Assembly (NCBI GenBank): GCA_963716725.1
Contig: CAVQUB010000005.1
Span: 1 to 64,000 of the forward strand
From: an uncultured delta proteobacterium
GTDB taxonomy: Bacteria; Myxococcota_A; Polyangia; Polyangiales; Polyangiaceae
Direction of reading: 5' to 3'
DNA: 64,000 bases
Positions 1 through 64,000 of the stretch are shown here, one piece after another. The position numbers were made by a program, and so were the translations under genes. How positions within the stretch are numbered: the first letter of the stretch is position 1; the number at the start of each line of letters is the position of its first letter. Below the pieces are notes generated by a model. That model was given only the letters and a program-made list of their open reading frames with translations. It ran no database searches and was not told the DNA's origin.

Positions 1-1094
1 AGGCTGCGGACGAGGCGGAAGCCGATGCCGCCGCCGCGATCGGAGCGGCCACCGCTGAAGTGCGCCGCGGCCCTGCACCTCGACGGCGGAGTGATCGGCC
101 CTCCGCCCCGGATGACGACTGCTTCAATGGCTGCCAGGATCTTGAGTTCGCCCCAGGGGTCGACCAGCGGCCCCGAGCCGTAGCCCAACCCTTTCATGAG
201 GTCGTTTGTCCACTCGTGTGCGTTCCCGAGCGAGTCGTAGAGTCCCCACGCACTCCTAGCCTTCAGCCCTCCAGGGTGCGTGACGGTGCCGGAGTTAGCA
301 CAGTGCCAGGCCGCTCCCAGAAGGACCGGGTCGCTGTTGCACGCGAGCGTGTCTCCGGGGAAAACCGTGATCGGTCCCGTGTAGAACGCCGTCGTGGTCC
401 CTGCCCGCGCGGCGTACTCCCACTCGGCCTCGCCGGGGAGGCGGTAGCCCTCGCACTCGTAGTAGGTGGGCGCGGTGGTCCCGATGCTGGTGCAGGCCAT
501 CCCCTCGCCAAGCTGGCCGGTGCAGCCCTCGAGCACGTAGCAGGGCTTCAGGCCCTCCTTCTGCGAAAGCAGGTTGGCAAACCCCGCCGCCTCGAACCAC
601 GTCACGTTGCCGACGGGGCAGGCGGGCTCGAGGCAGTCGCCGGAGTTGCCGGGTTTGATCGGAGCGGTGCTGGGATTCTTCAGACCAAGGGCGACCCAGT
701 CGGCCTGAGAGGTCTCCTTCTGCTGGATCAGGAACGGGTGGGTGAGCGTGACCTTCACCTGGTTCTCGGTGTTGGCGCCGCGGCCCCACTCGTCTTTCGG
801 CGAGCCCATCACGAAGCAGCCGGCTGGGATCCGGCACCAGCCGGCCTTGCAGTCCTCGGTGACTGGCGCGTGCTGGCAGTCGAAGCTCGGGCCGGCGTCC
901 GCGTCTGTTGCGGCGTCGGTGCCAGCCTCGGTGGCTGCGCCCCCGGTGCCCCCCGAGCCCGAGCTTCCGCCCGAGCTCGAGGTGGCGCCGGTGCCTGGTT
1001 GGCCGCCTGCGGGTGCTGCGGAGCTGCCGCCGCCGTCGCTGCACGAGCAGCCGGCGAGGCACGAGGCGATCAACCAGGCGAGGGGGATGCGCAT
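1..1094 (-). CDS. FGE/SUMF1 (formylglycine-generating enzyme fold) domain lipoprotein, array copy 3; 3' end lies outside the window
   Basis: ATG at 1094 (MRIPLAWLIASCLAGC, lipobox LAGC). Motifs FVMGS, RLPGEAEWEYAARAG, WGLYDSLGNAHEW, GFRLVRS. Paralogue of 3409-4587. Confidence 0.85.
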   Translation of the reverse strand, partial: MRIPLAWLIASCLAGCSCSDGGGSSAAPAGGQPGTGATSSSGGSSGSGGTGGAATEAGTDAATDADAGPSFDCQHAPVTEDCKAGWCRIPAGCFVMGSPKDEWGRGANTENQVKVTLTHPFLIQQKETSQADWVALGLKNPSTAPIKPGNSGDCLEPACPVGNVTWFEAAGFANLLSQKEGLKPCYVLEGCTGQLGEGMACTSIGTTAPTYYECEGYRLPGEAEWEYAARAGTTTAFYTGPITVFPGDTLACNSDPVLLGAAWHCANSGTVTHPGGLKARSAWGLYDSLGNAHEWTNDLMKGLGYGSGPLVDPWGELKILAAIEAVVIRGGGPITPPSRCRAAAHFSGGRSDRGGGIGFRLVRS

Positions 1095-1100
1095 GGGAGC

Positions 1101-1387
1101 TCAGTGGTTGACGCCGAAGTTGTCGCCTGACGAGACGATCCGAGTGTACCTCGCGTCGCTCAGCCCGTAGTACGCCTTCGCTCCGTTATCGAGCGCCGAC
1201 CACGAGAGGTTCTCGCTTTCGCACTCGGGTGGCGAGCAGGCCGTCAAGTACACCTGCCACAGGTTGGCCAGCGTGGTGCGCTGCGCAGTTGGCGCGCTGT
1301 TGATGTCATAGAGGAAGTTCATCCAGTCGTACTCCACGCCGCGGTTTGCCGTGAGGCACTGGTTTTCTAGCCACTTCACTGGGGTCT
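1101..1387 (-). pseudogene. Orphan 3' fragment (~95 codons) of the HEXXH lipoprotein gene at 4594-6612
   Basis: Translates TPVKWLENQCLTANRGVEYDWMNFLYDINSAP...FGVNH*, near-identical to the C-terminus of 4594-6612; no start codon of its own. Confidence 0.9.
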
Positions 1388-1620
1388 TTGGTTGCCCCCG
1401 CCTCGCAGGTGCTCGGCGCGTCGCGGGGCGCGCGGAGGGGCTCGGTGCGCGCGCTGGCGCCTGCGCGCCTGCGGTCCCCCGCCAAGGCCGTGCTCGGGCG
1501 CGCCGTCGAAGGGCGCGATGAGCGGCTGGCGCGCTCTGCGCGCGGCCGGGGGGGACTCTGTCGCTGGTGGCGCGACAGCTTGCCGGTGGCGGGAGCGTGC
1601 GCTGGGGCGATGGGCATCGG
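1388..1620. repeat. Structured intergenic element E1, copy b
   Basis: Near-identical to 3176-3408. Starts TTGGTTGCCCCC, has hairpin CGCC-TCGC-AGGT-GCTC-GGCG and a GTCCCCC...GGGGGAC stem. Confidence 0.8.
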
Positions 1621-2785
1621 TCAGTCGGTGGACGCGTCGGGTGGGGACGCGTCGGGGGTAGAAGCGTCGGGGGTGGTGAGCAGGCTGCGGACGAGGCGGA
1701 AGCCGCCGCCGGGGGCGTGTGAGGGCCTCGAGACCGCGAAGTGAGCGGCCGCGCGACAGCGCGACGAGAATGTGATCGGGCCACACCCACGAAGCACGAC
1801 GGCCTCGATCGTGTCCTTGATTCTCGATCTTGCCCCATGGGTCCACGAGCGGCTCAGTGCCGTAGCCGAGGCCCTTCATCGGGTCGTTGGTCCACTCGTA
1901 GATGTTGCCCAGGGTGTCGAAGAGGCCCCAGGGGTTCTTCTTCTTCAGGCCCCCCGGGTGCGTCAGGCCGCCGGTCAGGCCGCCCGAGTTGAAGCAGTAC
2001 CACTCGGCACTCGCGAGGTTGGGGTCTTCCGCGCACTCGCCGAGGTCGCTGAGCGTCTTGATCGGACCCGTGTAGAAGGCCGTCGTGGTCCCGGCACGGA
2101 CCGCGTACTCCCACTCGGCCTCGCCGGGGAGGCGGTAGCCCTCGCACTCGTAGTAGGTGGGCGCGGTGGTGCCGATCTTGGTGCAGGCCATGCCCTCGCC
2201 GAGCTGTCCGGTGCAACCCTCAAGCACGTAGCAGGGCTTCAGGCCTTCCTTCTGCGAGAGCAGGTTGGCAAACCCCGCCGCCTCGAACCATGTCACGTTG
2301 CCGACGGGGCAAGCGGGCTCGAGGCAGTCGCCCGCATGGGTCGGCTTTGGCGGAGGACCGCTCGGATTCTTCAGGCCGAGGGCGACCCAGTCGGCCTGAG
2401 AGGTCTCCTTCTGCTGGATCAGGAACGGGTGGGTGAGCGTGACCTTCACCTGATTCTCGGTGTTGGCGCCGCGGCCCCACTCGTCTTTCGGCGAGCCCAT
2501 CACGAAGCAGCCGGCTGGGATGCGGCACCAGCCGGACTTGCAGTCCTCGGTGACCGGCGCGTGCTCGCAGTCGAAGCTCGGGCCGGAATCGGCGTCCGCT
2601 GCTGCGTCGGTGCCGCTGTCCGCTGCCGACCCCCCCGCGCCGCCCGAGGCCGAGCTTCCGCCCGAGCTCGAGGTGGCGCCGGTGCCTGGTTGACCGCCCG
2701 CGGGCGGTGCGGAGCTGCCGCCGCCGTCGCTGCACGAGCAGCCGGCGAGGCACGAGGCGATCAACCAGGCGAGGGTGCTGCGCAT
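1621..2785 (-). pseudogene. FGE/SUMF1-domain lipoprotein, array copy 2, with a +1 frameshift near 1815-1830
   Basis: Same N-terminus as the other copies. The conserved end (IEAVVLRG...GFRLVRSLLTTPDAS...STD*) is in another frame ending at 1621; total length 1165 nt = 3n+1. Could be a sequencing error. Confidence 0.8.
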
Positions 2786-2793
2786 GGGGGGCT

Positions 2794-3175
2794 TCAGTGG
2801 TTGACGCCGAAGTTGTCGCCGCTCGCGACGAGCTTCAGGTAGCGTGGCTCAAACTGCCCGTAGTACGCCTTCGCCCCGTTATCGAGCGCCGACCACGAGA
2901 GGTTCTCGCTTTCGCACTCGGGTGGCGAGCAGGCCGTCAAGTACACCTGCCACAGGTTGGCCAGCGTGGTGCGCTGCGCAGTTGGCGCGCTGTTGATGTC
3001 ATAGAGGAAGTTCATCCAGTCGTACTCCACGCCGCGGTTCGCCGTGAGGCACTGGTTTTCTAGCCACTTCACTGGGGTCTTGCAGTTCACGGCGACCGGG
3101 GGTTGCTGCACGGCGTACGAGCTGTCCATGAACTCCTTGTAGTACCCGAAGGCGCAGTCGGACTGCTCTTGATGC
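2794..3175 (-). pseudogene. Longer orphan 3' fragment (~127 codons) of the HEXXH lipoprotein gene
   Basis: HQEQSDCAFGYYKEFMDSSY...FGVNH* matches the C-terminus of 4594-6612. Confidence 0.9.
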
Positions 3176-3408
3176 TTGGTTGCCCCCGCCTCGCAGGTGC
3201 TCGGCGCCGCGCGGTGCGCGCGGAAAGGCTCGGTGCACGCGCTGGCGCCTGCGCGCCTGCGGTCCCCCGCCAAGGCCGTGCTCGGGCGCGCCGTCGATGG
3301 GCCCGATGAGCGGCTCGCGCGCCCTGCGCGCGGCCGGGGGGGACTCTGGCGTTGGTGGCGCGAGACCTTGGCGGCGGCGGGGGCGTGCGCTGATGCAACG
3401 AGCATCGG
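3176..3408. repeat. Structured intergenic element E1, copy a
   Basis: Direct repeat of 1388-1620, abutting the truncation point of the gene fragment. Confidence 0.8.
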
Positions 3409-4587
3409 TCAGTCGGTGGACGCGTCGGGTGGCGCGGCGTCGGGGGACGCGTCGGGTGGGGACGCGTCGGGCGTCGAGGCGTCGGGCGTGGTGAGCAGGC
3501 TGCGGACGAGGCGGAAGCCGATGCCGCCGCCGCGATCGGAGCGGCCGCCGCTGAAGTGGCCAGCCGAGCGACACCGGGCACCACGGGAAATCGGTCCGCC
3601 GCCACGAAGAACGACTGCTTCGATGGGAGCCAGGATTTGCTGCTGACCCCACGGATCGACCAGAGGCGCTGTGCCGTAACCCAGTCCCTTCATCACGTCG
3701 TTGGTCCACTCGTGCGCGTTCCCGAGCACGTCGTGAAGGCCCCAAGCATTCTTCGTCTTCTCTCCCCCGGGGTGCGTGAGCGTACCGGAGTTCGCGCAGT
3801 ACCAAGCGGCCTTCACGAGGTTGGGATCGAGCTCGCAGTCCGAGGTCTGCGCCAGCTTGGTGATCGGACCCGTGTAGAAGGCCGTCGTGGTCCCTGCCCG
3901 CGCGGCGTATTCCCACTCGGCCTCGCCGGGCAGGCGGTACCCCTCGCACTCGTAGTAGGTGGGCGCGGTGGTGCCGATCTGGGTGCAGGCCATGCCCTCG
4001 CCGAGCTGTCCGGTGCAGCCCTCGAGCACGTAGCAGGGCTTCAGGCCCTCCTTCTGCGAGAGCAGGTTGGCAAACCCCGCCGCCTCGAACCACGTCACGT
4101 TGCCGACGGGGCAAGCGGGCTCGAGGCAGTCGCCGGAGTTGCCGGGTTTGATCGGAGCGGTGCTGGGATTCTTCAGGCCGAGGGCGACCCAGTCGGCCTG
4201 AGAGGTCTCCCTCTGCTGGATCAGGAACGGGTGGGTGAGCGCGACCTTCACCTGGTTCTCGTCGTTGGCGCCGCGGCCCCACTCGTCTTTCGGCGAGCCC
4301 ATCACGAAACAGCCGCCCGGGATGCGGCACCAGCCGGCCTTGCAGTCTTCGACCACCGGCGCGTGCTGACAGTCGAAGGTCGGGCCGGCGTCCGCGTCTG
4401 TTGCGGCGTCTGTGCCAGCCTCGGTGGCTGCGCCCCCGGTGCCCCCCGAGCCCGAGCTTCCGCCCGAGCTCGAGGTGGCGCCGGTGCCCGGTTGACCGCC
4501 TGAGGGCGCTGCAGAGCTGCCGCCGCCGTCGCTGCACGAGCAGCCGGCGAGGCACGAGGCGATCAACCAGGCGAGGGAGCTGCGCAT
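3409..4587 (-). CDS. FGE/SUMF1-domain lipoprotein, array copy 1
   Basis: 392 aa. Lipobox LAGC, Gly/Ser linker, FVMGS, PVGNVTWFEA, RLPGEAEWEYAARAG, WGLHDVLGNAHEW, RGG, GFRLVR, then a PDAS-repeat tail. Confidence 0.9.
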   Translation of the reverse strand: MRSSLAWLIASCLAGCSCSDGGGSSAAPSGGQPGTGATSSSGGSSGSGGTGGAATEAGTDAATDADAGPTFDCQHAPVVEDCKAGWCRIPGGCFVMGSPKDEWGRGANDENQVKVALTHPFLIQQRETSQADWVALGLKNPSTAPIKPGNSGDCLEPACPVGNVTWFEAAGFANLLSQKEGLKPCYVLEGCTGQLGEGMACTQIGTTAPTYYECEGYRLPGEAEWEYAARAGTTTAFYTGPITKLAQTSDCELDPNLVKAAWYCANSGTLTHPGGEKTKNAWGLHDVLGNAHEWTNDVMKGLGYGTAPLVDPWGQQQILAPIEAVVLRGGGPISRGARCRSAGHFSGGRSDRGGGIGFRLVRSLLTTPDASTPDASPPDASPDAAPPDASTD

Positions 4588-4593
4588 CGGGCC

Positions 4594-6612
4594 TCAGTGG
4601 TTGACGCCGAAGTCGCTGCCGGATTGGTGCAAGTGAGTGTAGCGAGCATCGGTGATGCCGTAGTACGCCTTCGCGCCATTATCGAGCGCCGACCACGAGA
4701 GGTTCTCGCTTTCGCACTCGGGTGGGGAGCAGGCCGTCAAGTACACCTGCCACAGGTTGCTCAGGCTGGTGCGCTGGGCTGTCGGTGCCGAGTTGATGTC
4801 ATACAAGAAGTTCATCCAGTCGTACTCCACGCCGCGGTTTGCGGTGAGGCACTGGTTCTCGAGCCACTTCACTGGGGTCTTGCAGTTCACGGCGACCGGG
4901 GGTTGCTGCACCACGTAAGAGCTGTCCATGAACTCCTTGTAGTATCCGAAGGCGCAGTCGGACTGCTCCTGATGATTGAAGATCCGGCTTGCGTACAGGT
5001 GCGCGAAACCCTCCGACGCACCCGCGCCGATGACCTCTTGCGATTGCAAGCAATGGTACTGGTTGGAAGAAGCCACGTGGTCGCAGCGGCAGAGCGACTG
5101 CGATGTCGGGTTGTCGTAGTCGGTCGTCAGGTTGCCCATGCCGAAGCCCTGCACCGTATGCCCGAACTCGTGGCCCACCACGAACTTGCTCCACGCGTCC
5201 GAGGGGTCCAAGGTGTTCTTTCGCCCGATGCAGATCGTGCTCTCTTTCAGCGCATGACTGGTCGACGCCCACGAGATGGGCGGCTCGCCGCCGCCCGACG
5301 AGCAATCGATGTTGTTCGAGCTCGGATCGCGCGTCGTCACTCGGATGTGCCCCTGGCTCAGCCCGTGATCGGGCATGTCGAACATTCTACCCCCGACCAC
5401 CAGGATGTTCGAGGCCACCGTGGTCAAGTAGACGCCGACCTGCACCGTGCTGGGCGCCGGGCCCGGGTGGACGTCGAAGAGCGTGCGGGCGTAGCCCACC
5501 ACCGGCGTGTTGGGCGGAGCGCCGCCATAGTCGAAGCTCTGCTCCGTCTCGACATCCATGGTCACCGCCCCGCTGTTGGTCTGAGTGCGCAGCTTGGACG
5601 CAAGAGTCAACCCGTAGGTGCCCGCCGGCAAATCCATGGTGGGCGTGCAGCCCGACGACCCAAGCCAGCCTGCCCACACCGCTTGACCGGTGTCGTAGTT
5701 CTCGAGCAGCGCTGCGGTGTACCGCGCCGGCTCCGCGTTGAAGCCGTTCATCCAGAAGTAGTCCTCGCCCACGCTGGCGTCGTAGAACTTCCACGTGTGG
5801 GACGCGCACACCTTCGTTGGGCCCGGTGGGCCGTCGAGGGGGGTGCCGGGCGCCGGCACACTGGCGGGCCACGCCTCCCAGAAGTCGACAGAGCCCCGGA
5901 TCTGGTAGCCCGCGCCGCCCACCGGCGGAAGCGAGGCGACGGGCACGAAGCTGCTGCCGTTCCAGACGTCACCTTGTGGCGTGAGCAGCGTCGCGTCCAG
6001 CGCCGCGAGCTGCATCCGCTCCTGGCGCGGGTCCCGCGGGTTCGACAGAGCGAAGCGCCGGGCGGTGGAGCCCCAGAGCGTGATCGTCGAGAGCCCCGGC
6101 TCGAACTCGTACGCCAGGCGCGACGTGGTGAGCTGGCGCTGAGCGCGCCCCTTGTAGAGCTGCAGGCTGGCGTGGACGCTGCTCACCGAGCCCACGGAGC
6201 GGATCGGGAGCCACGACAGGTCGATGGGCACCGTGAACGACGCGCGCGCGGGGACCACCAGGCTGCCCAGGAAGATGGACGCCTTTCGGGTTTCGAGGCC
6301 GAAGCTCTCGAGGGTGACCCCGACCGTGACGTCTTCGCCAGCGTTGTTGCTCATCACCAGACCGAAGCTCGCCGGCAGTGCCAGGCGTGAGTGGACGTCG
6401 AGGTCCACCCAGTCCGCCGAGACCCACGGCGCGCTGGCGCCGCCCTCGGGGATGTACACGCCGTTGACTCGCTGGCTGTTGGTCGAGACGGGTGCCTCTT
6501 CGTGACGGCCACAGCCTTCCAGGGCACCCAGCGCCGCCAGCGAGCAGAGCCACACCGCGATTCGTCCGCGGCGGCGGCGTTCGATTTTCTTCCGTGCAAG
6601 GTTCGTCTCCAT
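4594..6612 (-). CDS. Secreted lipoprotein, putative zinc metalloprotease
   Basis: 672 aa. Lipobox LEGC, VVGHEFGH (HEXXH) with downstream SEGFA glutamate (gluzincin-like), many Cys. Confidence 0.7.
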   Translation of the reverse strand: METNLARKKIERRRRGRIAVWLCSLAALGALEGCGRHEEAPVSTNSQRVNGVYIPEGGASAPWVSADWVDLDVHSRLALPASFGLVMSNNAGEDVTVGVTLESFGLETRKASIFLGSLVVPARASFTVPIDLSWLPIRSVGSVSSVHASLQLYKGRAQRQLTTSRLAYEFEPGLSTITLWGSTARRFALSNPRDPRQERMQLAALDATLLTPQGDVWNGSSFVPVASLPPVGGAGYQIRGSVDFWEAWPASVPAPGTPLDGPPGPTKVCASHTWKFYDASVGEDYFWMNGFNAEPARYTAALLENYDTGQAVWAGWLGSSGCTPTMDLPAGTYGLTLASKLRTQTNSGAVTMDVETEQSFDYGGAPPNTPVVGYARTLFDVHPGPAPSTVQVGVYLTTVASNILVVGGRMFDMPDHGLSQGHIRVTTRDPSSNNIDCSSGGGEPPISWASTSHALKESTICIGRKNTLDPSDAWSKFVVGHEFGHTVQGFGMGNLTTDYDNPTSQSLCRCDHVASSNQYHCLQSQEVIGAGASEGFAHLYASRIFNHQEQSDCAFGYYKEFMDSSYVVQQPPVAVNCKTPVKWLENQCLTANRGVEYDWMNFLYDINSAPTAQRTSLSNLWQVYLTACSPPECESENLSWSALDNGAKAYYGITDARYTHLHQSGSDFGVNH

Positions 6613-6694
6613 GCGTTGCCTCCGAGCGCACGTTGCGCGATCGGCGACGCTTCACGCAAGCAACTCTGCGATGGCATCCGCGTGGCGAGCGTCG

Positions 6695-6803
6695 AAATGA
6701 AACGCGCGTTTCATTTTGGGAGACACGCGGCACGCAGCTTCGCGCGCTTGCACCACTCCGCTCGCAACGCGCGTTGCATCGGTCGCATGACACGTGTCAT
6801 GCG
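6695..6803. promoter_or_regulatory. Cluster of three perfect palindromes in a divergent promoter region
   Basis: AAATGAAACGCGCGTTTCATTT (6695-6716), GCAACGCGCGTTGC (6764-6777), CGCATGACACGTGTCATGCG (6784-6803). Confidence 0.55.
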
Positions 6804-6864
6804 CCTCGGTATGCTCCGGCCCGTGAAGCAATCGCAGTTCGGGTCGGGAGCGCGCGTGCTTCGC

Positions 6865-7584
6865 ATGCCGCTCGTCGTGGTCGAGGCGCGCGATGTCGAG
6901 GCGCTCGCACTCGAGCAGATCCACGCGGCAGACGGTCGCGCGCTGGGCAAGCCCTTGATCTGGTTTCAGCCCGCCGGGCAGAGCGCCAGCGACAGCGCCG
7001 AGGCGGTGCTGCTCGCCGACGGAAGCGACGGGCGCTGGGGCGCAGTGCGGGCCGCGGAGCTCGCGCAGAGCGGGTTTTTCGGCCTGATCGTCGTGGCTGC
7101 CCACGCCGCGGCCAAGAGCGTGGTGGTGGATGGATTTTGCGGGGGCGCTCACTTGTGGTTGTCGCTGCCCCTCGATCCGCAGGTCTTTCCGGTCCAGGCA
7201 GCGAGCCTGATCCGCCGCCTGAGCGGTGCTTCCGCGTCCGAAGAGATCGAGGTGCAGCTCGACCCAGAGCCGCGCGTGGTGCGGTTCGGCGATCGACCCG
7301 TGAAGCTGACGCCACAGGGCTACGCGCTTCTGCTCTTGTTGCTCCAGCGCCGCGGCGCGTGGGTCACGGCAGAGGTCATCGCCAGGGAGCTGTCCCCCGC
7401 CGAGGCTCCTGCCGAAGCAGAGCGCGTCCGCCTGTGGGTGCTGCGCCTGCGCGCGGCGCTGGGCGAGCTGGCGTGGATCCTCGAGAGCCGCGAGGGCTGG
7501 GGCTTCCGGGTGAACCTCCGCAAGGACTCTACCGCGGCTCGACGCCTGCGCCCCCACGGCCGCTACCGGCACCGCCCACAGTGA
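6865..7584 (+). CDS. OmpR/PhoB-type winged-helix regulator with a degenerate receiver domain
   Basis: C-terminal VKLTPQGYALLLLL...V.LWVLRLRAALG...ILESREGWGFR; start codon uncertain. Confidence 0.7.
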   Translation: MPLVVVEARDVEALALEQIHAADGRALGKPLIWFQPAGQSASDSAEAVLLADGSDGRWGAVRAAELAQSGFFGLIVVAAHAAAKSVVVDGFCGGAHLWLSLPLDPQVFPVQAASLIRRLSGASASEEIEVQLDPEPRVVRFGDRPVKLTPQGYALLLLLLQRRGAWVTAEVIARELSPAEAPAEAERVRLWVLRLRAALGELAWILESREGWGFRVNLRKDSTAARRLRPHGRYRHRPQ

Positions 7585-7613
7585 TTCGACCTGCGACGGC
7601 GGAGCAACGCGTC

Positions 7614-9047
7614 TCAGTCTTCGCGCGGCGCGCCCTCGCCGCTCAGCAAGAGCCTGAAGACCCGCTCCGCGGACGACCGGTCGAACACCTGCTGCCCCCG
7701 GGGCTCTGCCCAGATCGTGAGCACGCGACGCCCGCGCTGGTCTGCGACCACGCGCTCGTCGGTGGCGTTGCGCTTGTGCGCGGCGCGAGCTGCGTCAACG
7801 GTGGGGAGCCACTCGATGCGCAGCGCGCCGAGCATGTCCGGGTGCACGAAGCTCACGTCCACCACGCCCGGACCAGCCGCGCGCTCTCGAAGGATCCGGA
7901 GCCCCGCGCTCGGCATCCGCAGGCGCACCCACGCCGGCGACCAGGTTGGATCCTGCGCGGCGAGCCCGGACCGCGCGGGAGCCCGAGCGGGGCGCGGCAG
8001 GACCAGAAATGCCGTGGCGAAAACCCCTGCGACGAGCAGCAGCGGCAGCGTGGCCAAGGCCGCCCAGAGCGCCGGCGCGCGGCGCCCACCGGCGCTCGGG
8101 CGCGCCATCACGCTCGTGACCGGCGCGAGCGACGGTGCGCCCGCGCGATCGGACGGGCAGGGCTCCCGCGACGGGCGCTGCTCGGTCACCTCCCAGGCGC
8201 CGGCGGGAGCAGGCGCCACGGCGGCGACGCGCTCGAGATTGGCGAGCATCTCCTCCGCGCTCTGGTAGCGCGCGCTCGCATCCTTCTCGATGGCCCGGCG
8301 CACCACGGGGTAGAGCGGGCTCTGCACCACCGCGTCGGGGAGCGCGTGGGGCTCGTCCGAGCAATGGGCGGTGAGCTGCTCCGTCGTGCTGCCCCCGATC
8401 AGCGGCGCACCGGCGAGCGCCGTCGCCATCACCATGCCGAGCGCGTAGAGATCGGTGGGCGGGCCCAGCCGACCGCCGAGGATCTGCTCGCGCGGCATGA
8501 ACCCGGGCGTGCCGACCAGCCAGCCGTGGGCAGTCAGGCTGCGCTCGGGCTGTTTGGCGATGCCGAAGTCCAAGAGCTTCACGACATCGTCCTCGCCCGC
8601 ATAGCGGCACAAGAAGACGTTCTGTGGTTTGACATCCCGATGCACGATGCCCAGAGCGTGGGCCTCCGAGAGCGCGTTGAGCAGGCAGCGCGCGACTCGC
8701 CGCGTCTCGTCGCCGGGCAGGTGCCCCACGCGGTGCACGCGCCGCCCCAAAGACTCGCCATCGAGCCACTCGAAGGCGATGAAGAGGTACCCCTGCGCCG
8801 CGACCCCCCAGTCGTAGACTCGCACCGTGTTGGGGTGCACCAGCCGCGACGACAGCTCGGCCTCGCGCCAGAAACGCGGGACGGTGTCGTCGCCGCCCTG
8901 CGTCACCTTCAGGGCGACCGGCCGATCGAGCTTCAGATCCCGGGCGCGGAACACCGAACCCTGCTCGCCACGCGAGATCAGCGCCTCGATCTGGTAGCGA
9001 TCGAACGCTGGGCCGAGCTTGTGCGGTGCGAATTCTCGGGGGGTCAT
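7614..9047 (-). CDS. Hanks-type Ser/Thr protein kinase with a transmembrane segment
   Basis: VALK, HRDVKPQN, DFG, GTPGFM and DLYALG motifs; hydrophobic helix in the C-terminal half. Confidence 0.9.
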   Translation of the reverse strand: MTPREFAPHKLGPAFDRYQIEALISRGEQGSVFRARDLKLDRPVALKVTQGGDDTVPRFWREAELSSRLVHPNTVRVYDWGVAAQGYLFIAFEWLDGESLGRRVHRVGHLPGDETRRVARCLLNALSEAHALGIVHRDVKPQNVFLCRYAGEDDVVKLLDFGIAKQPERSLTAHGWLVGTPGFMPREQILGGRLGPPTDLYALGMVMATALAGAPLIGGSTTEQLTAHCSDEPHALPDAVVQSPLYPVVRRAIEKDASARYQSAEEMLANLERVAAVAPAPAGAWEVTEQRPSREPCPSDRAGAPSLAPVTSVMARPSAGGRRAPALWAALATLPLLLVAGVFATAFLVLPRPARAPARSGLAAQDPTWSPAWVRLRMPSAGLRILRERAAGPGVVDVSFVHPDMLGALRIEWLPTVDAARAAHKRNATDERVVADQRGRRVLTIWAEPRGQQVFDRSSAERVFRLLLSGEGAPRED

Positions 9048-9203
9048 CCACGCCGGCGGCCGGTGCCGGCCTCCGTCGTACGCCGTGCCCCGGGGCGATG
9101 CCCCCCGGCTACGGCGGGCGCACCTGCCGCCGCGCGCGTGTGGCCCCCCCCGATGGAACCGAACAGCTTGTCCGACTCGCTCCGCCGCGCGATCATCCTT
9201 CGA

Positions 9204-9845
9204 ATGCGATCATGGCCAGCACGAGCCGGGCTTCTGGCACTTTCAGTGGTGTGCTGGTCCAACGTCGCGCTCTCCGACGGCGGGCCGAAGATCACCGACT
9301 CGCTGTGGATGCCCGTGGGCGTGAACCTCGGCTGGGCGGTCAACCCGAGCCCGGTGCCGAACGGCTTCTTGATCGGACCCGAGGTCAGCCTGGTCTACCT
9401 CGACCAAAAAGGGTGGTGGGCCGGCGCCTACACCGACGCGCTCTACGACGGCGGCAGCGAGCGCGCGCGGATCAGCGTGGGGGGTGAGGTGGGCTACGCC
9501 ATCCTCGGGCTCGATCTGGGCTACGTCACCACCCTGCGTGGCGAGCGCGAGCAGGGCTTCCGCGGACGCGCGATGTTCTCGCTGGCCGCGGTCCACCTGT
9601 ACGGCGGAGCCGGTCGCCTCTCGGACACGACCTATGGCGAGCTGGGAGTTCTGCTCAAGTTCCCGATCGAGCTGTGGGCCGAGCCCCAGCGCCGGCCCTG
9701 GATGGACCGCCCGTCACCCGAACCGCCGCCGCCGGAGGCGCCGCCCCCGGCGGAGGGGCCGCCCCCGGCAGAGGGGCCGCCTCCGTTTTCGGCGCCGCTC
9801 TTGCCCGAGCAAAAGCCCAACGAACCGGAGCCCGCTCGACGCTGA
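9204..9845 (+). CDS. Secreted hypothetical protein, beta-strand rich, with a Pro-rich tail
   Basis: Signal-peptide-like N-terminus MRSWPARAGLLALSVVCW; GC3-rich codons. Confidence 0.65.
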   Translation: MRSWPARAGLLALSVVCWSNVALSDGGPKITDSLWMPVGVNLGWAVNPSPVPNGFLIGPEVSLVYLDQKGWWAGAYTDALYDGGSERARISVGGEVGYAILGLDLGYVTTLRGEREQGFRGRAMFSLAAVHLYGGAGRLSDTTYGELGVLLKFPIELWAEPQRRPWMDRPSPEPPPPEAPPPAEGPPPAEGPPPFSAPLLPEQKPNEPEPARR

Positions 9846-9873
9846 GTGAGCGTTGGACGATGGTCGGGGGGCC

Positions 9874-10128
9874 ATGTCGTCTCGGACGCAGTCCCACGCC
9901 AAAGAGCTCGAGCGCACCTACGGCGACGGCGAGTGCATCGTCGAAGAGGGGGACCACTCCCGGGACATGTTCGTGATCCAGACCGGACGGGTGCGCATCA
10001 GCAAGAAGGTCGGCGAGCGCCAGGTGGAGCTGGCGACCCTGGAGCGCGGCGACTTCTTCGGGGAGATGTCGCTGCTCGAATCACTGCCGCGCGACGCGAC
10101 GGCGCGCGCCGTGGGTGCCACGGAGCTG
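9874..10128 (+). pseudogene. Truncated cyclic-nucleotide-binding (Crp-like) domain gene, fused in frame to a transposase fragment
   Basis: EEGD...MFVIQTGRVRI...GDFFGEMSLL...PRDATARA cNMP motifs. Confidence 0.8.
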
Positions 10129-11308
10129 CCGCTCGTGCTCGACGGCGTGTACGTGCATCAGGACGACGACCCGAGCGCTCCGCTCGAGTTCCGCGAGCTC
10201 GACACGCCATCGCACGCCGACATCGCGGAGGTCGCGTCACGCACGGCGACACGCATCGAGAAGATCCTGCGCGCGCACGGACGGAGCCTCGACCCCGAGC
10301 TCGACGACGGCTCACCACCCGACCTCGCCCTCGACGAGCCCGGCCTCGCTGCCTGCTACGCCGCTGCGGCCCGGGGCATCTCGGTCAGCGGAGACCGCGC
10401 CGGCCAGCCGCCGCTCCGACTCATCGCGTCGCCGGAGCCACCCGCGCGCCCTCGCGCCGTCGACGCGACCGACCAGCCCATCGTCGACGCGACCGACCAG
10501 CCCATCGCCGAGGTCCGCGGCATCAACATCCACGCCGTGCAGGTCGTGGACGGCCGGGATCGCCGGAGAGTGGAGCGGCTCTGCAAGTACATTACACGCC
10601 CTCCCGTCGCGCAGGACCGCCTCGAGCGCCGCGCGGACGGCAAGCTCGAGCTCGGCTTCAAGCGGGCGTGGCGGGACGGCACGCGCGCGCTCGTGTTCGA
10701 GCCCGCGGACATCATCCCGCGTCTGGTCGCCGCGGTGCCGCCGCCACGATTCCATTTGCTCCGCTACTTCGGCGTCTTGTCGAGCCACTCTTCGCGGCGC
10801 CGGCTCGTCGTCCCGACGCCCACGCGCGACGCGACCGCGAACAAGCCCCCTCCCGCGCGCGGCGATCAGCTCGAGCTGCTCGGCGAGCGGGACGACGCGC
10901 CGGCGCCGCGCAACCGCTGGGCGTGGCTGCTCGCGCATGTCTTCGCCGCCGACGTCGAGACCTGCCCGCGCTGCTCGGGTCCGATGCGCTGGGCCGAGCT
11001 CGCCAAGACGCGCGCGGAGAGCACCCGCTTGCTCGCGGAGCATGGCCTCGGGCCGCGAGCGCCACCGGTCGAGCACGCGAAGGTGCGCGTGCCCGAGCAG
11101 TTGATGTTGGGGTTCGGGGAGGGGTGAGGCGTCGGTGAGCGCCTCGCCGAGGGCGGAGCTGTGTCCTGCGCCGGGCGCGACGCGGAGAAGCTCTGCCGAA
11201 CGGCGCCTTTCGGCCGCCCCGCAGGGGTTCGTGGGCAGCACTCGACCCGACCATCGACGCCGCGTACCCTTCGACTCGGTGGAATTTGGCAGTTCGATTG
11301 CCTTACGC
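10129..11308 (+). mobile_element. IS91/ISCR-family (HUH Y2-type) transposase 3' relic with an oriIS-like end
   Basis: LVLDGVY, ERLCKYITRPPVA..RL, LKR.WRDGT-like, RLVAAVPPPRFHLLRYFGVL, CPRC. End motif GCAGTTCGATTGCCTTACGC (11289-11308) resembles ISCR oriIS. 24-bp tandem duplication at ~10459-10506. Confidence 0.85.
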
Positions 11309-11524
11309 GCCGCTTGTCGTGTGGCCTTTCGTCATCGCGACGATCTCCGCGAAGTCGAGATCGAAGGTCAGCACCGCGCGACCCCCTGCAACGGCCTTCG
11401 CGAAGATATCGCCATTTGGAAGCCGATGGAGCCCCTGGTCACCGAGATGGATTACGTCGTCACCGCGGTCGCGAAGCCATTGGACGACCCGGTGGCTCAC
11501 GCCCATGTCCGCCAAGAAGCGCAC
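11303..11524 (-). pseudogene. DUF5615-type PIN-like toxin, 3'-truncated at the ISCR end
   Basis: MRFLADM..S....WLR..G.DV.H...L...D..IF......R.VLTFDLDF pattern; ends after 73 aa at the element junction. Confidence 0.7.
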
Positions 11525-11527
11525 GCG

Positions 11528-11752
11528 CTACTCCGCTGAATGGACTTCCTCGGTCGTGAGCCAAGCGGCGTATTCGAGTGCCTGAGTCACGTCGGTCGGC
11601 TCCAGGTCCGGGTGGTCCGCGAGGACCTCGTCGACGCTCGCCCCGTGAGCGACTGCACCGACGACGATGGAGACGGGGATTCTCATCCCACGGATGCAGG
11701 CTCGTCCACCGAGTATCGCTGGGTCGAAGGTGATTCGATCGAACGGACCCAT
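11528..11752 (-). CDS. DUF433-family antitoxin
   Basis: RITFDPAILGGRACIRGMRIPV...EVLADHPDL...DV.QALEYA; directly upstream of the PIN-like gene. Confidence 0.85.
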   Translation of the reverse strand: MGPFDRITFDPAILGGRACIRGMRIPVSIVVGAVAHGASVDEVLADHPDLEPTDVTQALEYAAWLTTEEVHSAE

Positions 11753-11808
11753 GACCGCAGTCTACGCCGTTTTGAACCGGCGTGCCCGCGGCTCGCAAGT
11801 CCCCAGAC

Positions 11809-11978
11809 TCACTCCGAGCAACCCAGCCCGAGCGGCCCCGCCGTGAGCAGATACTTCGGCGACGGACACGACTTCACGCACACCGGCAAGCTGCAACCCG
11901 CGCTGCCGCGCGGCACCACGTAGGTGCAGCCGCCGGCGCCGCAGCCGTGTTTGACGCCGGTGGAGGCGTCTTGGCCGA
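11809..11978 (-). repeat. Duplicated 3' end (170 nt) of the C1 peptidase gene at 35609-37225
   Basis: Encodes GQDASTGVKHGCGAGGCTYVVPRG...GLGCSE*, matching 35609-35778. Confidence 0.9.
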
Positions 11979-12218
11979 TTTTCCTGCCTCCCCTCGCGTC
12001 GCTTCGCTCCGCGGTCCCCTCCTTACCCGGCGCGCGCGAGCGGTGGCGTCTGGCCAAGACCACTCACGTCCGTTCCGATGCTCGTGCGCGCGCGGGTGGA
12101 GGGGACGCCGACATCGCGCTCGCTAGCGTGTCGGGCCGATGCCCGCGCGCGCGCGGGTGGAGTGGCGATCGCCACTGGCGAAAGCGTGTTCGCCACCCCT
12201 CAGCATCGTCCAAGCGCC
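11979..12218. repeat. Structured intergenic element E2, copy a
   Basis: Repeated at 16715-16952. Hairpin CGCG-TCGC-TTC-GCTC-CGCG, long GTCCCCTCC...GGAGGGGAC stem, palindrome GTGGCGATCGCCAC. Confidence 0.8.
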
Positions 12219-12651
12219 CGCCCGTCCCGCCTCGCACCTGCTCGCGCCCCGCCGTGGGGGGCACTTGTAGGACCTACGGGCCCGTGCTTGCAGCCCGCGC
12301 CTCGCGGAGCGAACAGGAACCGTGCTGCGCGTCGCTCATGCGGTCCGCTGCGCCGGCAGGGGAAGGTGCGGGCCGGAAAATCGAAACGTCGACGAGCGCT
12401 GAGCATGCTCGTCGGCGCTGCGACCTGTGCTGTCGCAGGCCGCGGGCTGGGCGGCGGGGCGTGAAGGTCGAGCGATGGGCGGTGAATCAGAATGACACGA
12501 GCACGTGCTTGCACGACTGGCAGCTGTCGCCCGTCGTAGGGGCGCAGCGGGCGCGCCTCGACGTGTGTGATGTCGGGGTCAGCGTGTGCGTGTGCGCTGA
12601 TTCGTACCTTGACGACCCCGACCTCCTTCGTGTTGATTCAGCTCTGGGGCG

Positions 12652-15600
12652 TTGGCTGCGCGGGAGGTGGATGATGGCGCAAGGACGAGACGGCTGGGGG
12701 ACTGCCATCGCATTGAAGTTGGCACGCGGCTCGCAGGGGGGGCACGCCGCGCGGCGATAGCGCTGCTCGCCCTGCTGGCCTTCGGCGCACCCACGGCGTG
12801 CTCATCGCCTGACGGGCCGATGGAGAGTCCGCGCTCGAACACAGTCTCCGAGGTGATCTGGGGCAACGCCAACCTGAAGAACTTCGAGAACGTGTCGAGC
12901 CTGGCCCACCAGAATTCGGCACGGCGGTCGGGCTGATGGCGAACCGATCCCAGCTGAACTCGACGGCCTTCAACTGTCCCGTGCCTCCGACGGCCACCGA
13001 TTGCACTTGGATCATGTCCACGACGCCATCGGGGCTCTGCGCGGGCGAGTTCTTCAGCTCGGAACGGGTGATGCCCGTGGCCTGCACGGCGTTCATGATC
13101 GGACCCGATCGATTCGCGACCGCCGCGCACTGCATGACCGATCTGGTGTTTCCATGGAACGGCTGGAATCAAGAATGCGCGGAGCGGTCGGTGGTGATGC
13201 GGTGGCGCACGAGCGGCTCGAGCTTTCCCGACGGAAACCCGAACATTTTTTCACGCCACATCTACTTCTGCGATGCGGTTCTCGATCACGGTCCGGTCGC
13301 GCTGCCCACGACCAGCGGGCTGCCCAACGATTGGGTGGTCTTCCGAGTGGATCGTCCGGTGAGCGGCGGCACCGGCACTGGCGGCCCGCTGACCGCGGCC
13401 CGCGAACCGCTGTTCCCAGCTAGTGCGCCGGTCGCGCCCTCGCAGAACAACCTGATTTGGACGCACAATTTTGGCCTTCCACTCAAGCTCGACAATCAGG
13501 TCAACATTGCGAGCGTCGGCCAGGTGCTGGTGAACGGCGGGGGACCCGGAACGTTCACCGTCGAGGCCGATCTGCTGCCTGGGTCCAGTGGCGCTCCGGT
13601 GCTGACGCCCTCCGGGGCGGCGCTCGGAATGGTCATCTCTGGGCCGAAAGAGGTGCTCGGCCCCGGTGGCTGCACGCAGGACTGTTTTCCAACCGGGCAA
13701 GGTGCGCCGACGTGCCCGGGCAGCGGCGACCATCGTTCGGTCGGCCTCGACCTGAAGCAGCTTCCGCGGAAATGGCTGCCCGTCGCCTATGACTACGACT
13801 TGGACGGGATCCGCGACGACTTCCTGGCGTTCTTCGAGGACCAAGGCACGCTGTGGATCAACATCTACATCGATGGTGCGTTCCTTGTGTCGTTCGACAC
13901 TCTGCTCCCCGTCTCACAGCAGCAGGCGGACAAGTTCTCGTTCGTTCCGCTGGGCGACTTCGACAACGACGGCGTTGAAGATTTCGTCGTGGTCGCTGGG
14001 GCGCAGGCCATCTTCTTCGATGTGAATCTGGGCGGCTCCGTCTTCCCCCTGCTCGTCGGGACCTACGTCGAGTACTCGACCGGGGACGCCGACAAGGACG
14101 GCTTCATCGATCTGGAGCTGATCAGAGAGGACGGGACGCGAGACTTGTACTTCGGTGGTGCGAACGGACCCGTCAACAAAGGCGTGCCGCTCTCGGGCTT
14201 CCCGTCGGCGGATGGCGATGATGGCCGGTTCGTGACGGTGACGGGGCAACCTTTCGCAACCGTACCCAATCAGCGCACTCGTTTTCTCATCGGCGTACCC
14301 GCCGGCCAAAGCGCCGTCACCGTTCAGGTCTTCGACGGTGACCAGACGCTTGGAAGCCTGTACGACACCGGCAACAACGCCGGCACCCGCACGTGCTACG
14401 AGCTCTACAGCTCCAAGGACAAGGCCACCCCCGAAACGCTGCTACCGGCCACGGTGGTCGAGGACGCTGCGCTGCCCGACGCGTCCTGGGGAAAGATATA
14501 CGCTGGACCGGTCTTCGGTACTGCGAGCGGAAGCGGGGCGCATTTCTACATTCTCGACGTGTACCTGACCCAGGCGGCCTGCGGGCAGCCCGTCATTCCG
14601 GTCACCGCCGGGCTCACCAACAGCTTCAAGGTGCGCGCTACGGGTCAAGTCAGCACGATCGCCAATGACTTCGCGTTCATCGCGCGCGATCTCGCCGGCC
14701 CCTTCGCCGTGGGTCCGCTCGCCGACACCGCGATGCTGGACACCAAGTACGACGGAGTATTTCGGTTCTTCGTGGACGTCGGGACCGCGTCCGTTTCGAT
14801 GACGCTCCGGGATGCCGACGCCGACATCCTGGTGGACGACGATCCTGCGGTCGTGGGTCAACGCGGGCCGCTGGATGTGAAGTCCAACGGCGTGGCCACC
14901 GGCGCCAGCGCAGAATCTTCGCTACGACGTGCGGAACCCCTCGGGGGCGGTCGTCCTCACCAACACGAACCCGTCGGGAAACAACGACGGGGTGACGGTC
15001 TTCGACGAGGAGCAGTTGAAGGTCACGGTCCAGGGTGTGCCTGGCGCGTGGGAATGGCGATGGCAGAACCTTCGCGTCCAGAACAACGTCCGCATTTGGG
15101 CCCCGGTGGGCTCTCCGGTCACATACGAGGTCTTCGGCCAGCCCACCCGGCGGCTCAGCCCGAGCGGAGCGGTCCCCGTCGATCAGTGGATCTCGGCTGA
15201 CGTGAGTTCGTTCTTGCCGATCACCGTTGGTGGCATTTCGGTGGCATCAGCATCGGGGGCAACGGCCATGCTCAGTGGCACCGCTCCCGAGCTTGGCGGC
15301 GCGAACGGCTCGCACGCGGCCGTGTGCCATCTGCCGCCAGGCAAGCAGGGGGCCAAAGCCAAGCTGCTCGTCGTCGGGGCTCCCGCACTGTCGGCGCATC
15401 TGGCCCACGGCGACACCATCGGCCCCGCGCGAGTGATGGCCGACCTCCACGCCGAGTTGTTGGCGGCGAAGCTCAACGTCATCGCGCGAGCTGCGGCCGG
15501 CGAAGACCTGGCGGGCGCGTTCGTGTATACGCGCGACAGCTCGGTCGCTGACGTCATTGCAGGCGCGGAAACTCTGCTCGTCGGCCAGCGCGCTTGCACA

Positions 15601-15765
15601 TGGAACGTAGCGGACTCAGCCCACGCGGCTGACCTCCTGGCTCTTCTGCGGGCCATCAACGCCGCGGAGGTCACGTTCTTCAAGACCACCGCGCCCGCAG
15701 CGCCGGCCGCGACCGGAAAGCAGTCCTCGAAGCCCCAGCCCACCCAACAGCTCCTCGGGCTCTGA
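12652..15765 (+). CDS. Large secreted trypsin-like serine protease, split by two frameshifts (~12908 and ~14920)
   Basis: Lipoprotein-like N-terminus; TAAHC...DWVVF...GSSGAP catalytic motifs; GDFDNDG/GDADKDG FG-GAP-like repeats; C-terminal VCHLPPG...AHLAHGD motif. Three consecutive ORFs join by single-base shifts; start uncertain. Confidence 0.65.
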
Positions 15766-15770
15766 CGGCG

Positions 15771-16400
15771 ATGAGCATCCGCGGTGCTTTCTCGGCCGCG
15801 ACGCGTAGCGTCTGCTTGGCCACGCTCGGCGCCGCGATGGCCGTGACGTGTCGTGCGCCCTCAGGTCAATCCCAAGGCGTTGCGACGCCTCGGGTCGAGC
15901 CCAGCAACCTCGGACTGCCGGAAGCGGGCGCCCGAGCGTCCGATGGGGGCGTCAATGACGCGACGATCGCTCCAGAGAGCCCCGAGGAAGTGCCAATCGA
16001 GCGCTTGATAGTGGAGGCAGCGGCCTACTTCGGACGGCGAGTCACCACCGCCGGTTGGGTGGTGTCGTGCGACGCACCGATCAGTTGCAAGATGATCAAG
16101 TGCGGGAGCTGCGGCTCATGCACGAGTCGTGCGGTCTTCGTGCCACCTGGCACCGTGGGGATGCCGCCCTGCGAACGTAACGAGAGTTCGCTCATCATCA
16201 TGGACCCACAGACGCTGAACGAGTTTTTGTGCCATGACTTCGACTGCCAAAACAACTGCGAACGGGTCTGTCCGTTCCCCAAGGAAACCCCCGTCCGCCT
16301 GACGGGGACGATCCAACGCGCCACCTCGGCCCAAATCGGAGCTGCTCATGAGCAGTTCGTATTCGTTCCGGATCCGCCGCCCAGAACGAGAGGCAACTGA
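15771..16400 (+). CDS. Cys-rich secreted hypothetical protein
   Basis: 209 aa with signal-like N-terminus; directly follows the protease gene; its 3' end is duplicated at 35336-35492. Confidence 0.6.
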   Translation: MSIRGAFSAATRSVCLATLGAAMAVTCRAPSGQSQGVATPRVEPSNLGLPEAGARASDGGVNDATIAPESPEEVPIERLIVEAAAYFGRRVTTAGWVVSCDAPISCKMIKCGSCGSCTSRAVFVPPGTVGMPPCERNESSLIIMDPQTLNEFLCHDFDCQNNCERVCPFPKETPVRLTGTIQRATSAQIGAAHEQFVFVPDPPPRTRGN

Positions 16401-16714
16401 CGTAGCGGGCGTGCCCGTGCGTGCGTGCAGCGTTTGCCGATGAGCGCGCAGTGGCGCTCATGGGGGAGGCTCGATGCGCAAACACCCCCCCCCGCCTCCG
16501 CGCTCCGAGCCCCGCGACTACTCCGAGCAACCGAGCCCAAGCGGTCCCGCCGTCAGCAAGTACTTCGGGCTAGGGCACGACTTCACGCACACGGGCAAAC
16601 TGCAACCCGCGCTGCCGCGTGGCACCACGTAGGTGCAGCCGCCGGCGCCGCAGCCGTGTTTGACGCCGGTGGAGGCGTCTTGGCCGAAGCCTTGTTTCGG
16701 AGCGGTCACGCAGA
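16244..16714. repeat. ~470-nt direct repeat of 35336-35805
   Basis: Holds the 3' end of 15771-16400, the intergenic region and a 197-nt 3' end of the C1 peptidase gene (16518-16714). Confidence 0.9.
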
Positions 16715-16952
16715 TTTTCCTGCCTCCCCTCGCGTCGCTCCACTCCGCGGTCCCCTCCTTACCCGGCGCGCGCGAGCGGTGGCGTCTGGCCAAGACCACT
16801 CACGTCCGTTCCGATGCTCGCGCGCGCGCGGGTGGAGGGGACGCGTTGTTCCGGTTCGACGCCGATGGATGTGGAGCTCTCGGTCAGCGGGTGGGGTGGC
16901 GATCGCCACTGGCGAAAGCGTGTTCGCTACCCCTCCGCATCGTCCAAGTGCC
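16715..16952. repeat. Structured intergenic element E2, copy b
   Basis: Direct repeat of 11979-12218, divergent only in the middle. Confidence 0.8.
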
Positions 16953-17363
16953 GGTCTACCGCCGCCGACACGGTGACACGAAAGCCCGACATACTGATGC
17001 CCACATCTACTTCTCGTCCGTCCGCTTTCGTGCCCCCTGTCGCCAGGATGCGACCGTATCGGTACCAATCGAGAAGCAGGTCGAACCGCATGCCGGACGG
17101 AGCGCCCCGTCAGTACCCCCACCCCCCCGCCGATCGAGTAACCCAAGTACGGTCCGCGCTCGACGGTGCACTCGCCGCCCGCCTGCGCACATGCGTCCTG
17201 CATTGCGTAGCGAGCCTCTTCGAGGTCGCCGCCAGGGAACAGCGTGAGCCAGCGTGAGCAGTCCGGCTTGACCGAGCAGCGTGAACGCCGTCGCGCCCGC
17301 CTCTCCCGTAGTCGGTGAGCCGTCGTCGGGTTGACTCCATAAGCTAATAGCTTACCATGACGC

Positions 17364-17654
17364 ATGCGTTTCGAGTGGGACCCGGACAAGGCAGCCCGGA
17401 ACGAACGCATCCACGGTGTTTCGTTCGAGGAAGCGCGCGAGCTGTTCACGACCGACGCCCCCGTACTGGAGGTGTACGATGTTGACCGTAGCGAGAGCGA
17501 GGACCGGTTCAAGTCCATCGGTCCGGTCATGCGCGGCTTGGTGTTGGTCGTGTGGACAGAGCGGTCGGATGATCTAGTTCGAATCATCAGCGCATGGTTG
17601 GCGACTACGTCGGAGCAGCAGCTGTACGCCGAATACCTGGAGAATGTGCCATGA
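17364..17654 (+). CDS. brnT: BrnT-family toxin
   Basis: MRFEWDPDKA..N...HGVSFEEA.ELF...SESEDRF..IG...VVWTER...RIISA. Confidence 0.9.
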   Translation: MRFEWDPDKAARNERIHGVSFEEARELFTTDAPVLEVYDVDRSESEDRFKSIGPVMRGLVLVVWTERSDDLVRIISAWLATTSEQQLYAEYLENVP

Positions 17655-17938
17655 GTGATCGAGAAGAACTGACGCGAGAGCAACTGGGTCGAGCGCTGAC
17701 TCGGGCACAGCGCAAACGCATCATGGCGGGCAAGCTCGAGCCTGGCGATGTTGCGGCGTTGCGAAAATTTGTCTGTCTGACGCAGGAGCGATTCGCGGAA
17801 GCGTTGGGCATCAGCGTGCACACGTTGCGCAATTGGGAGCAGGATCGAGTGCAGCCCGACGGCCCCGGCCTCGCCTTGCTACGCATCGCGGCCCGCCACC
17901 CACGAATCGTACGCGAAAACGTCAATTCCGCTGCTTAG
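17651..17938 (+). CDS. XRE/HTH antitoxin
   Basis: LTQERFAEALGISVHTLRNWEQDR..P.GP..ALL; ATGA overlap with brnT. Confidence 0.85.
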   Translation: MSDREELTREQLGRALTRAQRKRIMAGKLEPGDVAALRKFVCLTQERFAEALGISVHTLRNWEQDRVQPDGPGLALLRIAARHPRIVRENVNSAA

Positions 17939-18288
17939 CCGCGCGCAGACGAGATCGCTCAGCCCCAGCAATCGTGGCGCGGGCACTCCGGCGGCGCGCC
18001 GACGACTTCAAGCCGGGCCAGTGGATGACCGACGCGAACGTCTGGAGCGGGAACCCCCCCCCCAGCGACAAGCCGAACCTGGAGAACGCCTACGCGCGGC
18101 GCACGTTCTACTTCGACGTCAGCGGGTCGGGCATCACGAACGGTCCCGGCTGTCCGTGAACCAGTCGGGCAGGTCAGCAGCCCGCCGACTCGTTCTTGCC
18201 CAGTCAATGGTTCGGCCCTCCGACGCGGTGCGCGCTCGATTCGCGGCCGCCCTCGCCCGGCTTGGTGCCGCCGGGCCACCCACTCGGT

Positions 18289-18831
18289 CTACTGATCCGC
18301 GGCGTCCGGGGCCGCAGCGTCGCCACACCAGACGTAGCGTGGAGGGCATCCGCCATCCCATAACGTCGGAGTGCCTCCTTTGCCGAGCGTCGGCAGACAA
18401 AGTCGCGGGCCCGAGGCAAGGCACTGCGCGTCGGGACATCCCAGGCAGGCACAGACCTGGTCTCGAGTCGCGAAACAGGGCGAGCTGGAGCCCTTGACCA
18501 GCCACTTGCACGCGGCGTCCGTCGCCTCGGCGTCGGTCACACAAGCAAAGACGATCGGAGCTGCGTCGGCGGCGTCCGCGGAGTCGGCGGCGTCCGCAGA
18601 GTCGACGAGGTCTTCGATCACGTCGTCCGCGGACTCCGCGTTCCCATCCCCCGCGCCCTCACTCGCCACGTCGCCCTCGCCCTCGCCCTCGCCCTCGCCC
18701 GCATCGACGGTGTGCGGCGCGGCACCTTCGTACGCGGGCGCAGCCGGCGTATGGCTTGCCGACTCACTCACGTTGTCGAGCTCCGCGCACGCAGCGAGCA
18801 CCAATGCCAGGGTGAACCAGCGACCCCACAC
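18289..18831 (-). CDS. Cys-rich lipoprotein with an acidic linker
   Basis: GTG start, lipobox LAAC, GEGEGE and DAADSA repeats, Cys-rich C-terminal part. Confidence 0.55.
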   Translation of the reverse strand: MWGRWFTLALVLAACAELDNVSESASHTPAAPAYEGAAPHTVDAGEGEGEGEGDVASEGAGDGNAESADDVIEDLVDSADAADSADAADAAPIVFACVTDAEATDAACKWLVKGSSSPCFATRDQVCACLGCPDAQCLASGPRLCLPTLGKGGTPTLWDGGCPPRYVWCGDAAAPDAADQ

Positions 18832-18919
18832 GCGAGAACTGTAGCATTTCGCGCCGCGCAGTGGGCAGGAGCCATTGGCGGCGGGCGCGCACGGACAGCT
18901 TGGTGCGGTTGTGCGCGCG

Positions 18920-19130
18920 CGCTGGGTGACGTTCGCCGAGCACGACGAGCCTGGGACGACCCTTGGAAGTACCCGGGGGGGTAAGTCCCAGAAGTGGGAG
19001 GAGGTGGTCGAGGCACTCACGACGGACACTCCCAATGAATCGTTCACAGAAAGCGTTCGCCTTCGTCGCCCGCACAGGCGTTTTCAACACCCTCGTGCCG
19101 ACGCCGCGCGCGACGCGGTCGAACTTTCGG
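18920..19130 (-). pseudogene. rve/integrase-core transposase remnant carrying a nested 54-nt insertion
   Basis: VLKTPVRA.KANAFCERFIGSVRRECLDHL...VLGERH. Confidence 0.7.
18945..18998 (+). repeat. 27-nt mini-element, type A nested inside type A (54 nt)
   Basis: ACGAGCCTGGG[ACGACCCTTGGAAGTACCCGGGGGGGT]AAGTCCCAGAAGTGGG. Confidence 0.8.
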
Positions 19131-19410
19131 TCGCGTTGGTTGATCGAGGAGTATTTCAAGGCTCTCAAAACTGGCTGCGACATCGAGAAGCGTCAACTCG
19201 AGAGCTGCAGCACGCTCCTCGTGGCGCTCGGTGTCTTCGTGCCTATCGCGTGGGGTCTGCTCCGCTTGCGTGCGCTCTCCAGAACGGCGCCCGACACCCC
19301 GGCAAATCGAGTCCCCACTCCAACGCAGCTCGACCTGCTTCGGCGGCACCCCAAGGCAAAGATGTCTTCGACCGCGAGCGTGCGCGAAGCGCTGCTCGCA
19401 GTCGCCCCAA
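19130..19410 (+). pseudogene. IS4-family transposase C-terminal remnant
   Basis: RSRWLIEEYFKALKTGC.IEKRQLES, homologous to the C-terminus of 32545-33954. Confidence 0.75.
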
Positions 19411-19463
19411 GCAGCCCAATCGACAGCGGAACCCCGGCTTTTGGCCGTGATACTTTCCGGGTC

Positions 19464-19916
19464 ATGGGTAGACTTGGGCTGGCTCTCCTCGGCATCCTCG
19501 CTCTTGGCTGTACGACGCCACCCCAGGTGCAGATTGCACCAATGGTTTCGGAGGCGCGGGCGAACCAACTGAGTGCGATCGCCCACTACAAAGACGAACG
19601 ATTGGAGGTCACCGGGGTCGTCGTTATTGCCGGCGTTCGCAACGTAGATCGATTCGTCGGCAGCCCGGGGTACGGGAGTTGGACCGTTTCACGCGAGAAC
19701 GTTCAGCACCCATACCTGGAGCTGAGCGATCCCGCAGATGCAACGGGGACCGCTCGGCTCGTCTGCTACTTCCAGCCGAGCATGCTCGAGGAAATTGCCC
19801 CATACACCGCGGGCAGGGCGGTTACGGTCGTGGGGAAGTTTCAGGAATTCACGCCGGGCAGCATGTCCGTCGTCTTGAACTCGTGCCGGCTGCGCGACGG
19901 CGAGTCAGCTCATTGA
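19464..19916 (+). CDS. Putative OB-fold lipoprotein
   Basis: Lipobox ALGC; AN...A...YKD.RLEVTGVV...CYF...G..VTVVG.......V.L.SC pattern. Confidence 0.65.
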   Translation: MGRLGLALLGILALGCTTPPQVQIAPMVSEARANQLSAIAHYKDERLEVTGVVVIAGVRNVDRFVGSPGYGSWTVSRENVQHPYLELSDPADATGTARLVCYFQPSMLEEIAPYTAGRAVTVVGKFQEFTPGSMSVVLNSCRLRDGESAH

Positions 19917-20091
19917 TGTGCGCGTGCCGGCTGGATGATGGCGATGCCCGCCAGCTGCTCGATGGGCGCCACAACGGCGCAGGCACTGCGCGCGGCGTGA
20001 TGCGCCTCGGGCCGCGCGCCTCCGTCTGGCCGGGGGCGATGGCCATCACGGCGGCGCCGGCCGATGCGACGCCGCCGTCGGGACGCCGTGG

Positions 20092-20420
20092 TCAGTCGAA
20101 GCGCACCACGCTCGGTGCTGCTGGTTGCGGCGACTGCGAGGGCAGTGCGAATTCCCGGTCGACATCCTCGCTTGGAATTTCGAGCAAATACATGAGAAAG
20201 AGACTGATCTCTCGCAGTCGTGCAACCGCGCCATCCCACGCTCGTTCGAAGCTTCCAGGCATTGCCGGGACGATCGTCGCGAGATTCGCGCTGATCGGGG
20301 CCCGTGTGTGGTCCAGGGTGGCTAGGCACGTGCTGATCAGATGGTAGCCGGCCTCGACTGTCCGGCGAAGTGCCTCGCTTTGCTCTTCCGTCTCGTACGC
20401 AGCGACGAAGACGTTGATCT
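20092..20420 (-). pseudogene. 5'-truncated hypothetical gene cut by the ISCR relic
   Basis: Open frame NVFVAAYETEEQSEALRR...VVRFD* with no clear start, abutting the transposase relic. Confidence 0.35.
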
Positions 20421-20423
20421 CCA

Positions 20424-21763
20424 GCGATCAACGTCCGCCCCTTCGGGCATCGCGAAGCGCGTCACTGCCACGCGCTCGTGCTCGACGGCGTGTACGTGCA
20501 TCAAGACGACGACCCCCGCGCTCCGCTCGAGTTCCTCGAGCTCGACGCGCCTTCCCACGCGGACATCGCCGAGGTGGCGGCGCGCACCGCGGCGCGCATT
20601 GAGAAGATCCTGCGTGAGCACGGCCGAAGCCTTGACCCCGAGCGCGACGACGGCACCCCGCCCGAGCTCGCCCTCGACGACCCTGGGGAATCCTCGACGG
20701 GGGACGAGCCCGGGCTCGCCGCCTGCTACGCCGCCGCGGCGCGAGGCGTCTCCGTCAGCGGCGAACGCGCCGGAAAGCTGCCCCTGCGGCTGATCACCTC
20801 GCCGGAGTCGACCGCGCGCCCACGCGCCGCTGGCGCCACCGACGAGCCCATCGCCGAGGTGCGCGGCATCAACATCCACGCCGCCCAAGCCATCGACGGC
20901 CGCGATCGCCGTCGCGTGGAGCGAATCTGTCAGTACGACCCTTGGAAGTCCCCGACGGGGGACATCACGCGCCCCCCGGTCGCGCAGGACCGCCTCGAGC
21001 GCCGCGCTGACGGCAAGCTCGAACTCAGCTTCAAGCGTGCTTGGCGTGACGACCCTTGGAAGTCCCCGACGGGGGGCGGCACACGCGCGCTGGTCTTCGA
21101 GCCCGCCGACCTCATCCCGCGCCTCGTCGCCGCGGTGCCACCACCTCGCTGGCATTTGTTGCGGTACTTCGGCGTGCTCTCCCTCTTCAGGGACTTCCAA
21201 GGGTCGTCGAGCCACTCGTCGCGACGGCGCCTCGTCGTGCCCACACCGCCGGCGGACGCGACCGCGAACAAGCCTCCGCCAGCCCGCGGCGATCAGCTCG
21301 AGCTACTTGGCGAGAAGGACGACGCGCCGGTGCAGCGCAAACGATGGGCATGGATGCTGGCCATTGTCCCCGCTGCTCCGGTCCAATGCGACGCGCTTCG
21401 CGATACTCGCAGGAGTGCTGGGCCGAGGTCGCAACGACCCGGGCCGCCATCACGCGCTTGCTCTCCGAGCACGACCCTGGGAAGTCCCTGAAGAGGGCCG
21501 GTCTCGGGGCTCGAGCGCCGCCGCCTCAGCACGCGAGCCTCCGCGTGCCCGAGCAGCTCGTGTTGGGGTTCGGGGAAGGGTGAGGCTTCGTCGCGGGACT
21601 CGCCAAGGCGGTGCTCCATGCTCGGTGGCGCCTTCTGCCTCGCAGTGACGGTCCGCAGCGGCAATCAGTGCTCAGCCAGCCGCCCAGACCTGCCTCTCGA
21701 CCTCCAACCGACACGCGCGTACTCTTCGACTCGGTGGGTTTTGGCAGATGGAATTTCCTACGC
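20424..21763 (+). mobile_element. IS91/ISCR-family transposase 3' relic with seven 27-nt insertions and an oriIS-like end
   Basis: Paralogue of 10129-11308, including the HUH motif (HCHALVLDGVY). Insertions at 20436-20462, 20677-20703, 20935-20961, 21049-21075, 21181-21207, 21391-21417, 21471-21497. End motif GCAGATGGAATTTCCTACGC. Confidence 0.85.
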
Positions 21764-21808
21764 GCAGGGAGAACGCGAGCCAGACCGCGCTACCCTGACC
21801 CCTGACCC

Positions 21809-22669
21809 ATGGACCACTTCGTTGCCTACCACAGCGTCGAACTCATGGGCCACGACTACAGCCCTGAGGACCAGTTCGACTATCGCAGCCGAAAACCAGA
21901 ACCGTTCCTCCGCGCCTCGCTCGGGGCTCTGGTCTGGCTCATCGTTGGTAGCCGCGGGACGAAACGGACGCAGTATCGTCTCGCCGGGGTCTACACGCCA
22001 ACGTCCGTGCGACAAGGTGCTGACGGCCAGATCGTCGAAGGCTGGGGAACGCCGTTGCGTCCCCCCCCGGTTCTGAGCAATTTGCCATGGTTTTCTGGAT
22101 TTCTGCGCGCCCAGGCGAACTTTAGTCTCGGCTTCAACCGGTTGACGGACGCGTTTGCCATTCAAGCGTTGAGCCAATTGGTGGCTGACTCGGAGCGCGC
22201 GCCGTTCGACGACGCCTCGCGCCTTGGGAGCCCAGAACTCGCGTTCGATCCGGAGAACTTTGTCGATGCCCGCGATCGCGTCATGACAACCATCGTCCGA
22301 CGCCGGGGTCAGCCTGGCTTTCGGGCCGCGCTGCTGCAGGCCTACGGTTCGACGTGTGCCTTCTCGGGATGTGCTGTCGAAGATGTCTTGGATGCCGCGC
22401 ACATCGTGCCGTATCGAGGCGTTGAGACGAACCACGTCCAGAATGGGCTGCTGCTGCGGACCGATCTGCACGCGCTGTTTGATCTGGGGCTTCTTGCCGT
22501 TGACGCTGGCACAATGGGGATTCTCGTTTCCCCGGCGCTCGAGGCGTCCGAATACGCGCAATTCGTGGACCGCTCGCTTCGCGTGCCGGCGGAAACAGAT
22601 CGGGCGCCTTCGGCAGCAGCGCTTGAACATCATCGCGTGAAGACCGGATTGACTCCACGTTGCAAGTGA
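21809..22669 (+). CDS. HNH endonuclease, putative restriction/defence protein
   Basis: RRGQPGFRAALL.AYG..CAFSG...LDAAHIVPY...NGLLLRTDLHALFDLG. Confidence 0.85.
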   Translation: MDHFVAYHSVELMGHDYSPEDQFDYRSRKPEPFLRASLGALVWLIVGSRGTKRTQYRLAGVYTPTSVRQGADGQIVEGWGTPLRPPPVLSNLPWFSGFLRAQANFSLGFNRLTDAFAIQALSQLVADSERAPFDDASRLGSPELAFDPENFVDARDRVMTTIVRRRGQPGFRAALLQAYGSTCAFSGCAVEDVLDAAHIVPYRGVETNHVQNGLLLRTDLHALFDLGLLAVDAGTMGILVSPALEASEYAQFVDRSLRVPAETDRAPSAAALEHHRVKTGLTPRCK

Positions 22670-22810
22670 CGAGCCTTTCGCCTACGCGCGGGTCGCGCAG
22701 CTGAACGCTGACGGTTTGGAGGGAGTCAGTGTCCTGCCCGATCCCTTCGGCCCACCCCCACCCGTCAGCCCCCGCCCGCCCCTCACCCAATCCCCAGATT
22801 CCTCCGCTCG

Positions 22811-22882
22811 GGTTGCCCCCCCTCGCCTCACTGCGCTCGGCGGTCCCCCCCTTAATCGCGCTGCGCGCGATTGGGGGGACGC
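22811..22882. repeat. Compact member of the E1/E2 structured-element family (E3)
   Basis: GGTTGCCCCCC-T-CGCC-TCAC-TGC-GCTC-GGCG-GTCCCCCC...GGGGGGAC. Confidence 0.6.
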
Positions 22883-23019
22883 GTTCGCTTGGTTGTCGCG
22901 GCCGGTGCACGAGAATAAACTTGAACCTTCACTTCCTCTCGGAAACCGGAACCTAAATCGGGAGCTTCTGTCGCGAACCGACGTGAACCGAGGCGATCCG
23001 AGGTGTTACGAGACGCCGA

Positions 23020-23538
23020 TCACGCCGTTCGGCTTCGTTGAGCGACGTTTCCGACGATTCGCCGACGATTGGAGGCGGTCCGCTGGCCCCGCCTTGGAGT
23101 GCTCGAAGGACGGCTCTTCCGCGTGTCGCTCGGTCCCGTTCGAAGCTCTTCCAACCGGCGAGGATCGGTGGCCAGCAGCGTGAGCAGGTGCGTCATCGGG
23201 ACACTCGGCGTCTGACTTCCCGCCTCGTACTTCTGGAAGGCCCTCGGCCCACCACCGAGCAACTCGCCCGCCTTGCGCTGGCTGAGCCCGAGCTTCTCCC
23301 GGATGGCCGCGACCTCTGCGGGGGGAAGGACTTGCTCCGCCTTTGCCTTCAGGTCCTGGAGGGCTCGGCTGTACTTGCGGAGATCCTCTCCGCTCAGGAT
23401 CCCTTCGCCGCACGAGTCGCACCACCATCCGGTGACCCGAACCTTCCCCTCCAAGTCGCGGTACTTGAGGGGACGAACCTTCCGTCCGAACTTCATCGTG
23501 CCGCCGCATTCGGGGCACGCCTGGGTCTTGGTTTTCAT
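23020..23538 (-). CDS. mqsA: MqsA-family antitoxin (zinc finger plus HTH)
   Basis: CPECG...WCDSCGE...IREKLGLSQRKAGELLGGGPRAFQKYEAG. Confidence 0.85.
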   Translation of the reverse strand: MKTKTQACPECGGTMKFGRKVRPLKYRDLEGKVRVTGWWCDSCGEGILSGEDLRKYSRALQDLKAKAEQVLPPAEVAAIREKLGLSQRKAGELLGGGPRAFQKYEAGSQTPSVPMTHLLTLLATDPRRLEELRTGPSDTRKSRPSSTPRRGQRTASNRRRIVGNVAQRSRTA

Positions 23539-23540
23539 GA

Positions 23541-23846
23541 CTACTTGTCCTTCAGCGAGATCAGCAGGTAGCCGGATTCGTCCGTCGTGAACTTCACGTA
23601 GAGGATCCGGGCCTCGAACGGCAGGTGGTACACGTCCTGCCAGATGCGGTGGTCTCCAATCGAGGTCATCGACTTGTAGAAGTGGGCACGCTCGACGGTC
23701 TGAACGAGGTCCACGATCCCGGCGTCGGAGAGCCCAAGGTCGAGCGTTGCGAACGTCAAGCTGGACTCGGTGAGCCGGAGGCCGTCCACCGTGGAGAAGG
23801 TAGCCTTGATCGAGACGAGGTCGTAGTGGGGACGCCTCTTCTCCAT
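23541..23846 (-). CDS. mqsR: MqsR-family mRNA interferase toxin
   Basis: MEKRRPHYDL..IK...FYKSMTS..DHRIWQDVYH...YVKF...LISLKDK. Confidence 0.9.
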   Translation of the reverse strand: MEKRRPHYDLVSIKATFSTVDGLRLTESSLTFATLDLGLSDAGIVDLVQTVERAHFYKSMTSIGDHRIWQDVYHLPFEARILYVKFTTDESGYLLISLKDK

Positions 23847-24376
23847 TGCGACCTGTGGAGCATGGCACCTCTAAGGAGCCACGTCAAGAGCAGCCGATCA
23901 CTCCGTTCGGCGTCGTTGAATGGCCAGAAAGCCTACCGGAACAACTTGGAGAGCGCCGAGCGGCGCACGGAGACGAAGGGGGCCCCGTCCGGCGGGGCGA
24001 TAGGTACCAAGCTGGTTGTCGCCCGGTCCCTCGGCCGGCACGTACACCAAGCTCGTCATCCGCTTTCGTGGCCCGTTCTGCTACCTCGATGCTCATCGGA
24101 AGGGTGAGGACTACCATTCCAGCTCTTCTTGCTGCTGCTGGGGCCAGTGAAGTCCAGCAGCTCGTCAGCGAGCACGGGGCGGTGCCGGTGATCGTGATCG
24201 ACGAGGATGGTGTGGCAGCGGTGTCGTTCTGCCAGGTCGGACCGAGGTTCGATGCCAGCATGACGAATCTCTCCGAGCGACGCCGCTGGAGCGCCCCCAA
24301 CGCTGAAGAAGCCGAACACGGCTGTGATGTCCGTGACCTTCGACGACTCGACCAGGAAGGAGTAATCTTGAACCCG

Positions 24377-24601
24377 ATGCACGCCTTGAAGGCCCAGGTG
24401 AAGAACGGCCGTCTCGTTCTCGACGAACCGACTGATCTGGCGGAAGGCAGGGAGGTCGAGCTTTTCGTCCTGGACGACGAAGAGTTCGCCCCGGAGGAGA
24501 AGGCTCGGTTGCTCCAGGCCATCGAGGACGGGGTCGAAGATTTCGAGCGGGGCGACCACATGGACGGCTTCGAGTTCATCGCCCAGCTACGAGCCAAATG
24601 A
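24377..24601 (+). CDS. Small antitoxin-like protein; partner gene apparently removed by the ISCR fragment
   Basis: LKAQVKNGRLVLDEPTDL.EG.EVEL...L.QAIE....D.ERG; its stop overlaps an ATG at the start of the duplicated ISCR block. Confidence 0.55.
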   Translation: MHALKAQVKNGRLVLDEPTDLAEGREVELFVLDDEEFAPEEKARLLQAIEDGVEDFERGDHMDGFEFIAQLRAK

Positions 24602-25428
24602 GTCGGAGGTCGGAATTCACGCGTTGCACAGCGGTGATCGCGCCGCTCTGGCCTTTGCCCACGCGGTAGAGGTCGCGCATCGTGCGGCGGTAGAAGCCGA
24701 GCACGCTGTCGGCGAACAGTCGCGTGATCCGGCTGAGCAGCTCGCGGTCGTAGGCGACGCGGGCGCGGAGCTCGAACGGCAAGGTGAGAACCCACTGCCT
24801 GAGCGGAGCACGCGACGGCAGAACATGGTCGATCCAATTCGCCGCTGACTCGGCCATCGTTCTGCCCAGGCACGAGGGGCACCATGCGCGTCCCTTGCAA
24901 GAAAACGCGACCAAGAGCTTCGCGCGGCACTTCGGGTCTTGGCATTGAAGAAATCCAAAACCGTGCGCCAGGATTCCGCACTCGAGGTAGCCCTCGAACT
25001 CATCCCTCACGAACGCCGGCAACAGCGCGATGATCTCTTCGGTCTGCGGCGGCTTCGAGCGTGCGGTAGTTCTCGGCGACGACCTGGTAGAAGTCGCTGA
25101 GCTCCGGTCGCCGGCGTCGATATTCGACGCCGCTGCCATCCGAAGTTGCGTCCGAGATCGGCAGCGCGGCGGCCATCGCCGCGCCCGAGCGCACACGGCG
25201 TGCCGACCCCGCCCGGGGCGAGAACGCCGCAAATTACCGTGTTGCAGGCGCTCGGGTGGGTGGCGAAACGCCGGCCGCCGGCGGCGGCCGCCACTGCCCA
25301 CCGCTGCGCGCTACCCCGCCGCCGCCGCGAACCCCAGCGACGCACCCGATTCCGGCGCTCGCATCACCAGCATCAGACGCGTCCGTTCCCTGGCAAGCCA
25401 GGGTCCGAAGCTCGTGAACCACGCCGGC
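24599..25428 (-). mobile_element. Duplicated 5' part of the ISCR-like element (copy of 34414-35242)
   Basis: ~830-nt near-identical repeat containing the zinc-binding region (CG.L.HGF...C...FSCKGR.WCPSC); 1-nt frameshift near 25040. Confidence 0.9.
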
Positions 25429-25440
25429 GCGTCCCTTCCC

Positions 25441-25516
25441 GGGGTGGTAGCTCAGCTGGGAGAGCGCCTGGATGGCATCCAGGAGGTCTGGGGTTCGATT
25501 CCCCACGGCTCCACCA
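25441..25516 (+). tRNA. tRNA-Ala(GGC)
   Basis: Cloverleaf with GGC anticodon, G3:U70 pair, TTCGA T-loop and encoded CCA; one G-G mismatch in the acceptor stem. Confidence 0.9.
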
Positions 25517-25952
25517 ATGCAATGAATTCGAACCCCCCTCCGCAACTTGCAGGAGGTTGAGGCTCTTGAGCTTGCAGGTGCCAGGCGCTTCCGAGACCGA
25601 CCCGTCGGGCGGCTTCGCAACGGGCGCAGCGCCCACCCGCCGATAGCGGACATGGTGGATCGGGCCCGGCAGCGGGCGACTGCCGACGTTCTCAAGGTTG
25701 CGCGCGCAGATGGCGTTCGCGTCGGCATGAGCGCTCTTCAAGTCGGTCTTCACGTGGGTGCCGAGTCCGCGCGCGGTGCTGCGCATGGCCGATGCAACGC
25801 AGGAAGATGCTCAGGCGCCCCTCAAGCCGTCAACACCGTGCGGAGTTGCCCTGTAAACTGGGCTCTGCACCCACCACCGTTCGCCGCGCCCGCCACTGAG
25901 CGCGCCCGGCACCCAGCTGGCCGACATCGACGGGGACGGCGCGCTCGACCTG

Positions 25953-28900
25953 GTGCTGAAGAGCGGGCTCGCCGAGTTCCGATTCTTCCCTGGGAAGTCG
26001 GCGACCAGCTTCGGCGCCAAGGTCCAGATCCCCACGGTTCCGAACGTCGACTTCGACGACCCGAACGTGCAGCTCGCGGATCTGGACGGCGACCGCCGCG
26101 CAGACGCGGTGATCTCGGCGGCGAGCGGGTGGGCCGTGGCCTACAACCTGGGCGGAAGCGACTTCGCCGCGCCCGCGAAGCTGGGCGTGATCGACGCGAA
26201 GCAAACGCTCCACTTCGCCGATGGCCACACCTCGCTCTGCGACGTCAACGGCGATCGCGTCGAGGACGTCTGCTACTTGATCCCGGGTTCGCTCGCCTAC
26301 TGGCTCGGACGCGGTCGGGGCGTCTTCGAGCCCGCGGCGTCGGGAAGCGGCGTGCCCACGTTCGAGGCCTCGAGCCCTTGGGAGCTCCGCGACCTGAACG
26401 GCGACGGCTGGGTCGATCTCGTGCACGTCGGCGTGGGCCAGGTGCGCTTCGCCCTCGCCGTGGCGCCGGGCCAGTTCGGCCCCGAGCGCAGCATCGGTGG
26501 CGTCCCTCAGAAACTCCCGAGCACGGTTGTACGCTTCGCCGACATGAACGCTTCCGGCACTACCGACGTCGTGTGGGTCGACGTGACCGGAGCGCCGAGC
26601 GCCGCCTGGCGCTACCTCGAACTCTTCCCAAACGGTCGCGCCGGCCTACTGCGCAAGATCGACAACGGCTTCGGCGGCACAACCACCATCGCGTACGGCA
26701 CCGCCGCCCAGGACGCCGCCGCCGCCCGCGCCGCCGGCAAGCCTTGGGACACACGGATCAACGTCGCGCTGCCCGTGGTGAAGGGCGTTCGGTTCGACAG
26801 CGGGCTCTCGGATCCTGCCCAGACGACGGAGTACGTCTACCAGGACGGCTCCTACGACGTCGCCGCACGCACCTTCGCCGGGTTCGGGGGCGGCGAAGAG
26901 ACCGTCGTCGGCGACTCGAGCACGCCGACTTTGATCACCAGCAGCCGCTTCGACGTCGGGCTCGTGCACCGCGTGCTGCGCGGTGCGGTGCTCAGCGTCG
27001 AGACCCGAAGCGAGACGGGGAAACTCTTCACGCGTGTGGAGAACCAGCACGCTGTCTTGCCGGTGGCCAAGGGTCTCGACGGCCGCGCCATCGAGTACGC
27101 CTACCGCTCGAGCGAGGCGAAGCAGATCGCGGAGGGCGTCGACCCCGCGCTCGCGCGGCACACGCTCGCGGAGTGGGAGCACGACGAGTGGGGGAACGAG
27201 ATCGCCCATCGTGACTTCGGCGAGGTGGTCGCCGGTGACGTGCTGGCGGGCAACGACGAGCGCATCACGCTGGCGACCTACGCTCAAGACACGGCGAACT
27301 GGGTCCTCGGGCGCCCCGCAACCCGCGAGGTGCAGAGCGCCGCGGGCAAGCGTTTCTCGCTCGTCCGGACGTACTACGACGGCAAGGCCTTCGAGGGGCT
27401 CTCGCTGGGAAAAGTGATGCGCGGTGACGCCACCCGCATCGAGCAATGGGCCGGTCCGGAGAAGGATCGGTTCGTCCTCACCACCGCAAACGCGCACGAC
27501 GCCCACGGCAACGTGACCGAGAGCCGTGACGCGGCCGCCGGTGCCCGGCGCTTCGCGTGGGATCCGGTCGACCACACGTCGCTGCTCGGCGAGACGCTCG
27601 TGCTCGAGGGCCGCGAGCTCGAGGCCACCACCCAGGTGCACCGGCCGAGCGGCAAGCCGCTGAGCGTGACCGGATTCGACGGGCAGAAGACCCTCTTGGC
27701 GTACGACGCGCTCGGCCGACTGACGGCCATCGCGCGGCCGGGCGACACTCTGGAAGCGCCGACCTTGGCGTACGAGTACCTGCTGAGCGCGCCGCTGTCG
27801 CGCATCGTCACTCGTTCGCGAATCTGGAGCGGAAAGGACGAAGTCGAGATCCAGGAGAGCCTGATCGATTCGCGCGGCAAGAGCCGCGGCCGGATGTTGC
27901 GTGACGGCGCGGAGCGTTGGGTGCTGGACGGGGTTACGCTCTTCGATGCGCGCGGCAACGCCCGACGCGACGTTTTACCTCGCTTCCTGACCCTGGCGGA
28001 GCACGACTCGCCGCCGCTCCTCGACGAAGCCCCTGGCACCCAGCAGCGACGCGACGCCATCGGGCGAGTCATCGAGCGGCGCCTGCCCAGCGGCATCCAG
28101 AGTCGGATCGAATACATGCCCCTCGGCAAACGGACGTGGGACGGGGCGGCGAACGATCCCGCCTCGCCCTACGAGCACACCCCCGCGGTGGAGGCGATGG
28201 ATGGGCTGGGCCGGCTTCTGTCCATCTCGCACACGCTCGAAGGCAAGCTCCTGACGGAGAGCTACGAGTACGACGCGGCCGACAACCTCTTGTCGAAGGT
28301 CGATCCCGAGGGACACGTGTCGCGCTTCGCCTACGACGGCCGCGGCCTTCGGATCGCCATCGACGACCCGGACGCCGGCAAGCACACGCTCGCATACGAC
28401 GACGCCGGCAACCTGGTCGAGCACCGACGGCCCGACGGCACCATCGGTCGCGACCGCTTCGACCGCTTGGGGCGCAAGCTGAGCGAGGACTGGGACGGCG
28501 ACGGCGAGCCCGAGGTCGAGCTCGAGTACGACGAGCACCCGGACCGCCCCGGGGACCCGAGCGCGCGCGGCCGGCTGGTGATCACGCGGGACGCGAGCGG
28601 CTCGATCACGCGGAGCTACGACCCGCGCGGGAACGTGGTGCGCCTGCACCAGATCGTCGAGGGCGAGAGCTACGTGTCCGAGATGCGCTACGACGCGCAA
28701 GACCGGCTCTATCTCCATGGTTACCCTGACGGTTCGTCGCTCCGGCTCCACCGCAACGAGCGCGGGCAAATCTCCCGTTACGGCAGAGCAGTGGAGATCG
28801 CCCTCGACGCCGACGGGCAGGAGACGCAACGCACGTTCAACACCGGCGTCACCCAGCTGTTCGGCTACGACGACGATCGCCTGCCGCGCGCGAGCCGAGT

Positions 28901-30671
28901 CAAGGCGCCCGACGGCGGCGTCCTGCAGGACCTCGAATGGGCGCGCGACGGCGCAGGCAACGTGCTGGAGGTGAAGGATCGCCGCGCCAGCATCGACTCC
29001 GCGACGGACCGCGGCGAGGTCTACGTCTACGACAACCTCTACCGCTTGCGCAGCGCGTCGGGCAGCTGGGGCGAGACCTCGTGGAGCTACTCGCCGAGCG
29101 GCAACCTGGTCCACAAGAAGAGCACGCTACCGGACGAGAACGCCGGTGACCTCGGATACGGCAAGTCCGCCGGCCCCCACGCCATGACCCGGTACCGCGG
29201 GCGGACCCTGGCCTACGACCCGATGGGTCGGATCATCGACGACGGCGTGCGCAAGTACCGTTGGGACGCCTTCAGCAACCTGATCGCCGTCGAGACCAAC
29301 CAGGCCTCGGTCGAGAGCACGTTCGGGCAAGACCACGAGCGTCGGGTCAAAGTCGAGCGCGGCGCGGACGGTCAAGAGCACCGCACTCACTTCCTCTCGC
29401 CGTGGAGCGAGGTGCGCGACGGGGAACTCGTGCGCTTCATCGTGCACGAGGGTCAGCGCATCGCGCGGCTCGGCCCCGGCACCGGAAGGCCGGCGGCGCT
29501 CGGACCACTGCCGGAAAACGGCGGTCCCACCTCGCCCTGGCCGTTCTTCTTCATCGCGCTCGTGCCGGCCATCGAGCTCCTGCGCGGGCAGCGCCGCTGG
29601 GCCAGTGCGCACGCGCTCGCGGCGGTGGCGCTCCTCGGCTGCAGCGGGGACGACGCAAGCCGGAACGCCTCGCCCTCCGAGGGTACCGTGCTCACGCTGG
29701 GCGCGGACGACGCCCTGCTCTTCCATGATGGCCTCGGGTCGCTGACGGAGGTGGTGCGCGCGACGGGCGAGCGGCTCGCGAGCGTGGCCGTGTATCCGTA
29801 CGGGCGCACGCGCTACGACGACGCGAGCGAGACCGACAAGTACACGGGGGTGCCCCGCGACGGCAGCGTCGAGGTCGATCACATGCAGGCGCGCTGGTAC
29901 GTGCCGGAGCTCGGCGTCTGGAGCAGCGTCGATCCGCTGAACTGGCTCGACCCGACCAAGAAGGCGGGTTTGGCGTTCGCGACGGGAAACCCGTACGCTT
30001 ACGCGGGCGGGCAGCCGACGACGCTGACGGACCGGAGTGGGGAGTGTGGGCCGTGCGTGTTTGTCGTCGTGGGTCTCGCGGGCCTCGCGTCGGGCATCGC
30101 TGCCAACTCCGAATACAATCGACAGATCAAGGCCCGTGAGCCCTCGAGCCTTCCGAAGATGATCGCGGCCAGCGTGATCGCTGGCGAGGGTTCTCTGCTG
30201 AGCAGCCAAATCCCAGTGGCTGGTGTGTTCGGCGAGTCGTTCGCGGGTGCAATGACTCTCGGGGCGATCCGAGGCTCCGCAGTGTCAGCAGGAACTTACG
30301 GTGCAACGGTCGCCGCCACCGGGCAGCCCTTCGACAACGAGTACTTCTCGAAGACCGTCGCGTGGGGCGGGGTTTCTGGCGCCTTCAGCGGCATGCTGTC
30401 CCAGGGAAAAGCGAACTGGGACACGTCGGGCTGGACGGCCGCCCAGGTCGAATCCGGCCACAAGCAGCACCAGATCGCGTCGAGCTTGATCTCCGGGCAG
30501 ACCAGTACGCTCAAGTCCACCGTGTTCCTACCCTCACCCAAGCCCAGCCCGAGCTCGGCGCCCAAGCCCGCGGTGCAGTCTTGGGTGTACTCCTACTCGG
30601 TTTCGAGAAGCGTCGAGGGAACGAACACCGCCGAGTGGACCGACAACATGGTGAAGGAAGTGCAGCGGTAA
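25953..30671 (+). CDS. TcdB-like/Rhs (YD-repeat) toxin with FG-GAP repeats, probably 5'-truncated
   Basis: DLDGD/DVNGD repeats, GLLRKIDNGFGG, YD repeats, Rhs core end ARWYVPELGVWSSVDP...NPYAYAGGQP..LTDRSG, then a ~205-aa hydrophobic C-terminal domain. The frame opens mid-repeat after a stop near 25854. Confidence 0.85.
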   Translation: MLKSGLAEFRFFPGKSATSFGAKVQIPTVPNVDFDDPNVQLADLDGDRRADAVISAASGWAVAYNLGGSDFAAPAKLGVIDAKQTLHFADGHTSLCDVNGDRVEDVCYLIPGSLAYWLGRGRGVFEPAASGSGVPTFEASSPWELRDLNGDGWVDLVHVGVGQVRFALAVAPGQFGPERSIGGVPQKLPSTVVRFADMNASGTTDVVWVDVTGAPSAAWRYLELFPNGRAGLLRKIDNGFGGTTTIAYGTAAQDAAAARAAGKPWDTRINVALPVVKGVRFDSGLSDPAQTTEYVYQDGSYDVAARTFAGFGGGEETVVGDSSTPTLITSSRFDVGLVHRVLRGAVLSVETRSETGKLFTRVENQHAVLPVAKGLDGRAIEYAYRSSEAKQIAEGVDPALARHTLAEWEHDEWGNEIAHRDFGEVVAGDVLAGNDERITLATYAQDTANWVLGRPATREVQSAAGKRFSLVRTYYDGKAFEGLSLGKVMRGDATRIEQWAGPEKDRFVLTTANAHDAHGNVTESRDAAAGARRFAWDPVDHTSLLGETLVLEGRELEATTQVHRPSGKPLSVTGFDGQKTLLAYDALGRLTAIARPGDTLEAPTLAYEYLLSAPLSRIVTRSRIWSGKDEVEIQESLIDSRGKSRGRMLRDGAERWVLDGVTLFDARGNARRDVLPRFLTLAEHDSPPLLDEAPGTQQRRDAIGRVIERRLPSGIQSRIEYMPLGKRTWDGAANDPASPYEHTPAVEAMDGLGRLLSISHTLEGKLLTESYEYDAADNLLSKVDPEGHVSRFAYDGRGLRIAIDDPDAGKHTLAYDDAGNLVEHRRPDGTIGRDRFDRLGRKLSEDWDGDGEPEVELEYDEHPDRPGDPSARGRLVITRDASGSITRSYDPRGNVVRLHQIVEGESYVSEMRYDAQDRLYLHGYPDGSSLRLHRNERGQISRYGRAVEIALDADGQETQRTFNTGVTQLFGYDDDRLPRASRVKAPDGGVLQDLEWARDGAGNVLEVKDRRASIDSATDRGEVYVYDNLYRLRSASGSWGETSWSYSPSGNLVHKKSTLPDENAGDLGYGKSAGPHAMTRYRGRTLAYDPMGRIIDDGVRKYRWDAFSNLIAVETNQASVESTFGQDHERRVKVERGADGQEHRTHFLSPWSEVRDGELVRFIVHEGQRIARLGPGTGRPAALGPLPENGGPTSPWPFFFIALVPAIELLRGQRRWASAHALAAVALLGCSGDDASRNASPSEGTVLTLGADDALLFHDGLGSLTEVVRATGERLASVAVYPYGRTRYDDASETDKYTGVPRDGSVEVDHMQARWYVPELGVWSSVDPLNWLDPTKKAGLAFATGNPYAYAGGQPTTLTDRSGECGPCVFVVVGLAGLASGIAANSEYNRQIKAREPSSLPKMIAASVIAGEGSLLSSQIPVAGVFGESFAGAMTLGAIRGSAVSAGTYGATVAATGQPFDNEYFSKTVAWGGVSGAFSGMLSQGKANWDTSGWTAAQVESGHKQHQIASSLISGQTSTLKSTVFLPSPKPSPSSAPKPAVQSWVYSYSVSRSVEGTNTAEWTDNMVKEVQR

Positions 30672-30708
30672 TCCTCGTATCGCAAGTAGCAAGCTCAGTC
30701 CGAGCTTG

Positions 30709-31185
30709 CTACCGGCGACGTTTGCGACGCTCGCCCCACAGGAAGACCCGCACGAAGAGGCTATTTGGCTTCAGGACGCCCAGCATCGCCAGGTGTGCGA
30801 CGACGACGATCGCAACCAATATCGGCGAAGCGACGATCTCGAGCGTGAAAAACGTCACCCAATAACTCTCGAGTCCAAGCACCGCCCTCTGGAGGTAGTT
30901 CACCGCGGCGGCAGGCCACGCTCCGACGTCCGCAGCGAGCAGCGGCCAAGCCATGCTGGCACAGAACCCTGCGCCCCAGATCGCAACGGTGAAGAGAGGA
31001 TCGATGCGCGAGAGCGAGCCCCAACGCTTCGCCACACGTTTCGGTGCCTTTTTGGTGAGCCACAGGCCAGCGAACCCTGCAAACTGCAACAGGTACCCGG
31101 CGACCATCAATGTGATGAGGAACGCTTCGAGGCTCATGCCTGCGGGCTGAAAGGCGGGAGGCCTCGGATAGTGGGGGATGGACAT
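30709..31185 (-). CDS. Small membrane protein, paralogue of 31197-31490
   Basis: Several hydrophobic helices; shared motif AWPAAAVN...SYWVTFFTL.I.ASPI. Confidence 0.55.
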   Translation of the reverse strand: MSIPHYPRPPAFQPAGMSLEAFLITLMVAGYLLQFAGFAGLWLTKKAPKRVAKRWGSLSRIDPLFTVAIWGAGFCASMAWPLLAADVGAWPAAAVNYLQRAVLGLESYWVTFFTLEIVASPILVAIVVVAHLAMLGVLKPNSLFVRVFLWGERRKRRR

Positions 31186-31196
31186 GCTGATCACCC

Positions 31197-31490
31197 TCAG
31201 CGCCGGCTCTTCTTCTTGCGACGGGCCTCGAACAGCGCGACCCACAGGTGCCCGACTCGGCCCTCTCTCCTCAGAATGCCCAACGCCAATAGTTTCCCGA
31301 CGACGTACATGAACACCGGGATCGGCGAAGCCAGGATCTGGAGGGTGAAGAAGGTCACCCAGTAGCTCTGGCCTCGGAACACCGACTGCTGAGCTCGATT
31401 CACCGCGGCAGCGGGCCAAGCCTCCACGCCGGCGGCGAGCAAGCCGGTGGGCTCGTGCGCACGAGCGAGCACCAGGGTCTGGAAGCTCAT
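31197..31490 (-). CDS. Small membrane protein, possibly 5'-truncated by the ISCR end
   Basis: Shares AWPAAAVN...SYWVTFFTLQILASPI and a basic tail with its neighbour. Confidence 0.5.
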   Translation of the reverse strand: MSFQTLVLARAHEPTGLLAAGVEAWPAAAVNRAQQSVFRGQSYWVTFFTLQILASPIPVFMYVVGKLLALGILRREGRVGHLWVALFEARRKKKSRR

Positions 31491-31514
31491 GGGCCGAAGG
31501 TAGATCGGATCGGC

Positions 31515-34500
31515 GCATAGGTGAAATGAACGGGGGGTGGTTGGTGAGCTGGCGCGTCTGAACGTCGAATCGGCTGCTGTTGAAGGAGCGAGCAGCGCGC
31601 GGAGCAGTCTCGGCAGTCTCGATTCGCCTCGCGGCGCCATCCTTTTCACCGCTGACACCACCATCGTTCCGGTCTCGGAGAATACCAGGCACACGACCGC
31701 CCTGCACGTCGCGAGCATCGCAATGCATCACTCACCGAACATATCCAGCTGCGGGAGCGAGTCGCTGTCGAGCTCGCCGAACCTCCGGCGCAGCGCCGGG
31801 CTCGTGAAGAACGGCGGTCTTCGCGCTGGCGCGATGGGAGGAGGCTCGGCATCCTCTCCGAGCCTGCGCAGGAAGCGCGTCACGGTCTGGGCCGCAGTGA
31901 CCATCCCCCCGCCGGGGATGCCCCTCCGGGCACTTTCAAGGATCGTCACGAAGCGCGTCGCGCGGAGCAGCATGGGTGCGCCGCACTTGGCACATTTCTC
32001 GCTGTCGATTTTGAAAGTGCGCTTGAGGAGCTCACGCCACGGGCGATAAGTCGAGCGATGCGTCGCCGGTCGTGCGGCGGTGGCGGTCTCATCGTGAATG
32101 TGGGCAGGAGCACGCGCAGGGTTCGTGGTGGCACAGTCGTGCACCGGTGGCGGAGGTGGAGCGACTCTGGTTCTCCAGCGATGAGCTGCAGCGAGCACCC
32201 CCGAGTCCCCCGTCGGGGACTTCCCAGGGTCGTAATGGACGCGATGGGCGCGTGGGGCAGGCACCGAGGCGGCTAGCCGGAGAAGAAACGACAACGGATC
32301 GAGATCGATGGCCGTGGTGCCGTCGGAGAACGGTCGCTTGAGCAGGATGCGACGCGCTTCGCGACGATCCTTGAAAGTGCCCGGAGGGGCATCCCCGAAG
32401 GGGGGCACGAGCCCACTTCCGAGTCGACGCACTCGGTCTTGCGCGAGCGGCGGGCGTAGGACGTACTTGCAGAGGGTTTCGCGAGCACGCGCGTCCTCCC
32501 CCGTCGGGGACTTCCCAGGAGCCGCTTCGGAACACCCGGAGGGCTCATGATTGATCGGATCCCATCTGGGACCGGGCAGCTCGGAAGCCGATCTCGTAGT
32601 CGAGGAGCTTCTGGTAGCCCCGTCCTAACGTTTGCCACCCGGGTGCGCCGTTGTTCTTCAGATGCCCGCCGAGTCGCGCGACAGCGAATAGCGCTTGCTC
32701 AATGGTCTGCGGGACGGCCGGGAGGCGGAGCTTGAACTTTATGAGGAGCAACTGGGGCTCACTCAGGATCGTTGTTGCCGGTTGCTCGGGTGCGACGCGG
32801 GCTAACGAGCGCATGAGCAACAGGCGCCAGGCGATGGGCAGGAACACGGCGAGCGCGTTGCTCAGTGCCTGATACGACTCGAGCTGTCGTTTCTCGAGAG
32901 AACACCCTTGCTTGAGTGCCTTGAAGAACTCTTCGATCACCCACCGACTGCGGTAACAGTCCACGACGGTCGCGAGTTCGGCGACGGTGTCAATGGGTTC
33001 GGTAGTGAGCAGCACCCACTCGACCGACGGCTCGCCTTCTGGTGGTTGGAGTTCCCAGACTCGAACCACGTTGAGTTCGATGCTGCGCGTCTCATGTCGA
33101 GTGTTGCGGGGGCGCAGCACAGTCAAACGTTTGCCTGCCACGGCGACCTCCGCGCTCCGGGCGTTGCGAGACGGGTGCTCTTTTGCAGCATGCGCGCGAC
33201 TGCTCGGTTTCCTCGATGACACCGAGATCGTGCGAAAAAACTGCGGTTCGAGCGTTGAGATTGCACTGCGCAAGCAGATGCCTATTTCCTCAGTTACTCG
33301 GTCGTGAGCCGAACGGATGACGTAGCGCGCACCGAGTTCCTGCGCCTTCGCCAGGACCTCGAAAATGTCCGCTTCGCGGTCCATCACGTGAATGAGCGCG
33401 CTGCCGGGGCAGCGTGCATGGACGGCCTCGAGCATGGCCGGCCAGCGCAGTGATTCGCGCTCGGGGTCTCTCCGACTGACAGACCGGCGGCGCCCGCGTC
33501 CACCCTTGTGTACGAGGCGGACGTGTCGCTGTAGACCCAGAACTCCGAGTGGCACTCGCTCCTCGCCGGGAAGCACGGCCAGCGCCACGTGTGCGAGAAA
33601 CCCCTGGCTGCCGCCGGACGTGACGCCCAACCCAGCTCGCCGACTGGCGCCGCCGAGCGATACTTCGGTCGTATCGTGCGCGACGATACACAGGCCAGCG
33701 GAACTCACACGCTCCACCGTCGCCGACAGGTGCGGGTCAAGGATCTGCTCCGCGTCGAACTGCTCGTTGCGCAGGAATCGGTAGACTCCCTCAAGCTCGG
33801 ACGGAGTGTCGACAGCCTGCGGAAACCCAACACCGGGCGCCGCCATCAGTTTCTCAGCGAGCCAACCGAGCCTGTCACTGCGCCGCTTATCGCCGAGCTG
33901 AGAGCCCTCGAACTCGTCCGAAATCGACCGCCCTAACCATTCTGTTGCCGGCATTTCTCCCGTAGATCACACGCGCCGTCCGCTCGCAATGAGATGTGTT
34001 TGATCATGAGCCGGAGGGGTGGTCCTCGCCGGGAGCCGTGGTGGCCGCATGCACCGAGAAGCCGTCCTCGCGGGCGGCCAGACCGGAAACGGAGAGCTCG
34101 CCGCGATCGGGCAGTGCGATGGCGGGACGCTGCCGATGCTCGGGCCCCGCCGGAGGGTTGCCGGTGACGGCGGCGGTGGCGAGTGCGGCCAGCTCGGGCT
34201 CGCGCTCGGCGAAACCGTCGTCGGTGAGGCAGAGCTCGTTGTCTCGTTCGACGACGCCGCGACGCGCGAGAAAGTCCAAGATGCGCACGCGGGCGGCGTG
34301 CAAGAGATCTGCGACGTCGGAGTTGGAGAGCGCGGGGAGCTGGTGGAAGACGAGGCTCCCGTCATCGGTCTCGAGGAAGACTCCGTCCAACGCGAGCAGG
34401 TGCAGGTGGGGGTTGAGTCGGAGGTCGGAATTCACGCGTTGCACAGCGGTGATCGCGCCGCTCTGGCCTTTGCCCACGCGGTAGAGGTCGCGCATCGTGC

Positions 34501-35242
34501 GGCGGTAGAAGCCGAGCACGCTGTCGGCGAACAGTCGCGTGATCCGGCTGAGCAGCTCGCGGTCGTAGGCGACGCGGGCGCGGAGCTCGAACGGCAAGGT
34601 GAGAACCCACTGCCTGAGCGGAGCACGCGACGGCAGAACATGGTCGATCCAATTCGCCGCTGACTCGGCCATCGTTCTGCCCAGGCACGAGGGGCACCAT
34701 GCGCGTCCCTTGCAAGAAAACGCGACCAAGAGCTTCGCGCGGCACTTCGGGTCTTGGCATTGAAGAAATCCAAAACCGTGCGCCAGGATTCCGCACTCGA
34801 GGTAGCCCTCGAACTCATCCCTCACGAACGCCGGCAACAGCGCGATGATCTCTTGGTCTGCGGCGGCTTCGAGCGTGCGGTAGTTCTCGGCGACGACCTG
34901 GTAGAAGTCGCTGAGCTCCGGTCGCCGGCGTCGATATTCGACGCCGCTGCCATCCGAAGTTGCGTCCGAGATCGGCAGCGCGGCGGCCATCGCCGCGCCC
35001 GAGCGCACACGGCGTGCCGACCCCGCCCGGGGCGAGAACGCCGCAAATTACCGTGTTGCAGGCGCTCGGGTGGGTGGCGAAACGCCGGCCGCCGGCGGCG
35101 GCCGCCACTGCCCACCGCTGCGCGCTACCCCGCCGCCGCCGCGAACCCCAGCGACTCACCCGCTTCCGGCGCTCGCATCACCAGCATCAGACGCGTCCGT
35201 TCCCTGGCAAGCCAGGGTCCGAAGCTCGTGAACCACGCCGGC
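31515..35242 (-). mobile_element. Near full-length IS91/ISCR-family element interrupted by IS4 and four mini-insertion sites
   Basis: N-half 34027-35008 (FSCKGR.WCPSC, RQWVLTLP, LRLNPHLHLLALDG = HUH). C-half 31728-32497 (ETLCKYVLRPPLA, KRPFSDGT, CAKCG). oriIS-like GTTCATTTCACCTATGC at ~31518-31534. Confidence 0.85.
32544..34010 (-). mobile_element. Intact IS4-family (IS50/Tn5-like) insertion sequence, 1467 bp; transposase 32545-33954
   Basis: Terminal IRs CTCATGAT; 8-bp target duplication CCGGAGGG at 32536-32543 and 34011-34018; LGDKRR, HDTT, MDREAD and YRSRWVIEEFFKALK (YREK) motifs. Confidence 0.92.
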
Positions 35243-35608
35243 TCGAGCCCGGCACCACGCGCCCAAGAGCGCGACCGAAAGCCCTGCCATCCTCGGCCCG
35301 AGCTCACGTCGCAGGATCAATCGCAGTGGAACTCGCTGCCAAAACAACTGCGAACGTGTCTGTCCATTCCCGAAGGAAACCCCCGTCCGCCTGAGCGGGA
35401 CGATCCAACGCGCCACCTCGGCCCAAATCGGAGCCGCCCATGAGCAGTACGTGTTCGTTCCGGATCCGCCGCCCGGAACGAGCGGCAACTGACGTAGCGG
35501 GCGTGCTCGTGCGTGCGCCCAGGTTTTCCGATGAGCGCGCAGTGGCGCTCATGTGGGAGGCTCGGTGCACAAACACCCCCCCCCGCCTCCGCGCTCCGAG
35601 CCCCGCCA

Positions 35609-37225
35609 CTACTCCGAGCAACCCAACCCCAGCGGGCCCGCCGTCAGCAAATACTTCGGGCTAGGGCACGACTTCACGCAGACGGGCAGGTTGCAACCCG
35701 CGCTGCCGCGCGGCACCACGTAGGTGCAGCCGCCGGCGCCGCAGCCGTGCTTCACGCCGGTGGCGGCGTCTTGGCCGAAGCCTTGTTTCGGAGCGGTCAC
35801 GCAGAAGCCGAAGATGTTCACCTTGCCGGCCGGGCATCCGCTGTTCTGCGCGACGGGGCAGGTGTTGAAGTGACGCGGGCTGCCGTCGGGGCAGGGCGGC
35901 ACGCAGATCGGGATGCCGCTGTCGGGCACCAAGCCGGGCGGGCAGTCGCCGGGGCTGGGCGTGGGCGGCGTCGGCTCGCCGGGTTTGTTCGGCTTGTCGC
36001 CGCCGCTCGGCGTGCTGACGTCGACCAGGTACGAGTAGCGCAGGTTGGTCTTCAGCGTGTTCTCGTGGATCCAGGCGTAGCCGCCGTCGCCCCACTTGGG
36101 GCCCCAGCTGTTGTGGATCAAGAAATAGGTGCCGTTGCCCTGGGTCTTGTAGCCCGACAGCACCATCGCGTGTCCCGAGCCCGAGTGACGGAAGTCACCG
36201 TCGGGGATCACCGCCGGCGAACCCTTCACGCTCTGGAACGCGTCGTCGACCCACATCGCGAACCAAACGTCTTGGCCTTTGGCGATGGTGGCCTTGATCT
36301 CGGAGATGTCCCCGTCGGGCAGGCGCGTGACGTTGGTGACCTTCGCCGTCTGCGCCGAGTCGAGCTGGCCGAGCTTCTGGCTGTCCACGGGCTGCTGACA
36401 CGAGACGTTGAGCATCGAGCCGCAATCGCAGCCCCCACCTGACCAATATTTGCAGGCCTCGACCTTGTCGTAGGGCCACGCGCTCTCGTTGCCGAGGGAC
36501 TTGCCCTTGTTCGACGAGGTTGCGTCTTGCATCGACGGCACGTGATAGCGCGCCCACACTTGCATCACGCTGACGTTGCCCGGCTTGCTGGTCGTGGTCG
36601 CGATGGCGTGGTCGATGGCCGTCGCGAAGGAGAAGGCCGTGCACGCGCCGACGGGACCTTGATTGCGCACCGGGCCCTCGGTGCCCGCCGCACGGTGGTC
36701 GACCGCGGCCGGCAACGCGTCGGCGCCCTCGTGGGCGGGGCTCACGTTGAAGGCTTGGCGTCGCACCACATACTGGCTCGCCTCGGCCACGGTGCCGTAG
36801 GTCGGAGTCATGCAGTCGAGCAAGAACTGCTCACCGCCGATGTTCGCTACGCCACAACCCTTGATGCCCTTGGCGGCCGGAGGCGGCGCGGGCTGCCCAC
36901 CGGGCGCGGTTGGGTTCGGCTGCGTCGGAAACCCGGGGATGGGCGGGATGGGAATTCCGCCGAGGCTGCCCCAGCCGGGGGGCGGCGCGGGCAACTGGAA
37001 CGCCGACGCGGGCGGCGGGGGCGGCAGCTGGAAGCCCCAGAAGGGCGCGGGGGCGGGCGCGGCCGCGGCCGGAGGTGGCGCCATCGGGGGCGGCGGGTTC
37101 TGCGCCACCGCGTAGCCGCCAGGATATGCCGCGGGCTGGGTGGCGGAGCGTCCGTTTCCGGTCGTGCAACCGTGAGTCAGACCCAGTGTGACGAGCGCGA
37201 GGGCGATGGTTCGATGGGTGGTCAA
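35609..37225 (-). CDS. Papain-like C1-family cysteine peptidase lipoprotein
   Basis: VRNQGPVGACTAFS, GHAMVLSGY, FLIHNSWG.KWGDGGY; Pro-rich linker and Cys-rich C-terminus; TTG start inferred. Confidence 0.88.
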   Translation of the reverse strand: MTTHRTIALALVTLGLTHGCTTGNGRSATQPAAYPGGYAVAQNPPPPMAPPPAAAAPAPAPFWGFQLPPPPPASAFQLPAPPPGWGSLGGIPIPPIPGFPTQPNPTAPGGQPAPPPAAKGIKGCGVANIGGEQFLLDCMTPTYGTVAEASQYVVRRQAFNVSPAHEGADALPAAVDHRAAGTEGPVRNQGPVGACTAFSFATAIDHAIATTTSKPGNVSVMQVWARYHVPSMQDATSSNKGKSLGNESAWPYDKVEACKYWSGGGCDCGSMLNVSCQQPVDSQKLGQLDSAQTAKVTNVTRLPDGDISEIKATIAKGQDVWFAMWVDDAFQSVKGSPAVIPDGDFRHSGSGHAMVLSGYKTQGNGTYFLIHNSWGPKWGDGGYAWIHENTLKTNLRYSYLVDVSTPSGGDKPNKPGEPTPPTPSPGDCPPGLVPDSGIPICVPPCPDGSPRHFNTCPVAQNSGCPAGKVNIFGFCVTAPKQGFGQDAATGVKHGCGAGGCTYVVPRGSAGCNLPVCVKSCPSPKYLLTAGPLGLGCSE

Positions 37226-37369
37226 GGGCTTCGTCCGATCATACGTCAACCTGGCGCGAGGGCTTCCGCCAAGTTGGACGTGCGAGGCGATGAATCCTGG
37301 CACTGACTTTGTGCGTGAATGTGCGCTGCGCTTGACGGAGCGAGACGTCGGCGATGTGCTCCGCGGGCG

Positions 37370-38050
37370 ATGACCCAAGACGAAGCCAAGCTGCTGGCGG
37401 CCCAGGCCGCGCTGGCGCTCCTGCCCAAATCCGGCGTGATCGGCCTCGGATCAGGCTCCACCGCCAAGCTCTTCATCGACGGCGTGGGCCAGCTCGTCCG
37501 CAAGGGTCAAGCGTTGGTCGGCGTCGCGACCAGCGATGCGAGCCGGTCACAGGCCACCGCCCTGGGCATTCCGCTCTTGTCCGACGATGGTCCTTGGGAC
37601 ATCGCGCTCACCGTCGACGGGGCGGACGAAGTCAGCAGCAAGCTCGATCTGATCAAGGGAGGGGGCGGCTGTCACGCCCGGGAAAAGATCGTGAACTTCG
37701 CCTCGCGCACCAACGTGATCATCGTCGACGAGAGCAAGCTGAGCGAGAAGCTGGGCGAAAAATGGCCCGTACCCACCGAGGTGCTCGGCTTCGGACACGA
37801 GTCGACGCTGCGCGCCCTCGAGCGCTTTGGGAAGGTCACGCGGCGCATGCGTGACGAACGACCCTGGCTGACCGACGCTGGAAACTACATCTACGACGTG
37901 CACGTCGGCCCCATCGACGACCCCGCGGATCTCGACCGGCGCCTGCGGGCGATCGCCGGGGTGGTCGAGACTGGCCTGTTCGTGGGCCGCGCCGATCGGG
38001 TCATCGTCGCAGGCCCCAGCGGCGCGCGAGAGCTGACTTTGCCGGGTTGA
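37370..38050 (+). CDS. rpiA: Ribose-5-phosphate isomerase A
   Basis: GLGSGST, DGADEV, IKGGGG...REKIV, GVVETGLF. Confidence 0.95.
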   Translation: MTQDEAKLLAAQAALALLPKSGVIGLGSGSTAKLFIDGVGQLVRKGQALVGVATSDASRSQATALGIPLLSDDGPWDIALTVDGADEVSSKLDLIKGGGGCHAREKIVNFASRTNVIIVDESKLSEKLGEKWPVPTEVLGFGHESTLRALERFGKVTRRMRDERPWLTDAGNYIYDVHVGPIDDPADLDRRLRAIAGVVETGLFVGRADRVIVAGPSGARELTLPG

Positions 38051-38084
38051 CCCGGGAGTGTTTGGAGGGGCCTCGAAGGGCGCT

Positions 38085-39224
38085 ATGCTTGGCCCCGTGA
38101 GAGTTCGAACCGTTCTTCGTGCCGCTTCGTTTGGCTGGGTGGTGGTCGCGACCGCGGCCGTGGCGTTTGCTCAGGCGACGCCCCGGTCTGCTTTCCCGCC
38201 AGCGGATCCGCCGCAGCAGGATCAACCGGTCAACCCCTGGGATGCGCCGGCGATCGCCGCCGACGGGGCGGCTAAGCCTCCGGCGAACGAGTCGCCGCTC
38301 GAGCGCGCGCGTCGACAGGTCGTCGTGCTGCAGCGCGCCGGCAAGGCCCTGGGCATGGGCAGCGTGCTCTCGGGTGACGGCCGCATTCTGACGGCGCTCT
38401 CGGTGCTCGGCCACGGCAACAACGTCGACGCGCGTTTCGCGGACGGCACCGTGATCGCCGTTCGCGTCGTGCACTTCGATCGCGGCTGGGATCTAGCGCT
38501 GGTGGCCGCGGTGACTCCCCACTCCGACCAGGGGCTGCGCGCGTCGCGGGTCGCTCCCGCCAAGGAGTCGAAGCTCACGGCCTTTGGCCCCGGCGCCAAG
38601 ACGCTGGCCGCAGCTCCGGTTCGCATCAAGAACTCGGCGACGCTGGTGGGCGGCGACAACGCGCCGCTGGTCTCGGCGCTCGTGCTGGACAGCAAGCACA
38701 AGGCGACCGAGCTCGGCTCCCCCGTCATCGACGAGAAGGGCGACGTGGTCGCTATCCTCGCGCAGGCTTGCGCGGGCGCGGCCGACAAGCCCTGCTCCCT
38801 CGCGCCCTTCGGCGCACCGGTCTCCGCCATCAAGGAGTTCTTGCGGACAGTGCCCACCGCCAGCCCCAGCCAGTGGCCGTCCTCTGGCATCCGCGTCACG
38901 CCGCACGACACGGGCACAGTGAAGGGAGTTCGAGTCTTGGCCGTGAGCCCGAGATCAGCGGCCGCCGGATCGGGACTGAGGAGCGGGGCCGACACCATCG
39001 TTGCTGTCGACGGCACGCCGGTCACGACCGCCGACGCGTTGGATGGAGCCCTGCGTGCGCGCGCGGGTCGCTCGCTGGAGCTGTTGGTGTTCGGGCACGG
39101 TCGCTACCGGATCGTACGCGTGGGCCCGGCCGCGCGACGCCCCGGAGGCTTCCGGCCCGCCGAGCCCCGCAGCCGGTGGCCGGCTCCGCGCCGGCCCCGG
39201 ACCCAGCCGGACCCGGGATATTGA
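38085..39224 (+). CDS. HtrA-like trypsin plus PDZ protein with a degenerate catalytic site
   Basis: G.VL..DG.ILTALSV, DLALV, LGSPVIDEKGDVV and a C-terminal PDZ-like region; catalytic His and Ser appear substituted. Confidence 0.7.
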   Translation: MLGPVRVRTVLRAASFGWVVVATAAVAFAQATPRSAFPPADPPQQDQPVNPWDAPAIAADGAAKPPANESPLERARRQVVVLQRAGKALGMGSVLSGDGRILTALSVLGHGNNVDARFADGTVIAVRVVHFDRGWDLALVAAVTPHSDQGLRASRVAPAKESKLTAFGPGAKTLAAAPVRIKNSATLVGGDNAPLVSALVLDSKHKATELGSPVIDEKGDVVAILAQACAGAADKPCSLAPFGAPVSAIKEFLRTVPTASPSQWPSSGIRVTPHDTGTVKGVRVLAVSPRSAAAGSGLRSGADTIVAVDGTPVTTADALDGALRARAGRSLELLVFGHGRYRIVRVGPAARRPGGFRPAEPRSRWPAPRRPRTQPDPGY

Positions 39225-39364
39225 GCCGCGACACCCCAAAATACCCGGCTTTTTGCGGCGCGAGTGGCTTGGTCGACAGGACTTCGTTTCACCCCCTAGG
39301 CTCCGCTCGCGCGGACTGCTAAAAGGATTTTGCGGAAACCCAGAAGCCTTCCGCAGAATTACCC

Positions 39365-40138
39365 GTGAGTCGGCCCCTGCGCATCGAGGTTGCTGGCCAG
39401 ACCGATGTCGGTCGGAAGCGCAACCATAACGAGGACAACTTCGCCATCTTCGCGGAGTATGGCCTGTACGTCGTCGCGGACGGAATGGGCGGACACGCCT
39501 CGGGCGAGGTCGCGTCCAAGATGGCCGTCGATACGCTGCAAGAGTTCTTCGCAGCCACGGCGGACGACCCAGAGCGGACCTGGCCCTACAAGATGGACCG
39601 CACCAAGGGTTACGAAGAGAACCGCTTGGTCACCGGCATCAAGCTCTGCAACCTGCGCATCTACGAGCAGGCCCAGCGCAACGCCAAGCAGCGCGGCATG
39701 GGCACGACCCTGGTCTCCCTGTTCGCGGTCGAAGACGGCATCTACTTGGCGCACGTCGGCGACAGCCGCATGTACCGGATCCGCGACGCCAAGCTCGAGC
39801 AGCTCACCGAGGACCACTCGCTGCTCAACGACTACAAGAAGATGAAGCGCCTGACCGAGGAGGAGATCGCGAACTTCCCGCACAAGAACGTGATCGTGCG
39901 CGCGCTCGGCATGAAGGACACGGTCAAGGTCGATACACGCTTCGAGGCGCCTCGTGCCGGAGACACCATGTTGCTCTGCACCGACGGGCTCTCTGGCCCG
40001 GTCACCGACGAGAAGATTTGCGAGATCGTGGTGAACGCGCCGGATCTGCCCACGGCGACCAGCCGCCTGATCGAGGCTGCCAACGGCAACGGCGGCCCGG
40101 ATAACATCACCTGCATCTTGGCCCGCTGGATCGAGTGA
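39365..40138 (+). CDS. PP2C-type Ser/Thr phosphatase
   Basis: TDVGRKR.HNED, VADGMGGH, HVGDSR, LCTDGL, GGPDNIT. Confidence 0.93.
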   Translation: MSRPLRIEVAGQTDVGRKRNHNEDNFAIFAEYGLYVVADGMGGHASGEVASKMAVDTLQEFFAATADDPERTWPYKMDRTKGYEENRLVTGIKLCNLRIYEQAQRNAKQRGMGTTLVSLFAVEDGIYLAHVGDSRMYRIRDAKLEQLTEDHSLLNDYKKMKRLTEEEIANFPHKNVIVRALGMKDTVKVDTRFEAPRAGDTMLLCTDGLSGPVTDEKICEIVVNAPDLPTATSRLIEAANGNGGPDNITCILARWIE

Positions 40139-40141
40139 GCG

Positions 40142-40936
40142 CTACTCGCTGGCGCCCAGCCCCAGCGTCAGCGACAAACCCGCCGACGTGAAGGTCTTGC
40201 CGGACGTCTGCTGCCCGCTCTCTACGTGGGGCATGCGCCCAACGGCGCCGTGCAGCGCGATGCGACCGCCGTGCAAGATGCCGTGGAGGTGCCGCGCGAG
40301 GTCCAGCGCGAGGCCGCCTGCCGCCGACGGAAAGAAACCCGACGCCTTGGCGTGAGTCAGCGTCACCAGAGCGTCGCCGCAGTCCACGCCCCAGCGGCCG
40401 TCTGCGTCCAAGCAGTAGTCGCCGTTGGCGTCGAGCCCGGTGAAGCCGAGGTTCCCGAACAGGTGCAGCTCGACCCACTTGCTCTTGGGCGTGGCCCGCA
40501 CGTCGACGCCGGCCTCGGCTCCCCCGCGAGTCGCCTCGTAGGACGCTCCGTCCGACGACCCGTGTCCGTAAGCACCGAAGACGACCCCGCCGACCGCGAA
40601 CACCTCCTGGTCGTCGAGGTGCGTTCGGTAGCGCAGCATTGGCTCCGGGTAGCCGCCGCTATCACCCGAGCCGACGTAACGCCCACCCAGCGCGAGCCCT
40701 GGCAGTCCGATCAGAGCCCCGGCTTCGAGCATCACCGCCGCCTGGCCGATGGGCGAGGACTGGGGGTTCTCCTGGACTGATTCCGACAGGTAGTAGCCGG
40801 GCACCGCGGCGATCTGCGCCTCCCCTCCGGGACGCGGGGTCGGCACCACGGACTGCGCCGTGGTTGCAGTCATGGGACCGAGGGTCGTGCACCCACAGGA
40901 AAACGCCAAGAGGAGGACGAGGGGTCGAGGTGACAT
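40142..40936 (-). CDS. Hypothetical lipoprotein/outer-membrane protein
   Basis: Lipobox-like SCGC; amphipathic beta strands. Confidence 0.6.
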   Translation of the reverse strand: MSPRPLVLLLAFSCGCTTLGPMTATTAQSVVPTPRPGGEAQIAAVPGYYLSESVQENPQSSPIGQAAVMLEAGALIGLPGLALGGRYVGSGDSGGYPEPMLRYRTHLDDQEVFAVGGVVFGAYGHGSSDGASYEATRGGAEAGVDVRATPKSKWVELHLFGNLGFTGLDANGDYCLDADGRWGVDCGDALVTLTHAKASGFFPSAAGGLALDLARHLHGILHGGRIALHGAVGRMPHVESGQQTSGKTFTSAGLSLTLGLGASE

Positions 40937-41040
40937 TCGAAGCCGAGACTAGCAGCCGGCGTGCCAGCAGGAGTCCGGCAAACGCCCGGGGATATGCCGC
41001 GAAACCGTGCCGCCACGGCCCCACTGTGCGCCCCGCGCAC

Positions 41041-41610
41041 TCAGGGGAACTGGTGCGCGATGGCCAGACCGCGGTGGTCGCGTCGGTTGTAGTACTTGAA
41101 ATCCTGCCAGCTCCGCTGCCACTCGGCGCGCAGCATCAGGCCGTCGTAAACACGCACGCTGGCGCCGAGGCCGACCATGAACGACAGCTCAGCGCCCCAG
41201 GTGCCGAGCCGTGGCGAGGTGTAGAGCCAGGTCTGGTCGAAGAGCCGCAGCGCTACCGGGGTCGATGCGGCGAACCAGGCGTAGCCGAGCTCCTGCTCGA
41301 AACCCGCGACGAAGCGATCGCTGCGAAGGGGCATGAAGCGCGCGGCCAATCCGCCCGCGACCGCGTCATCGTCAAAGGCGAAGAGGCCCGTGAGATCGAC
41401 GTGACGCGTGGCGCGTCCGCTGAGCCACGCCTGGCCAGCGGTGGCGGCGGGCTCCTCGACGTAGGGGCGCGGCGACACTTCGGCCACACCGAAGCCGGCT
41501 TCGGCACGGCGATCGGGCATCAGACCCGCTGCGGGGCGAAATCCCGCGACCGGGCCGCAGCCGATCAGAACGAAGCCGATCAGAAGAAAGCCAATGACCC
41601 AACCGCGCAT
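41041..41610 (-). CDS. Hypothetical lipoprotein
   Basis: MRGWVIGFLLIGFVLIGC lipobox; beta-rich. Confidence 0.6.
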   Translation of the reverse strand: MRGWVIGFLLIGFVLIGCGPVAGFRPAAGLMPDRRAEAGFGVAEVSPRPYVEEPAATAGQAWLSGRATRHVDLTGLFAFDDDAVAGGLAARFMPLRSDRFVAGFEQELGYAWFAASTPVALRLFDQTWLYTSPRLGTWGAELSFMVGLGASVRVYDGLMLRAEWQRSWQDFKYYNRRDHRGLAIAHQFP

Positions 41611-41617
41611 CTCCGGG

Positions 41618-42445
41618 TCAGGGCTCTGCCGGATCGCCGGGTTGCCAGTCGTACGCCTCTTCGAGGTGAACGACGACGGGCAGGTGGTCCGAGCCGCCAA
41701 CGTTGCTGACCCAGGCGTTGAGCGGCTCGAAGGATCCATCGAAGAGCACGTGGTCGAGGGTCTGGGTGAACTGGTTGGCGACGGAGCTGCCTTGCCAGGT
41801 GTGCTGGCCCGGCCGGTACAAAGGCAGCGCGTTCCGGTAGCCGCGATCTTCCAGGTACCGCACCGCAACCCCGCCGAGGCCCTCGTTGAAGTCTCCGAGC
41901 ACGATGGTGGGCAGCCCCGTCGAACACTCCTTCACGAACAGCTCGATCTCGTAGAGGTGGTCGTCGCTCGAGCTCAGGTACGACTCGACGACGTTGCCGT
42001 TGCCGGTGTGCTTCGAGCGCAGGTGCAGGTTGAGGACTTGGAGCTTGCCGCTCGGAGTGTCCACCATCACGTGCCACGCCGGGTGCCAGCCGCTCGGTCC
42101 TGGGTGCCAGCCGCTGTCGGCGACGGGAAATTTCGACAGCACCGCCAAGCCCGCGGCGCCCGCGTTCGGCAGGTTGTGCTGGTAGAGCTGGTACGGGTAC
42201 TCGTCGCCGTACTCGGCGCGCAGCACCACCTCGAACTCCGGCGTTGTCTCTTGCAGAAAGACGACGTCCGATCGGTTCTTGCCCACGGCCCCGATGGTGG
42301 CCGGATCGAAGTGGTCGCCCGCCTCCACGTTGTACGATTGGATCTCGTAGTGGGCTACACCCGGCGTCGGGTCCCGCGGCTCGAGCGGTCGTTCGCCACA
42401 CGCCACTGTGGCGAGCGCACAGATTCCGAGCCCAACGCGAAGCAT
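41618..42445 (-). CDS. Endonuclease/exonuclease/phosphatase family lipoprotein
   Basis: SYNV, LQE, GDFN, LDHVL, GSDHLP. Confidence 0.88.
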   Translation of the reverse strand: MLRVGLGICALATVACGERPLEPRDPTPGVAHYEIQSYNVEAGDHFDPATIGAVGKNRSDVVFLQETTPEFEVVLRAEYGDEYPYQLYQHNLPNAGAAGLAVLSKFPVADSGWHPGPSGWHPAWHVMVDTPSGKLQVLNLHLRSKHTGNGNVVESYLSSSDDHLYEIELFVKECSTGLPTIVLGDFNEGLGGVAVRYLEDRGYRNALPLYRPGQHTWQGSSVANQFTQTLDHVLFDGSFEPLNAWVSNVGGSDHLPVVVHLEEAYDWQPGDPAEP

Positions 42446-42514
42446 CCAGTTCCGAGTCTGTCATCGCTGCGACGTGGGTCAAGCAGCGGAAAAGCGCAAC
42501 GATTGCGCTGGTGG

Positions 42515-42952
42515 TCAGCGAGACTTCGGAAATACGATCTGCACCGGCGCCGGCTGGTTCTCGACGTCGGCCGCTTCGCCCACCAACGACGTGAGCGTGG
42601 CGTACACCGCGAGTACGATCGCGAGCATCAACACGCTGGTCCACAGGTAGGTGTATGTCGGCGGGTGCTTCGCCGTGCTCCATCCGTCGGCGTAGAACTT
42701 CCCGCCGCTGCGATCGCGCAGGCGCTTCTGCACGCCGCGCAAGAACGCGCTGTCTGGTGGAGGCTCTTCCTTCTTCAGATCGAGGGCGCCCCGGAGCAGG
42801 TCGCGCATCTTCGACTCGGCCTCTTCGCCGAGCTCGGCGCCCGCGTCCGCACTGGCGAGCTCGTCTTCCGGCGCTTCGGGCCCGTTCTCCGGCGGTGCTC
42901 CGTCCGCGCTCGGCCGCTCGTCATCGCGGCTGTCGTCATCGCGGTCGCTCAT
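42515..42952 (-). CDS. Putative membrane anti-sigma-like protein
   Basis: Overlaps the stop of the ECF sigma gene; acidic N-terminus and a single TM helix. Confidence 0.6.
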   Translation of the reverse strand: MSDRDDDSRDDERPSADGAPPENGPEAPEDELASADAGAELGEEAESKMRDLLRGALDLKKEEPPPDSAFLRGVQKRLRDRSGGKFYADGWSTAKHPPTYTYLWTSVLMLAIVLAVYATLTSLVGEAADVENQPAPVQIVFPKSR

Positions 42953-43557
42953 CGAATCTTCTCCCCCAAGGCGCGTTCCACCTTGGTCTTGAGCATGGCG
43001 CGGGCGCGGTGGATCCGGCTCTTCACCGTCCCGTCGGCCAGGCCCGTGATCTGGGCGATCTCCTGATAGGACAGGTCTTCCACATCCGCGAGGATCAACA
43101 CTTCGCGAAAATCGGGATCGAGCTCCGTGATGCAAGCGTGCACGATCTTCTCCACCTGCAACCCCTCCACCATGTGGTCGGGCCGGGCCACGTCACCAAA
43201 GGTGACGCCCTTGGCCTCGCTGAGCGGTGCGCGCTCGGCCACCGGCTCGAGTTCTTGCTGGGTGCCGTCGTGGCGCCGCGACAGGTACTTGAGGCGGTTC
43301 TTGCAGAGGTTGACCGCGATTCGGTAGACCCAAGTGCTCAGCTTGCTGTCGCCCCGGAAGGTGGCAATGGCCTTGAAGACCTGCACGAAGACCTCCTGAG
43401 CCATGTCTTCTGCTTCGTCGCGGCGGCCCAGCATTCGGAACACCAAGCGGAAGACGCGCTGCTCGTAGGTCTCGACCAACTCGTTGAACGCGCGCTCGTC
43501 GTGCCTGCGTAGGCGCTCGATGAACTTGAGCTCGCTGTCTTCGACGGAGTCTGTCAC
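42949..43557 (-). CDS. ECF sigma-70 factor
   Basis: AEDMAQEVF, F.GDSKLSTWVYRIAVN, LSYQEIA...GTVKSRIHRAR. Confidence 0.92.
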   Translation of the reverse strand: MTDSVEDSELKFIERLRRHDERAFNELVETYEQRVFRLVFRMLGRRDEAEDMAQEVFVQVFKAIATFRGDSKLSTWVYRIAVNLCKNRLKYLSRRHDGTQQELEPVAERAPLSEAKGVTFGDVARPDHMVEGLQVEKIVHACITELDPDFREVLILADVEDLSYQEIAQITGLADGTVKSRIHRARAMLKTKVERALGEKIR

Positions 43558-43786
43558 GTCCCACCAGGAGGCGCGTTCACCGTAGCCGGAAAGGCGCGAG
43601 GCGTCGTCATCCGAAGCGCCATCGGGCACGATTGAGGGCTCACTCGGAAGCCGGAGGCGCGAGGTGGCCACGGCCGACCGACACCCGAACCCGCCGCGGG
43701 TTCCGCAGAACGCCACCGGGAAGATCCCCGGGAACTTCGCCGGATGCGCGGCTGTCGGAGCGCTCGCGTGCCCCCAGTGGAGGCGG

Positions 43787-43857
43787 TTCCGGCGCATGGA
43801 TTCGAACCATGATTCAGGGATTCAAAGTCCCTTGTCCTGCCTTTAGACGACGCCGGA
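43787..43857 (-). tRNA. tRNA-Gln(TTG)
   Basis: TCCGGCG acceptor stem, AGGGA-CTTTGAA-TCCCT anticodon arm, GGTTCGAATCC T arm. Confidence 0.92.
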
Positions 43858-43946
43858 AAAAGGCGGCGCGAGCCTAATGGCCAGGGCCTAGGTCGGCAAC
43901 TGGCAAACGCCTGGGTTCGGAAAACCGGCCGGGGTTCGGGGATGGC

Positions 43947-44891
43947 CTAGCGTGTGAGGGCTCTGCCGTCGCGCGCTAGCAGCGGCGACCTCTGGGCGAT
44001 CCAAGACTCGAGCTCGCTCAGATCTGCGAGTCGCACGGCGTTCCCTGGCAGTTCGTCGATGTCCCGAGAGGACTGCCCCCCGACCACGAGCGTGCAGCGT
44101 CGGGGCAGTGCCGCGGACAGATCCGCGAGCAATGGCCCCGCTGTTCGAGGATCCAGGCTTACGCAGGAAATGAGCAGGGCCTCGGCGCCAGTCTCTCGGG
44201 CCGCGTGACTGATCTCCTCGACCGGCAGGCTCGGACCCAGGAACACCGCGCGCCACCCCGTCATCGCCGCGACGACCGCCGCCATCAAAGCACCCAGCTC
44301 GTGCAACTCGCCCTCGAGCGTTGTCGCTACCGCCGTCGGAGCGCTTGGATCGACAGCAAACAGGCGCAACATCGCGCCGAGGTGACTGCGAACCATCGCG
44401 GTGGCGGCGTGCTCATGCGCCACCTGGAGCGATCCGCCCTGCCAACGAGCGCCGACTTCGGTCAAGAGGGGCACCAAGACGCGATCGATGAACTCTCGGC
44501 GCGGCAAGGCCCACGCGGCGCCAGCTAACGTCTGGTCGGCGGACGACAGGTCGAGGCGCGCGATGTGGCCGAGGTAACGATCCACGAGGGGCGCGTACTC
44601 GGCGTTCGGCGCGGTCGGAGAGGAGTGGAGCTTCAAAAGCTTCTCCAGCTCGGCGGCCGAGAGCGTGGCGACGTCGCCGATGGCGTGGCCCAATCCGAGA
44701 AGGCGCTTCACCAAGCGGAGTCGCTGAACGTCATCGTCGGAGTAGAGACGGTCTCCTCCGTCCGAGCGCATGGGCTGAAGTGTCCTGTAGCGTCGCTCCC
44801 AGGCTCGCAACGCGTGGGTGGAAATTCCGGTGAGTCGCGCCACGGCTCCGATGCGATGACGGGGGGTTGGGTTGGACTGGCTCGTGGTCAT
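43947..44891 (-). CDS. carH: MerR-family B12-binding photoreceptor/repressor (CarH/CarA/LitR-like)
   Basis: MerR HTH (LRAWERRY), W-x9-EH and ELHELG B12-binding motifs; next to crt genes. Confidence 0.85.
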   Translation of the reverse strand: MTTSQSNPTPRHRIGAVARLTGISTHALRAWERRYRTLQPMRSDGGDRLYSDDDVQRLRLVKRLLGLGHAIGDVATLSAAELEKLLKLHSSPTAPNAEYAPLVDRYLGHIARLDLSSADQTLAGAAWALPRREFIDRVLVPLLTEVGARWQGGSLQVAHEHAATAMVRSHLGAMLRLFAVDPSAPTAVATTLEGELHELGALMAAVVAAMTGWRAVFLGPSLPVEEISHAARETGAEALLISCVSLDPRTAGPLLADLSAALPRRCTLVVGGQSSRDIDELPGNAVRLADLSELESWIAQRSPLLARDGRALTR

Positions 44892-45147
44892 CTCGCGCTC
44901 ATCCCACCCTCAGGGTCTGAACGGTCTCTCGAACGCCAGGGTAACCCGCGAAGCGCCGCCAGTGGAACGCCTCGTGGGGGCCGTGTGGGCCGCGCGCGAG
45001 AGAAGCGAGCTGCCGAGCGCACCGTGCAGATGTCCAACACCCGGAAACCCCCGGTCGAAAGGACCAAGCCGAGCATCAACCCGACCCAGCTGAAGTAAAC
45101 GGCCTAGTCCGACCGGTCGAACCAGATGCGACCCACGTGGGTCGACT

Positions 45148-46149
45148 TCAGTGGGAAATGTCGTCATTCTGATACCTCATCCGTGGAAGGCCGTGGCACG
45201 GCAGCTTCGACGCGCGCGTGCCGTCCGGCAGGTCGGCGAGAGTCAAGAACGCCGCACGAAGCGCCAGCAGCAGCTTGCTCCGGGTCGAGACTACGGCGCG
45301 CCCCGACAGCGGGTCGAAGTCGCGCTCGGAGAGCTCGCGCCCGATGGCCGAATACACCAGCGCCGCGGTACGCACCGCGAAGGCGCTCCGCGCGTCCAGC
45401 GCGGCGACTCCTTGCTTGGCCGAGGCGTAATAGGTGTCGGCGAGCGCGAGCAACTGCTCGACGACGCGAGCGACGGGCAGCCTGGCGTTCTCGGGGATTG
45501 CGATGCCGAGGCCCGGGTCCAGCCCAGGCGCGCCTGCGGCGCGCAGCATGTCGCCGGGCAAGTACAGCCTGCCTCGCTCCCAGTCCTCGAGCACGTCGCG
45601 ACACACATTCGTGAGCTGCATTCCGATCCCGAGGTGCGCCGCATTGCTCAGCGCTCGCGCGTCCGAGACGCCCAGCACATGACACATCATGAGCCCCACC
45701 ACGCCGGCGACGCGGTAGCAGTAGAGCAGAAGGTCATCCAACGTCTCGTAGCGTGCGCCCTCGGCGTCCATGCGCATGCCGGCCAGGAGCTGCTCGGGGT
45801 AGTGGCGCGGGATCCCTCGCTCCGTCGCAACCTCTTGAAACGCACGGAGCACCAAGGTCGGCTGCGGCGCCCCGGCGTAGACGGAGTCGAGCTCGCGCTC
45901 GAGGCGGGCGAGGTTCAGTGACTGCGCCTCACCCGAGGCGAGGTCGATCAGGTCGTCGGCGTAGCGGCACCATGCGTAGAGCGCGGCCGCATCGCGCCGT
46001 GCCTCGACCGGCAAGAGCCGGCCGGCCAACGCGAAGCTCTTGCTGTGCTCGGCCAGCACGGCGAGGCAGGCGTCTCGGCTCGTAGCGCGATCGACTCCGG
46101 TCGATCCGCGGGCGTTCAGGTCGAGAGTGGAAGTCGACGCGGCGCTCAC
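45148..46149 (-). CDS. crtB: Phytoene synthase
   Basis: SKSFA, YAWCRYADDLID, YCYRVAGVVG, QLTNVCRDV.ED..RGRLYLP. Confidence 0.93.
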   Translation of the reverse strand: MSAASTSTLDLNARGSTGVDRATSRDACLAVLAEHSKSFALAGRLLPVEARRDAAALYAWCRYADDLIDLASGEAQSLNLARLERELDSVYAGAPQPTLVLRAFQEVATERGIPRHYPEQLLAGMRMDAEGARYETLDDLLLYCYRVAGVVGLMMCHVLGVSDARALSNAAHLGIGMQLTNVCRDVLEDWERGRLYLPGDMLRAAGAPGLDPGLGIAIPENARLPVARVVEQLLALADTYYASAKQGVAALDARSAFAVRTAALVYSAIGRELSERDFDPLSGRAVVSTRSKLLLALRAAFLTLADLPDGTRASKLPCHGLPRMRYQNDDISH

Positions 46150-47672
46150 GCTGCACGCTCCTTCCCGAGGTCGGCCAAGATCACGTCCAGGGTTGCCTTC
46201 GCCGAGTTGATCACACCGGGCAGACCGGCCCCCGGGTGGGTGCCCGCCCCGACGATGTAGAGCCCCGGGATCTTCGGGTCGCGGTTGTGCGGCCGGAACC
46301 ACGCACTTTGAGTGAGCGTCGGCGCCACCGAGAACGCCGAGCCGTGGAAGGCGGAGAGCTCGCTGGCGAAGTCCTCGGGAGTGAACCAGCGCTGGGTCAC
46401 GACGTGTTTGCGCAGATCCGGCATCAAGCGTTCGAGCGAGCCGAGGATCTTGTCGGCGTAGGCTGGCGCCGTCTTCTCCCAGTCGATGGGCGCGTTGCCG
46501 AGATGGGGCACCGGGGAAAGCACGTAGAACCCTGCGCAACCCGGCGGCGCGAGCGAGGGGTCCGTCACCGTCGGTGCGTGCAGGTACAAACTGAAGTCGT
46601 CCGGCAAGCTGTTGCCCGAGAAGATCTCGTCGAGCAGAGCTTCGTACCTCGGGCCGAAAACCACTGTGTGGTGAGCGACGTCGTAGGTTCTGTCCGTGCC
46701 GAAGTAGAGGAGGAACAGGCTCATGGACCAGTCGGCTTTCTCGAGCTTGCGTCGCGTCCGCTCCGCACGCGGCTCGCCGGAGTAGAGCTTGGCGTAGGTG
46801 TGATGCAGATCGGCATTCGAGACGACGAAGTCGAAGCTCTCTTCGCCACGAGGGCTCTTGACGACGTGGAACGCACGCCCCTCGGACTCTCTGACTTCGA
46901 TGTGCTCGACCGGGGTGGACAACCGGAGCTCGCCGCCGAGTTCCTGATACAGCTTCACCAACGCTTGGACCAACGCGCCCGTCCCGCCGCGGGGGAAGAA
47001 CACCCCCCACTTGCGCTCGAGGTAGTGGATCAGCGTGTAGATGGCGCTGGTCTCGAAGGGGTTTCCTCCGACCAGAAGCGAGTGAAACGAGAGCGCCTGC
47101 CGCAGGTGCTCGTCTTTGACGAAGCGCGCGACGGCGCTGTACACGCTGCGATCTGCCCGCAACCGGGCCAAGTCCGGGGCCACCTTGAGCATGTCGATGA
47201 AGCGCAAGAACGGCGTCGCCACCAGCTCCTCGTAGCCCTTCTCGAAGACCCGGCGCGAGTAGTCCACGAAGCGCACGTAGCCGTCGGCGTCGGCGGGACT
47301 GCGCGCGCGGATCTGCTCCAGCATCACGTCCGAGTCCCCGACGTAGTCGAGGGCGTCTCCGTCGCTCCACGACAACCTGTAAAACGGCGTGACGGGCAGG
47401 AGCTCGACGTAGTCGTTCATTTTCCGCCCCGCGAGCTCGAAGAGCTCTTCGATGCAGTGCGGAGCGGTGATGACGGTCGGCCCCGCATCGAACACGAAGC
47501 CGTCCTGCTCGTACACGTAGGCTCGGCCGCCGGGCTTGTCGCGTGCCTCGAAGAGGACGCTCGAGATGCCAGCGGCCTGGAGGCGGATGGCTGCCGCAAG
47601 GCCGCCGAAGCCACTACCGACGATCGCGGCGCGTGGTGCGCGCATCTGTGTTGCAGAAATTCGTTCAACCAT
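46146..47672 (-). CDS. crtI: Phytoene desaturase
   Basis: GSGFGGLA, FDAGPTVIT, VGAGTHPGAGLPGV. Confidence 0.95.
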   Translation of the reverse strand: MVERISATQMRAPRAAIVGSGFGGLAAAIRLQAAGISSVLFEARDKPGGRAYVYEQDGFVFDAGPTVITAPHCIEELFELAGRKMNDYVELLPVTPFYRLSWSDGDALDYVGDSDVMLEQIRARSPADADGYVRFVDYSRRVFEKGYEELVATPFLRFIDMLKVAPDLARLRADRSVYSAVARFVKDEHLRQALSFHSLLVGGNPFETSAIYTLIHYLERKWGVFFPRGGTGALVQALVKLYQELGGELRLSTPVEHIEVRESEGRAFHVVKSPRGEESFDFVVSNADLHHTYAKLYSGEPRAERTRRKLEKADWSMSLFLLYFGTDRTYDVAHHTVVFGPRYEALLDEIFSGNSLPDDFSLYLHAPTVTDPSLAPPGCAGFYVLSPVPHLGNAPIDWEKTAPAYADKILGSLERLMPDLRKHVVTQRWFTPEDFASELSAFHGSAFSVAPTLTQSAWFRPHNRDPKIPGLYIVGAGTHPGAGLPGVINSAKATLDVILADLGKERAA

Positions 47673-48702
47673 AGCTCCTCCTCAAGAGTTCGATGTCCGA
47701 CTTCACGCTCGCGAGTGCCGGAACGCTTCCGACACTGGCGGCCAGGTCTTCGAAGGCGCGTGCGAGGTATTCATCCACGTGCCTTCGACCGCTCACGCCC
47801 ACCAGTTCTCTCAGCCGCTCGGCGAGCACTTCCGGGTGGGTGTCGCGCTGCTGCACTCGGCGAGCGAGGCGCCGGAGCTCGTCGTAGGCAACCTCGTCGA
47901 GCTGCTCTGCCGCCCACGCGAAGGGCCAGGTCGGCCGCCCGCCGAGCAGGTCTTCGTGGCCCTTGTGGCAGCGCCTTTCGCTGACGATCCCGCCCAGGTC
48001 GTCCAGCATTTGCAGGGCCACTCCCAGGCGTCGTCCGAACTGCTCGAGCGCGCCGACCACGGGCCGGGGCCCGGCGGCGGCGACGGCTCCGAGGGCGGCC
48101 GCGAGCTGCATCAGGGCGCCGCTCTTCAGCTGCGTCGTCACGTTCACGACGGCGGGCACGTCCGCTCGAGCGAGGTCGTGAACGCGAGTCGACAGGTCGA
48201 GGGCCTGCCCCTGGTGAGCCCGAAGCAGCGTGCGGTCGACCAAGCGTCGCACGGCCAGCTCGACGGGCGGTGCTAGTTCGAGGCGCTCTATCAACCAGTC
48301 GGACCAGAAGTAGAGCCAAGAGCCCGCGTTGAGCGCACGCCCGAGCCCCCACTTCTTGTGCAACGCGAGTTCGCCGCGCCGGTAGGTGGAGTCGTCTTCG
48401 ATGTCATCGATGATGAGCGAACCCGCGTGCAACACCTCCACCACCCAGCGCAGCTCTGCTGGTGGCGCGGTCTTGCGGCCGGAGAGCTCCCAAGCCGTTT
48501 CGACCAGGCGAGCGCGGAACTCCTTTCCCGGACGCGAAAGGAAGTCGGCGAGAGGACCGTACAAGGCCTCGTCCCAGACTGCCCAAGGCACGGTTTGTCC
48601 CTGCAGATCGAGAAGGCGATCGAGCTCTCGTTCCGAGAACTGCTCACTGAGTAGCTCCACGAGCGGGGAAGTGGTGTTGATGGCTAGTGCGGGGTGGTTC
48701 AT
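47665..48702 (-). CDS. crtE: Polyprenyl (GGPP) synthase
   Basis: GKEFR, LIIDDIED...RRG, QMLDD. Confidence 0.85.
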   Translation of the reverse strand: MNHPALAINTTSPLVELLSEQFSERELDRLLDLQGQTVPWAVWDEALYGPLADFLSRPGKEFRARLVETAWELSGRKTAPPAELRWVVEVLHAGSLIIDDIEDDSTYRRGELALHKKWGLGRALNAGSWLYFWSDWLIERLELAPPVELAVRRLVDRTLLRAHQGQALDLSTRVHDLARADVPAVVNVTTQLKSGALMQLAAALGAVAAAGPRPVVGALEQFGRRLGVALQMLDDLGGIVSERRCHKGHEDLLGGRPTWPFAWAAEQLDEVAYDELRRLARRVQQRDTHPEVLAERLRELVGVSGRRHVDEYLARAFEDLAASVGSVPALASVKSDIELLRRSYG

Positions 48703-49862
48703 GGCGCGGCTCCGTTCGAAAAGGCGACTCGAATGGACAGGCCCCGAGGGGGCCGTCCCAAGAGGACGCGTGCGCGGTCCGTCGCGGTCGTGTTCATGGC
48801 GTAGAAACGGCGGATGGTCGGCTCCGGGAGGCCGTAGAAACGCTCCAAGACGTTCCAGCGATCTTCGGGGCGAAACGCGCCGAAGAGCAGACGGTTGAGC
48901 CAGGTGGAGAAGCGTTGCTGTCGGTGGTGCTCGCGCGTGAGCGCGTCCCAGGCGGGCCCGAACGGGTCTTCGCCGAACGACTCCGCGACGTGCAGCGCCA
49001 AGCGCGCTGCCCAGGGCAGCGAGTATCCGGTGGTCGGGTGAAACCAGCCCCCCCGGTAGCCGGCCTGCAGCGGCAGTGCTGATGAAGGTCTGGCGAGCGA
49101 TCGAGTCGGGATCGGTAGAACACCGCTCTCTTCACGCACGACGCCGGCGACGCGCAGTCCGCGAGCCCGGGCGTAGTCGAGGACTTCGCCGCGCAACGCC
49201 TCGATGTCCAGTGACGGTGTGTCGGAGTAGTAGGTGTCTTCGACGAGAACGCGCTGGGCATCCAGCGGCAGCACGTAGAAGAACCGAAACCCGTCGCTCT
49301 GAGGCACGCGGGCGTCCATCAAGATGGGCCGCTCGAGGCCGTGCTCAGCTTCGAGTTCGAGCTCGAGGCCGAGGAACTTCTGGTAGGCCAGGCGCGTGCC
49401 CGACTCGAATCGCTCCGGGCCGCGCGCGTCGATCACGAGCTTCGCGTCGATGGACTGTCCATCAGCGAGCTCCACTCGGTTCGCTTGCACGCTCGTCGCC
49501 GCCGCTCCGGTCAGAAGCACGGCGTTCGGCGCTCGGCCGAGCGCGGCTTCGACGACGTCGGCGAAGCGCTCGCTCGTCACCGCCGTATAGGCGCCGCCTA
49601 GCGTGCGCTCGCGGCGCGGGAAGAGGACGTCGTAGCCCTCCCAGCGATGCTCGACGAGGGGCTCCACCAGAGCTGCAGCCGCAGGCGAGAGGTCCCCGGC
49701 GTGAAAACACCAGGTGTGGTTGCCTCCGATTCTGGGGCCGGCCTCGATCACCGCCAGCCGGGCGCGCGGGGCGCGGCCCAGCGTGGCGAGCGCCAGAAGC
49801 CCCCCTTGGAGGCCTCCGCCGACGATGACGACGTCCAGGTCGTGTTCTTTCATGTCTAGCAT
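48699..49862 (-). CDS. crtY: Lycopene beta-cyclase
   Basis: VGGGLQG, GNHTWCF, YQKFLG, PILMDARVPQ.DGFRF.Y.LP, FHPTTGYSLP. Confidence 0.92.
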   Translation of the reverse strand: MLDMKEHDLDVVIVGGGLQGGLLALATLGRAPRARLAVIEAGPRIGGNHTWCFHAGDLSPAAAALVEPLVEHRWEGYDVLFPRRERTLGGAYTAVTSERFADVVEAALGRAPNAVLLTGAAATSVQANRVELADGQSIDAKLVIDARGPERFESGTRLAYQKFLGLELELEAEHGLERPILMDARVPQSDGFRFFYVLPLDAQRVLVEDTYYSDTPSLDIEALRGEVLDYARARGLRVAGVVREESGVLPIPTRSLARPSSALPLQAGYRGGWFHPTTGYSLPWAARLALHVAESFGEDPFGPAWDALTREHHRQQRFSTWLNRLLFGAFRPEDRWNVLERFYGLPEPTIRRFYAMNTTATDRARVLLGRPPRGLSIRVAFSNGAAP

Positions 49863-49924
49863 CTGTATAATATATAATTAGGCTGGACTTGCGGATGTCA
49901 ATGGCTGTGTCTAAGTTTAGTCTA
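49853..49924. promoter_or_regulatory. AT-rich divergent promoter with CarH/LitR-type TGTnnA repeats
   Basis: TGTCTA 49853, TGTATA 49864, TGTCAA 49896, TGTCTA 49908, AGTCTA 49919 (pairs 11-12 bp apart). Minus-strand TTGACA (49901-49896) followed by a TATA-rich -10. Confidence 0.65.
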
Positions 49925-50880
49925 TGATGCCAGCCCGGGTCGTCCCTTTGAGAGAGCCAGCTGCCGCGCCTCGCCGGTGGGTGAGCCCCGCTGAACTCCG
50001 CCTCGACCACGTGGTCCGTCGCTACGGCCGCCTGGTCGCGGTGAACGAGCTCAGTCTCGCGGTCCGGCCGGGTGAGACCTTCGGGCTGCTCGGCCCCAAC
50101 GGGGCCGGCAAGAGCACGCTGATGCGCATGATGCTCGGCGCCGATGAGCCCGACGCCGGGTCGATCACCCTCGGCGAGCAGGCGGTCACGAGTCGTGCCG
50201 TGCGCGCGCGCATCGGCATCGCGCCTCAGGAGATCGCGCTCTACGGCAATCTGTCCGCCGCCGAGAACCTGCGCTTTGCGGGGCGGCTCTATGGTCTGTC
50301 AGGACGCGTGCTCGAAGAGCGCGTGCTCGCCGCACTGGAGGTTGCGGGGCTCAGTGCACGGCGTGACGATCGAGTTCGCGTGTTCTCCGGCGGCATGCAG
50401 CGACGCTTGAACCTCGCGTGCGCGATCGTCCATGAGCCGGCGTTGGTCCTACTCGACGAGCCGACCGCCGGGGTCGATCCACAATCGCGCAATCATCTCT
50501 TCGACGCCCTCGAGCGACTGAAAGAGACCGGTGTGACGGTCATCTATTCGACACACTACATGGAGGAGGCCGAGCGTCTCTGCGATCGCATCGGTATCAT
50601 CGACCACGGGAGGCTCCTCGCGCTGGGATCCGTCGAAGAGCTCACGACTCGTCACGGAGGCGGCTACCACATCGCGGCTGAACTCGAAGGCCCGCTTCCG
50701 AACGGCCTCCCTCGTCACACGGCGCTCGTCGGACAGAAGGTCCACTACGTCACCGACGACCCTTGGCCGATCGTCAACGCGCTCGCCCGCTCTGGATCGC
50801 GAATCGCTTCGTTGCAGGTCGAACGCCCGAGCTTGGAGGGCGTATTCCTATCGCTCACCGGCAGAACGCTGAGGGACTAG
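49924..50880 (+). CDS. ABC exporter ATP-binding subunit
   Basis: GPNGAGKST, FSGGMQRR, LLDEPT, STHYM. Confidence 0.93.
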   Translation: MMPARVVPLREPAAAPRRWVSPAELRLDHVVRRYGRLVAVNELSLAVRPGETFGLLGPNGAGKSTLMRMMLGADEPDAGSITLGEQAVTSRAVRARIGIAPQEIALYGNLSAAENLRFAGRLYGLSGRVLEERVLAALEVAGLSARRDDRVRVFSGGMQRRLNLACAIVHEPALVLLDEPTAGVDPQSRNHLFDALERLKETGVTVIYSTHYMEEAERLCDRIGIIDHGRLLALGSVEELTTRHGGGYHIAAELEGPLPNGLPRHTALVGQKVHYVTDDPWPIVNALARSGSRIASLQVERPSLEGVFLSLTGRTLRD

Positions 50881-50883
50881 GCG

Positions 50884-51957
50884 ATGCGAGAGGCCGTCTT
50901 CATCGCACTCAAGGATCTGCGGCTGCTCGTGCGGGACCGCATGGCGCTGTTCTGGGCGCTGGTCTTCCCCGTGGCGTTTGCCCTGTTCATCGGCAGCGTT
51001 TTGTCCTCGTCGGTGGCTCGCGAGGCAGTGCGCTTGCCGGTCGTCTTCGTGGATAGCGCCGAAACCGACGCTTCGCTTCGACTGAAGCGCGAACTCGACG
51101 CCAATCAGAGTCTGGCGGTAAAGACGGAGACCAGCCCCGACGCTGCGCGCGATGCGGTGCGTCGAGGGCACGCGCTCGGGTACGTTCACCTCAGCGCCAA
51201 GGGCGAGACCGAGTTCGGGGTCGACCCATCGCGGGCGAGTGAAGCCGCTCTGATCAAGGCCGCGCTCTCCGCCGCGCTGGTGACGGTCAGCTTGCCCGAA
51301 GGCAGCCCGGTGGTGGCGGTCCCGCTCAGCGAAGTGGCGGTGATCCGGAGCGGAGCTCCTGCCAACGCCTTCGCGCTGGTCTTCCCCGCGGCCATCGCCT
51401 GGGGGCTGATGGGCTGTGCCGCCACCTTCGCCGTGGCCATGGTCGCCGAGCGGACGGGCGGGACGCTGATTCGACTGCGCGCGGCTCCGCTGCCTCGTGC
51501 CAGCATCGTGCTGGGAAAGGCCTTGGCCTGCACCGTCGCTTGCCTGGTCGATGCAGCGGCCCTGCTCTTGATCGCGCGCGTGGGTTTCGGCGTACGCGCG
51601 CCCGATCTGTCCATGCTCGCCCTCGCGTTGTTCTCCGTGACCGCCTGCTTCGTCGGACTGACGCAGGTGCTGTCGACGCTGGGCAGGACCGAGCAGTCGG
51701 TGTCTGGCGCCGGCTGGGCGACGCTGCTGTTCATGGCCATGCTCGGCGGCGCGATGGTGCCCGTTTCGCTGATGCCGGAGTGGATGCAGCGCCTCTCGGA
51801 TCTCTCGCCGATTCGTTGGGGCATTCTCGCGCTGGAAGGCGCGCTCTGGCGGGGCTTTGGCCTGAGGGACCTGCTCTTGCCTTGCGCTATCCTGCTGGCG
51901 GTGGGCGCGCTGGGCTTTACGCTGGGCCTGCGCATCACGGGCCGGCGCGAGGCATGA
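50884..51957 (+). CDS. ABC-2 type permease
   Basis: Multiple TM helices; ERTGGTL.RL..APL and GG...P...MP.W motifs. Confidence 0.88.
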   Translation: MREAVFIALKDLRLLVRDRMALFWALVFPVAFALFIGSVLSSSVAREAVRLPVVFVDSAETDASLRLKRELDANQSLAVKTETSPDAARDAVRRGHALGYVHLSAKGETEFGVDPSRASEAALIKAALSAALVTVSLPEGSPVVAVPLSEVAVIRSGAPANAFALVFPAAIAWGLMGCAATFAVAMVAERTGGTLIRLRAAPLPRASIVLGKALACTVACLVDAAALLLIARVGFGVRAPDLSMLALALFSVTACFVGLTQVLSTLGRTEQSVSGAGWATLLFMAMLGGAMVPVSLMPEWMQRLSDLSPIRWGILALEGALWRGFGLRDLLLPCAILLAVGALGFTLGLRITGRREA

Positions 51958-52006
51958 CCTTGTTTCGGCCTGAGAGCCTTGACCCGCTCGTCGAATCGAG
52001 AGTCGC

Positions 52007-53500
<1,494 letters not shown>

Positions 53501-53685
53501 CTCCACGCCAGTGGCTTGGGGAGCGCACGCGCGGGGCCGCCCGCATCGCTCCCTTCGACGTGCATCCGCGCCGCGATTGTTCATGCGAATTTCTACTCAT
53601 GCTCAATCAATGCTCATGGCGTCGACTCGCGCTGCGTTGACGGTTTGGTACTCGCTGCGTATACGAGTGTCAGGGAGAGGGGCGC

Positions 53686-54561
53686 ATGAACTTCAAGGCA
53701 GCGTTATTTGGGCTTCTGGGATCGCTCGCGCTCGGAGCGGGCGTCGTGAGCTGCGGTGACGACGACGACGGTGGCGGCTCGACCGCGGGCGGCGGCACCT
53801 CCGGAACCGGTGGCGCCAGCGGCGGAGCTGCGGGCTCGGGCGGCTCGACCGGTGGCAGCGCAGGCACCGACGCGGGCGCGACGGTCACGTTCAGCGGCAC
53901 TGTGACCGAGTTCTCGTTCACGCCCGGCACAACGACGCCGATCGCGGACGTGCAGATCTGTCTGAGCGGCTCGACCACACCGCCATGCACCAAGACCGAC
54001 GCCAGCGGCAAGTACACCTGGCCCGGCCTGCCTGCGAACACCGAAGGGGCGGCCCTGTTCACCAAGACCGGGTACGCCAGTGTCGCAGTCGTGGGCGTGA
54101 CGGAGACGGCGGACGAAACCATCGACGCGACGATGCCCACGGAGGCCGTGGCGCAGACGTTCGCCACCGCCGCCGGGTTCACCTGGCCGCTGGCAGGCAA
54201 GAGCATCATCGGCTTTGCCGCCGTGGAGGACGTTGCGAGCGATGCGGGCGCCGATGCCGGCACGGTGGCGACCGGGGTCGCTGGAGCGACAGTGTCGATC
54301 AGCCCTTCCGGAGGCAAGGGGCCCGTGTACCTCAACGCCTCCGACCTGCCGGATCAAACTGCGACGGCGACGAGCTCGGCGGGAGCGGGCTTCTTCGGAG
54401 ATCTGCCCCCCGGCGAGTACACCATCAAGGTCACGTCCCCTTCCGGCAAGACGTGCACGCGCGCACCGCAATCCGGTTGGGCCGCCGCCAGCGCCGACTC
54501 GATCAAAGTGCCGGCGATTGCGGACTTCGTGATCAGCGCGGTGCGCTTCGTTTGCAAGTGA
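53686..54561 (+). CDS. Lipoprotein with carboxypeptidase-regulatory-like beta domains
   Basis: Lipobox VVSC, Gly-rich linker, TDASGKY and LPPGEYTI motifs. Confidence 0.7.
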   Translation: MNFKAALFGLLGSLALGAGVVSCGDDDDGGGSTAGGGTSGTGGASGGAAGSGGSTGGSAGTDAGATVTFSGTVTEFSFTPGTTTPIADVQICLSGSTTPPCTKTDASGKYTWPGLPANTEGAALFTKTGYASVAVVGVTETADETIDATMPTEAVAQTFATAAGFTWPLAGKSIIGFAAVEDVASDAGADAGTVATGVAGATVSISPSGGKGPVYLNASDLPDQTATATSSAGAGFFGDLPPGEYTIKVTSPSGKTCTRAPQSGWAAASADSIKVPAIADFVISAVRFVCK

Positions 54562-54596
54562 GGGACTCGCAGCCCGGGGCGTGACGCTGCCCGAGC

Positions 54597-54613
54597 ATCT
54601 CCGAAGCGGAGAT
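54597..54613. terminator. Hairpin between convergent genes
   Basis: ATCTCCG-AAG-CGGAGAT; no U tract. Confidence 0.35.
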
Positions 54614-56026
54614 CTAACTGTCTGCCAGTCGTTCGGCGCGGACGCGCGCCGCCGCGCTGCGCGCTTGCCGCACGCAGTCCGGGATGCCGACCCCGTCGTA
54701 GGCTGCGCCGATGACGTACAGCCCCGGCAGGCTGCGGAGACGTGCTTCGATCCGCGCGACGCGCGCGCCGTGCCCGACGATGGGCTGCGGGTTCGAGTCG
54801 ATGTAGCGGAAGATGCGCGTCAGCGACGCGGTCCCGAGTCGGCCCATCAGCTGCTCGAGCGCGCGCTTTGCGATGTCCACGAGGTCTTCGTCACTCGTGT
54901 TCACGACGTCGACCTTGGCGCGGGCGCCGCCCAGGAACGCGCGCACCAAGACGTGGTCCTCCGGCGCTCGGCCGTCCCACTTGCTCGAGACCCAGGTGCC
55001 CGCGATGACCTCGGCCTCGCCCTTGGGAGCTACGAAGCCGACGCCGTCGAGCGGCCGCTCGAGCCCGGCCCGTGGAAAGGCGAAGAAGACAGTCGCCGTG
55101 GAGATGTAGGGGATGGCCGCGAGCTCCGCGGCGAGCTGTGCGTCGGGCACCATCTTCGCCGTCGCGTGGGCCGGCGAAGCGAAGATGACGGCGTCGGCCT
55201 CCAGGCTTTCGTCGCCATCGAGCAATACGCGATACGAGTCGCCGACGGGCTCGACCCGCTCGACGCTGCGACCACACTCGAGCGTGTCGGGGGGGAGACG
55301 CTGCACCAGCGCGTCGACCAGATCGCCCATGCCGCCCTTGAGCGACATGAACGGGCTCGGCGGCCCCGAACTCTTGGTCGCGGCCCCGCTCTGCTTCGAT
55401 CGCGCGAGCTGCAGCGCGAGCAGACCCTTGGCGAGGCTGCGGTGCTTCTTCTCGACCTCGACCAGCTGCGGAAAGGTGGAGAGGATCGAGAGCTCGCCGA
55501 TGTCGCCGGCGTAAATGCCGCCCAAGAGCGGCGCGGCCAGGCGCCGGGCCGCCTCGCGTCCGAAGCGCCGCGCGATGAAGTCCTCGATGCTCTCGTCGCT
55601 GCTCGTGGGACGACGTGGCAACACCAGATCGCCGAGCATGCGCAGCTTGCCCGGGAAGCTCACCAGCGGCGTCGAGAGCATGGGCCCGATCTGGGTTGGG
55701 ATCGCCAGCGCGAGACCCCCGGGCATGGGCTCGAGCCGACCCTGGTGCACCATGTAGACCTTCTTGGCTTCCGGACGCGGCACGATCAGATCGGCGCCGA
55801 GCCCGAGCTCGCGGCACAGCTCTGCGCCCTCGCGCTTGGTGCTCAAGAACGAGTCGGGGCCGCCATCCAGCAAGAAACCATCGCAACGAACGGTCTCGAT
55901 GTTCCCGCCCACGCGGTCACGTCGCTCGATCAGCGTGACGCGCGCGCGCGGTTCGCCATTCGTCAGCACGTACGCGGCGGTCAGGCCCGTGATGCCCGCG
56001 CCGACGACCACCACATGGCGGGTCAT
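54614..56026 (-). CDS. hemG: Protoporphyrinogen/coproporphyrinogen oxidase (HemY/HemG type)
   Basis: VVVGAGITGL, DGGPDSF, GIYAGD..LS, GVGIPDC. Confidence 0.9.
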   Translation of the reverse strand: MTRHVVVVGAGITGLTAAYVLTNGEPRARVTLIERRDRVGGNIETVRCDGFLLDGGPDSFLSTKREGAELCRELGLGADLIVPRPEAKKVYMVHQGRLEPMPGGLALAIPTQIGPMLSTPLVSFPGKLRMLGDLVLPRRPTSSDESIEDFIARRFGREAARRLAAPLLGGIYAGDIGELSILSTFPQLVEVEKKHRSLAKGLLALQLARSKQSGAATKSSGPPSPFMSLKGGMGDLVDALVQRLPPDTLECGRSVERVEPVGDSYRVLLDGDESLEADAVIFASPAHATAKMVPDAQLAAELAAIPYISTATVFFAFPRAGLERPLDGVGFVAPKGEAEVIAGTWVSSKWDGRAPEDHVLVRAFLGGARAKVDVVNTSDEDLVDIAKRALEQLMGRLGTASLTRIFRYIDSNPQPIVGHGARVARIEARLRSLPGLYVIGAAYDGVGIPDCVRQARSAAARVRAERLADS

Positions 56027-57051
56027 CGGCGAGAGCGCTCGTGCACGACGTCGGCGACGAAGCGCACGCTGTCGGGCGAGGTCTCCGGCAAGATCCCGTG
56101 ACCGAGATTGAAGATGTGCCCCGGCGCCGGACCCGCGGCATCGAGCACCTCGACCACGCGTTTTTCGAGCAGCGGGCGGGGCGCGAAGAGCAGCAGCGGA
56201 TCCAGGTTGCCTTGCACTGCCACGTCGTTGCCCAAGCGAGCGCGCGCGGCGCCCAGCGGCGTGCGCCAGTCGACGCCGATGACGGTGCCGCCGGCCTCCT
56301 TCTGGAGCTCGAGCAGGGTCGCGGTGCCGGTCCCGAAATGGATGACCGGGACGCCGGTCTTGGCGACGTCCTGCAAGATGTGCTGCACGTGCGGCAGGAT
56401 GAACTCGCGGTAGTCGGTGGGGGACAGCGCTCCGATCCACGAGTCGAAGAGCTGAATGGCCTGGGCGCCGGCGGTCACCTGGGCGCGCAGATAGAGACGC
56501 ACGACCTCCGAGAGCTTCTTCATCAGCGTGTTCCAGAGCTCGGGCTCCGAATACATCATCTGCTTGGTCTTGGCGTAGTGCGCGCTCTTGCCGCCCTCGA
56601 CCAGGTAGCTGGCCAGCGTGAAGGGCGCGCCCGCAAATCCGATCAGCGGGGTCTTGCCGTCGAGCTCGGCCCGGATCAGGCGGATCGCCGCCAGCACGTG
56701 GCCCAGACTCTCTTCCGGATCGATCACTCGCAGCGCATCGATGTCGGCAGCCGTGCGTACCGGGTGGTCGAAGACCGGACCTTCACCCGCCGCGAACTCG
56801 AAGGGCGAGCCCATGGGCTCGAGCGGCAGCAAGATGTCCGCGAACAGAATCGCTGCGTCCACGGCCGCCGCGTGCACCGGCTGCAACGTGACTTCGCAAG
56901 CGAGCTCGGGCTGCCGGCAGATCTCGAGCAGCGTGTGCTTCTCGCGGATCTTGCGGTACTCGGCCATGTAGCGGCCAGCCTGCCGCATGAACCAAACTGG
57001 GGTCGCGTCGACCGGCTCGCGCCGGCAAGCGCGTAGGAATCGATCCCACAT
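56023..57051 (-). CDS. hemE: Uroporphyrinogen decarboxylase
   Basis: PVWFMRQAGRY, IGFAGAPFTLASY, QGNLDP, IFNLGHGI. Confidence 0.96.
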   Translation of the reverse strand: MWDRFLRACRREPVDATPVWFMRQAGRYMAEYRKIREKHTLLEICRQPELACEVTLQPVHAAAVDAAILFADILLPLEPMGSPFEFAAGEGPVFDHPVRTAADIDALRVIDPEESLGHVLAAIRLIRAELDGKTPLIGFAGAPFTLASYLVEGGKSAHYAKTKQMMYSEPELWNTLMKKLSEVVRLYLRAQVTAGAQAIQLFDSWIGALSPTDYREFILPHVQHILQDVAKTGVPVIHFGTGTATLLELQKEAGGTVIGVDWRTPLGAARARLGNDVAVQGNLDPLLLFAPRPLLEKRVVEVLDAAGPAPGHIFNLGHGILPETSPDSVRFVADVVHERSRR

Positions 57052-57070
57052 CGTGTAGATCCTTCGTCCG

Positions 57071-57658
57071 CTAGCGCTTCTCGTTCTGAGCGGCGGCGGG
57101 CAAGATGGGCTCGTGCGGGGCTTTCTCGCCCTTCTGAGCGCGGTCCTTCATGTCGTACTTGGAGGGGCACTTGGCCATGATCTGATTGGCTTCGAAGTAG
57201 CCCTCGGCGTGGAGCTTTCCTTCGGCGGTGACCTCGACGTCCATGTCGGGCACGTCGCGGAAGGTGTCCGGGACCACGCACTGGGCGTAGCGCACGTCGA
57301 TGGTCTTCTCGTTCTTGACCATGGTGAAGCGGTATTCGCAGGGCTCGTCGCGCCGCTTCAGCGTGCCCTTGAGCAGATTGCCGGCCACGCGCACGTTCCT
57401 GTTGCCGAGCTTCTCGCGTTCGGCCACCAGCTCGTCGACACCCTTGGAATAGACGGCCGAGTCTTCGAAGCTGGTGAGGACCAGCGCGAGGATGCCGCCG
57501 CCCATCACGAGCAGCGCCGCGACCAAGCCGAGGTTCTGCATCTTGCGCTGGGTCGGTGGCTGTTCGGCCGCCGGGGCGGCGACCGGCCGATCGGAGTCGG
57601 GCGCGCCGTCCTCGGAGGTCTGCACCGCTTCCGCCAGCTCTTCGTCGAGCTTGCTCAT
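57071..57658 (-). CDS. ccmE: Cytochrome c maturation heme chaperone CcmE (CxxxY type)
   Basis: TM helix, PDTFRD, EG, MAKCPSKY. Confidence 0.85.
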   Translation of the reverse strand: MSKLDEELAEAVQTSEDGAPDSDRPVAAPAAEQPPTQRKMQNLGLVAALLVMGGGILALVLTSFEDSAVYSKGVDELVAEREKLGNRNVRVAGNLLKGTLKRRDEPCEYRFTMVKNEKTIDVRYAQCVVPDTFRDVPDMDVEVTAEGKLHAEGYFEANQIMAKCPSKYDMKDRAQKGEKAPHEPILPAAAQNEKR

Positions 57659-57723
57659 TGAATGCAAAGCGTAGTCGCGTGGTCCCTGTCGGTCCACTGG
57701 CTGGGCATGCCATCGAAGAAAGC

Positions 57724-58212
57724 TCAGTCGATTTTCGGCAGACGGGGCCGGCGGCGGAGTCCCGCGCGGGCGCCCAGCGCGGCGCCGAGCGCAGCCAGCG
57801 CCCCCAAAACGCCCAGCGTTACCGCCGCCACTGGCCAGGGACGCAGTGCGCCGCTCGACACGGTGAAGAGCCAGGCGCCCAAGGCCGCCAAGGTGCACCC
57901 GAGCACAGCCTCGCGCGCCCCCGCGCGCCCCCCGTGACGTCCCACGACGGCGCCGGTGATGCTCGTCGCAGCCACGAGGGACGCGAGCGCCGGAACCACC
58001 AACATCAGCGCGGCCGCTCCCCGCGCCGCGCCGCCGCCGGCGGCGTCGCTCGCCCAACGCGAGAGCAGCGCCCGACCCAGCGCGAGCGCCAGCATGCCGA
58101 GCGGGACCCAGAGCGTGAGGGTGAGCGCGGCTGCGATCGCCACCCACTGCGACGGTGGCCGGGTCTCGCCTTCGTCGTCCGGCGACTGAATCACGGGCAG
58201 GCGTCGCACCAT
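57724..58212 (-). CDS. Hypothetical membrane protein
   Basis: Four hydrophobic segments. Confidence 0.55.
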   Translation of the reverse strand: MVRRLPVIQSPDDEGETRPPSQWVAIAAALTLTLWVPLGMLALALGRALLSRWASDAAGGGAARGAAALMLVVPALASLVAATSITGAVVGRHGGRAGAREAVLGCTLAALGAWLFTVSSGALRPWPVAAVTLGVLGALAALGAALGARAGLRRRPRLPKID

Positions 58213-58299
58213 CCGAGTCGATCCTTAGCGCGGAATCCGAAAAACCACACAACCCGAGCCCGGCCCACGCCGAAAGGGGTGTAGCCTCACGGCCGTCCG

Positions 58300-59188
58300 A
58301 TGTTCGCGCGCTGGTTCTGCTCCTGCTCCGCTGTCGTGCTCGTCGTGACGCGCTTCGCGACGATCCTGGAAAGTCCCCGGAGGGGGATACCCGACGGGGT
58401 GGGGCAGGCATGGGCGGCCGAATCGGGGATTCGATCCCGAGTCACCGGCCGAGTCGACGCCTGCGCCTGCGCCTGCGCCCGCGACGACGGCGGATCCGCC
58501 GTACGCAGCCTGGCAAGGCTCGGGTCACGCCCCACCCGACGGCTACTCACCCGGATCGATTCCGGCGCCAGCGGTCGGCGCACCCATCTACGCGCGTCGA
58601 ACGGTCGAGCTCATCCCCGCGCTTGGCGTCGCCCTGGCGAACTGTCGCGCCGGCTCCCGCTCCGACAACCGCTGTGATGGCGTCGGCGGCGGCGGCATCG
58701 TCGGGTTCACCGGGCTCTGGCGAGTCACGCCCTACTTCGCGTGGGGTGGCGGCTTCGAGGTCGCGGCGTTCCGCAATCGACCCTCCGAGGAGAGTGAGCT
58801 CTCCGACGCGAGCGCTGCGGCCGTGTGGCTCGGGCTGATCGGTCGGGTGTATTTCAACGACGAAGGCGCCCTCGATCCCTACGTGCAACTCGCCATCGGC
58901 GTCGGTGCGCTCGGCACGCAGGCGACCGATCCGGCGGACGTCACCTGGGAGGAGACCGGCGCCGGACCCGCGGCACAAATTGGCGGGGGCCTCGACTTCC
59001 ACCTTTCGCGATCGCTTCGGCTCGGTCCGTCGCTGACCTACACACGGGTGTTCGTGGACAAGATCCGACGCTGTCAGGCCTCGGGCGGCGGCAAGTGCGA
59101 GGACGTGTCGAAGGACGACGACGGTCACTTGAACTCACACCTGACGCTGGCCGCTCGCCTGACCATCACTCTGGGGGGGGAGCACTGA
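58300..59188 (+). CDS. Secreted/outer-membrane beta-barrel-like protein with a 54-nt insertion in its signal peptide and a +1 frameshift near 58428
   Basis: MFARWFCSCSAVVLVV[18-aa insert]GQAWAAESG, continuing in the next frame as FDPESPAES...DPYVQLAIG...LTITLGGEH*. Confidence 0.6.
58348..58401 (+). repeat. 27-nt mini-element, type A nested inside type B (54 nt)
   Basis: ACGCGCTTCGCG[ACGATCCTGGAAAGTCCCCGGAGGGGG]ATACCCGACGGGGTG; same composite as 31905-31958 and 32352-32405. Confidence 0.85.
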
Positions 59189-59189
59189 C

Positions 59190-60506
59190 GTGGACGAGTT
59201 GGATCTGGTGCGACTCGATCGCCAGATCTCGCGGACGGCCCTGGCCTGGGTGCGGTGGCATCGCCGCCTGCGACGAGGGGCAGCGCTGGAGCACGATCCC
59301 TTCATCGGGCAACCCTTCGTCAGTCGCGACGGGTTCGAGCAAGTGCGAGGGCGGCCCGACGATGATCCGCTGCGCGCCCCGACCTTGCGTTGGCTCTACC
59401 GGTTGCTGCTGGACAAGGCGTGCCTGCCGGCCCTGGTCGAGCTCGCGCGCGCGCGAACGGTCGACCCGCACACGCTCCACCAACCCGCATCCGTATCACT
59501 GCCACTCAATCAGATCTTCGCCCGAGTGCTCTCGGACCGCGCTCGGTCGGAGCAGTGGCTCGCCGAGTGGGAGCGCAGCGCCGGTCCCGCGGCGGAGCTG
59601 GAGCGGCGACTCTGGGAACGCAGGCGCGAGGTCGCGGAACTCCTGCGTGTCGATCCGGAGGCCTTCGAGTCGCCGGCGGAGGGTCTGCCCGATCGCGCCC
59701 GCGCCTGGCTCGATCGGACCCAGGATCGGGCTGACGAGTTTCGAGTCCCGGAGCTTCACCTCTACTTGCGGTCGACCCTGGGCTTCGAGGCCCACGCCGG
59801 CTGGCCCAGCCGACTCAACGCCGAGACCCTCGGCGCGCTGTTTCGCCAGACCCGGCTCCTCGACTCCCTGCCGCTCGAGCCGGGGCCCCTGCCCGCGGCG
59901 CTGGCGCCGGCCAGCTTCTTGCGCGGACTGGCCCGGATCGGCGCCGGTTTTGCCGACGCCCTAGCCCCTCCGGATCAGCCCTTCGTGGTGGCCAACGATG
60001 CCTCCGGCCTGCGCCGCTTGGCCCACGGGGCGCTCTTCGCTGGGCTGGCCGTCGAGCCGGCCTTTGTCAAACGAGAGCTCCGCCTCGGCTCGGGTCAGGC
60101 GGAGGTTCACCGTCGCAGCTTGGCGCGCGTGATCTTGCTCGAGACCCGCGCCAGGGCGGTCCGCGTGGTCTTGCGAGACGCGGCCCACGCAGGTGATCGC
60201 GCTTATCGGCAGACCTTCGAAGAGACGACGGAGCGCTTGCTCGGTCGCCCGCTTCCGATGGCGCTCACCGGAGCGATCTTCGCGCCGCGTCGCGATGAGC
60301 CCCAGCGGTTCTCCGCCATCTTCCTCGCCGCGGGTCGAGCTCGCGATCTCTTGGAAGAGCACGACGAGGATTGGTATCGCAACCCTCGCGCCGTCGAACA
60401 ACTGCGCGCCGAGGCGGCCCTGCCGCCCGCGATCACGGTTTCGAATCGAGCGCTCGATGCCGGCGCGACCGAGCTCGAGCGCGTGCTCGGCTCGATGCTG
60501 GACTGA
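59190..60506 (+). CDS. Hypothetical protein
   Basis: 438-aa ORF starting 1 nt after the upstream stop; C-terminal DEDWYRNPRA motif. Confidence 0.65.
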   Translation: MDELDLVRLDRQISRTALAWVRWHRRLRRGAALEHDPFIGQPFVSRDGFEQVRGRPDDDPLRAPTLRWLYRLLLDKACLPALVELARARTVDPHTLHQPASVSLPLNQIFARVLSDRARSEQWLAEWERSAGPAAELERRLWERRREVAELLRVDPEAFESPAEGLPDRARAWLDRTQDRADEFRVPELHLYLRSTLGFEAHAGWPSRLNAETLGALFRQTRLLDSLPLEPGPLPAALAPASFLRGLARIGAGFADALAPPDQPFVVANDASGLRRLAHGALFAGLAVEPAFVKRELRLGSGQAEVHRRSLARVILLETRARAVRVVLRDAAHAGDRAYRQTFEETTERLLGRPLPMALTGAIFAPRRDEPQRFSAIFLAAGRARDLLEEHDEDWYRNPRAVEQLRAEAALPPAITVSNRALDAGATELERVLGSMLD

Positions 60507-61562
60507 TCAGAACCCGTCGGGGGACGGTGTCAGTCCGGTCGATTCGAGGTGGTAGGTGAAGCCGAAGAAGATGGCCGTGGCGGCTGGGTCGGACACGACG
60601 CGACGGACCGCGGCTTCGGCCGCAAACGCGCGGTCGATGTAACCCGCGCCCACGCTCACGGCGTGGCTCTTGGCACCGTCGTCGTAGCGATAGCCGCCGC
60701 GCAGCGCGAACTTGTCGGCGAGCAAGAGCTCGAGACCACCCATGGCGCGCACGGTGGTCTTGTCCCAGGTCGTAAAATCGCTGACCACGTCGCCCTCGAC
60801 GGTGATGTCGCTGGTTCCGATGCCGAGGCCACCACCCACGCTGCTCGGTTGGAAGCCGTGCCCAGGGTTGTTGAGGTTGTTGCCCACCAGCGAGATGGCG
60901 AAGTACTCGGTGGGCTTCAGGGTCGCGCCCGCGTCGAAGGCGAAGCCGCGAACGATGTTCTCGTCGCGGAGGCCGCCCGAGGCCAGGCTGTCTCCGAGGG
61001 GACCGAGGCCGTTCTGTTTCAGCCACAAATAGCGGCCGCCGACGCCCAGCGAGAATTGATCCGAGAACGGCATCGCCAACGCGAATCGCAGATCGGTCGC
61101 TTGGCGATCGATGCCATCGGGGTCCTGAAGCGTCCACACTCCGCCGAAGCCGCCGGCCAGGCGTGTGCTCGACACGATCGAGTCGACAGCGCCGCCGCCG
61201 TAGCTTTGCCGACTCGCTTCGGGCCAGATCTGGGCCAAGGCGCCCAGGTGATAGATGCGCGCGGACGCCATGTTGGCCGGGTTGAGGAAGAGCGCGCTGA
61301 CCGAGTTGCTGTAGGCCCGCAGCGCCCCACCCATCGCCGCGGCGCGCGGGGTCTCGATCTCGCCGTAGTTCCAGCCCACGGCTGGGTCGAGGGTAGACGC
61401 CTCGGCGCTCGCGCGCGCGGCATCGAGGGTGCAGGCGGCCAACGCGCACGCACCGACGAGCGCACGCCTTCGCGCCTTCGAGGCTCCACCAAGACGCTGG
61501 GGTTTCGACACTGGGCCGACAGCTACTCTCCCGCGCCGCTGACGGGCAACAAAACCGAGCAC
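60507..61562 (-). CDS. Putative outer-membrane beta-barrel protein (PorV/FadL-like)
   Basis: PRAAAMGGA...ALFLNPA N-terminal motif followed by amphipathic strands; start uncertain. Confidence 0.65.
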   Translation of the reverse strand: MLGFVARQRRGRVAVGPVSKPQRLGGASKARRRALVGACALAACTLDAARASAEASTLDPAVGWNYGEIETPRAAAMGGALRAYSNSVSALFLNPANMASARIYHLGALAQIWPEASRQSYGGGAVDSIVSSTRLAGGFGGVWTLQDPDGIDRQATDLRFALAMPFSDQFSLGVGGRYLWLKQNGLGPLGDSLASGGLRDENIVRGFAFDAGATLKPTEYFAISLVGNNLNNPGHGFQPSSVGGGLGIGTSDITVEGDVVSDFTTWDKTTVRAMGGLELLLADKFALRGGYRYDDGAKSHAVSVGAGYIDRAFAAEAAVRRVVSDPAATAIFFGFTYHLESTGLTPSPDGF

Positions 61563-62080
61563 GCCCCCAATACGCTCCGATGAGTGCTGTCAAGATTTCT
61601 GCGACGGCGAGCACGAAGAAACAGAAGATCGTCAGCCGAGCAGCACCTGCACTCTTGACTCCGAGAGCGACGAGTTTTCTGCTGCGCGAGCGACAAGACC
61701 ATCGCCGCGAGATGGCAAAGTCGCGTGTCCATGCAGAGTTACGCGCGCGTGTGGAAGACCCGATTGTGCAAGTCGCGACAGGGGGCAAACGTGCTCCCAA
61801 CAAAGCGCCAGCTTTTGTCCCGGATCATCGCGATCGGGAAATCCACGATTGAACTCCGGCAGCGACCGGTGCTAGCTCGGCCTTCCTTTCGACGGTGGTC
61901 ACGGTCGCGACGACCCAACCGCCACCGAAGGAACTCTGGAAGCGAACACTCGACTTCCGGCTGGCAATGAAGCTCGAGAGCTTGGTCTTCAGAGGCGAGG
62001 GCCCGCGGGGCGCAGGTTCCGTTTCCCTCGACTCGAATTCGGGTCCGCAACACGATCCAGATGAGCAGCGGGGCTACAGG

Positions 62081-62112
62081 CTGTCCACACCCTGTGGACA
62101 ACTTGTGGGGAG
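62081..62112. promoter_or_regulatory. DnaA-box cluster upstream of dnaA (autoregulatory site or oriC part)
   Basis: CTGTCCACA, TGTGGACAA and TGTGGGGAG, 1-3 mismatches to TTATCCACA. Confidence 0.7.
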
Positions 62113-62121
62113 CAATCTTCC

Positions 62122-63597
62122 GTGGATTTCGAAGCAGTCGTGCAGAGTCATTCGTTCCCAGTGCAGTCAGTGATGCAGAGCCCGATCAACCCCTCAGTCC
62201 CCTGGCGCGAGGCCCTGGAGCGGACGCGAGCCCGCTCGCCCGCTTCCTTCGAGCAATGGTTCTCCAGCGTCCAGGTGGACTCGCTCGAAGCAGGAGTGCT
62301 CTCGCTGGCCGCCCGCGACGAGTTCGTTCGCGACTGGGTCAAGACCCACTTCCTTCCCGATTTCGTCAGCCACCTCGAAGCCATCATCGGCCGAGAGATC
62401 AAGGTCGACTGGCGAGTCTCCAACCACTTGGACCATCCGGTGTGTGAGCCCAAGGCGCCGGTTCAGCGCCGGGTCGCTCCATCGGCCGAGCGCCCGCCGT
62501 CCGAGCGCGGCAACGGTGGCGGGCTGCTGAAGAGCGATCGTTCGTCGGCCGATCGCGCGGGCCTCACCGCGAGCCTCAACCCCAAGCACACCTTCACCAA
62601 CTTCGTGGTCGGCCCTTCGAACGAGCTCGCCTACGCCGCGGCGCTCGCGTCGGCTGGCGGCGGAGGGCCACGTTACAACCCGCTCTTCATCGCGGGCGGC
62701 ACGGGCCTCGGCAAGACGCACCTCGTGCACGCCATCGCGCACCAGGTGCTCGAGAGCAACCCGCGCGCCCGCGTCATCTACACGTCCGCGGAGCACTTCA
62801 CCAACGAGTTCATCGAGTCGCTCCAGCACAAGAAGATGGACGAGTTTCGCGCGCGGTACCGCACCGAGTGCGACCTCTTGTTGCTCGACGACATTCAGTT
62901 CCTGGCGGGGCGCGAGCAGACCCAAGAGGAGTTCTTCCACACCTTCAACGCGCTCCGGGACTCGGACAAGCCCATCGTCGTCACCAGCGACAAGTACCCG
63001 CAGCAGCTTCAGCGCATGCCCGAGCGGCTGGTGTCGCGCTTCACCTCCGGCTTGGTCGCGGACATTCAGGTGCCTCAGCTCGAGACCCGCGTCGCCATCG
63101 TGCGCAAGAAGGCCGAAATCGAGTCGATTCACCTGGACGACGCCGTCGCGGTCTTGCTCGCGCAGACCGTCAAGAGCAACGTTCGCGAGCTCGAGGGCGC
63201 GCTGATCCGCCTCGCGGCCAAGTCCTCACTGACCGGCCAAGCCATCGATGTCGCCTTCGCGGCTGCGGAGCTCGCTCGCGTCGCGCCACGCCGCCCGGAC
63301 GTGATGAGCGTCGAGGACATCCAGCGCGTCGTGTGCAGCCACTTCCGTCTGACGAACTCGGATCTACTCAGCAAGGACCGACACAAGAGCGTGGCCTTCG
63401 CCCGGCAGGTCGCCATGTACCTGTGCCGACAACGCCTCAAATGCAGCTTCCCAGAGCTCGGGCGCGCGTTTGGCAACCGCGACCACACCACGGTGATGAG
63501 CGCAGTGCGTCGGGTGGAGCACCTGCGGGCGAAGGACCCGCAGGTCAACGCTCACCTAGAGGCCATCGAGCAGCGCTTGGCTTCGTCGGAAGACTGA
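62122..63597 (+). CDS. dnaA: Chromosomal replication initiator DnaA
   Basis: YNPLFIAGGTGLGKTHL, LLLDDIQF, NVRELEGAL, RDHTTV; the start may be 62173. Confidence 0.97.
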   Translation: MDFEAVVQSHSFPVQSVMQSPINPSVPWREALERTRARSPASFEQWFSSVQVDSLEAGVLSLAARDEFVRDWVKTHFLPDFVSHLEAIIGREIKVDWRVSNHLDHPVCEPKAPVQRRVAPSAERPPSERGNGGGLLKSDRSSADRAGLTASLNPKHTFTNFVVGPSNELAYAAALASAGGGGPRYNPLFIAGGTGLGKTHLVHAIAHQVLESNPRARVIYTSAEHFTNEFIESLQHKKMDEFRARYRTECDLLLLDDIQFLAGREQTQEEFFHTFNALRDSDKPIVVTSDKYPQQLQRMPERLVSRFTSGLVADIQVPQLETRVAIVRKKAEIESIHLDDAVAVLLAQTVKSNVRELEGALIRLAAKSSLTGQAIDVAFAAAELARVAPRRPDVMSVEDIQRVVCSHFRLTNSDLLSKDRHKSVAFARQVAMYLCRQRLKCSFPELGRAFGNRDHTTVMSAVRRVEHLRAKDPQVNAHLEAIEQRLASSED

Positions 63598-64000
63598 CAC
63601 GCTCGCTCCGCCCCGTTCACCAGCGCGCCCGTGCGGCGCTCGACGGCGACCGTCGGCAGCGAGCGCGGCGCGATCGGACGAAGCTCGGGCAGCTGACCCA
63701 CGACGCCGGCGATGTGCATGGACACGGCGTCAAAGGACTCGCCCGCGGCGCTGCCGAGGGCGCGGCCATACGCAAACTCGCTGCGCGACGTCGTCGCGAC
63801 ACTCTCGCCGGCCAGCGGGATCCCGTCGCGCACCAGCTGCCAGGTCCCGCGAACGTTGGCGGACCAGCCAGGCCCGGTCGCGCTCGGCGGGCTCGAATCG
63901 ACGCGCACGCGCAGGTGCAAGAGGTAGTCTCCCGGAGCGACGTTGTCGCCCTTCCGCTTGACCGAGACCGAGGGAAAGCTCGGCCAGAGGGTGCGTTCGA
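63552..64000 (-). CDS. 3' part of a hypothetical gene entering from outside the window
   Basis: Open frame running to the window edge, convergent with dnaA. Confidence 0.4.
   Translation of the reverse strand, partial: ERTLWPSFPSVSVKRKGDNVAPGDYLLHLRVRVDSSPPSATGPGWSANVRGTWQLVRDGIPLAGESVATTSRSEFAYGRALGSAAGESFDAVSMHIAGVVGQLPELRPIAPRSLPTVAVERRTGALVNGAERACQSSDEAKRCSMASR

Follow-up and report, generated by a model that had tools for sequence, protein, structure and literature searches.

Repeats of only 27 nucleotides (nt) have inserted cleanly into genes of IS91/ISCR-type rolling-circle transposases in an uncultured delta proteobacterium, where they are strongly enriched, and transposase genes that carry several of them have remained open with a low ratio of non-synonymous to synonymous change (dN/dS). 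The window analyzed here, which is the whole stretch of 64,000 nt, contains two paralogous fragments of such genes, one of which (copy B) has seven inserts and the other (copy A) has none. On balance, it is probable that the inserts are tiny mobile repeats that lack an enzyme of their own, prefer IS91-type DNA, are tolerated in live transposase genes, and are carried along with the transposon in which they reside.

Mobile DNA of 27 bases without an enzyme would be close to the smallest DNA known to be mobile. The locus amounts to a natural experiment, as filled and empty alleles of the same gene can be compared within one genome, between sister species, and across public metagenomes. About one fifth of all sites in the genome are in a single transposon family, which includes an intact transposase gene with six inserts.

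Host Genes in the Window

Copies B and A are paralogous fragments of IS91/ISCR-type rolling-circle transposase genes (Table 1), and Pfam matches only PF04986 (Y2_Tnp) in the two copies because both are truncated. Copy B begins ∼15 nt ahead of its HUH motif (HCH, encoded at 20463-20471), has a frameshifting deletion of 25 nt near 21359 (seen in comparison with the intact copy C12 described below), and extends ∼183 nt past the stop at 21583 to a right end, ...TTTCCTACGCGCA, that is defined by an alignment of 14 copies. It is therefore a gene broken by 5′ truncation and by deletion. The one RNA run that was aligned (X16) gave a lone contig over copy B, spanning 20466-20613 only. Copy A lacks the HUH motif, beginning just past it, and forms an in-frame fusion with a cyclic-nucleotide-binding (cNMP-binding) ORF (9853-11127); it also carries a 24-nt tandem duplication of its own. 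The A-type copies that were compared are 99.7-99.8% identical to one another and therefore represent a recent burst, which makes copy A an unequal control for copy B, and copy A is empty because its lineage is either this very recent, near-identical burst or a newcomer.

The window also contains a second, distantly related IS91-type element, which is interrupted by an IS4/Tn5-like insertion sequence (IS) at 32544-34010. The four sites of 27-mers that had been predicted in this element are present, two of them being nested doubles, and a fifth hairpin, which belongs to a third family, has been cut in two by the IS4/Tn5-like IS. Scans of the N-terminal fragment of the same element type (24600..25194) for 27-mers found none. 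A full-length relative matches the NCBIfam model of ISCR clade Ia (NF052416) over its full length with 201 bits (E 2.8e-59), the cut-off being 925, and the host transposase is ISCR-like but outside ISCR clade Ia.

Table 1. Transposase genes, gene fragments, and 27-nt repeats in the window.
Feature	Position	Strand	Remarks
Copy A, A-type transposase, C-terminal part without inserts	10129..11315	+	Pairwise and 14-copy alignments, Pfam
Nested family-1 pair outside IS91-like DNA	18946..18999	+	Paralogous copy at C1:138190
Copy B, IS91/ISCR-type transposase relic	20420..21766 (begin and end approximate)	+	Pfam Y2_Tnp; ORF pieces 20478-21491 and 21056-21583
S0, family-2 27-mer	20436..20462	-	Box ACGCGCTTCGCGA and hairpin TGCCC-GAAG-GGGCG; copy B only
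S1, family-1 27-mer, somewhat decayed	20678..20704	+	Copy B only; polymorphic in nature
S2, family-1 27-mer	20936..20962	+	Directly after nearly invariant Tyr codon (KY|IT)
S3, family-1 27-mer, rare ...GGGGGG end	21050..21076	+	In four copies of the genome
S4, family-1 27-mer, GAAG loop	21180..21206	-	In four copies
S5, family-2 27-mer	21391..21417	+	Also in fragment C1:113010
S6, family-1 27-mer	21472..21498	+	Also in fragments C10:8694, C1:113092, and C34:147323
N-terminal fragment of the second element type	24600..25194	-	98-99% amino acid identity
Second, distantly related IS91-type element	31728..35008	-	N-half 34004-35008, C-half 31728-32501
27-mers in the second element	31905-31958 (nested pair), 32206-32232, 32352-32405 (nested pair), 32497-32523
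Family-2 27-mer with family-1 nested between box and hairpin	58348..58401	+	DNA called noncoding

Seven Insertions and Their Empty Sites

Copy B had been predicted to differ from copy A by six clean gains of 27 nt and to have a seventh insert immediately ahead of the HCH motif, and all seven (S0-S6) are borne out by the alignments. In a pairwise MAFFT alignment of 20400-21600 with 10100-11140 (mean column identity 83%), five of them (S1, S2, S3, S4, and S6) correspond to clean 27-column gaps in copy A, while S5 is blurred because the 25-nt deletion in copy B lies just upstream; its gain is clean in the 14-copy alignment. In the same alignment S0 is a clean 27-nt gain relative to four full-length copies, although only ∼15 nt of homologous flank is left upstream of it before the truncation of copy B, and its boundary is matched by metagenome contigs in which ...CTCAACGTC runs straight into 20463. 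Seven A-type rows and the distant C16 are insert-free at every site they cover in the 14-row alignment, which includes partial rows, such that S0 is covered by just four A-type rows. The reverse case is found at two other sites, S1b and S5′, which are occupied in other copies and vacant in copy B. The empty-site control therefore works in both directions across the 14 copies, and misalignment is excluded as the source of the gains.

The repeat core GACCCTKGGRANTCC occurs seven times in the window, where 0.08 occurrences are expected, and none of 100 shuffles reached seven. That the blocks are ancestral segments lost from copy A was considered and rejected, as they are members of a family with dispersed copies and, among 98 public homologues of at least 440 amino acids (aa), 94 are insert-free. 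One of the inserts, S2, is common to copy B, C12:55493, C13:87712, and the sister-species copy L007, in which the S3 site is occupied by a different hairpin variant and the S5 site by a different family-2 variant. In the fragment C34:147323, an IS4-like element is inserted within the S6 repeat.

Two Families of Hairpin Repeats

The blocks are members of two families of 27-nt repeats, in which a conserved box of 11-13 nt is followed by a hairpin of 5-6 bp with a G..G tetraloop. Family 1 has the box GAyCCTkGrAA, a 6-bp stem, and the G..G tetraloop, family 2 has the box ACGCGCTkCGyGA, a 5-bp stem, and a tetraloop, and the consensus sequences of both are free of stop codons in all six frames. An iterative scan-and-excise search of the genome gave 227 candidates, of which 169 passed a strict hairpin filter. 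Sites were counted as 107 clusters, which were reduced to 79 groups by flank identity, to 75 by removal of four false positives, and to 73 by merging two duplicates. The strict first-round count was 145 in the genome vs. 2 in the reversed genome. In sets of repeats picked by box alone, the two sides of the stem covary, with 204 of 300 cells paired in family 1 (shuffles, 164.8 ± 6.1; 0 of 1000 as high) and 172 of 255 in family 2 (shuffles, 136.1 ± 5.4; all 1000 lower).

The targets of the two families differ. Family 1 follows GA: of its 67 sites, 57 have A at −1 and 51 have G at −2. Family 2 follows CG, and 34 of its 36 sites have G at −1. Family-1 insertion takes place within GA|C and most forward copies therefore read D-PWKSPTG-D. 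The flanking base equals the last base of the element at 53 of 67 family-1 sites and 29 of 36 family-2 sites, which may represent either a 1-2-nt repeat or mere target preference, and no convincing terminal inverted repeat was seen in the 27-mers. A 16-mer of family 1 is present 77 times in this genome, 3-13 times in five of six other genomes of the genus, and five times in one other genus of the family, with none in the remaining 33 genomes searched, and its reversed control pattern was absent from all genomes searched.

Enrichment in IS91-Like DNA

IS91-like DNA, as defined by tblastn, comprises 24,384 bp or 0.31% of the genome. It contains 18 of the 75 site groups (16 of the 73 after merging), which is about 87-fold over the uniform expectation (binomial p 7e-30), a value that may be overstated because the families were first defined on IS91 copies and other mini-families may thus be under-counted. 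Other repeated DNA contains 14 site groups (3.9-fold), and unique DNA has 9 where it is called coding (0.2-fold), 16 at gene edges (0.8-fold), and 18 where it is called noncoding (1.5-fold), as assigned by a coding classifier that is insensitive, in that just 52% of random positions were called coding. With the same classifier, the density of sites is 0.83 per kb in IS91-like DNA vs. 0.014 per kb in unique noncoding DNA (∼60 times). No internal inserts were found in the young IS-type repeats of the genome (∼1.1, 1.3, 1.8, and 3.3 kb, together with a 1.5-kb IS4-like repeat), which are a weak control because they are recent. Family-1 repeats with a GACG loop are associated with IS91 genes, having seven sites in IS91 and seven elsewhere, compared to 6 vs. 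43 for the other variants (Fisher p 0.005).

A real preference of the 27-mers for the IS91-type transposon family is supported, and the preferential association with rolling-circle transposon DNA that had been suggested for this locus stands as a pattern (16 of 73 sites in 0.31% of the genome). The accompanying statement that only one site could be found in ∼28 kb of core genes needs to be corrected, as the window has two outside IS91-like DNA (18946-18999 and 58348-58401); the ORF that overlaps the former (18963-19916) has no Pfam match. As to orientation, the inserts in IS91 genes are mixed, with 11 in the same direction as the gene and 7 opposite, and a simple one-strand model of insertion into single-stranded DNA (ssDNA) does not predict such a mixture.

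Insert-Bearing Transposase Genes

An intact ORF of 569 aa with six inserts is located at C12:54402-56111 and contains both Zn_Tnp_IS91 (PF14319, E 3.4e-15) and Y2_Tnp (PF04986, E 4.8e-08) domains. Inserts S2, S3, and S4 of copy B are common to this ORF, and its best public homologues are 515 aa in length, equivalent to 569 minus 54. The ORF also has H207 and H209, which do not vary among 62 aligned proteins, and Y364, which is nearly invariant among them, and we take these to be the HUH motif and the catalytic tyrosine, respectively, of an IS91-type transposase. Three long copies that share S2-S4 gave dN/dS values of 0.11-0.13 at dS 0.31-0.50, which could be distorted, as could the copy-by-copy matrix of sites, if IS copies are chimeric in this 84%-complete, 35-contig assembly.

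In an AlphaFold2 model of the C12 transposase (pLDDT 76.6, pTM 0.79), all six inserts fall between predicted helices and strands. About half of the non-insert residues are in secondary structure, and the chance of six out of six inserts being outside is roughly 0.02; the low-confidence loops in the model arise partly because the alignment has gaps at the insert positions. A second open copy, in a sister species, has four family-1 matches and a family-2 insert at S5. Insert-bearing copies or fragments number at least five in the present genome and are also present in two sister species. Judged by these sequences, the hosts of the inserts were alive and under purifying selection, and nine extra residues are tolerated between structural elements.

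History and Recurrence of the Sites

The inserts of copy B differ in their distribution among related copies. S2-S4 are present in copy B, C12:55032, and C13:87112, and S3 and S4 also in C13:92521 (clade support 0.99). S6 recurs in fragments on C10, C1, and C34, of which the C1 fragment also has S5, and S0 and S1 are private to copy B. The order of events would be that S2, S3, and S4 were gained ahead of the divergence of the B-type copies, that S5 and S6 are common to a sub-group of fragments, and that S0 and S1 are copy B's own gains. The sharing of inserts means that copy B did not gather all seven as a relic; at least three of them arrived with the copy, and probably five did.

The shared inserts are invariant and the flanks that surround them are 6-14% different. 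C12 and C13:87112 have four elements in common (108 nt in total) that match at every position, compared with 64 differences over 463 positions in the ±60-nt flanks, and by our own arithmetic the chance that 108 nt remain unchanged given such divergence is ∼1e-7. Rare variants are shared site by site, which indicates descent, and recency therefore fails to explain the invariance. To account for it, the hairpin must be under selection or be corrected from a template.

Some sites were filled more widely than the B clade. A sister-species copy that lies outside this clade (node support 0.36) has inserts at S2, S3, S5, and S5′, those at S3 and S5 being different hairpin variants. S5′ is occupied in a copy whose sister, C16, is vacant, and a distant IS91 type in genome G001 is filled at a site homologous to S2 that is vacant in the window. 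Such recurrence is most simply explained by a few permissive loops being selected under a high insertion flux.

Nesting, Ordinary Genes, and Recent Mobility

The 27-mers are also hosts to one another. In silico excision of nested copies restored 25 host elements, the nesting always being between box and hairpin, and tandem arrays consist of two to nine identical units. Ordinary genes are occupied as well. In a gene for an ArsA-like ATPase, there is one 27-mer (27 nt) in genome G000 and at the same spot 54 nt in G005, made up of a decayed copy and a nested 27-mer of the third family, and the site is vacant in four of the six sister genomes (G001, G002, G003, and G004), the sixth being uninformative. 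The ATPase ORFs are open in all, whether filled or empty. Additional in-gene sites are found in genes for CBM9, RCC1-repeat, ACT-domain, and TPR proteins, that of the TPR protein being an array of eight units.

Movement has been recent in the case of S1. Exactly 27 nt are absent at 20676 in metagenome contigs of two runs (X2 and X6), one from a biofilter study and one from a wastewater study, which have one and two other differences over the aligned pieces, and the S1 insert is present in a groundwater run. S1 is thus polymorphic in public metagenomes.

Comparison With Known Systems

Among known systems, the 27-mers come nearest to REP/REPIN elements, to the small dispersed repeats (SDRs) of cyanobacteria and, in how they behave within genes, to the Rickettsia palindromic elements (RPEs). 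The SDRs of heterocystous cyanobacteria, reportedly described by Elhai and colleagues in 2008 (Genome Res 18:1484), are reported to be repeats of 21-27 nt, in families of differing sequence but with a shared fold, with compensatory changes, clean nesting, and no known enzyme. The 27-mers are similar to SDRs in size class, in their fold-sharing families, in compensatory changes, in nesting, and in the absence of a known enzyme, and they differ in being from another phylum and presumably of unrelated sequence. To our knowledge, SDRs have not been described as having a strong habitat in the gene of one transposon family, as residing in frame in intact genes, or as staying invariant once resident.

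REP/REPIN elements are mobilized by RAYT transposases of the HUH Y1 type (PMC3116915; PMC2817692, PMC3333891, PMC3733652). The 27-mers resemble REP/REPIN elements in having a short, GC-rich hairpin that is flanked on one side by a conserved head, in being dispersed as tens to hundreds of copies, in being restricted to a lineage, and in showing compensatory changes that keep the hairpin. In addition, REPs are a target of ISs (PMC1525189), and here an IS4-like element lands in the hairpin. In contrast to REP/REPIN elements, which are mainly extragenic and form inverted doublets, IS91-type genes hold 16 of the 73 sites reported here and other DNA called coding holds 9, and the 27-mers form direct tandem arrays and nested copies. 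Unlike in the REP/REPIN-RAYT systems, the lone Y1 gene of this genome has no flanking 27-mers, and the repeats have no GTAG or CGTC head.

RPEs are palindromic elements of ∼150 bp that are found in frame in protein-coding genes as tolerated extra peptide segments, and they occupy metabolic genes of an obligate intracellular bacterium (PMC10969869). The 27-mers match RPEs in being palindromic, in frame in genes, and tolerated. They depart from them in having only 27 nt (9 residues), in belonging to a free-living-type myxobacterium, and in being concentrated in a transposase gene. The literature that was searched, mostly in the form of abstracts, describes no repeats like the 27-mers in myxobacteria and none enriched in IS91 genes, nor does it describe mini-repeats that gather in a transposase gene, are tolerated there, and are kept conserved.

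Explanations of the Pattern

In the explanation that we favor, the inserts are tiny mobile repeats without their own enzyme, which settle in intergenic DNA, in each other, in arrays, and in frame in genes, and whose densest habitat by far, for reasons other than dead copies, is the IS91/ISCR-type transposase gene. The data demonstrate clean insertion, mobility, enrichment, tolerance, and selection. As to why IS91 is preferred, we infer that the preference is tied, most likely, to the stage at which the transposon is single-stranded or to its HUH enzyme. It could arise from a high flux of insertion into rolling-circle ssDNA or from mobilization by the IS91 HUH transposase in the vicinity of its gene, and selection would then spare only those inserts that are at permissive sites. 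Multiplication of the transposon would carry the resident inserts along, the gene staying open.

A more intimate relationship can be envisaged in which the 27-mers are hitch-hikers specialized on IS91/ISCR elements, moved by the HUH transposase or the ssDNA stage, kept letter-perfect in permissive loops, and travelling between genomes. This is possible but doubtful; if true, the repeats would be the parasite of a parasite, and selection or templated correction would explain how inserts are unchanged amid 6-14% codon divergence. We also think it unlikely that the shared sites are hot spots with turnover, in which the same positions are hit, precisely vacated, and hit again such that the sites are not inherited. 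Turnover would explain why a sister-species copy that does not belong to the B clade has inserts at S2, S3, S5, and S5′, with variants that differ at S3 and S5, why S5′ is filled beside the empty C16, why the distant IS91 type of G001 is filled at the S2-homologous site, and why inserts are invariant amid diverging flanks. However, rare variants are shared per site (four copies of this genome have ...GGGGGG at S3 and two have GACCCCTGG at S1b), which fits descent, a one-site coincidence between distant clades is not improbable (∼0.1 per insertion as a rough estimate), and recurrence is accounted for by selection for permissive loops, with no need for target specificity.

The original prediction offered two other causes, the relaxed selection on dead transposons and a targeting of mobile elements that serves to disable them. 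With relaxed selection only, insertion would be random everywhere, inserts would persist in dead neutral copies, and copy A would have escaped by chance. Copy B is indeed broken by its 5′ truncation and 25-nt deletion, no other copy has S0 or S1, the latter being recent, and sites in unique DNA avoid coding regions (0.2-fold), so selection does filter insertions. Nevertheless, an intact ORF with six inserts has three of the seven in common with copy B, dN/dS is 0.11-0.13 among the insert-sharing copies, sites are ∼60-fold denser in IS91-like than in unique noncoding DNA (0.83 vs. 0.014 per kb), and the other IS-type repeats have no internal inserts, all of which makes relaxed selection improbable as the main cause. 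Directed disabling, whereby the host or a repeat system would target foreign rolling-circle DNA as a defense, is very improbable. It would fit the strong enrichment in IS91-type genes, the position of S2 directly after the nearly invariant Tyr364, and the fact that the recently multiplied lineage is the insert-free A, but the inserts, at 27 nt, have lengths divisible by three and contain no stop in any frame, the ORFs are open in C12 and in the sister-species copy, purifying selection went on, and insert-bearing copies have themselves multiplied (at least five copies or fragments here, plus those in two sister species).

The locus makes it possible to test mobilization by an HUH transposase or through ssDNA, as well as why a gene tolerates, and even keeps conserved, repeated additions of nine residues, one of which is beside the presumed catalytic tyrosine. 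For annotation there is a warning in that in-frame 27-nt repeats in genomes of the Polyangiaceae type have been inserted and should not be read as native segments of proteins.

Candidate Movers and Parents

A search of the genome for RAYTs (PF01797) gave two places, and the clear Y1_Tnp gene (C5:165574-165909) is not flanked by 27-mers. It is flanked instead by its own inverted hairpins, which are found nowhere else in the genome, and RAYT was rejected as the mover, given these private hairpins and the absence of a link to the 27-mers. No mobilizing enzyme for the 27-mers was identified in the genome. An origin as a miniature IS91 was likewise rejected, as the left end of the IS91-type element and its right end (...GGCAGTTCGATTGCCTTACGCGC), both defined by alignment, are unlike the 27-mers; the sole overlap, ACGCGC at the right end of the IS and the start of family 2, is too short. 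The IS4/Tn5-like IS was dismissed as a parent, its terminal match to the repeat being only apparent because the IS landed in repeat hairpins.

A multi-copy ORF of 489 aa with a weak HNH match adjoins tandem arrays. Its scores are 21.1 bits for Pfam HNH, which is below the cut-off, and 17.8 bits (E 0.0015) for NCBIfam IscB vs. a cut-off of 175, and a sequence search of the PDB gave no match. Translational bypassing of the inserts (cf. T4 gene 60 and mitochondrial 'byps') was considered because GAC codons are frequent beside them, but neither a stop nor any other signal for bypassing is present.

Mini-repeats as landing and nesting places

The 1.47-kb IS4/Tn5-like IS, whose 469-aa transposase contains the domains Tnp_DNA_bind, DDE_Tnp_1 and Dimer_Tnp_Tn5, lands in the hairpin of a mini-repeat at all examined copy junctions (...GAAGGG/CTCATGAT..., slash at the junction), a behaviour similar to that of REP-targeting IS elements. 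In the window, the second IS91-type gene is broken by this IS, which entered a pre-existing repeat. A third 27-nt family, left out of the mini-repeat catalogue counts, consists of the hairpin ACACCC-TTCG-GGTGT followed by TCCGCAGCGGCTC, and family-1 copies serve as its nesting place.

Coordinates of arrays, insertion sequences and repeat copies (C, contigs of this assembly; L, loci; G005, sister-species genome)
Feature	Position
Family-1 tandem array	C5:605041-605229
Family-1 tandem arrays, further places	C2:193796, C3:37334, C6:47677, C21:51031, C33:25634 (locus L001)
Eight-unit 27-nt tandem array	C5:287503-287718 (L004:1504-1719)
IS4/Tn5-like IS	window 32544-34010
IS4/Tn5-like IS, further copies	C10:8838-10345, C1:162397, C4:160292, C5:676864, C13:84032, C13:288498, C24:1779, C34:147323
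Head-to-tail partial A-type copies	C13:110108-114477; C8:414320-417061
Third 27-nt family	L065 (G005:C42); window 32524-32543 / 34011-34021; C3:262941

Tandem arrays and a candidate source

The family-1 arrays comprise 2-7 identical units in tandem, their length varying among copies, and are enclosed in a ~3.45 kb repeat found at 8-9 places. This repeat also contains an IS5-like DUF772/DDE transposase, and ~80 nt downstream of the arrays lies an ORF of 489 aa that matches HNH weakly; the mini-repeats may originate from, or be moved by, this arrangement. The eight-unit array is held in frame, as 72 residues, by the ORF of a 729-aa TPR protein in unique DNA.

Rearrangements of the IS91-type copies

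The insert-free transposase part, copy A, forms one open frame with a cNMP-binding domain ORF (window 9853-11127), an in-frame fusion of 424 aa whose junction immediately follows the HUH position. In A-type copies, 24 nt are also duplicated in tandem (about 10463-10510). The head-to-tail partial copies are spaced ~1,180 nt apart, each restarting within the transposase gene ~70 nt past the IS right end; either rolling-circle read-through or one-ended transposition may have left this pattern. In the insert-bearing relic, copy B, a frameshifting 25-nt deletion (window 21359-21360) covers S5', a site occupied in other copies, and may reflect imprecise loss of an insert.

Related inserts may also extend outside the genus, judging from one aligned homologue (P0023, of IS91 type and encoded in a metagenome bin of Anaeromyxobacteraceae) that has DAAKSPAGD where the C12 transposase has the insert DPWKSQKWD.

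Other repeats in the assembly

A single Y1 (IS200/RAYT-like) transposase gene (C5:165574-165909) is bracketed by two inverted hairpin pairs that are found nowhere else in the assembly. Separately, an array at C3:186756-187800 contains 38 exact copies of a ~29 nt repeat with CRISPR-array-like spacing, and its underlying 13-mers have up to ~118 occurrences genome-wide.

Follow-up and report, generated by a model that had tools for sequence, protein, structure and literature searches.

How an IS91-family transposase gene came to be filled with 27-nt units that lie inside one another, and why these units nest where they do, are the questions raised by this locus. In the window (the whole stretch of DNA analysed, 64,000 nt), the earlier note described two types of mini-element, A and B, with A inside B at three places in different stem variants, A inside A at a fourth, and a four-level nest ending in an IS4 element. 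All of these coordinates were confirmed, and the pieces of the four-level nest were located to the base. The features are as follows (C35, a contig with a paralogous copy; G006 and G002, sister genomes).

31737..35047, minus strand: IS91-family (Y2/HUH, rolling-circle type) transposase gene with Pfam Zn_Tnp_IS91 and Y2_Tnp, host to four mini-element insertions and the IS4 element
31905..31958, minus strand: A-in-B 54-nt composite with A after B position 12, sense to the host and read as TRFVTILESARRGIPGGG; missing in the C35 paralogue and G006
32207..32233, minus strand: single type A, read as PGKSPTG(D) in a unit frame other than that at 31905, its borders uncertain by 2 nt (AC); missing in C35 and G006
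32352..32405, plus strand: A-in-B 54-nt composite, antisense to the host and read as PPFGDAPPGTFKDRREAR; missing in C35, G006 (two copies) and G002
32498..32519, minus strand: outer A unit, 3' 22 nt; intact form at C35:5778-5831
32520..32543, plus strand: inverted B variant, first 24 nt (AGCCGCTTCGGA + ACACCCGGAGGGGTG), nested after A position 5
32536..32543, no strand: left copy of the 8-bp target duplication CCGGAGGG, with the hairpin loop at its centre; single copy in C35
32544..34010, minus strand: IS4-family IS of 1467 bp with ends CTCATGAT.../...ATCATGAG and a transposase ORF at 32545-33954
34011..34018, no strand: right copy of the 8-bp target duplication CCGGAGGG
34019..34021, plus strand: inverted B variant, last 3 nt (GTG)
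34022..34026, minus strand: outer A unit, 5' 5 nt, AGGAC here and ACGAC in C35
18945..18998, plus strand: A-in-A 54-nt composite, inner unit at 18956-18982, after outer position 11
20418..21488, plus strand: second IS91-family transposase gene fragment (Pfam Y2_Tnp), with B at 20436-20462 (minus), degenerate A at 20677-20703, B-like unit at 21391-21417, and further A units at 20935-20961, 21049-21075, 21181-21207 (minus) and 21471-21497
58348..58401, plus strand: A-in-B 54-nt composite with other stem variants

Units of both types are exactly 27 nt long and identical at 16 of 27 positions. Type A consists of a 15-nt head (ACGAYCCTKGRAAGT) and a 12-nt hairpin, type B of two hairpins, and both have a conserved 5' arm followed by a 3' hairpin of the form N-CCC-GNNG-GGG-N'. 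A full 4-bp stem directly follows the exact A head in 90 of 103 cases. The outer stem pair was left free by the filter; 31 of 34 distinct variants have a Watson-Crick pair there, of three types in all. Judged from the sequences, the hairpin stem is maintained through compensatory changes. The A head was counted 9 times in the window, where 100 shuffles predict 0.02, and the head-plus-stem pattern has 92 matches in the genome, while the same pattern read backwards gave 0 in all 41 genomes searched. Folding energies of single units were no better than those of shuffles (z from -1.6 to +0.5), and the units matched no Rfam family. Since a de novo k-mer repeat search was swamped by GC-rich simple sequence, motif-based parsing was used; a loose definition of B gave 884 matches, so a tightened one was used for the counts, and six B calls (C2:364383, C5:483522, C11:187809, C13:110059, C33:114238 and C6:71378) were removed by eye as non-members before all counting.

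With this parser 104 sites were found in the genome: 73 single units, 13 A-in-B, 7 A-in-A and 2 inverted B'-in-A composites, and 9 tandem arrays of 2–7 units each. No 81-nt nest was found among the 104 sites. Pattern A is far less frequent elsewhere, with 0–13 matches in six congeners, 4 in one other genus and 0 in the remaining 33 relatives among the 41 genomes; B occurs in the same genomes, plus two matches in one further genus (G023), with controls of 0. Within the genus, G000, G002 and G006 are rich in A and B and G004 is free of them. This distribution of matches indicates that A and B are confined to one Polyangia genus and a few neighbours. A literature search found no description of such elements in myxobacteria.

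Comparison with empty sites shows that the A and B blocks are true insertions, as every 27- or 54-nt block tested is missing from paralogues and sister-genome orthologues; filled sites differ from empty ones by an exact gain of 27 or 54 nt with zero target duplication. The C35 paralogue lacks three of the four insertions of the window gene as exact 27- or 54-nt gaps. The IS91-family transposase orthologues of G006 (two copies) and G002 lack every insertion within their aligned stretch, i.e. all four in one G006 copy and the two reached by the alignment in the other G006 copy and in G002. On the second gene fragment, six of the seven units are missing in a paralogue at 10060-11230 of the window; two of these six are missing in the C12 copy as well and three are common to it. 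For the seventh unit, B at 20436-20462, there is no empty site, since it falls in the truncated 5' end of the fragment, in which the three copies do not align. Elsewhere in the genome, the 54-mer at C8:298119-298172 and the in-frame B at C9:158868-158894 are each missing in 5 of 5 congeners. Additional empty sites were seen in paralogues elsewhere. Empty and filled alleles were not found in public contigs, which are fragmentary; one contig with a joint skipping the IS (32535 to 34011) was considered as an empty allele, but it is 162 nt long, has 13 differences and represents the C35-type paralogue.

The host gene of the window, called an ISCR transposase in the earlier note, is assigned to the IS91 family by its Zn-binding N-terminal domain and its Y2 HUH transposase domain, both found by Pfam. 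Its four insertions, amounting to seven units, are all read through in one frame, with units read in both orientations and in two frames; the IS4-family element is the only insertion that breaks it. The host frame stays open because a unit equals 9 codons and most unit frames have no stop. In the 14 host genes that were looked at, sense and antisense units both occur, and units are also found between genes and in 5' leaders. The Pfam scan covered 20 ORFs (17 with a domain), and the hosts identified by it include YbeY, a DinG-like helicase, an ArsA-type ATPase and a branched-chain amino-acid permease. The gene caller is GC3-based and its calls span 62% of the genome; the frame calls are weak at many sites. 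The idea that the 9-residue stretches are a selected peptide repeat, i.e. a protein-level module, to which the 27-nt tandem arrays and the in-frame position of units might point, can practically be dismissed, being already contradicted by one gene that reads the same unit in two frames and on both strands, by units between genes and in 5' leaders and by orthologues that lack the units.

The four-level nest consists of the IS91-family transposase gene, an A unit, an inverted B unit and the IS4 element, in that order from the outside. As the earlier note had it, the 8-bp duplication lies within the hairpin and removal of the IS leaves an in-frame 54-nt insert: the IS with one copy of the duplication amounts to 1475 nt, and the remainder (2540-1475 = 1065 = 3 x 355) keeps the transposase frame, in agreement with the C35 paralogue, which carries exactly the uninterrupted 54-nt composite. 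The IS was assigned to the IS4 family from its DDE_Tnp_1 domain, Tn5-type N- and C-terminal domains (Tnp_DNA_bind and Dimer_Tnp_Tn5, the latter below the cut-off with 18.6 vs 26.7 bits), short terminal inverted repeats (the CTCATGAT ends) and target duplication. Seven full and three partial further copies of the element were found, and the insertion sites lie in the CCC-GNNG-GGG hairpin in 10 of 10 cases with a readable flank; two other ISs with related ends occupy the same place in A hairpins. The suggestion that IS4 favours the hairpins was therefore borne out.

The nesting points are equally constant. A lies after B position 12 in 13 of 13 A-in-B composites and after A position 11 in 7 of 7 A-in-A composites, and B' occupies a fixed position in A in 2 of 2. 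Two readings of this constancy, a preferred target at the junction between the hairpins and movement of the 54-mer as one unit, had been offered by the earlier note, and the data speak for both. An ACGATCC head marks the inner unit of 7 of the 13 A-in-B composites but is present at only 5 of the 59 A sites elsewhere (Fisher p = 6e-4), and whole 54-mers are missing as single blocks in orthologues; inner and outer variants are linked, so that some 54-mers have spread as units. The inner units of A-in-B, on the other hand, comprise at least six sequence variants, two of which are identical over 27/27 nt to common free A variants, and a preferred nesting site is therefore also likely. Neither a random scatter of inner insertion points nor a lack of association between IS4 copies and hairpins was observed.

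It could be argued that descent alone explains the nesting position, one A-in-B and one A-in-A 54-mer having arisen once by chance and then spread, with no preferred internal target. The linkage of the ACGATCC variant to the nested state and the lack of whole 54-mers as one block in orthologues would fit this, and three of the 13 A-in-B copies have common flanks and are therefore paralogous copies of one event. We regard this reading as improbable, because the inner variants are too diverse and partly indistinguishable from free A units, A-in-A and B'-in-A are just as constant at other positions, and the stems inside a composite would need repeated paired substitutions. The identity of the nesting position is in part a matter of descent and does not reflect independent events throughout.

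Taken as a whole, we consider it quite likely that A and B represent non-autonomous mobile DNA, in the form of two related families of 27-nt units that insert exactly, nest in themselves, spread in part as 54-mers and are targeted by ISs. A new copy would enter as an exact 27-nt block, in either orientation and without target-site duplication, in intergenic DNA and genes alike. B would enter after (C)G and A between G and A (often AC). At the B sites, position -1 is G in 35 of 37 and position -2 is C in 28 of 37; A is preceded by G, with A at position +1 in 45 of 53 sites, and its 3' flank often reads AC. A preferred junction would be present inside the units themselves (CGYG^A between the two hairpins of B, TKGG^A in A), and since the units contain it, new copies would land there and produce nests at fixed positions. 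Each unit has 2–3 G^A steps of which one is used for nesting, and the target rule as worded is therefore incomplete. Some 54-nt composites, once made, would be copied as single units, and tandem arrays may have arisen from repeated insertion at a unit's own border or by slippage. Independently, the IS4-family (Tn5-like DDE) IS and the two ISs with related ends target the palindromic hairpin, with a symmetric cut around the loop giving the 8-bp duplication; the four-level nest of the window results from this.

As to how the units move, it is conceivable, though we hold it with some doubt, that the copy-in step is single-stranded and hairpin-dependent and is carried out by a structure-specific nuclease, of HUH type or another, acting in trans. 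No enzyme tied to the A/B elements was identified among the genome candidates considered (RAYT-type Y1, IS91-family and HNH-family). IS91-family and HNH-family genes are also present in relatives without A and B, and these genes therefore give no phyletic signal. A 2.1-kb HNH/DUF222-like element that bears A arrays was considered as mobiliser and rejected, as it has homologues elsewhere without A and its family is present in genomes free of A and B. Seven of 9 DUF559 matches are within 8 kb of a unit, both being located in the same IS-rich islands, and one DUF559 gene belongs to the hosts: it contains a B-like unit, and an A lies 69 nt upstream. No replication-strand bias of orientation was seen (A, 11/9 vs 4/9; B, 10/6 vs 6/4; the skew is weak here), which fails to support an IS200/IS605-like lagging-strand mechanism.

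IS91-family Y2 (HUH) transposases might themselves mobilise the mini-elements, or provide single-stranded rolling-circle intermediates that the elements enter, which would explain why IS91-family genes are the main hosts. Eighteen of the 104 sites lie in IS91-like regions, which make up 0.42% of the genome; 5 of 14 Y2_Tnp loci carry sites (17 sites), vs 1 of 17 rve and 1 of 19 DDE_Tnp_1 loci; and many A/B matches in other genomes adjoin IS91-like genes. HUH enzymes (IS91, IS200/IS605) are also consistent with insertion without target duplication. However, 9 of 14 Y2_Tnp loci are free of units, several sites were inherited in common by paralogues, which leaves fewer independent events (about 14), and IS91-family genes occur in 26 of 41 genomes vs 7–8 with A and B. 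Old resident copies may also have had longer to gather insertions. The ends of a complete 2228-bp IS91-like element in G002 are unlike A and B. B was considered as the terminal hairpin of an IS91-like IS and rejected, since in this element it is internal. We regard a role of the Y2 enzymes as unlikely.

The units might also spread without a dedicated enzyme, through template switches or repair synthesis where forks stall or DNA breaks; the hairpin would favour the switch, and the junctions would be fixed by microhomology. Such a route would account for the absence of target duplication, for the finding that the 3' flank matches the start of the unit over 0–3 nt (A, AC or A-GAC) and for arrays of 2 to 7 units among copies, 98–99.8% identical, of one 2.1-kb element. 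It is difficult to reconcile with borders that are base-exact at dozens of unrelated loci, with both orientations and with the keeping of exactly 27 nt in two families; hairpins and repair are universal, yet the families are limited to one genus. We think it unlikely.

It is very improbable that the units belong, as REP sequences, to a REP/RAYT (REPIN) system. In favour of it are their short, GC-rich hairpin form, the presence of two Y1_Tnp genes in the genome and the fact that REPs are known as IS targets (PMC1525189). However, the RAYT-like Y1 gene at C5:165574-165909 has on its flanks a pair of inverted hairpin repeats of another kind, which are not A or B, and the closest B variant is 3 kb off. 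REPs are extragenic and organised as inverted doublets, whereas many of the units are intragenic and the composites are same-orientation nests or direct tandem arrays with no inverted-doublet organisation. Movement of REPIN hairpin repeats is ascribed to a single-copy HUH Y1 transposase acting in trans, and these repeats resemble A and B in having neither terminal inverted repeats nor target duplication (PMC3116915, PMC3333891, PMC2817692), but A and B have no cognate RAYT flanked by the same repeats.

Several other known systems bear comparison. MITEs have terminal inverted repeats and a target-site duplication matching that of a parent IS; neither was found for A and B, and the two ends of a unit do not pair as inverted repeats. 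The closest precedents are SDR4-6 of Nostocaceae, the Rickettsia palindromic elements and the ISs that target REPs. SDR4-6 (Elhai et al. 2008, Genome Res 18:1484) are reportedly 21–27 nt long, dispersed and held to be mobile, and are said to insert into characteristic targets and into each other. A and B are equally tiny (within the 21–27-nt class), dispersed, found with and without insert in the same context, and inserted into themselves and each other at characteristic targets (13/13, 7/7 and 2/2). SDR5 uses HIP1 as insertion site and SDRs are found solely in Nostocaceae, according to PMC5861425. A and B differ from SDR4-6 in phylum, and no relationship by sequence is claimed; further differences are that each of the two families keeps to exactly 27 nt, many units are in frame in protein genes, 54-mers act as units and an IS targets the hairpin. 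From phylum and GC content, a common origin with SDR4-6 is unlikely.

The Rickettsia palindromic elements are, according to PMC10969869, selfish palindromic repeats that lie in frame in unrelated protein genes and do not destroy them. A and B were likewise found in frame in genes for unrelated proteins. The Rickettsia elements, however, are about 100–150 bp, each with a conserved encoded peptide, whereas A and B are 27 nt, lack such a peptide, are read in several frames and orientations, and form nests and arrays. As for the IS, REP-specific ISs are mainly of the IS3 and IS110 families. The element here is also palindrome-specific (10/10 sites), but it belongs to the IS4 family, is a DDE element resembling Tn5 and makes an 8-bp duplication with the loop at its centre, and its target repeats are not classical extragenic REPs. 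According to Tobes and Pareja 2006 (PMC1525189), the REP-specific elements IS1397, ISPpu9/10, ISPsy8, ISPa11 and ISRm19/22 insert into a short repeated palindrome.

On a bolder reading, which we offer with little confidence, A and B would join the cyanobacterial SDRs as the second, independent case of bacterial mobile DNA of ultra-small size (27 nt): single-stranded hairpins inserting without target duplication, mobilised by IS91-family HUH transposons or preferring to invade them, forming Russian-doll composites that become new mobile units, adding 9- or 18-residue loops to proteins, and exploited by a Tn5-like transposase specialised on the hairpin loop. Mobile DNA of 27 nt is about the lower size limit known in bacteria, and how it moves is unsolved. 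The data set is unusually clean in this respect: paralogues and sister species supply exact empty sites, the nesting points are fixed and the composites act as new units. The strong excess in HUH-transposase genes provides a testable candidate enzyme; if the link to IS91 is true, an enzyme could be named for this class of repeats, which has been without a mobility mechanism since 2008. For the host, YbeY, a DinG-like helicase and an ArsA-type ATPase tolerate 9-residue inserts of selfish origin, and a Tn5-like transposase with a defined palindromic target may find practical use.

Type A and type B, two families of 27-nt hairpin mini-elements, are identical at 16 of 27 aligned positions and have an ACG start and the type of 3' hairpin in common, and were therefore treated as related families. 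Type A consists of a head of 15 nt (ACGAYCCTKGRAAGT) followed by a hairpin of 12 nt (N-CCC-NNNN-GGG-N'), and type B of ACGCGCTTCGYG, which forms a CGCG-CTT-CGCG hairpin, and a second hairpin (e.g. ATACCCGAAGGGGTG). The recurrence of A units is not due to chance, since the window contains 9 matches to the head, where 0.02 would be expected, and the genome 92 to the head-plus-stem pattern, with none for a backwards-read control in all 41 genomes. A 4-bp stem directly follows 90 of the 103 exact A heads, the loop is GNNG in A and B alike, and the outer stem pair, whose pairing was not required by the search filter, is Watson-Crick in 31/34 variants, with three pair types. Folding of single sequences was not better than that of shuffles; the hairpin is thus backed by covariation, not by energy.

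Window 31700–34300 was read directly, and the intervals of the earlier note were extracted and inspected. Features of the window are as follows:

1–5000: 1.7–1.8-kb unit in three tandem copies, 73–95% identical, minus-strand coding side (e.g. 367–666, 2058–2357, 3860–4159)
18945–18998: A-in-A 54-mer, inner A after outer position 11
23541–30671: island-like stretch
23541–23870: MqsR-type toxin ORF
24599–25428: IS91-family gene fragment, 99.6% identical to 34414–35242
25441–25516: tRNA-Ala(GGC)
25953–30671: RHS/TcdB-mid-N/FG-GAP protein, 1572 residues
35047 to 31737, minus strand: IS91-family transposase gene (Pfam Zn_Tnp_IS91 and Y2_Tnp)
31905–31958: A-in-B 54-mer, inner A after B position 12; read in the gene as TRFVTILESARRGIPGGG
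32207: single A, read as PGKSPTG(D) in a different frame of the unit
32352–32405: A-in-B 54-mer, inner A after B position 12; antisense, read as PPFGDAPPGTFKDRREAR
32498–32519 and 34022–34026: outer A of the fourth insert, which is read as DHPSGCSEAAPGKSPTGE
32520–32543 and 34019–34021: inverted B variant (B'), nested after A position 5
32544–34010: IS4 element, 1467 bp, splitting B', with CCGGAGGG at either side
58348–58401: A-in-B 54-mer, inner A after B position 12

The nesting described in the earlier note was borne out throughout: A lies inside B at one fixed position in three places and inside A in one, and at 32498–34026 the transposase gene holds A, which holds inverted B, which holds the IS4 element flanked by its octamer. 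A single frame of the IS91-family gene passes through every mini-element when both halves are translated. Taking out 1475 nt restores this frame and leaves the in-frame 54-nt insert that the earlier note had described; the paralogue on contig C35 carries the identical composite uninterrupted, with a single-copy octamer. The IS4 element encodes a Tn5-like IS4-family transposase (Pfam Tnp_DNA_bind and DDE_Tnp_1, with the dimerisation domain under the Pfam cut-off).

Comparison with empty sites established that A and B units are insertions. The C35 paralogue (79–91% identical) lacks, with clean gaps, the 54-mers at 31905 and 32352 and the 27-mer at 32207. One orthologous copy in the congener G006 is free of all four insertions, the A-with-inverted-B composite among them, while a second G006 copy and that of the congener G002 lack both insertions within reach of their aligned stretch. 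Outside mobile DNA, the 54-mer at C8:298119–298172 is absent from the orthologous site in 5/5 congeners, as is the single B at C9:158868–158894, an in-frame insertion in a conserved CBM9-domain gene. Three paralogues of a second IS91-family lineage (window 20.4–21.6 kb, window 10.1–11.2 kb, and C12) show at least 9 presence/absence differences of 27 nt, the 599-residue C12 ORF remaining open despite six units, and a paralogous empty site also lies upstream of a DUF559 gene. Every gain measured exactly 27 or 54 nt, junctions being ambiguous by 0–3 nt, and no target-site duplication was found in any filled/empty paralogue or orthologue comparison.

A parser that detects complete units (at most one head mismatch), excises them and searches again found at least 110 units of type A and 47 of type B at no fewer than 104 sites genome-wide, after six doubtful B calls were removed by eye; these counts are lower bounds, since degenerate units (e.g. 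window 20677–20703 and 21391–21417) escape it. The sites comprise 41 single A, 32 single B, 13 A-in-B, ten 54-nt A-A (7 nests and 3 tandems of two units), 2 inverted B'-in-A, not counting the interrupted one of the window, and six arrays of 4–7 units. This count of composites, which the earlier note had proposed, thus returned repeated 54-nt nests and no 81-nt nest. Arrays of 2–7 A units are situated some 70 nt upstream of the ORF in a 2.1-kb HNH-type element, of which at least 7 copies, 98–99.8% identical, differ only in unit number (2–7). In the copy at C5:604000–607000 (locus L018), ORF 1311–2780 encodes a 489-residue HNH-type protein with an N-terminus that we take to be DUF222-like; its HNH motif is split, relative to homologues, by an extra in-frame insert of about 87–91 nt (L018:2336–2426).

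Nesting positions were constant, not randomly varying: 13/13 at B position 12, 7/7 at A position 11 and, for the inverted units, 2/2 at A position 5. The earlier note had offered either a preferred target between hairpins or a 54-mer mobile as a unit, and both held. Inner and outer variants are linked, the ACGATCC head variant being the inner unit of 7/13 A-in-B composites versus 5/59 other A sites (p = 6e-4); since composites with this inner unit have unrelated flanks and are absent from orthologues as whole blocks, some 54-mers do spread as single units. Other composites have an inner unit that matches one of the commonest free A variants exactly, which is better accounted for by nesting that recurred at one position. 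With array neighbours included in the counts, G precedes B at 35/37 sites (and C that G at 28/37) and A at 37/53; the base after an A unit is A at 45/53 sites, and the next one C at 34/53. The G^A step is the nesting site in both A and B, but the remaining G^A steps of the units are unused, and the target rule is therefore incomplete.

The suspected preference of the IS4 element for these hairpins was confirmed by the flanks of further copies. A BLAST search of the genome with the IS ends located 10 sites, which have 9 left ends and 8 right ends between them. Two of the sites may be copies of one event, and all 10 lie inside a CCC-GNNG-GGG hairpin, either of a B unit or of the B type nested in A, in both orientations and with the 8-bp duplication centred on the loop. 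Two further ISs with related termini, one represented by two ends and the other by one, occupy the equivalent place in A hairpins. The REP-specific ISs described in PMC1525189 show the same kind of targeting; the element here is Tn5-like. Other hairpins contain a direct duplication of 8 bp (e.g. CCGACGGG twice) but no IS (C13:26520–26707, C13:329183–329375, C21:257989–258175, C6:71322–71509, C6:95005–95193, and near C1:147994, C5:716559 and about 22 kb on C11), and may be excision footprints of IS4-family elements. At C10:8849–10329, an IS4 copy has the same half mini-element on both flanks, perfectly inverted rather than direct, and one flank matches that of a partial copy at C1:162243, which suggests that IS copies underwent an inversion or an exchange. 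A MITE-like repeat, about 180 nt long and bounded by inverted ends (CTCAAGAGCTGTCGAA ... TTCGACAGACCTTCAG), contains a B unit at C8:149396–149580 and at least 15 other places (including locus L022); the copy at C6:120177 lacks B (a paralogous empty site), and three copies hold the IS4 element inside their B, forming MITE > B > IS4 nests.

Pfam domains were present in 17 of 20 host ORFs scanned. Among the hosts are YbeY, a DinG-like helicase, an ArsA-type ATPase, a branched-chain amino-acid permease, and also a TPR protein that carries an array of 7 units; both sense and antisense orientations of the units occur. IS91-family genes are strongly over-represented, 18/104 sites falling within regions that make up 0.42% of the genome; units occur at 5/14 Y2_Tnp, 1/17 rve and 1/19 DDE_Tnp_1 loci. 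Several sites in IS91-family genes are common by descent, and 9/14 Y2_Tnp loci have no unit. Among the relatives searched, A and B occur together in 5/6 congeners and one further genus, B without A in one more genus, and neither in the remaining 32. The composite junction is also found in another delta-proteobacterial metagenome-assembled genome (loci L075–L081), where a larger repeat is present in six copies, each opening with the B left arm and A head and running on into several further nested hairpins, with nests deeper than any in the source genome.

The literature searched contained no description of such elements for myxobacteria. The SDRs of Nostocaceae, which are 21–27 nt long and self-nesting, are closest in kind; SDRs are also treated in PMC5861425. 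The Rickettsia RPEs described in PMC10969869 show a similar in-frame residence. A and B units fail the defining tests of both REP/RAYT and MITEs.

We found that the units are copied in exactly, without duplication, in either orientation and with a short 5' target preference, and that they have a conserved hairpin, fixed nesting points and composites acting as units. Lack of duplication and a short 5' target are reminiscent of HUH enzymes (IS200/IS605, IS91, RAYT). No replication-strand bias of the units was seen, which lends no support to a mechanism of the IS200/IS605 kind. Enzyme-free template switching is a possible alternative to a mobilising enzyme. For the IS91, HNH and DUF559 families as mobilisers, no phyletic or positional proof was found. 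Against the RAYT-like Y1 gene speak its own, different flanking repeats: the IS200-like gene at C5:165300–166300 (L002:1200–2500) lies between two hairpin repeats that form an inverted pair, GCCCGCCC-TTCG-GGCGGGC and CCCCGGGAT-NN-ATCCCGGGG, and looks like a separate REP/RAYT system within this genome. Movement of the A and B units themselves would depend on the hairpin in single-stranded DNA and on catalysis in trans.
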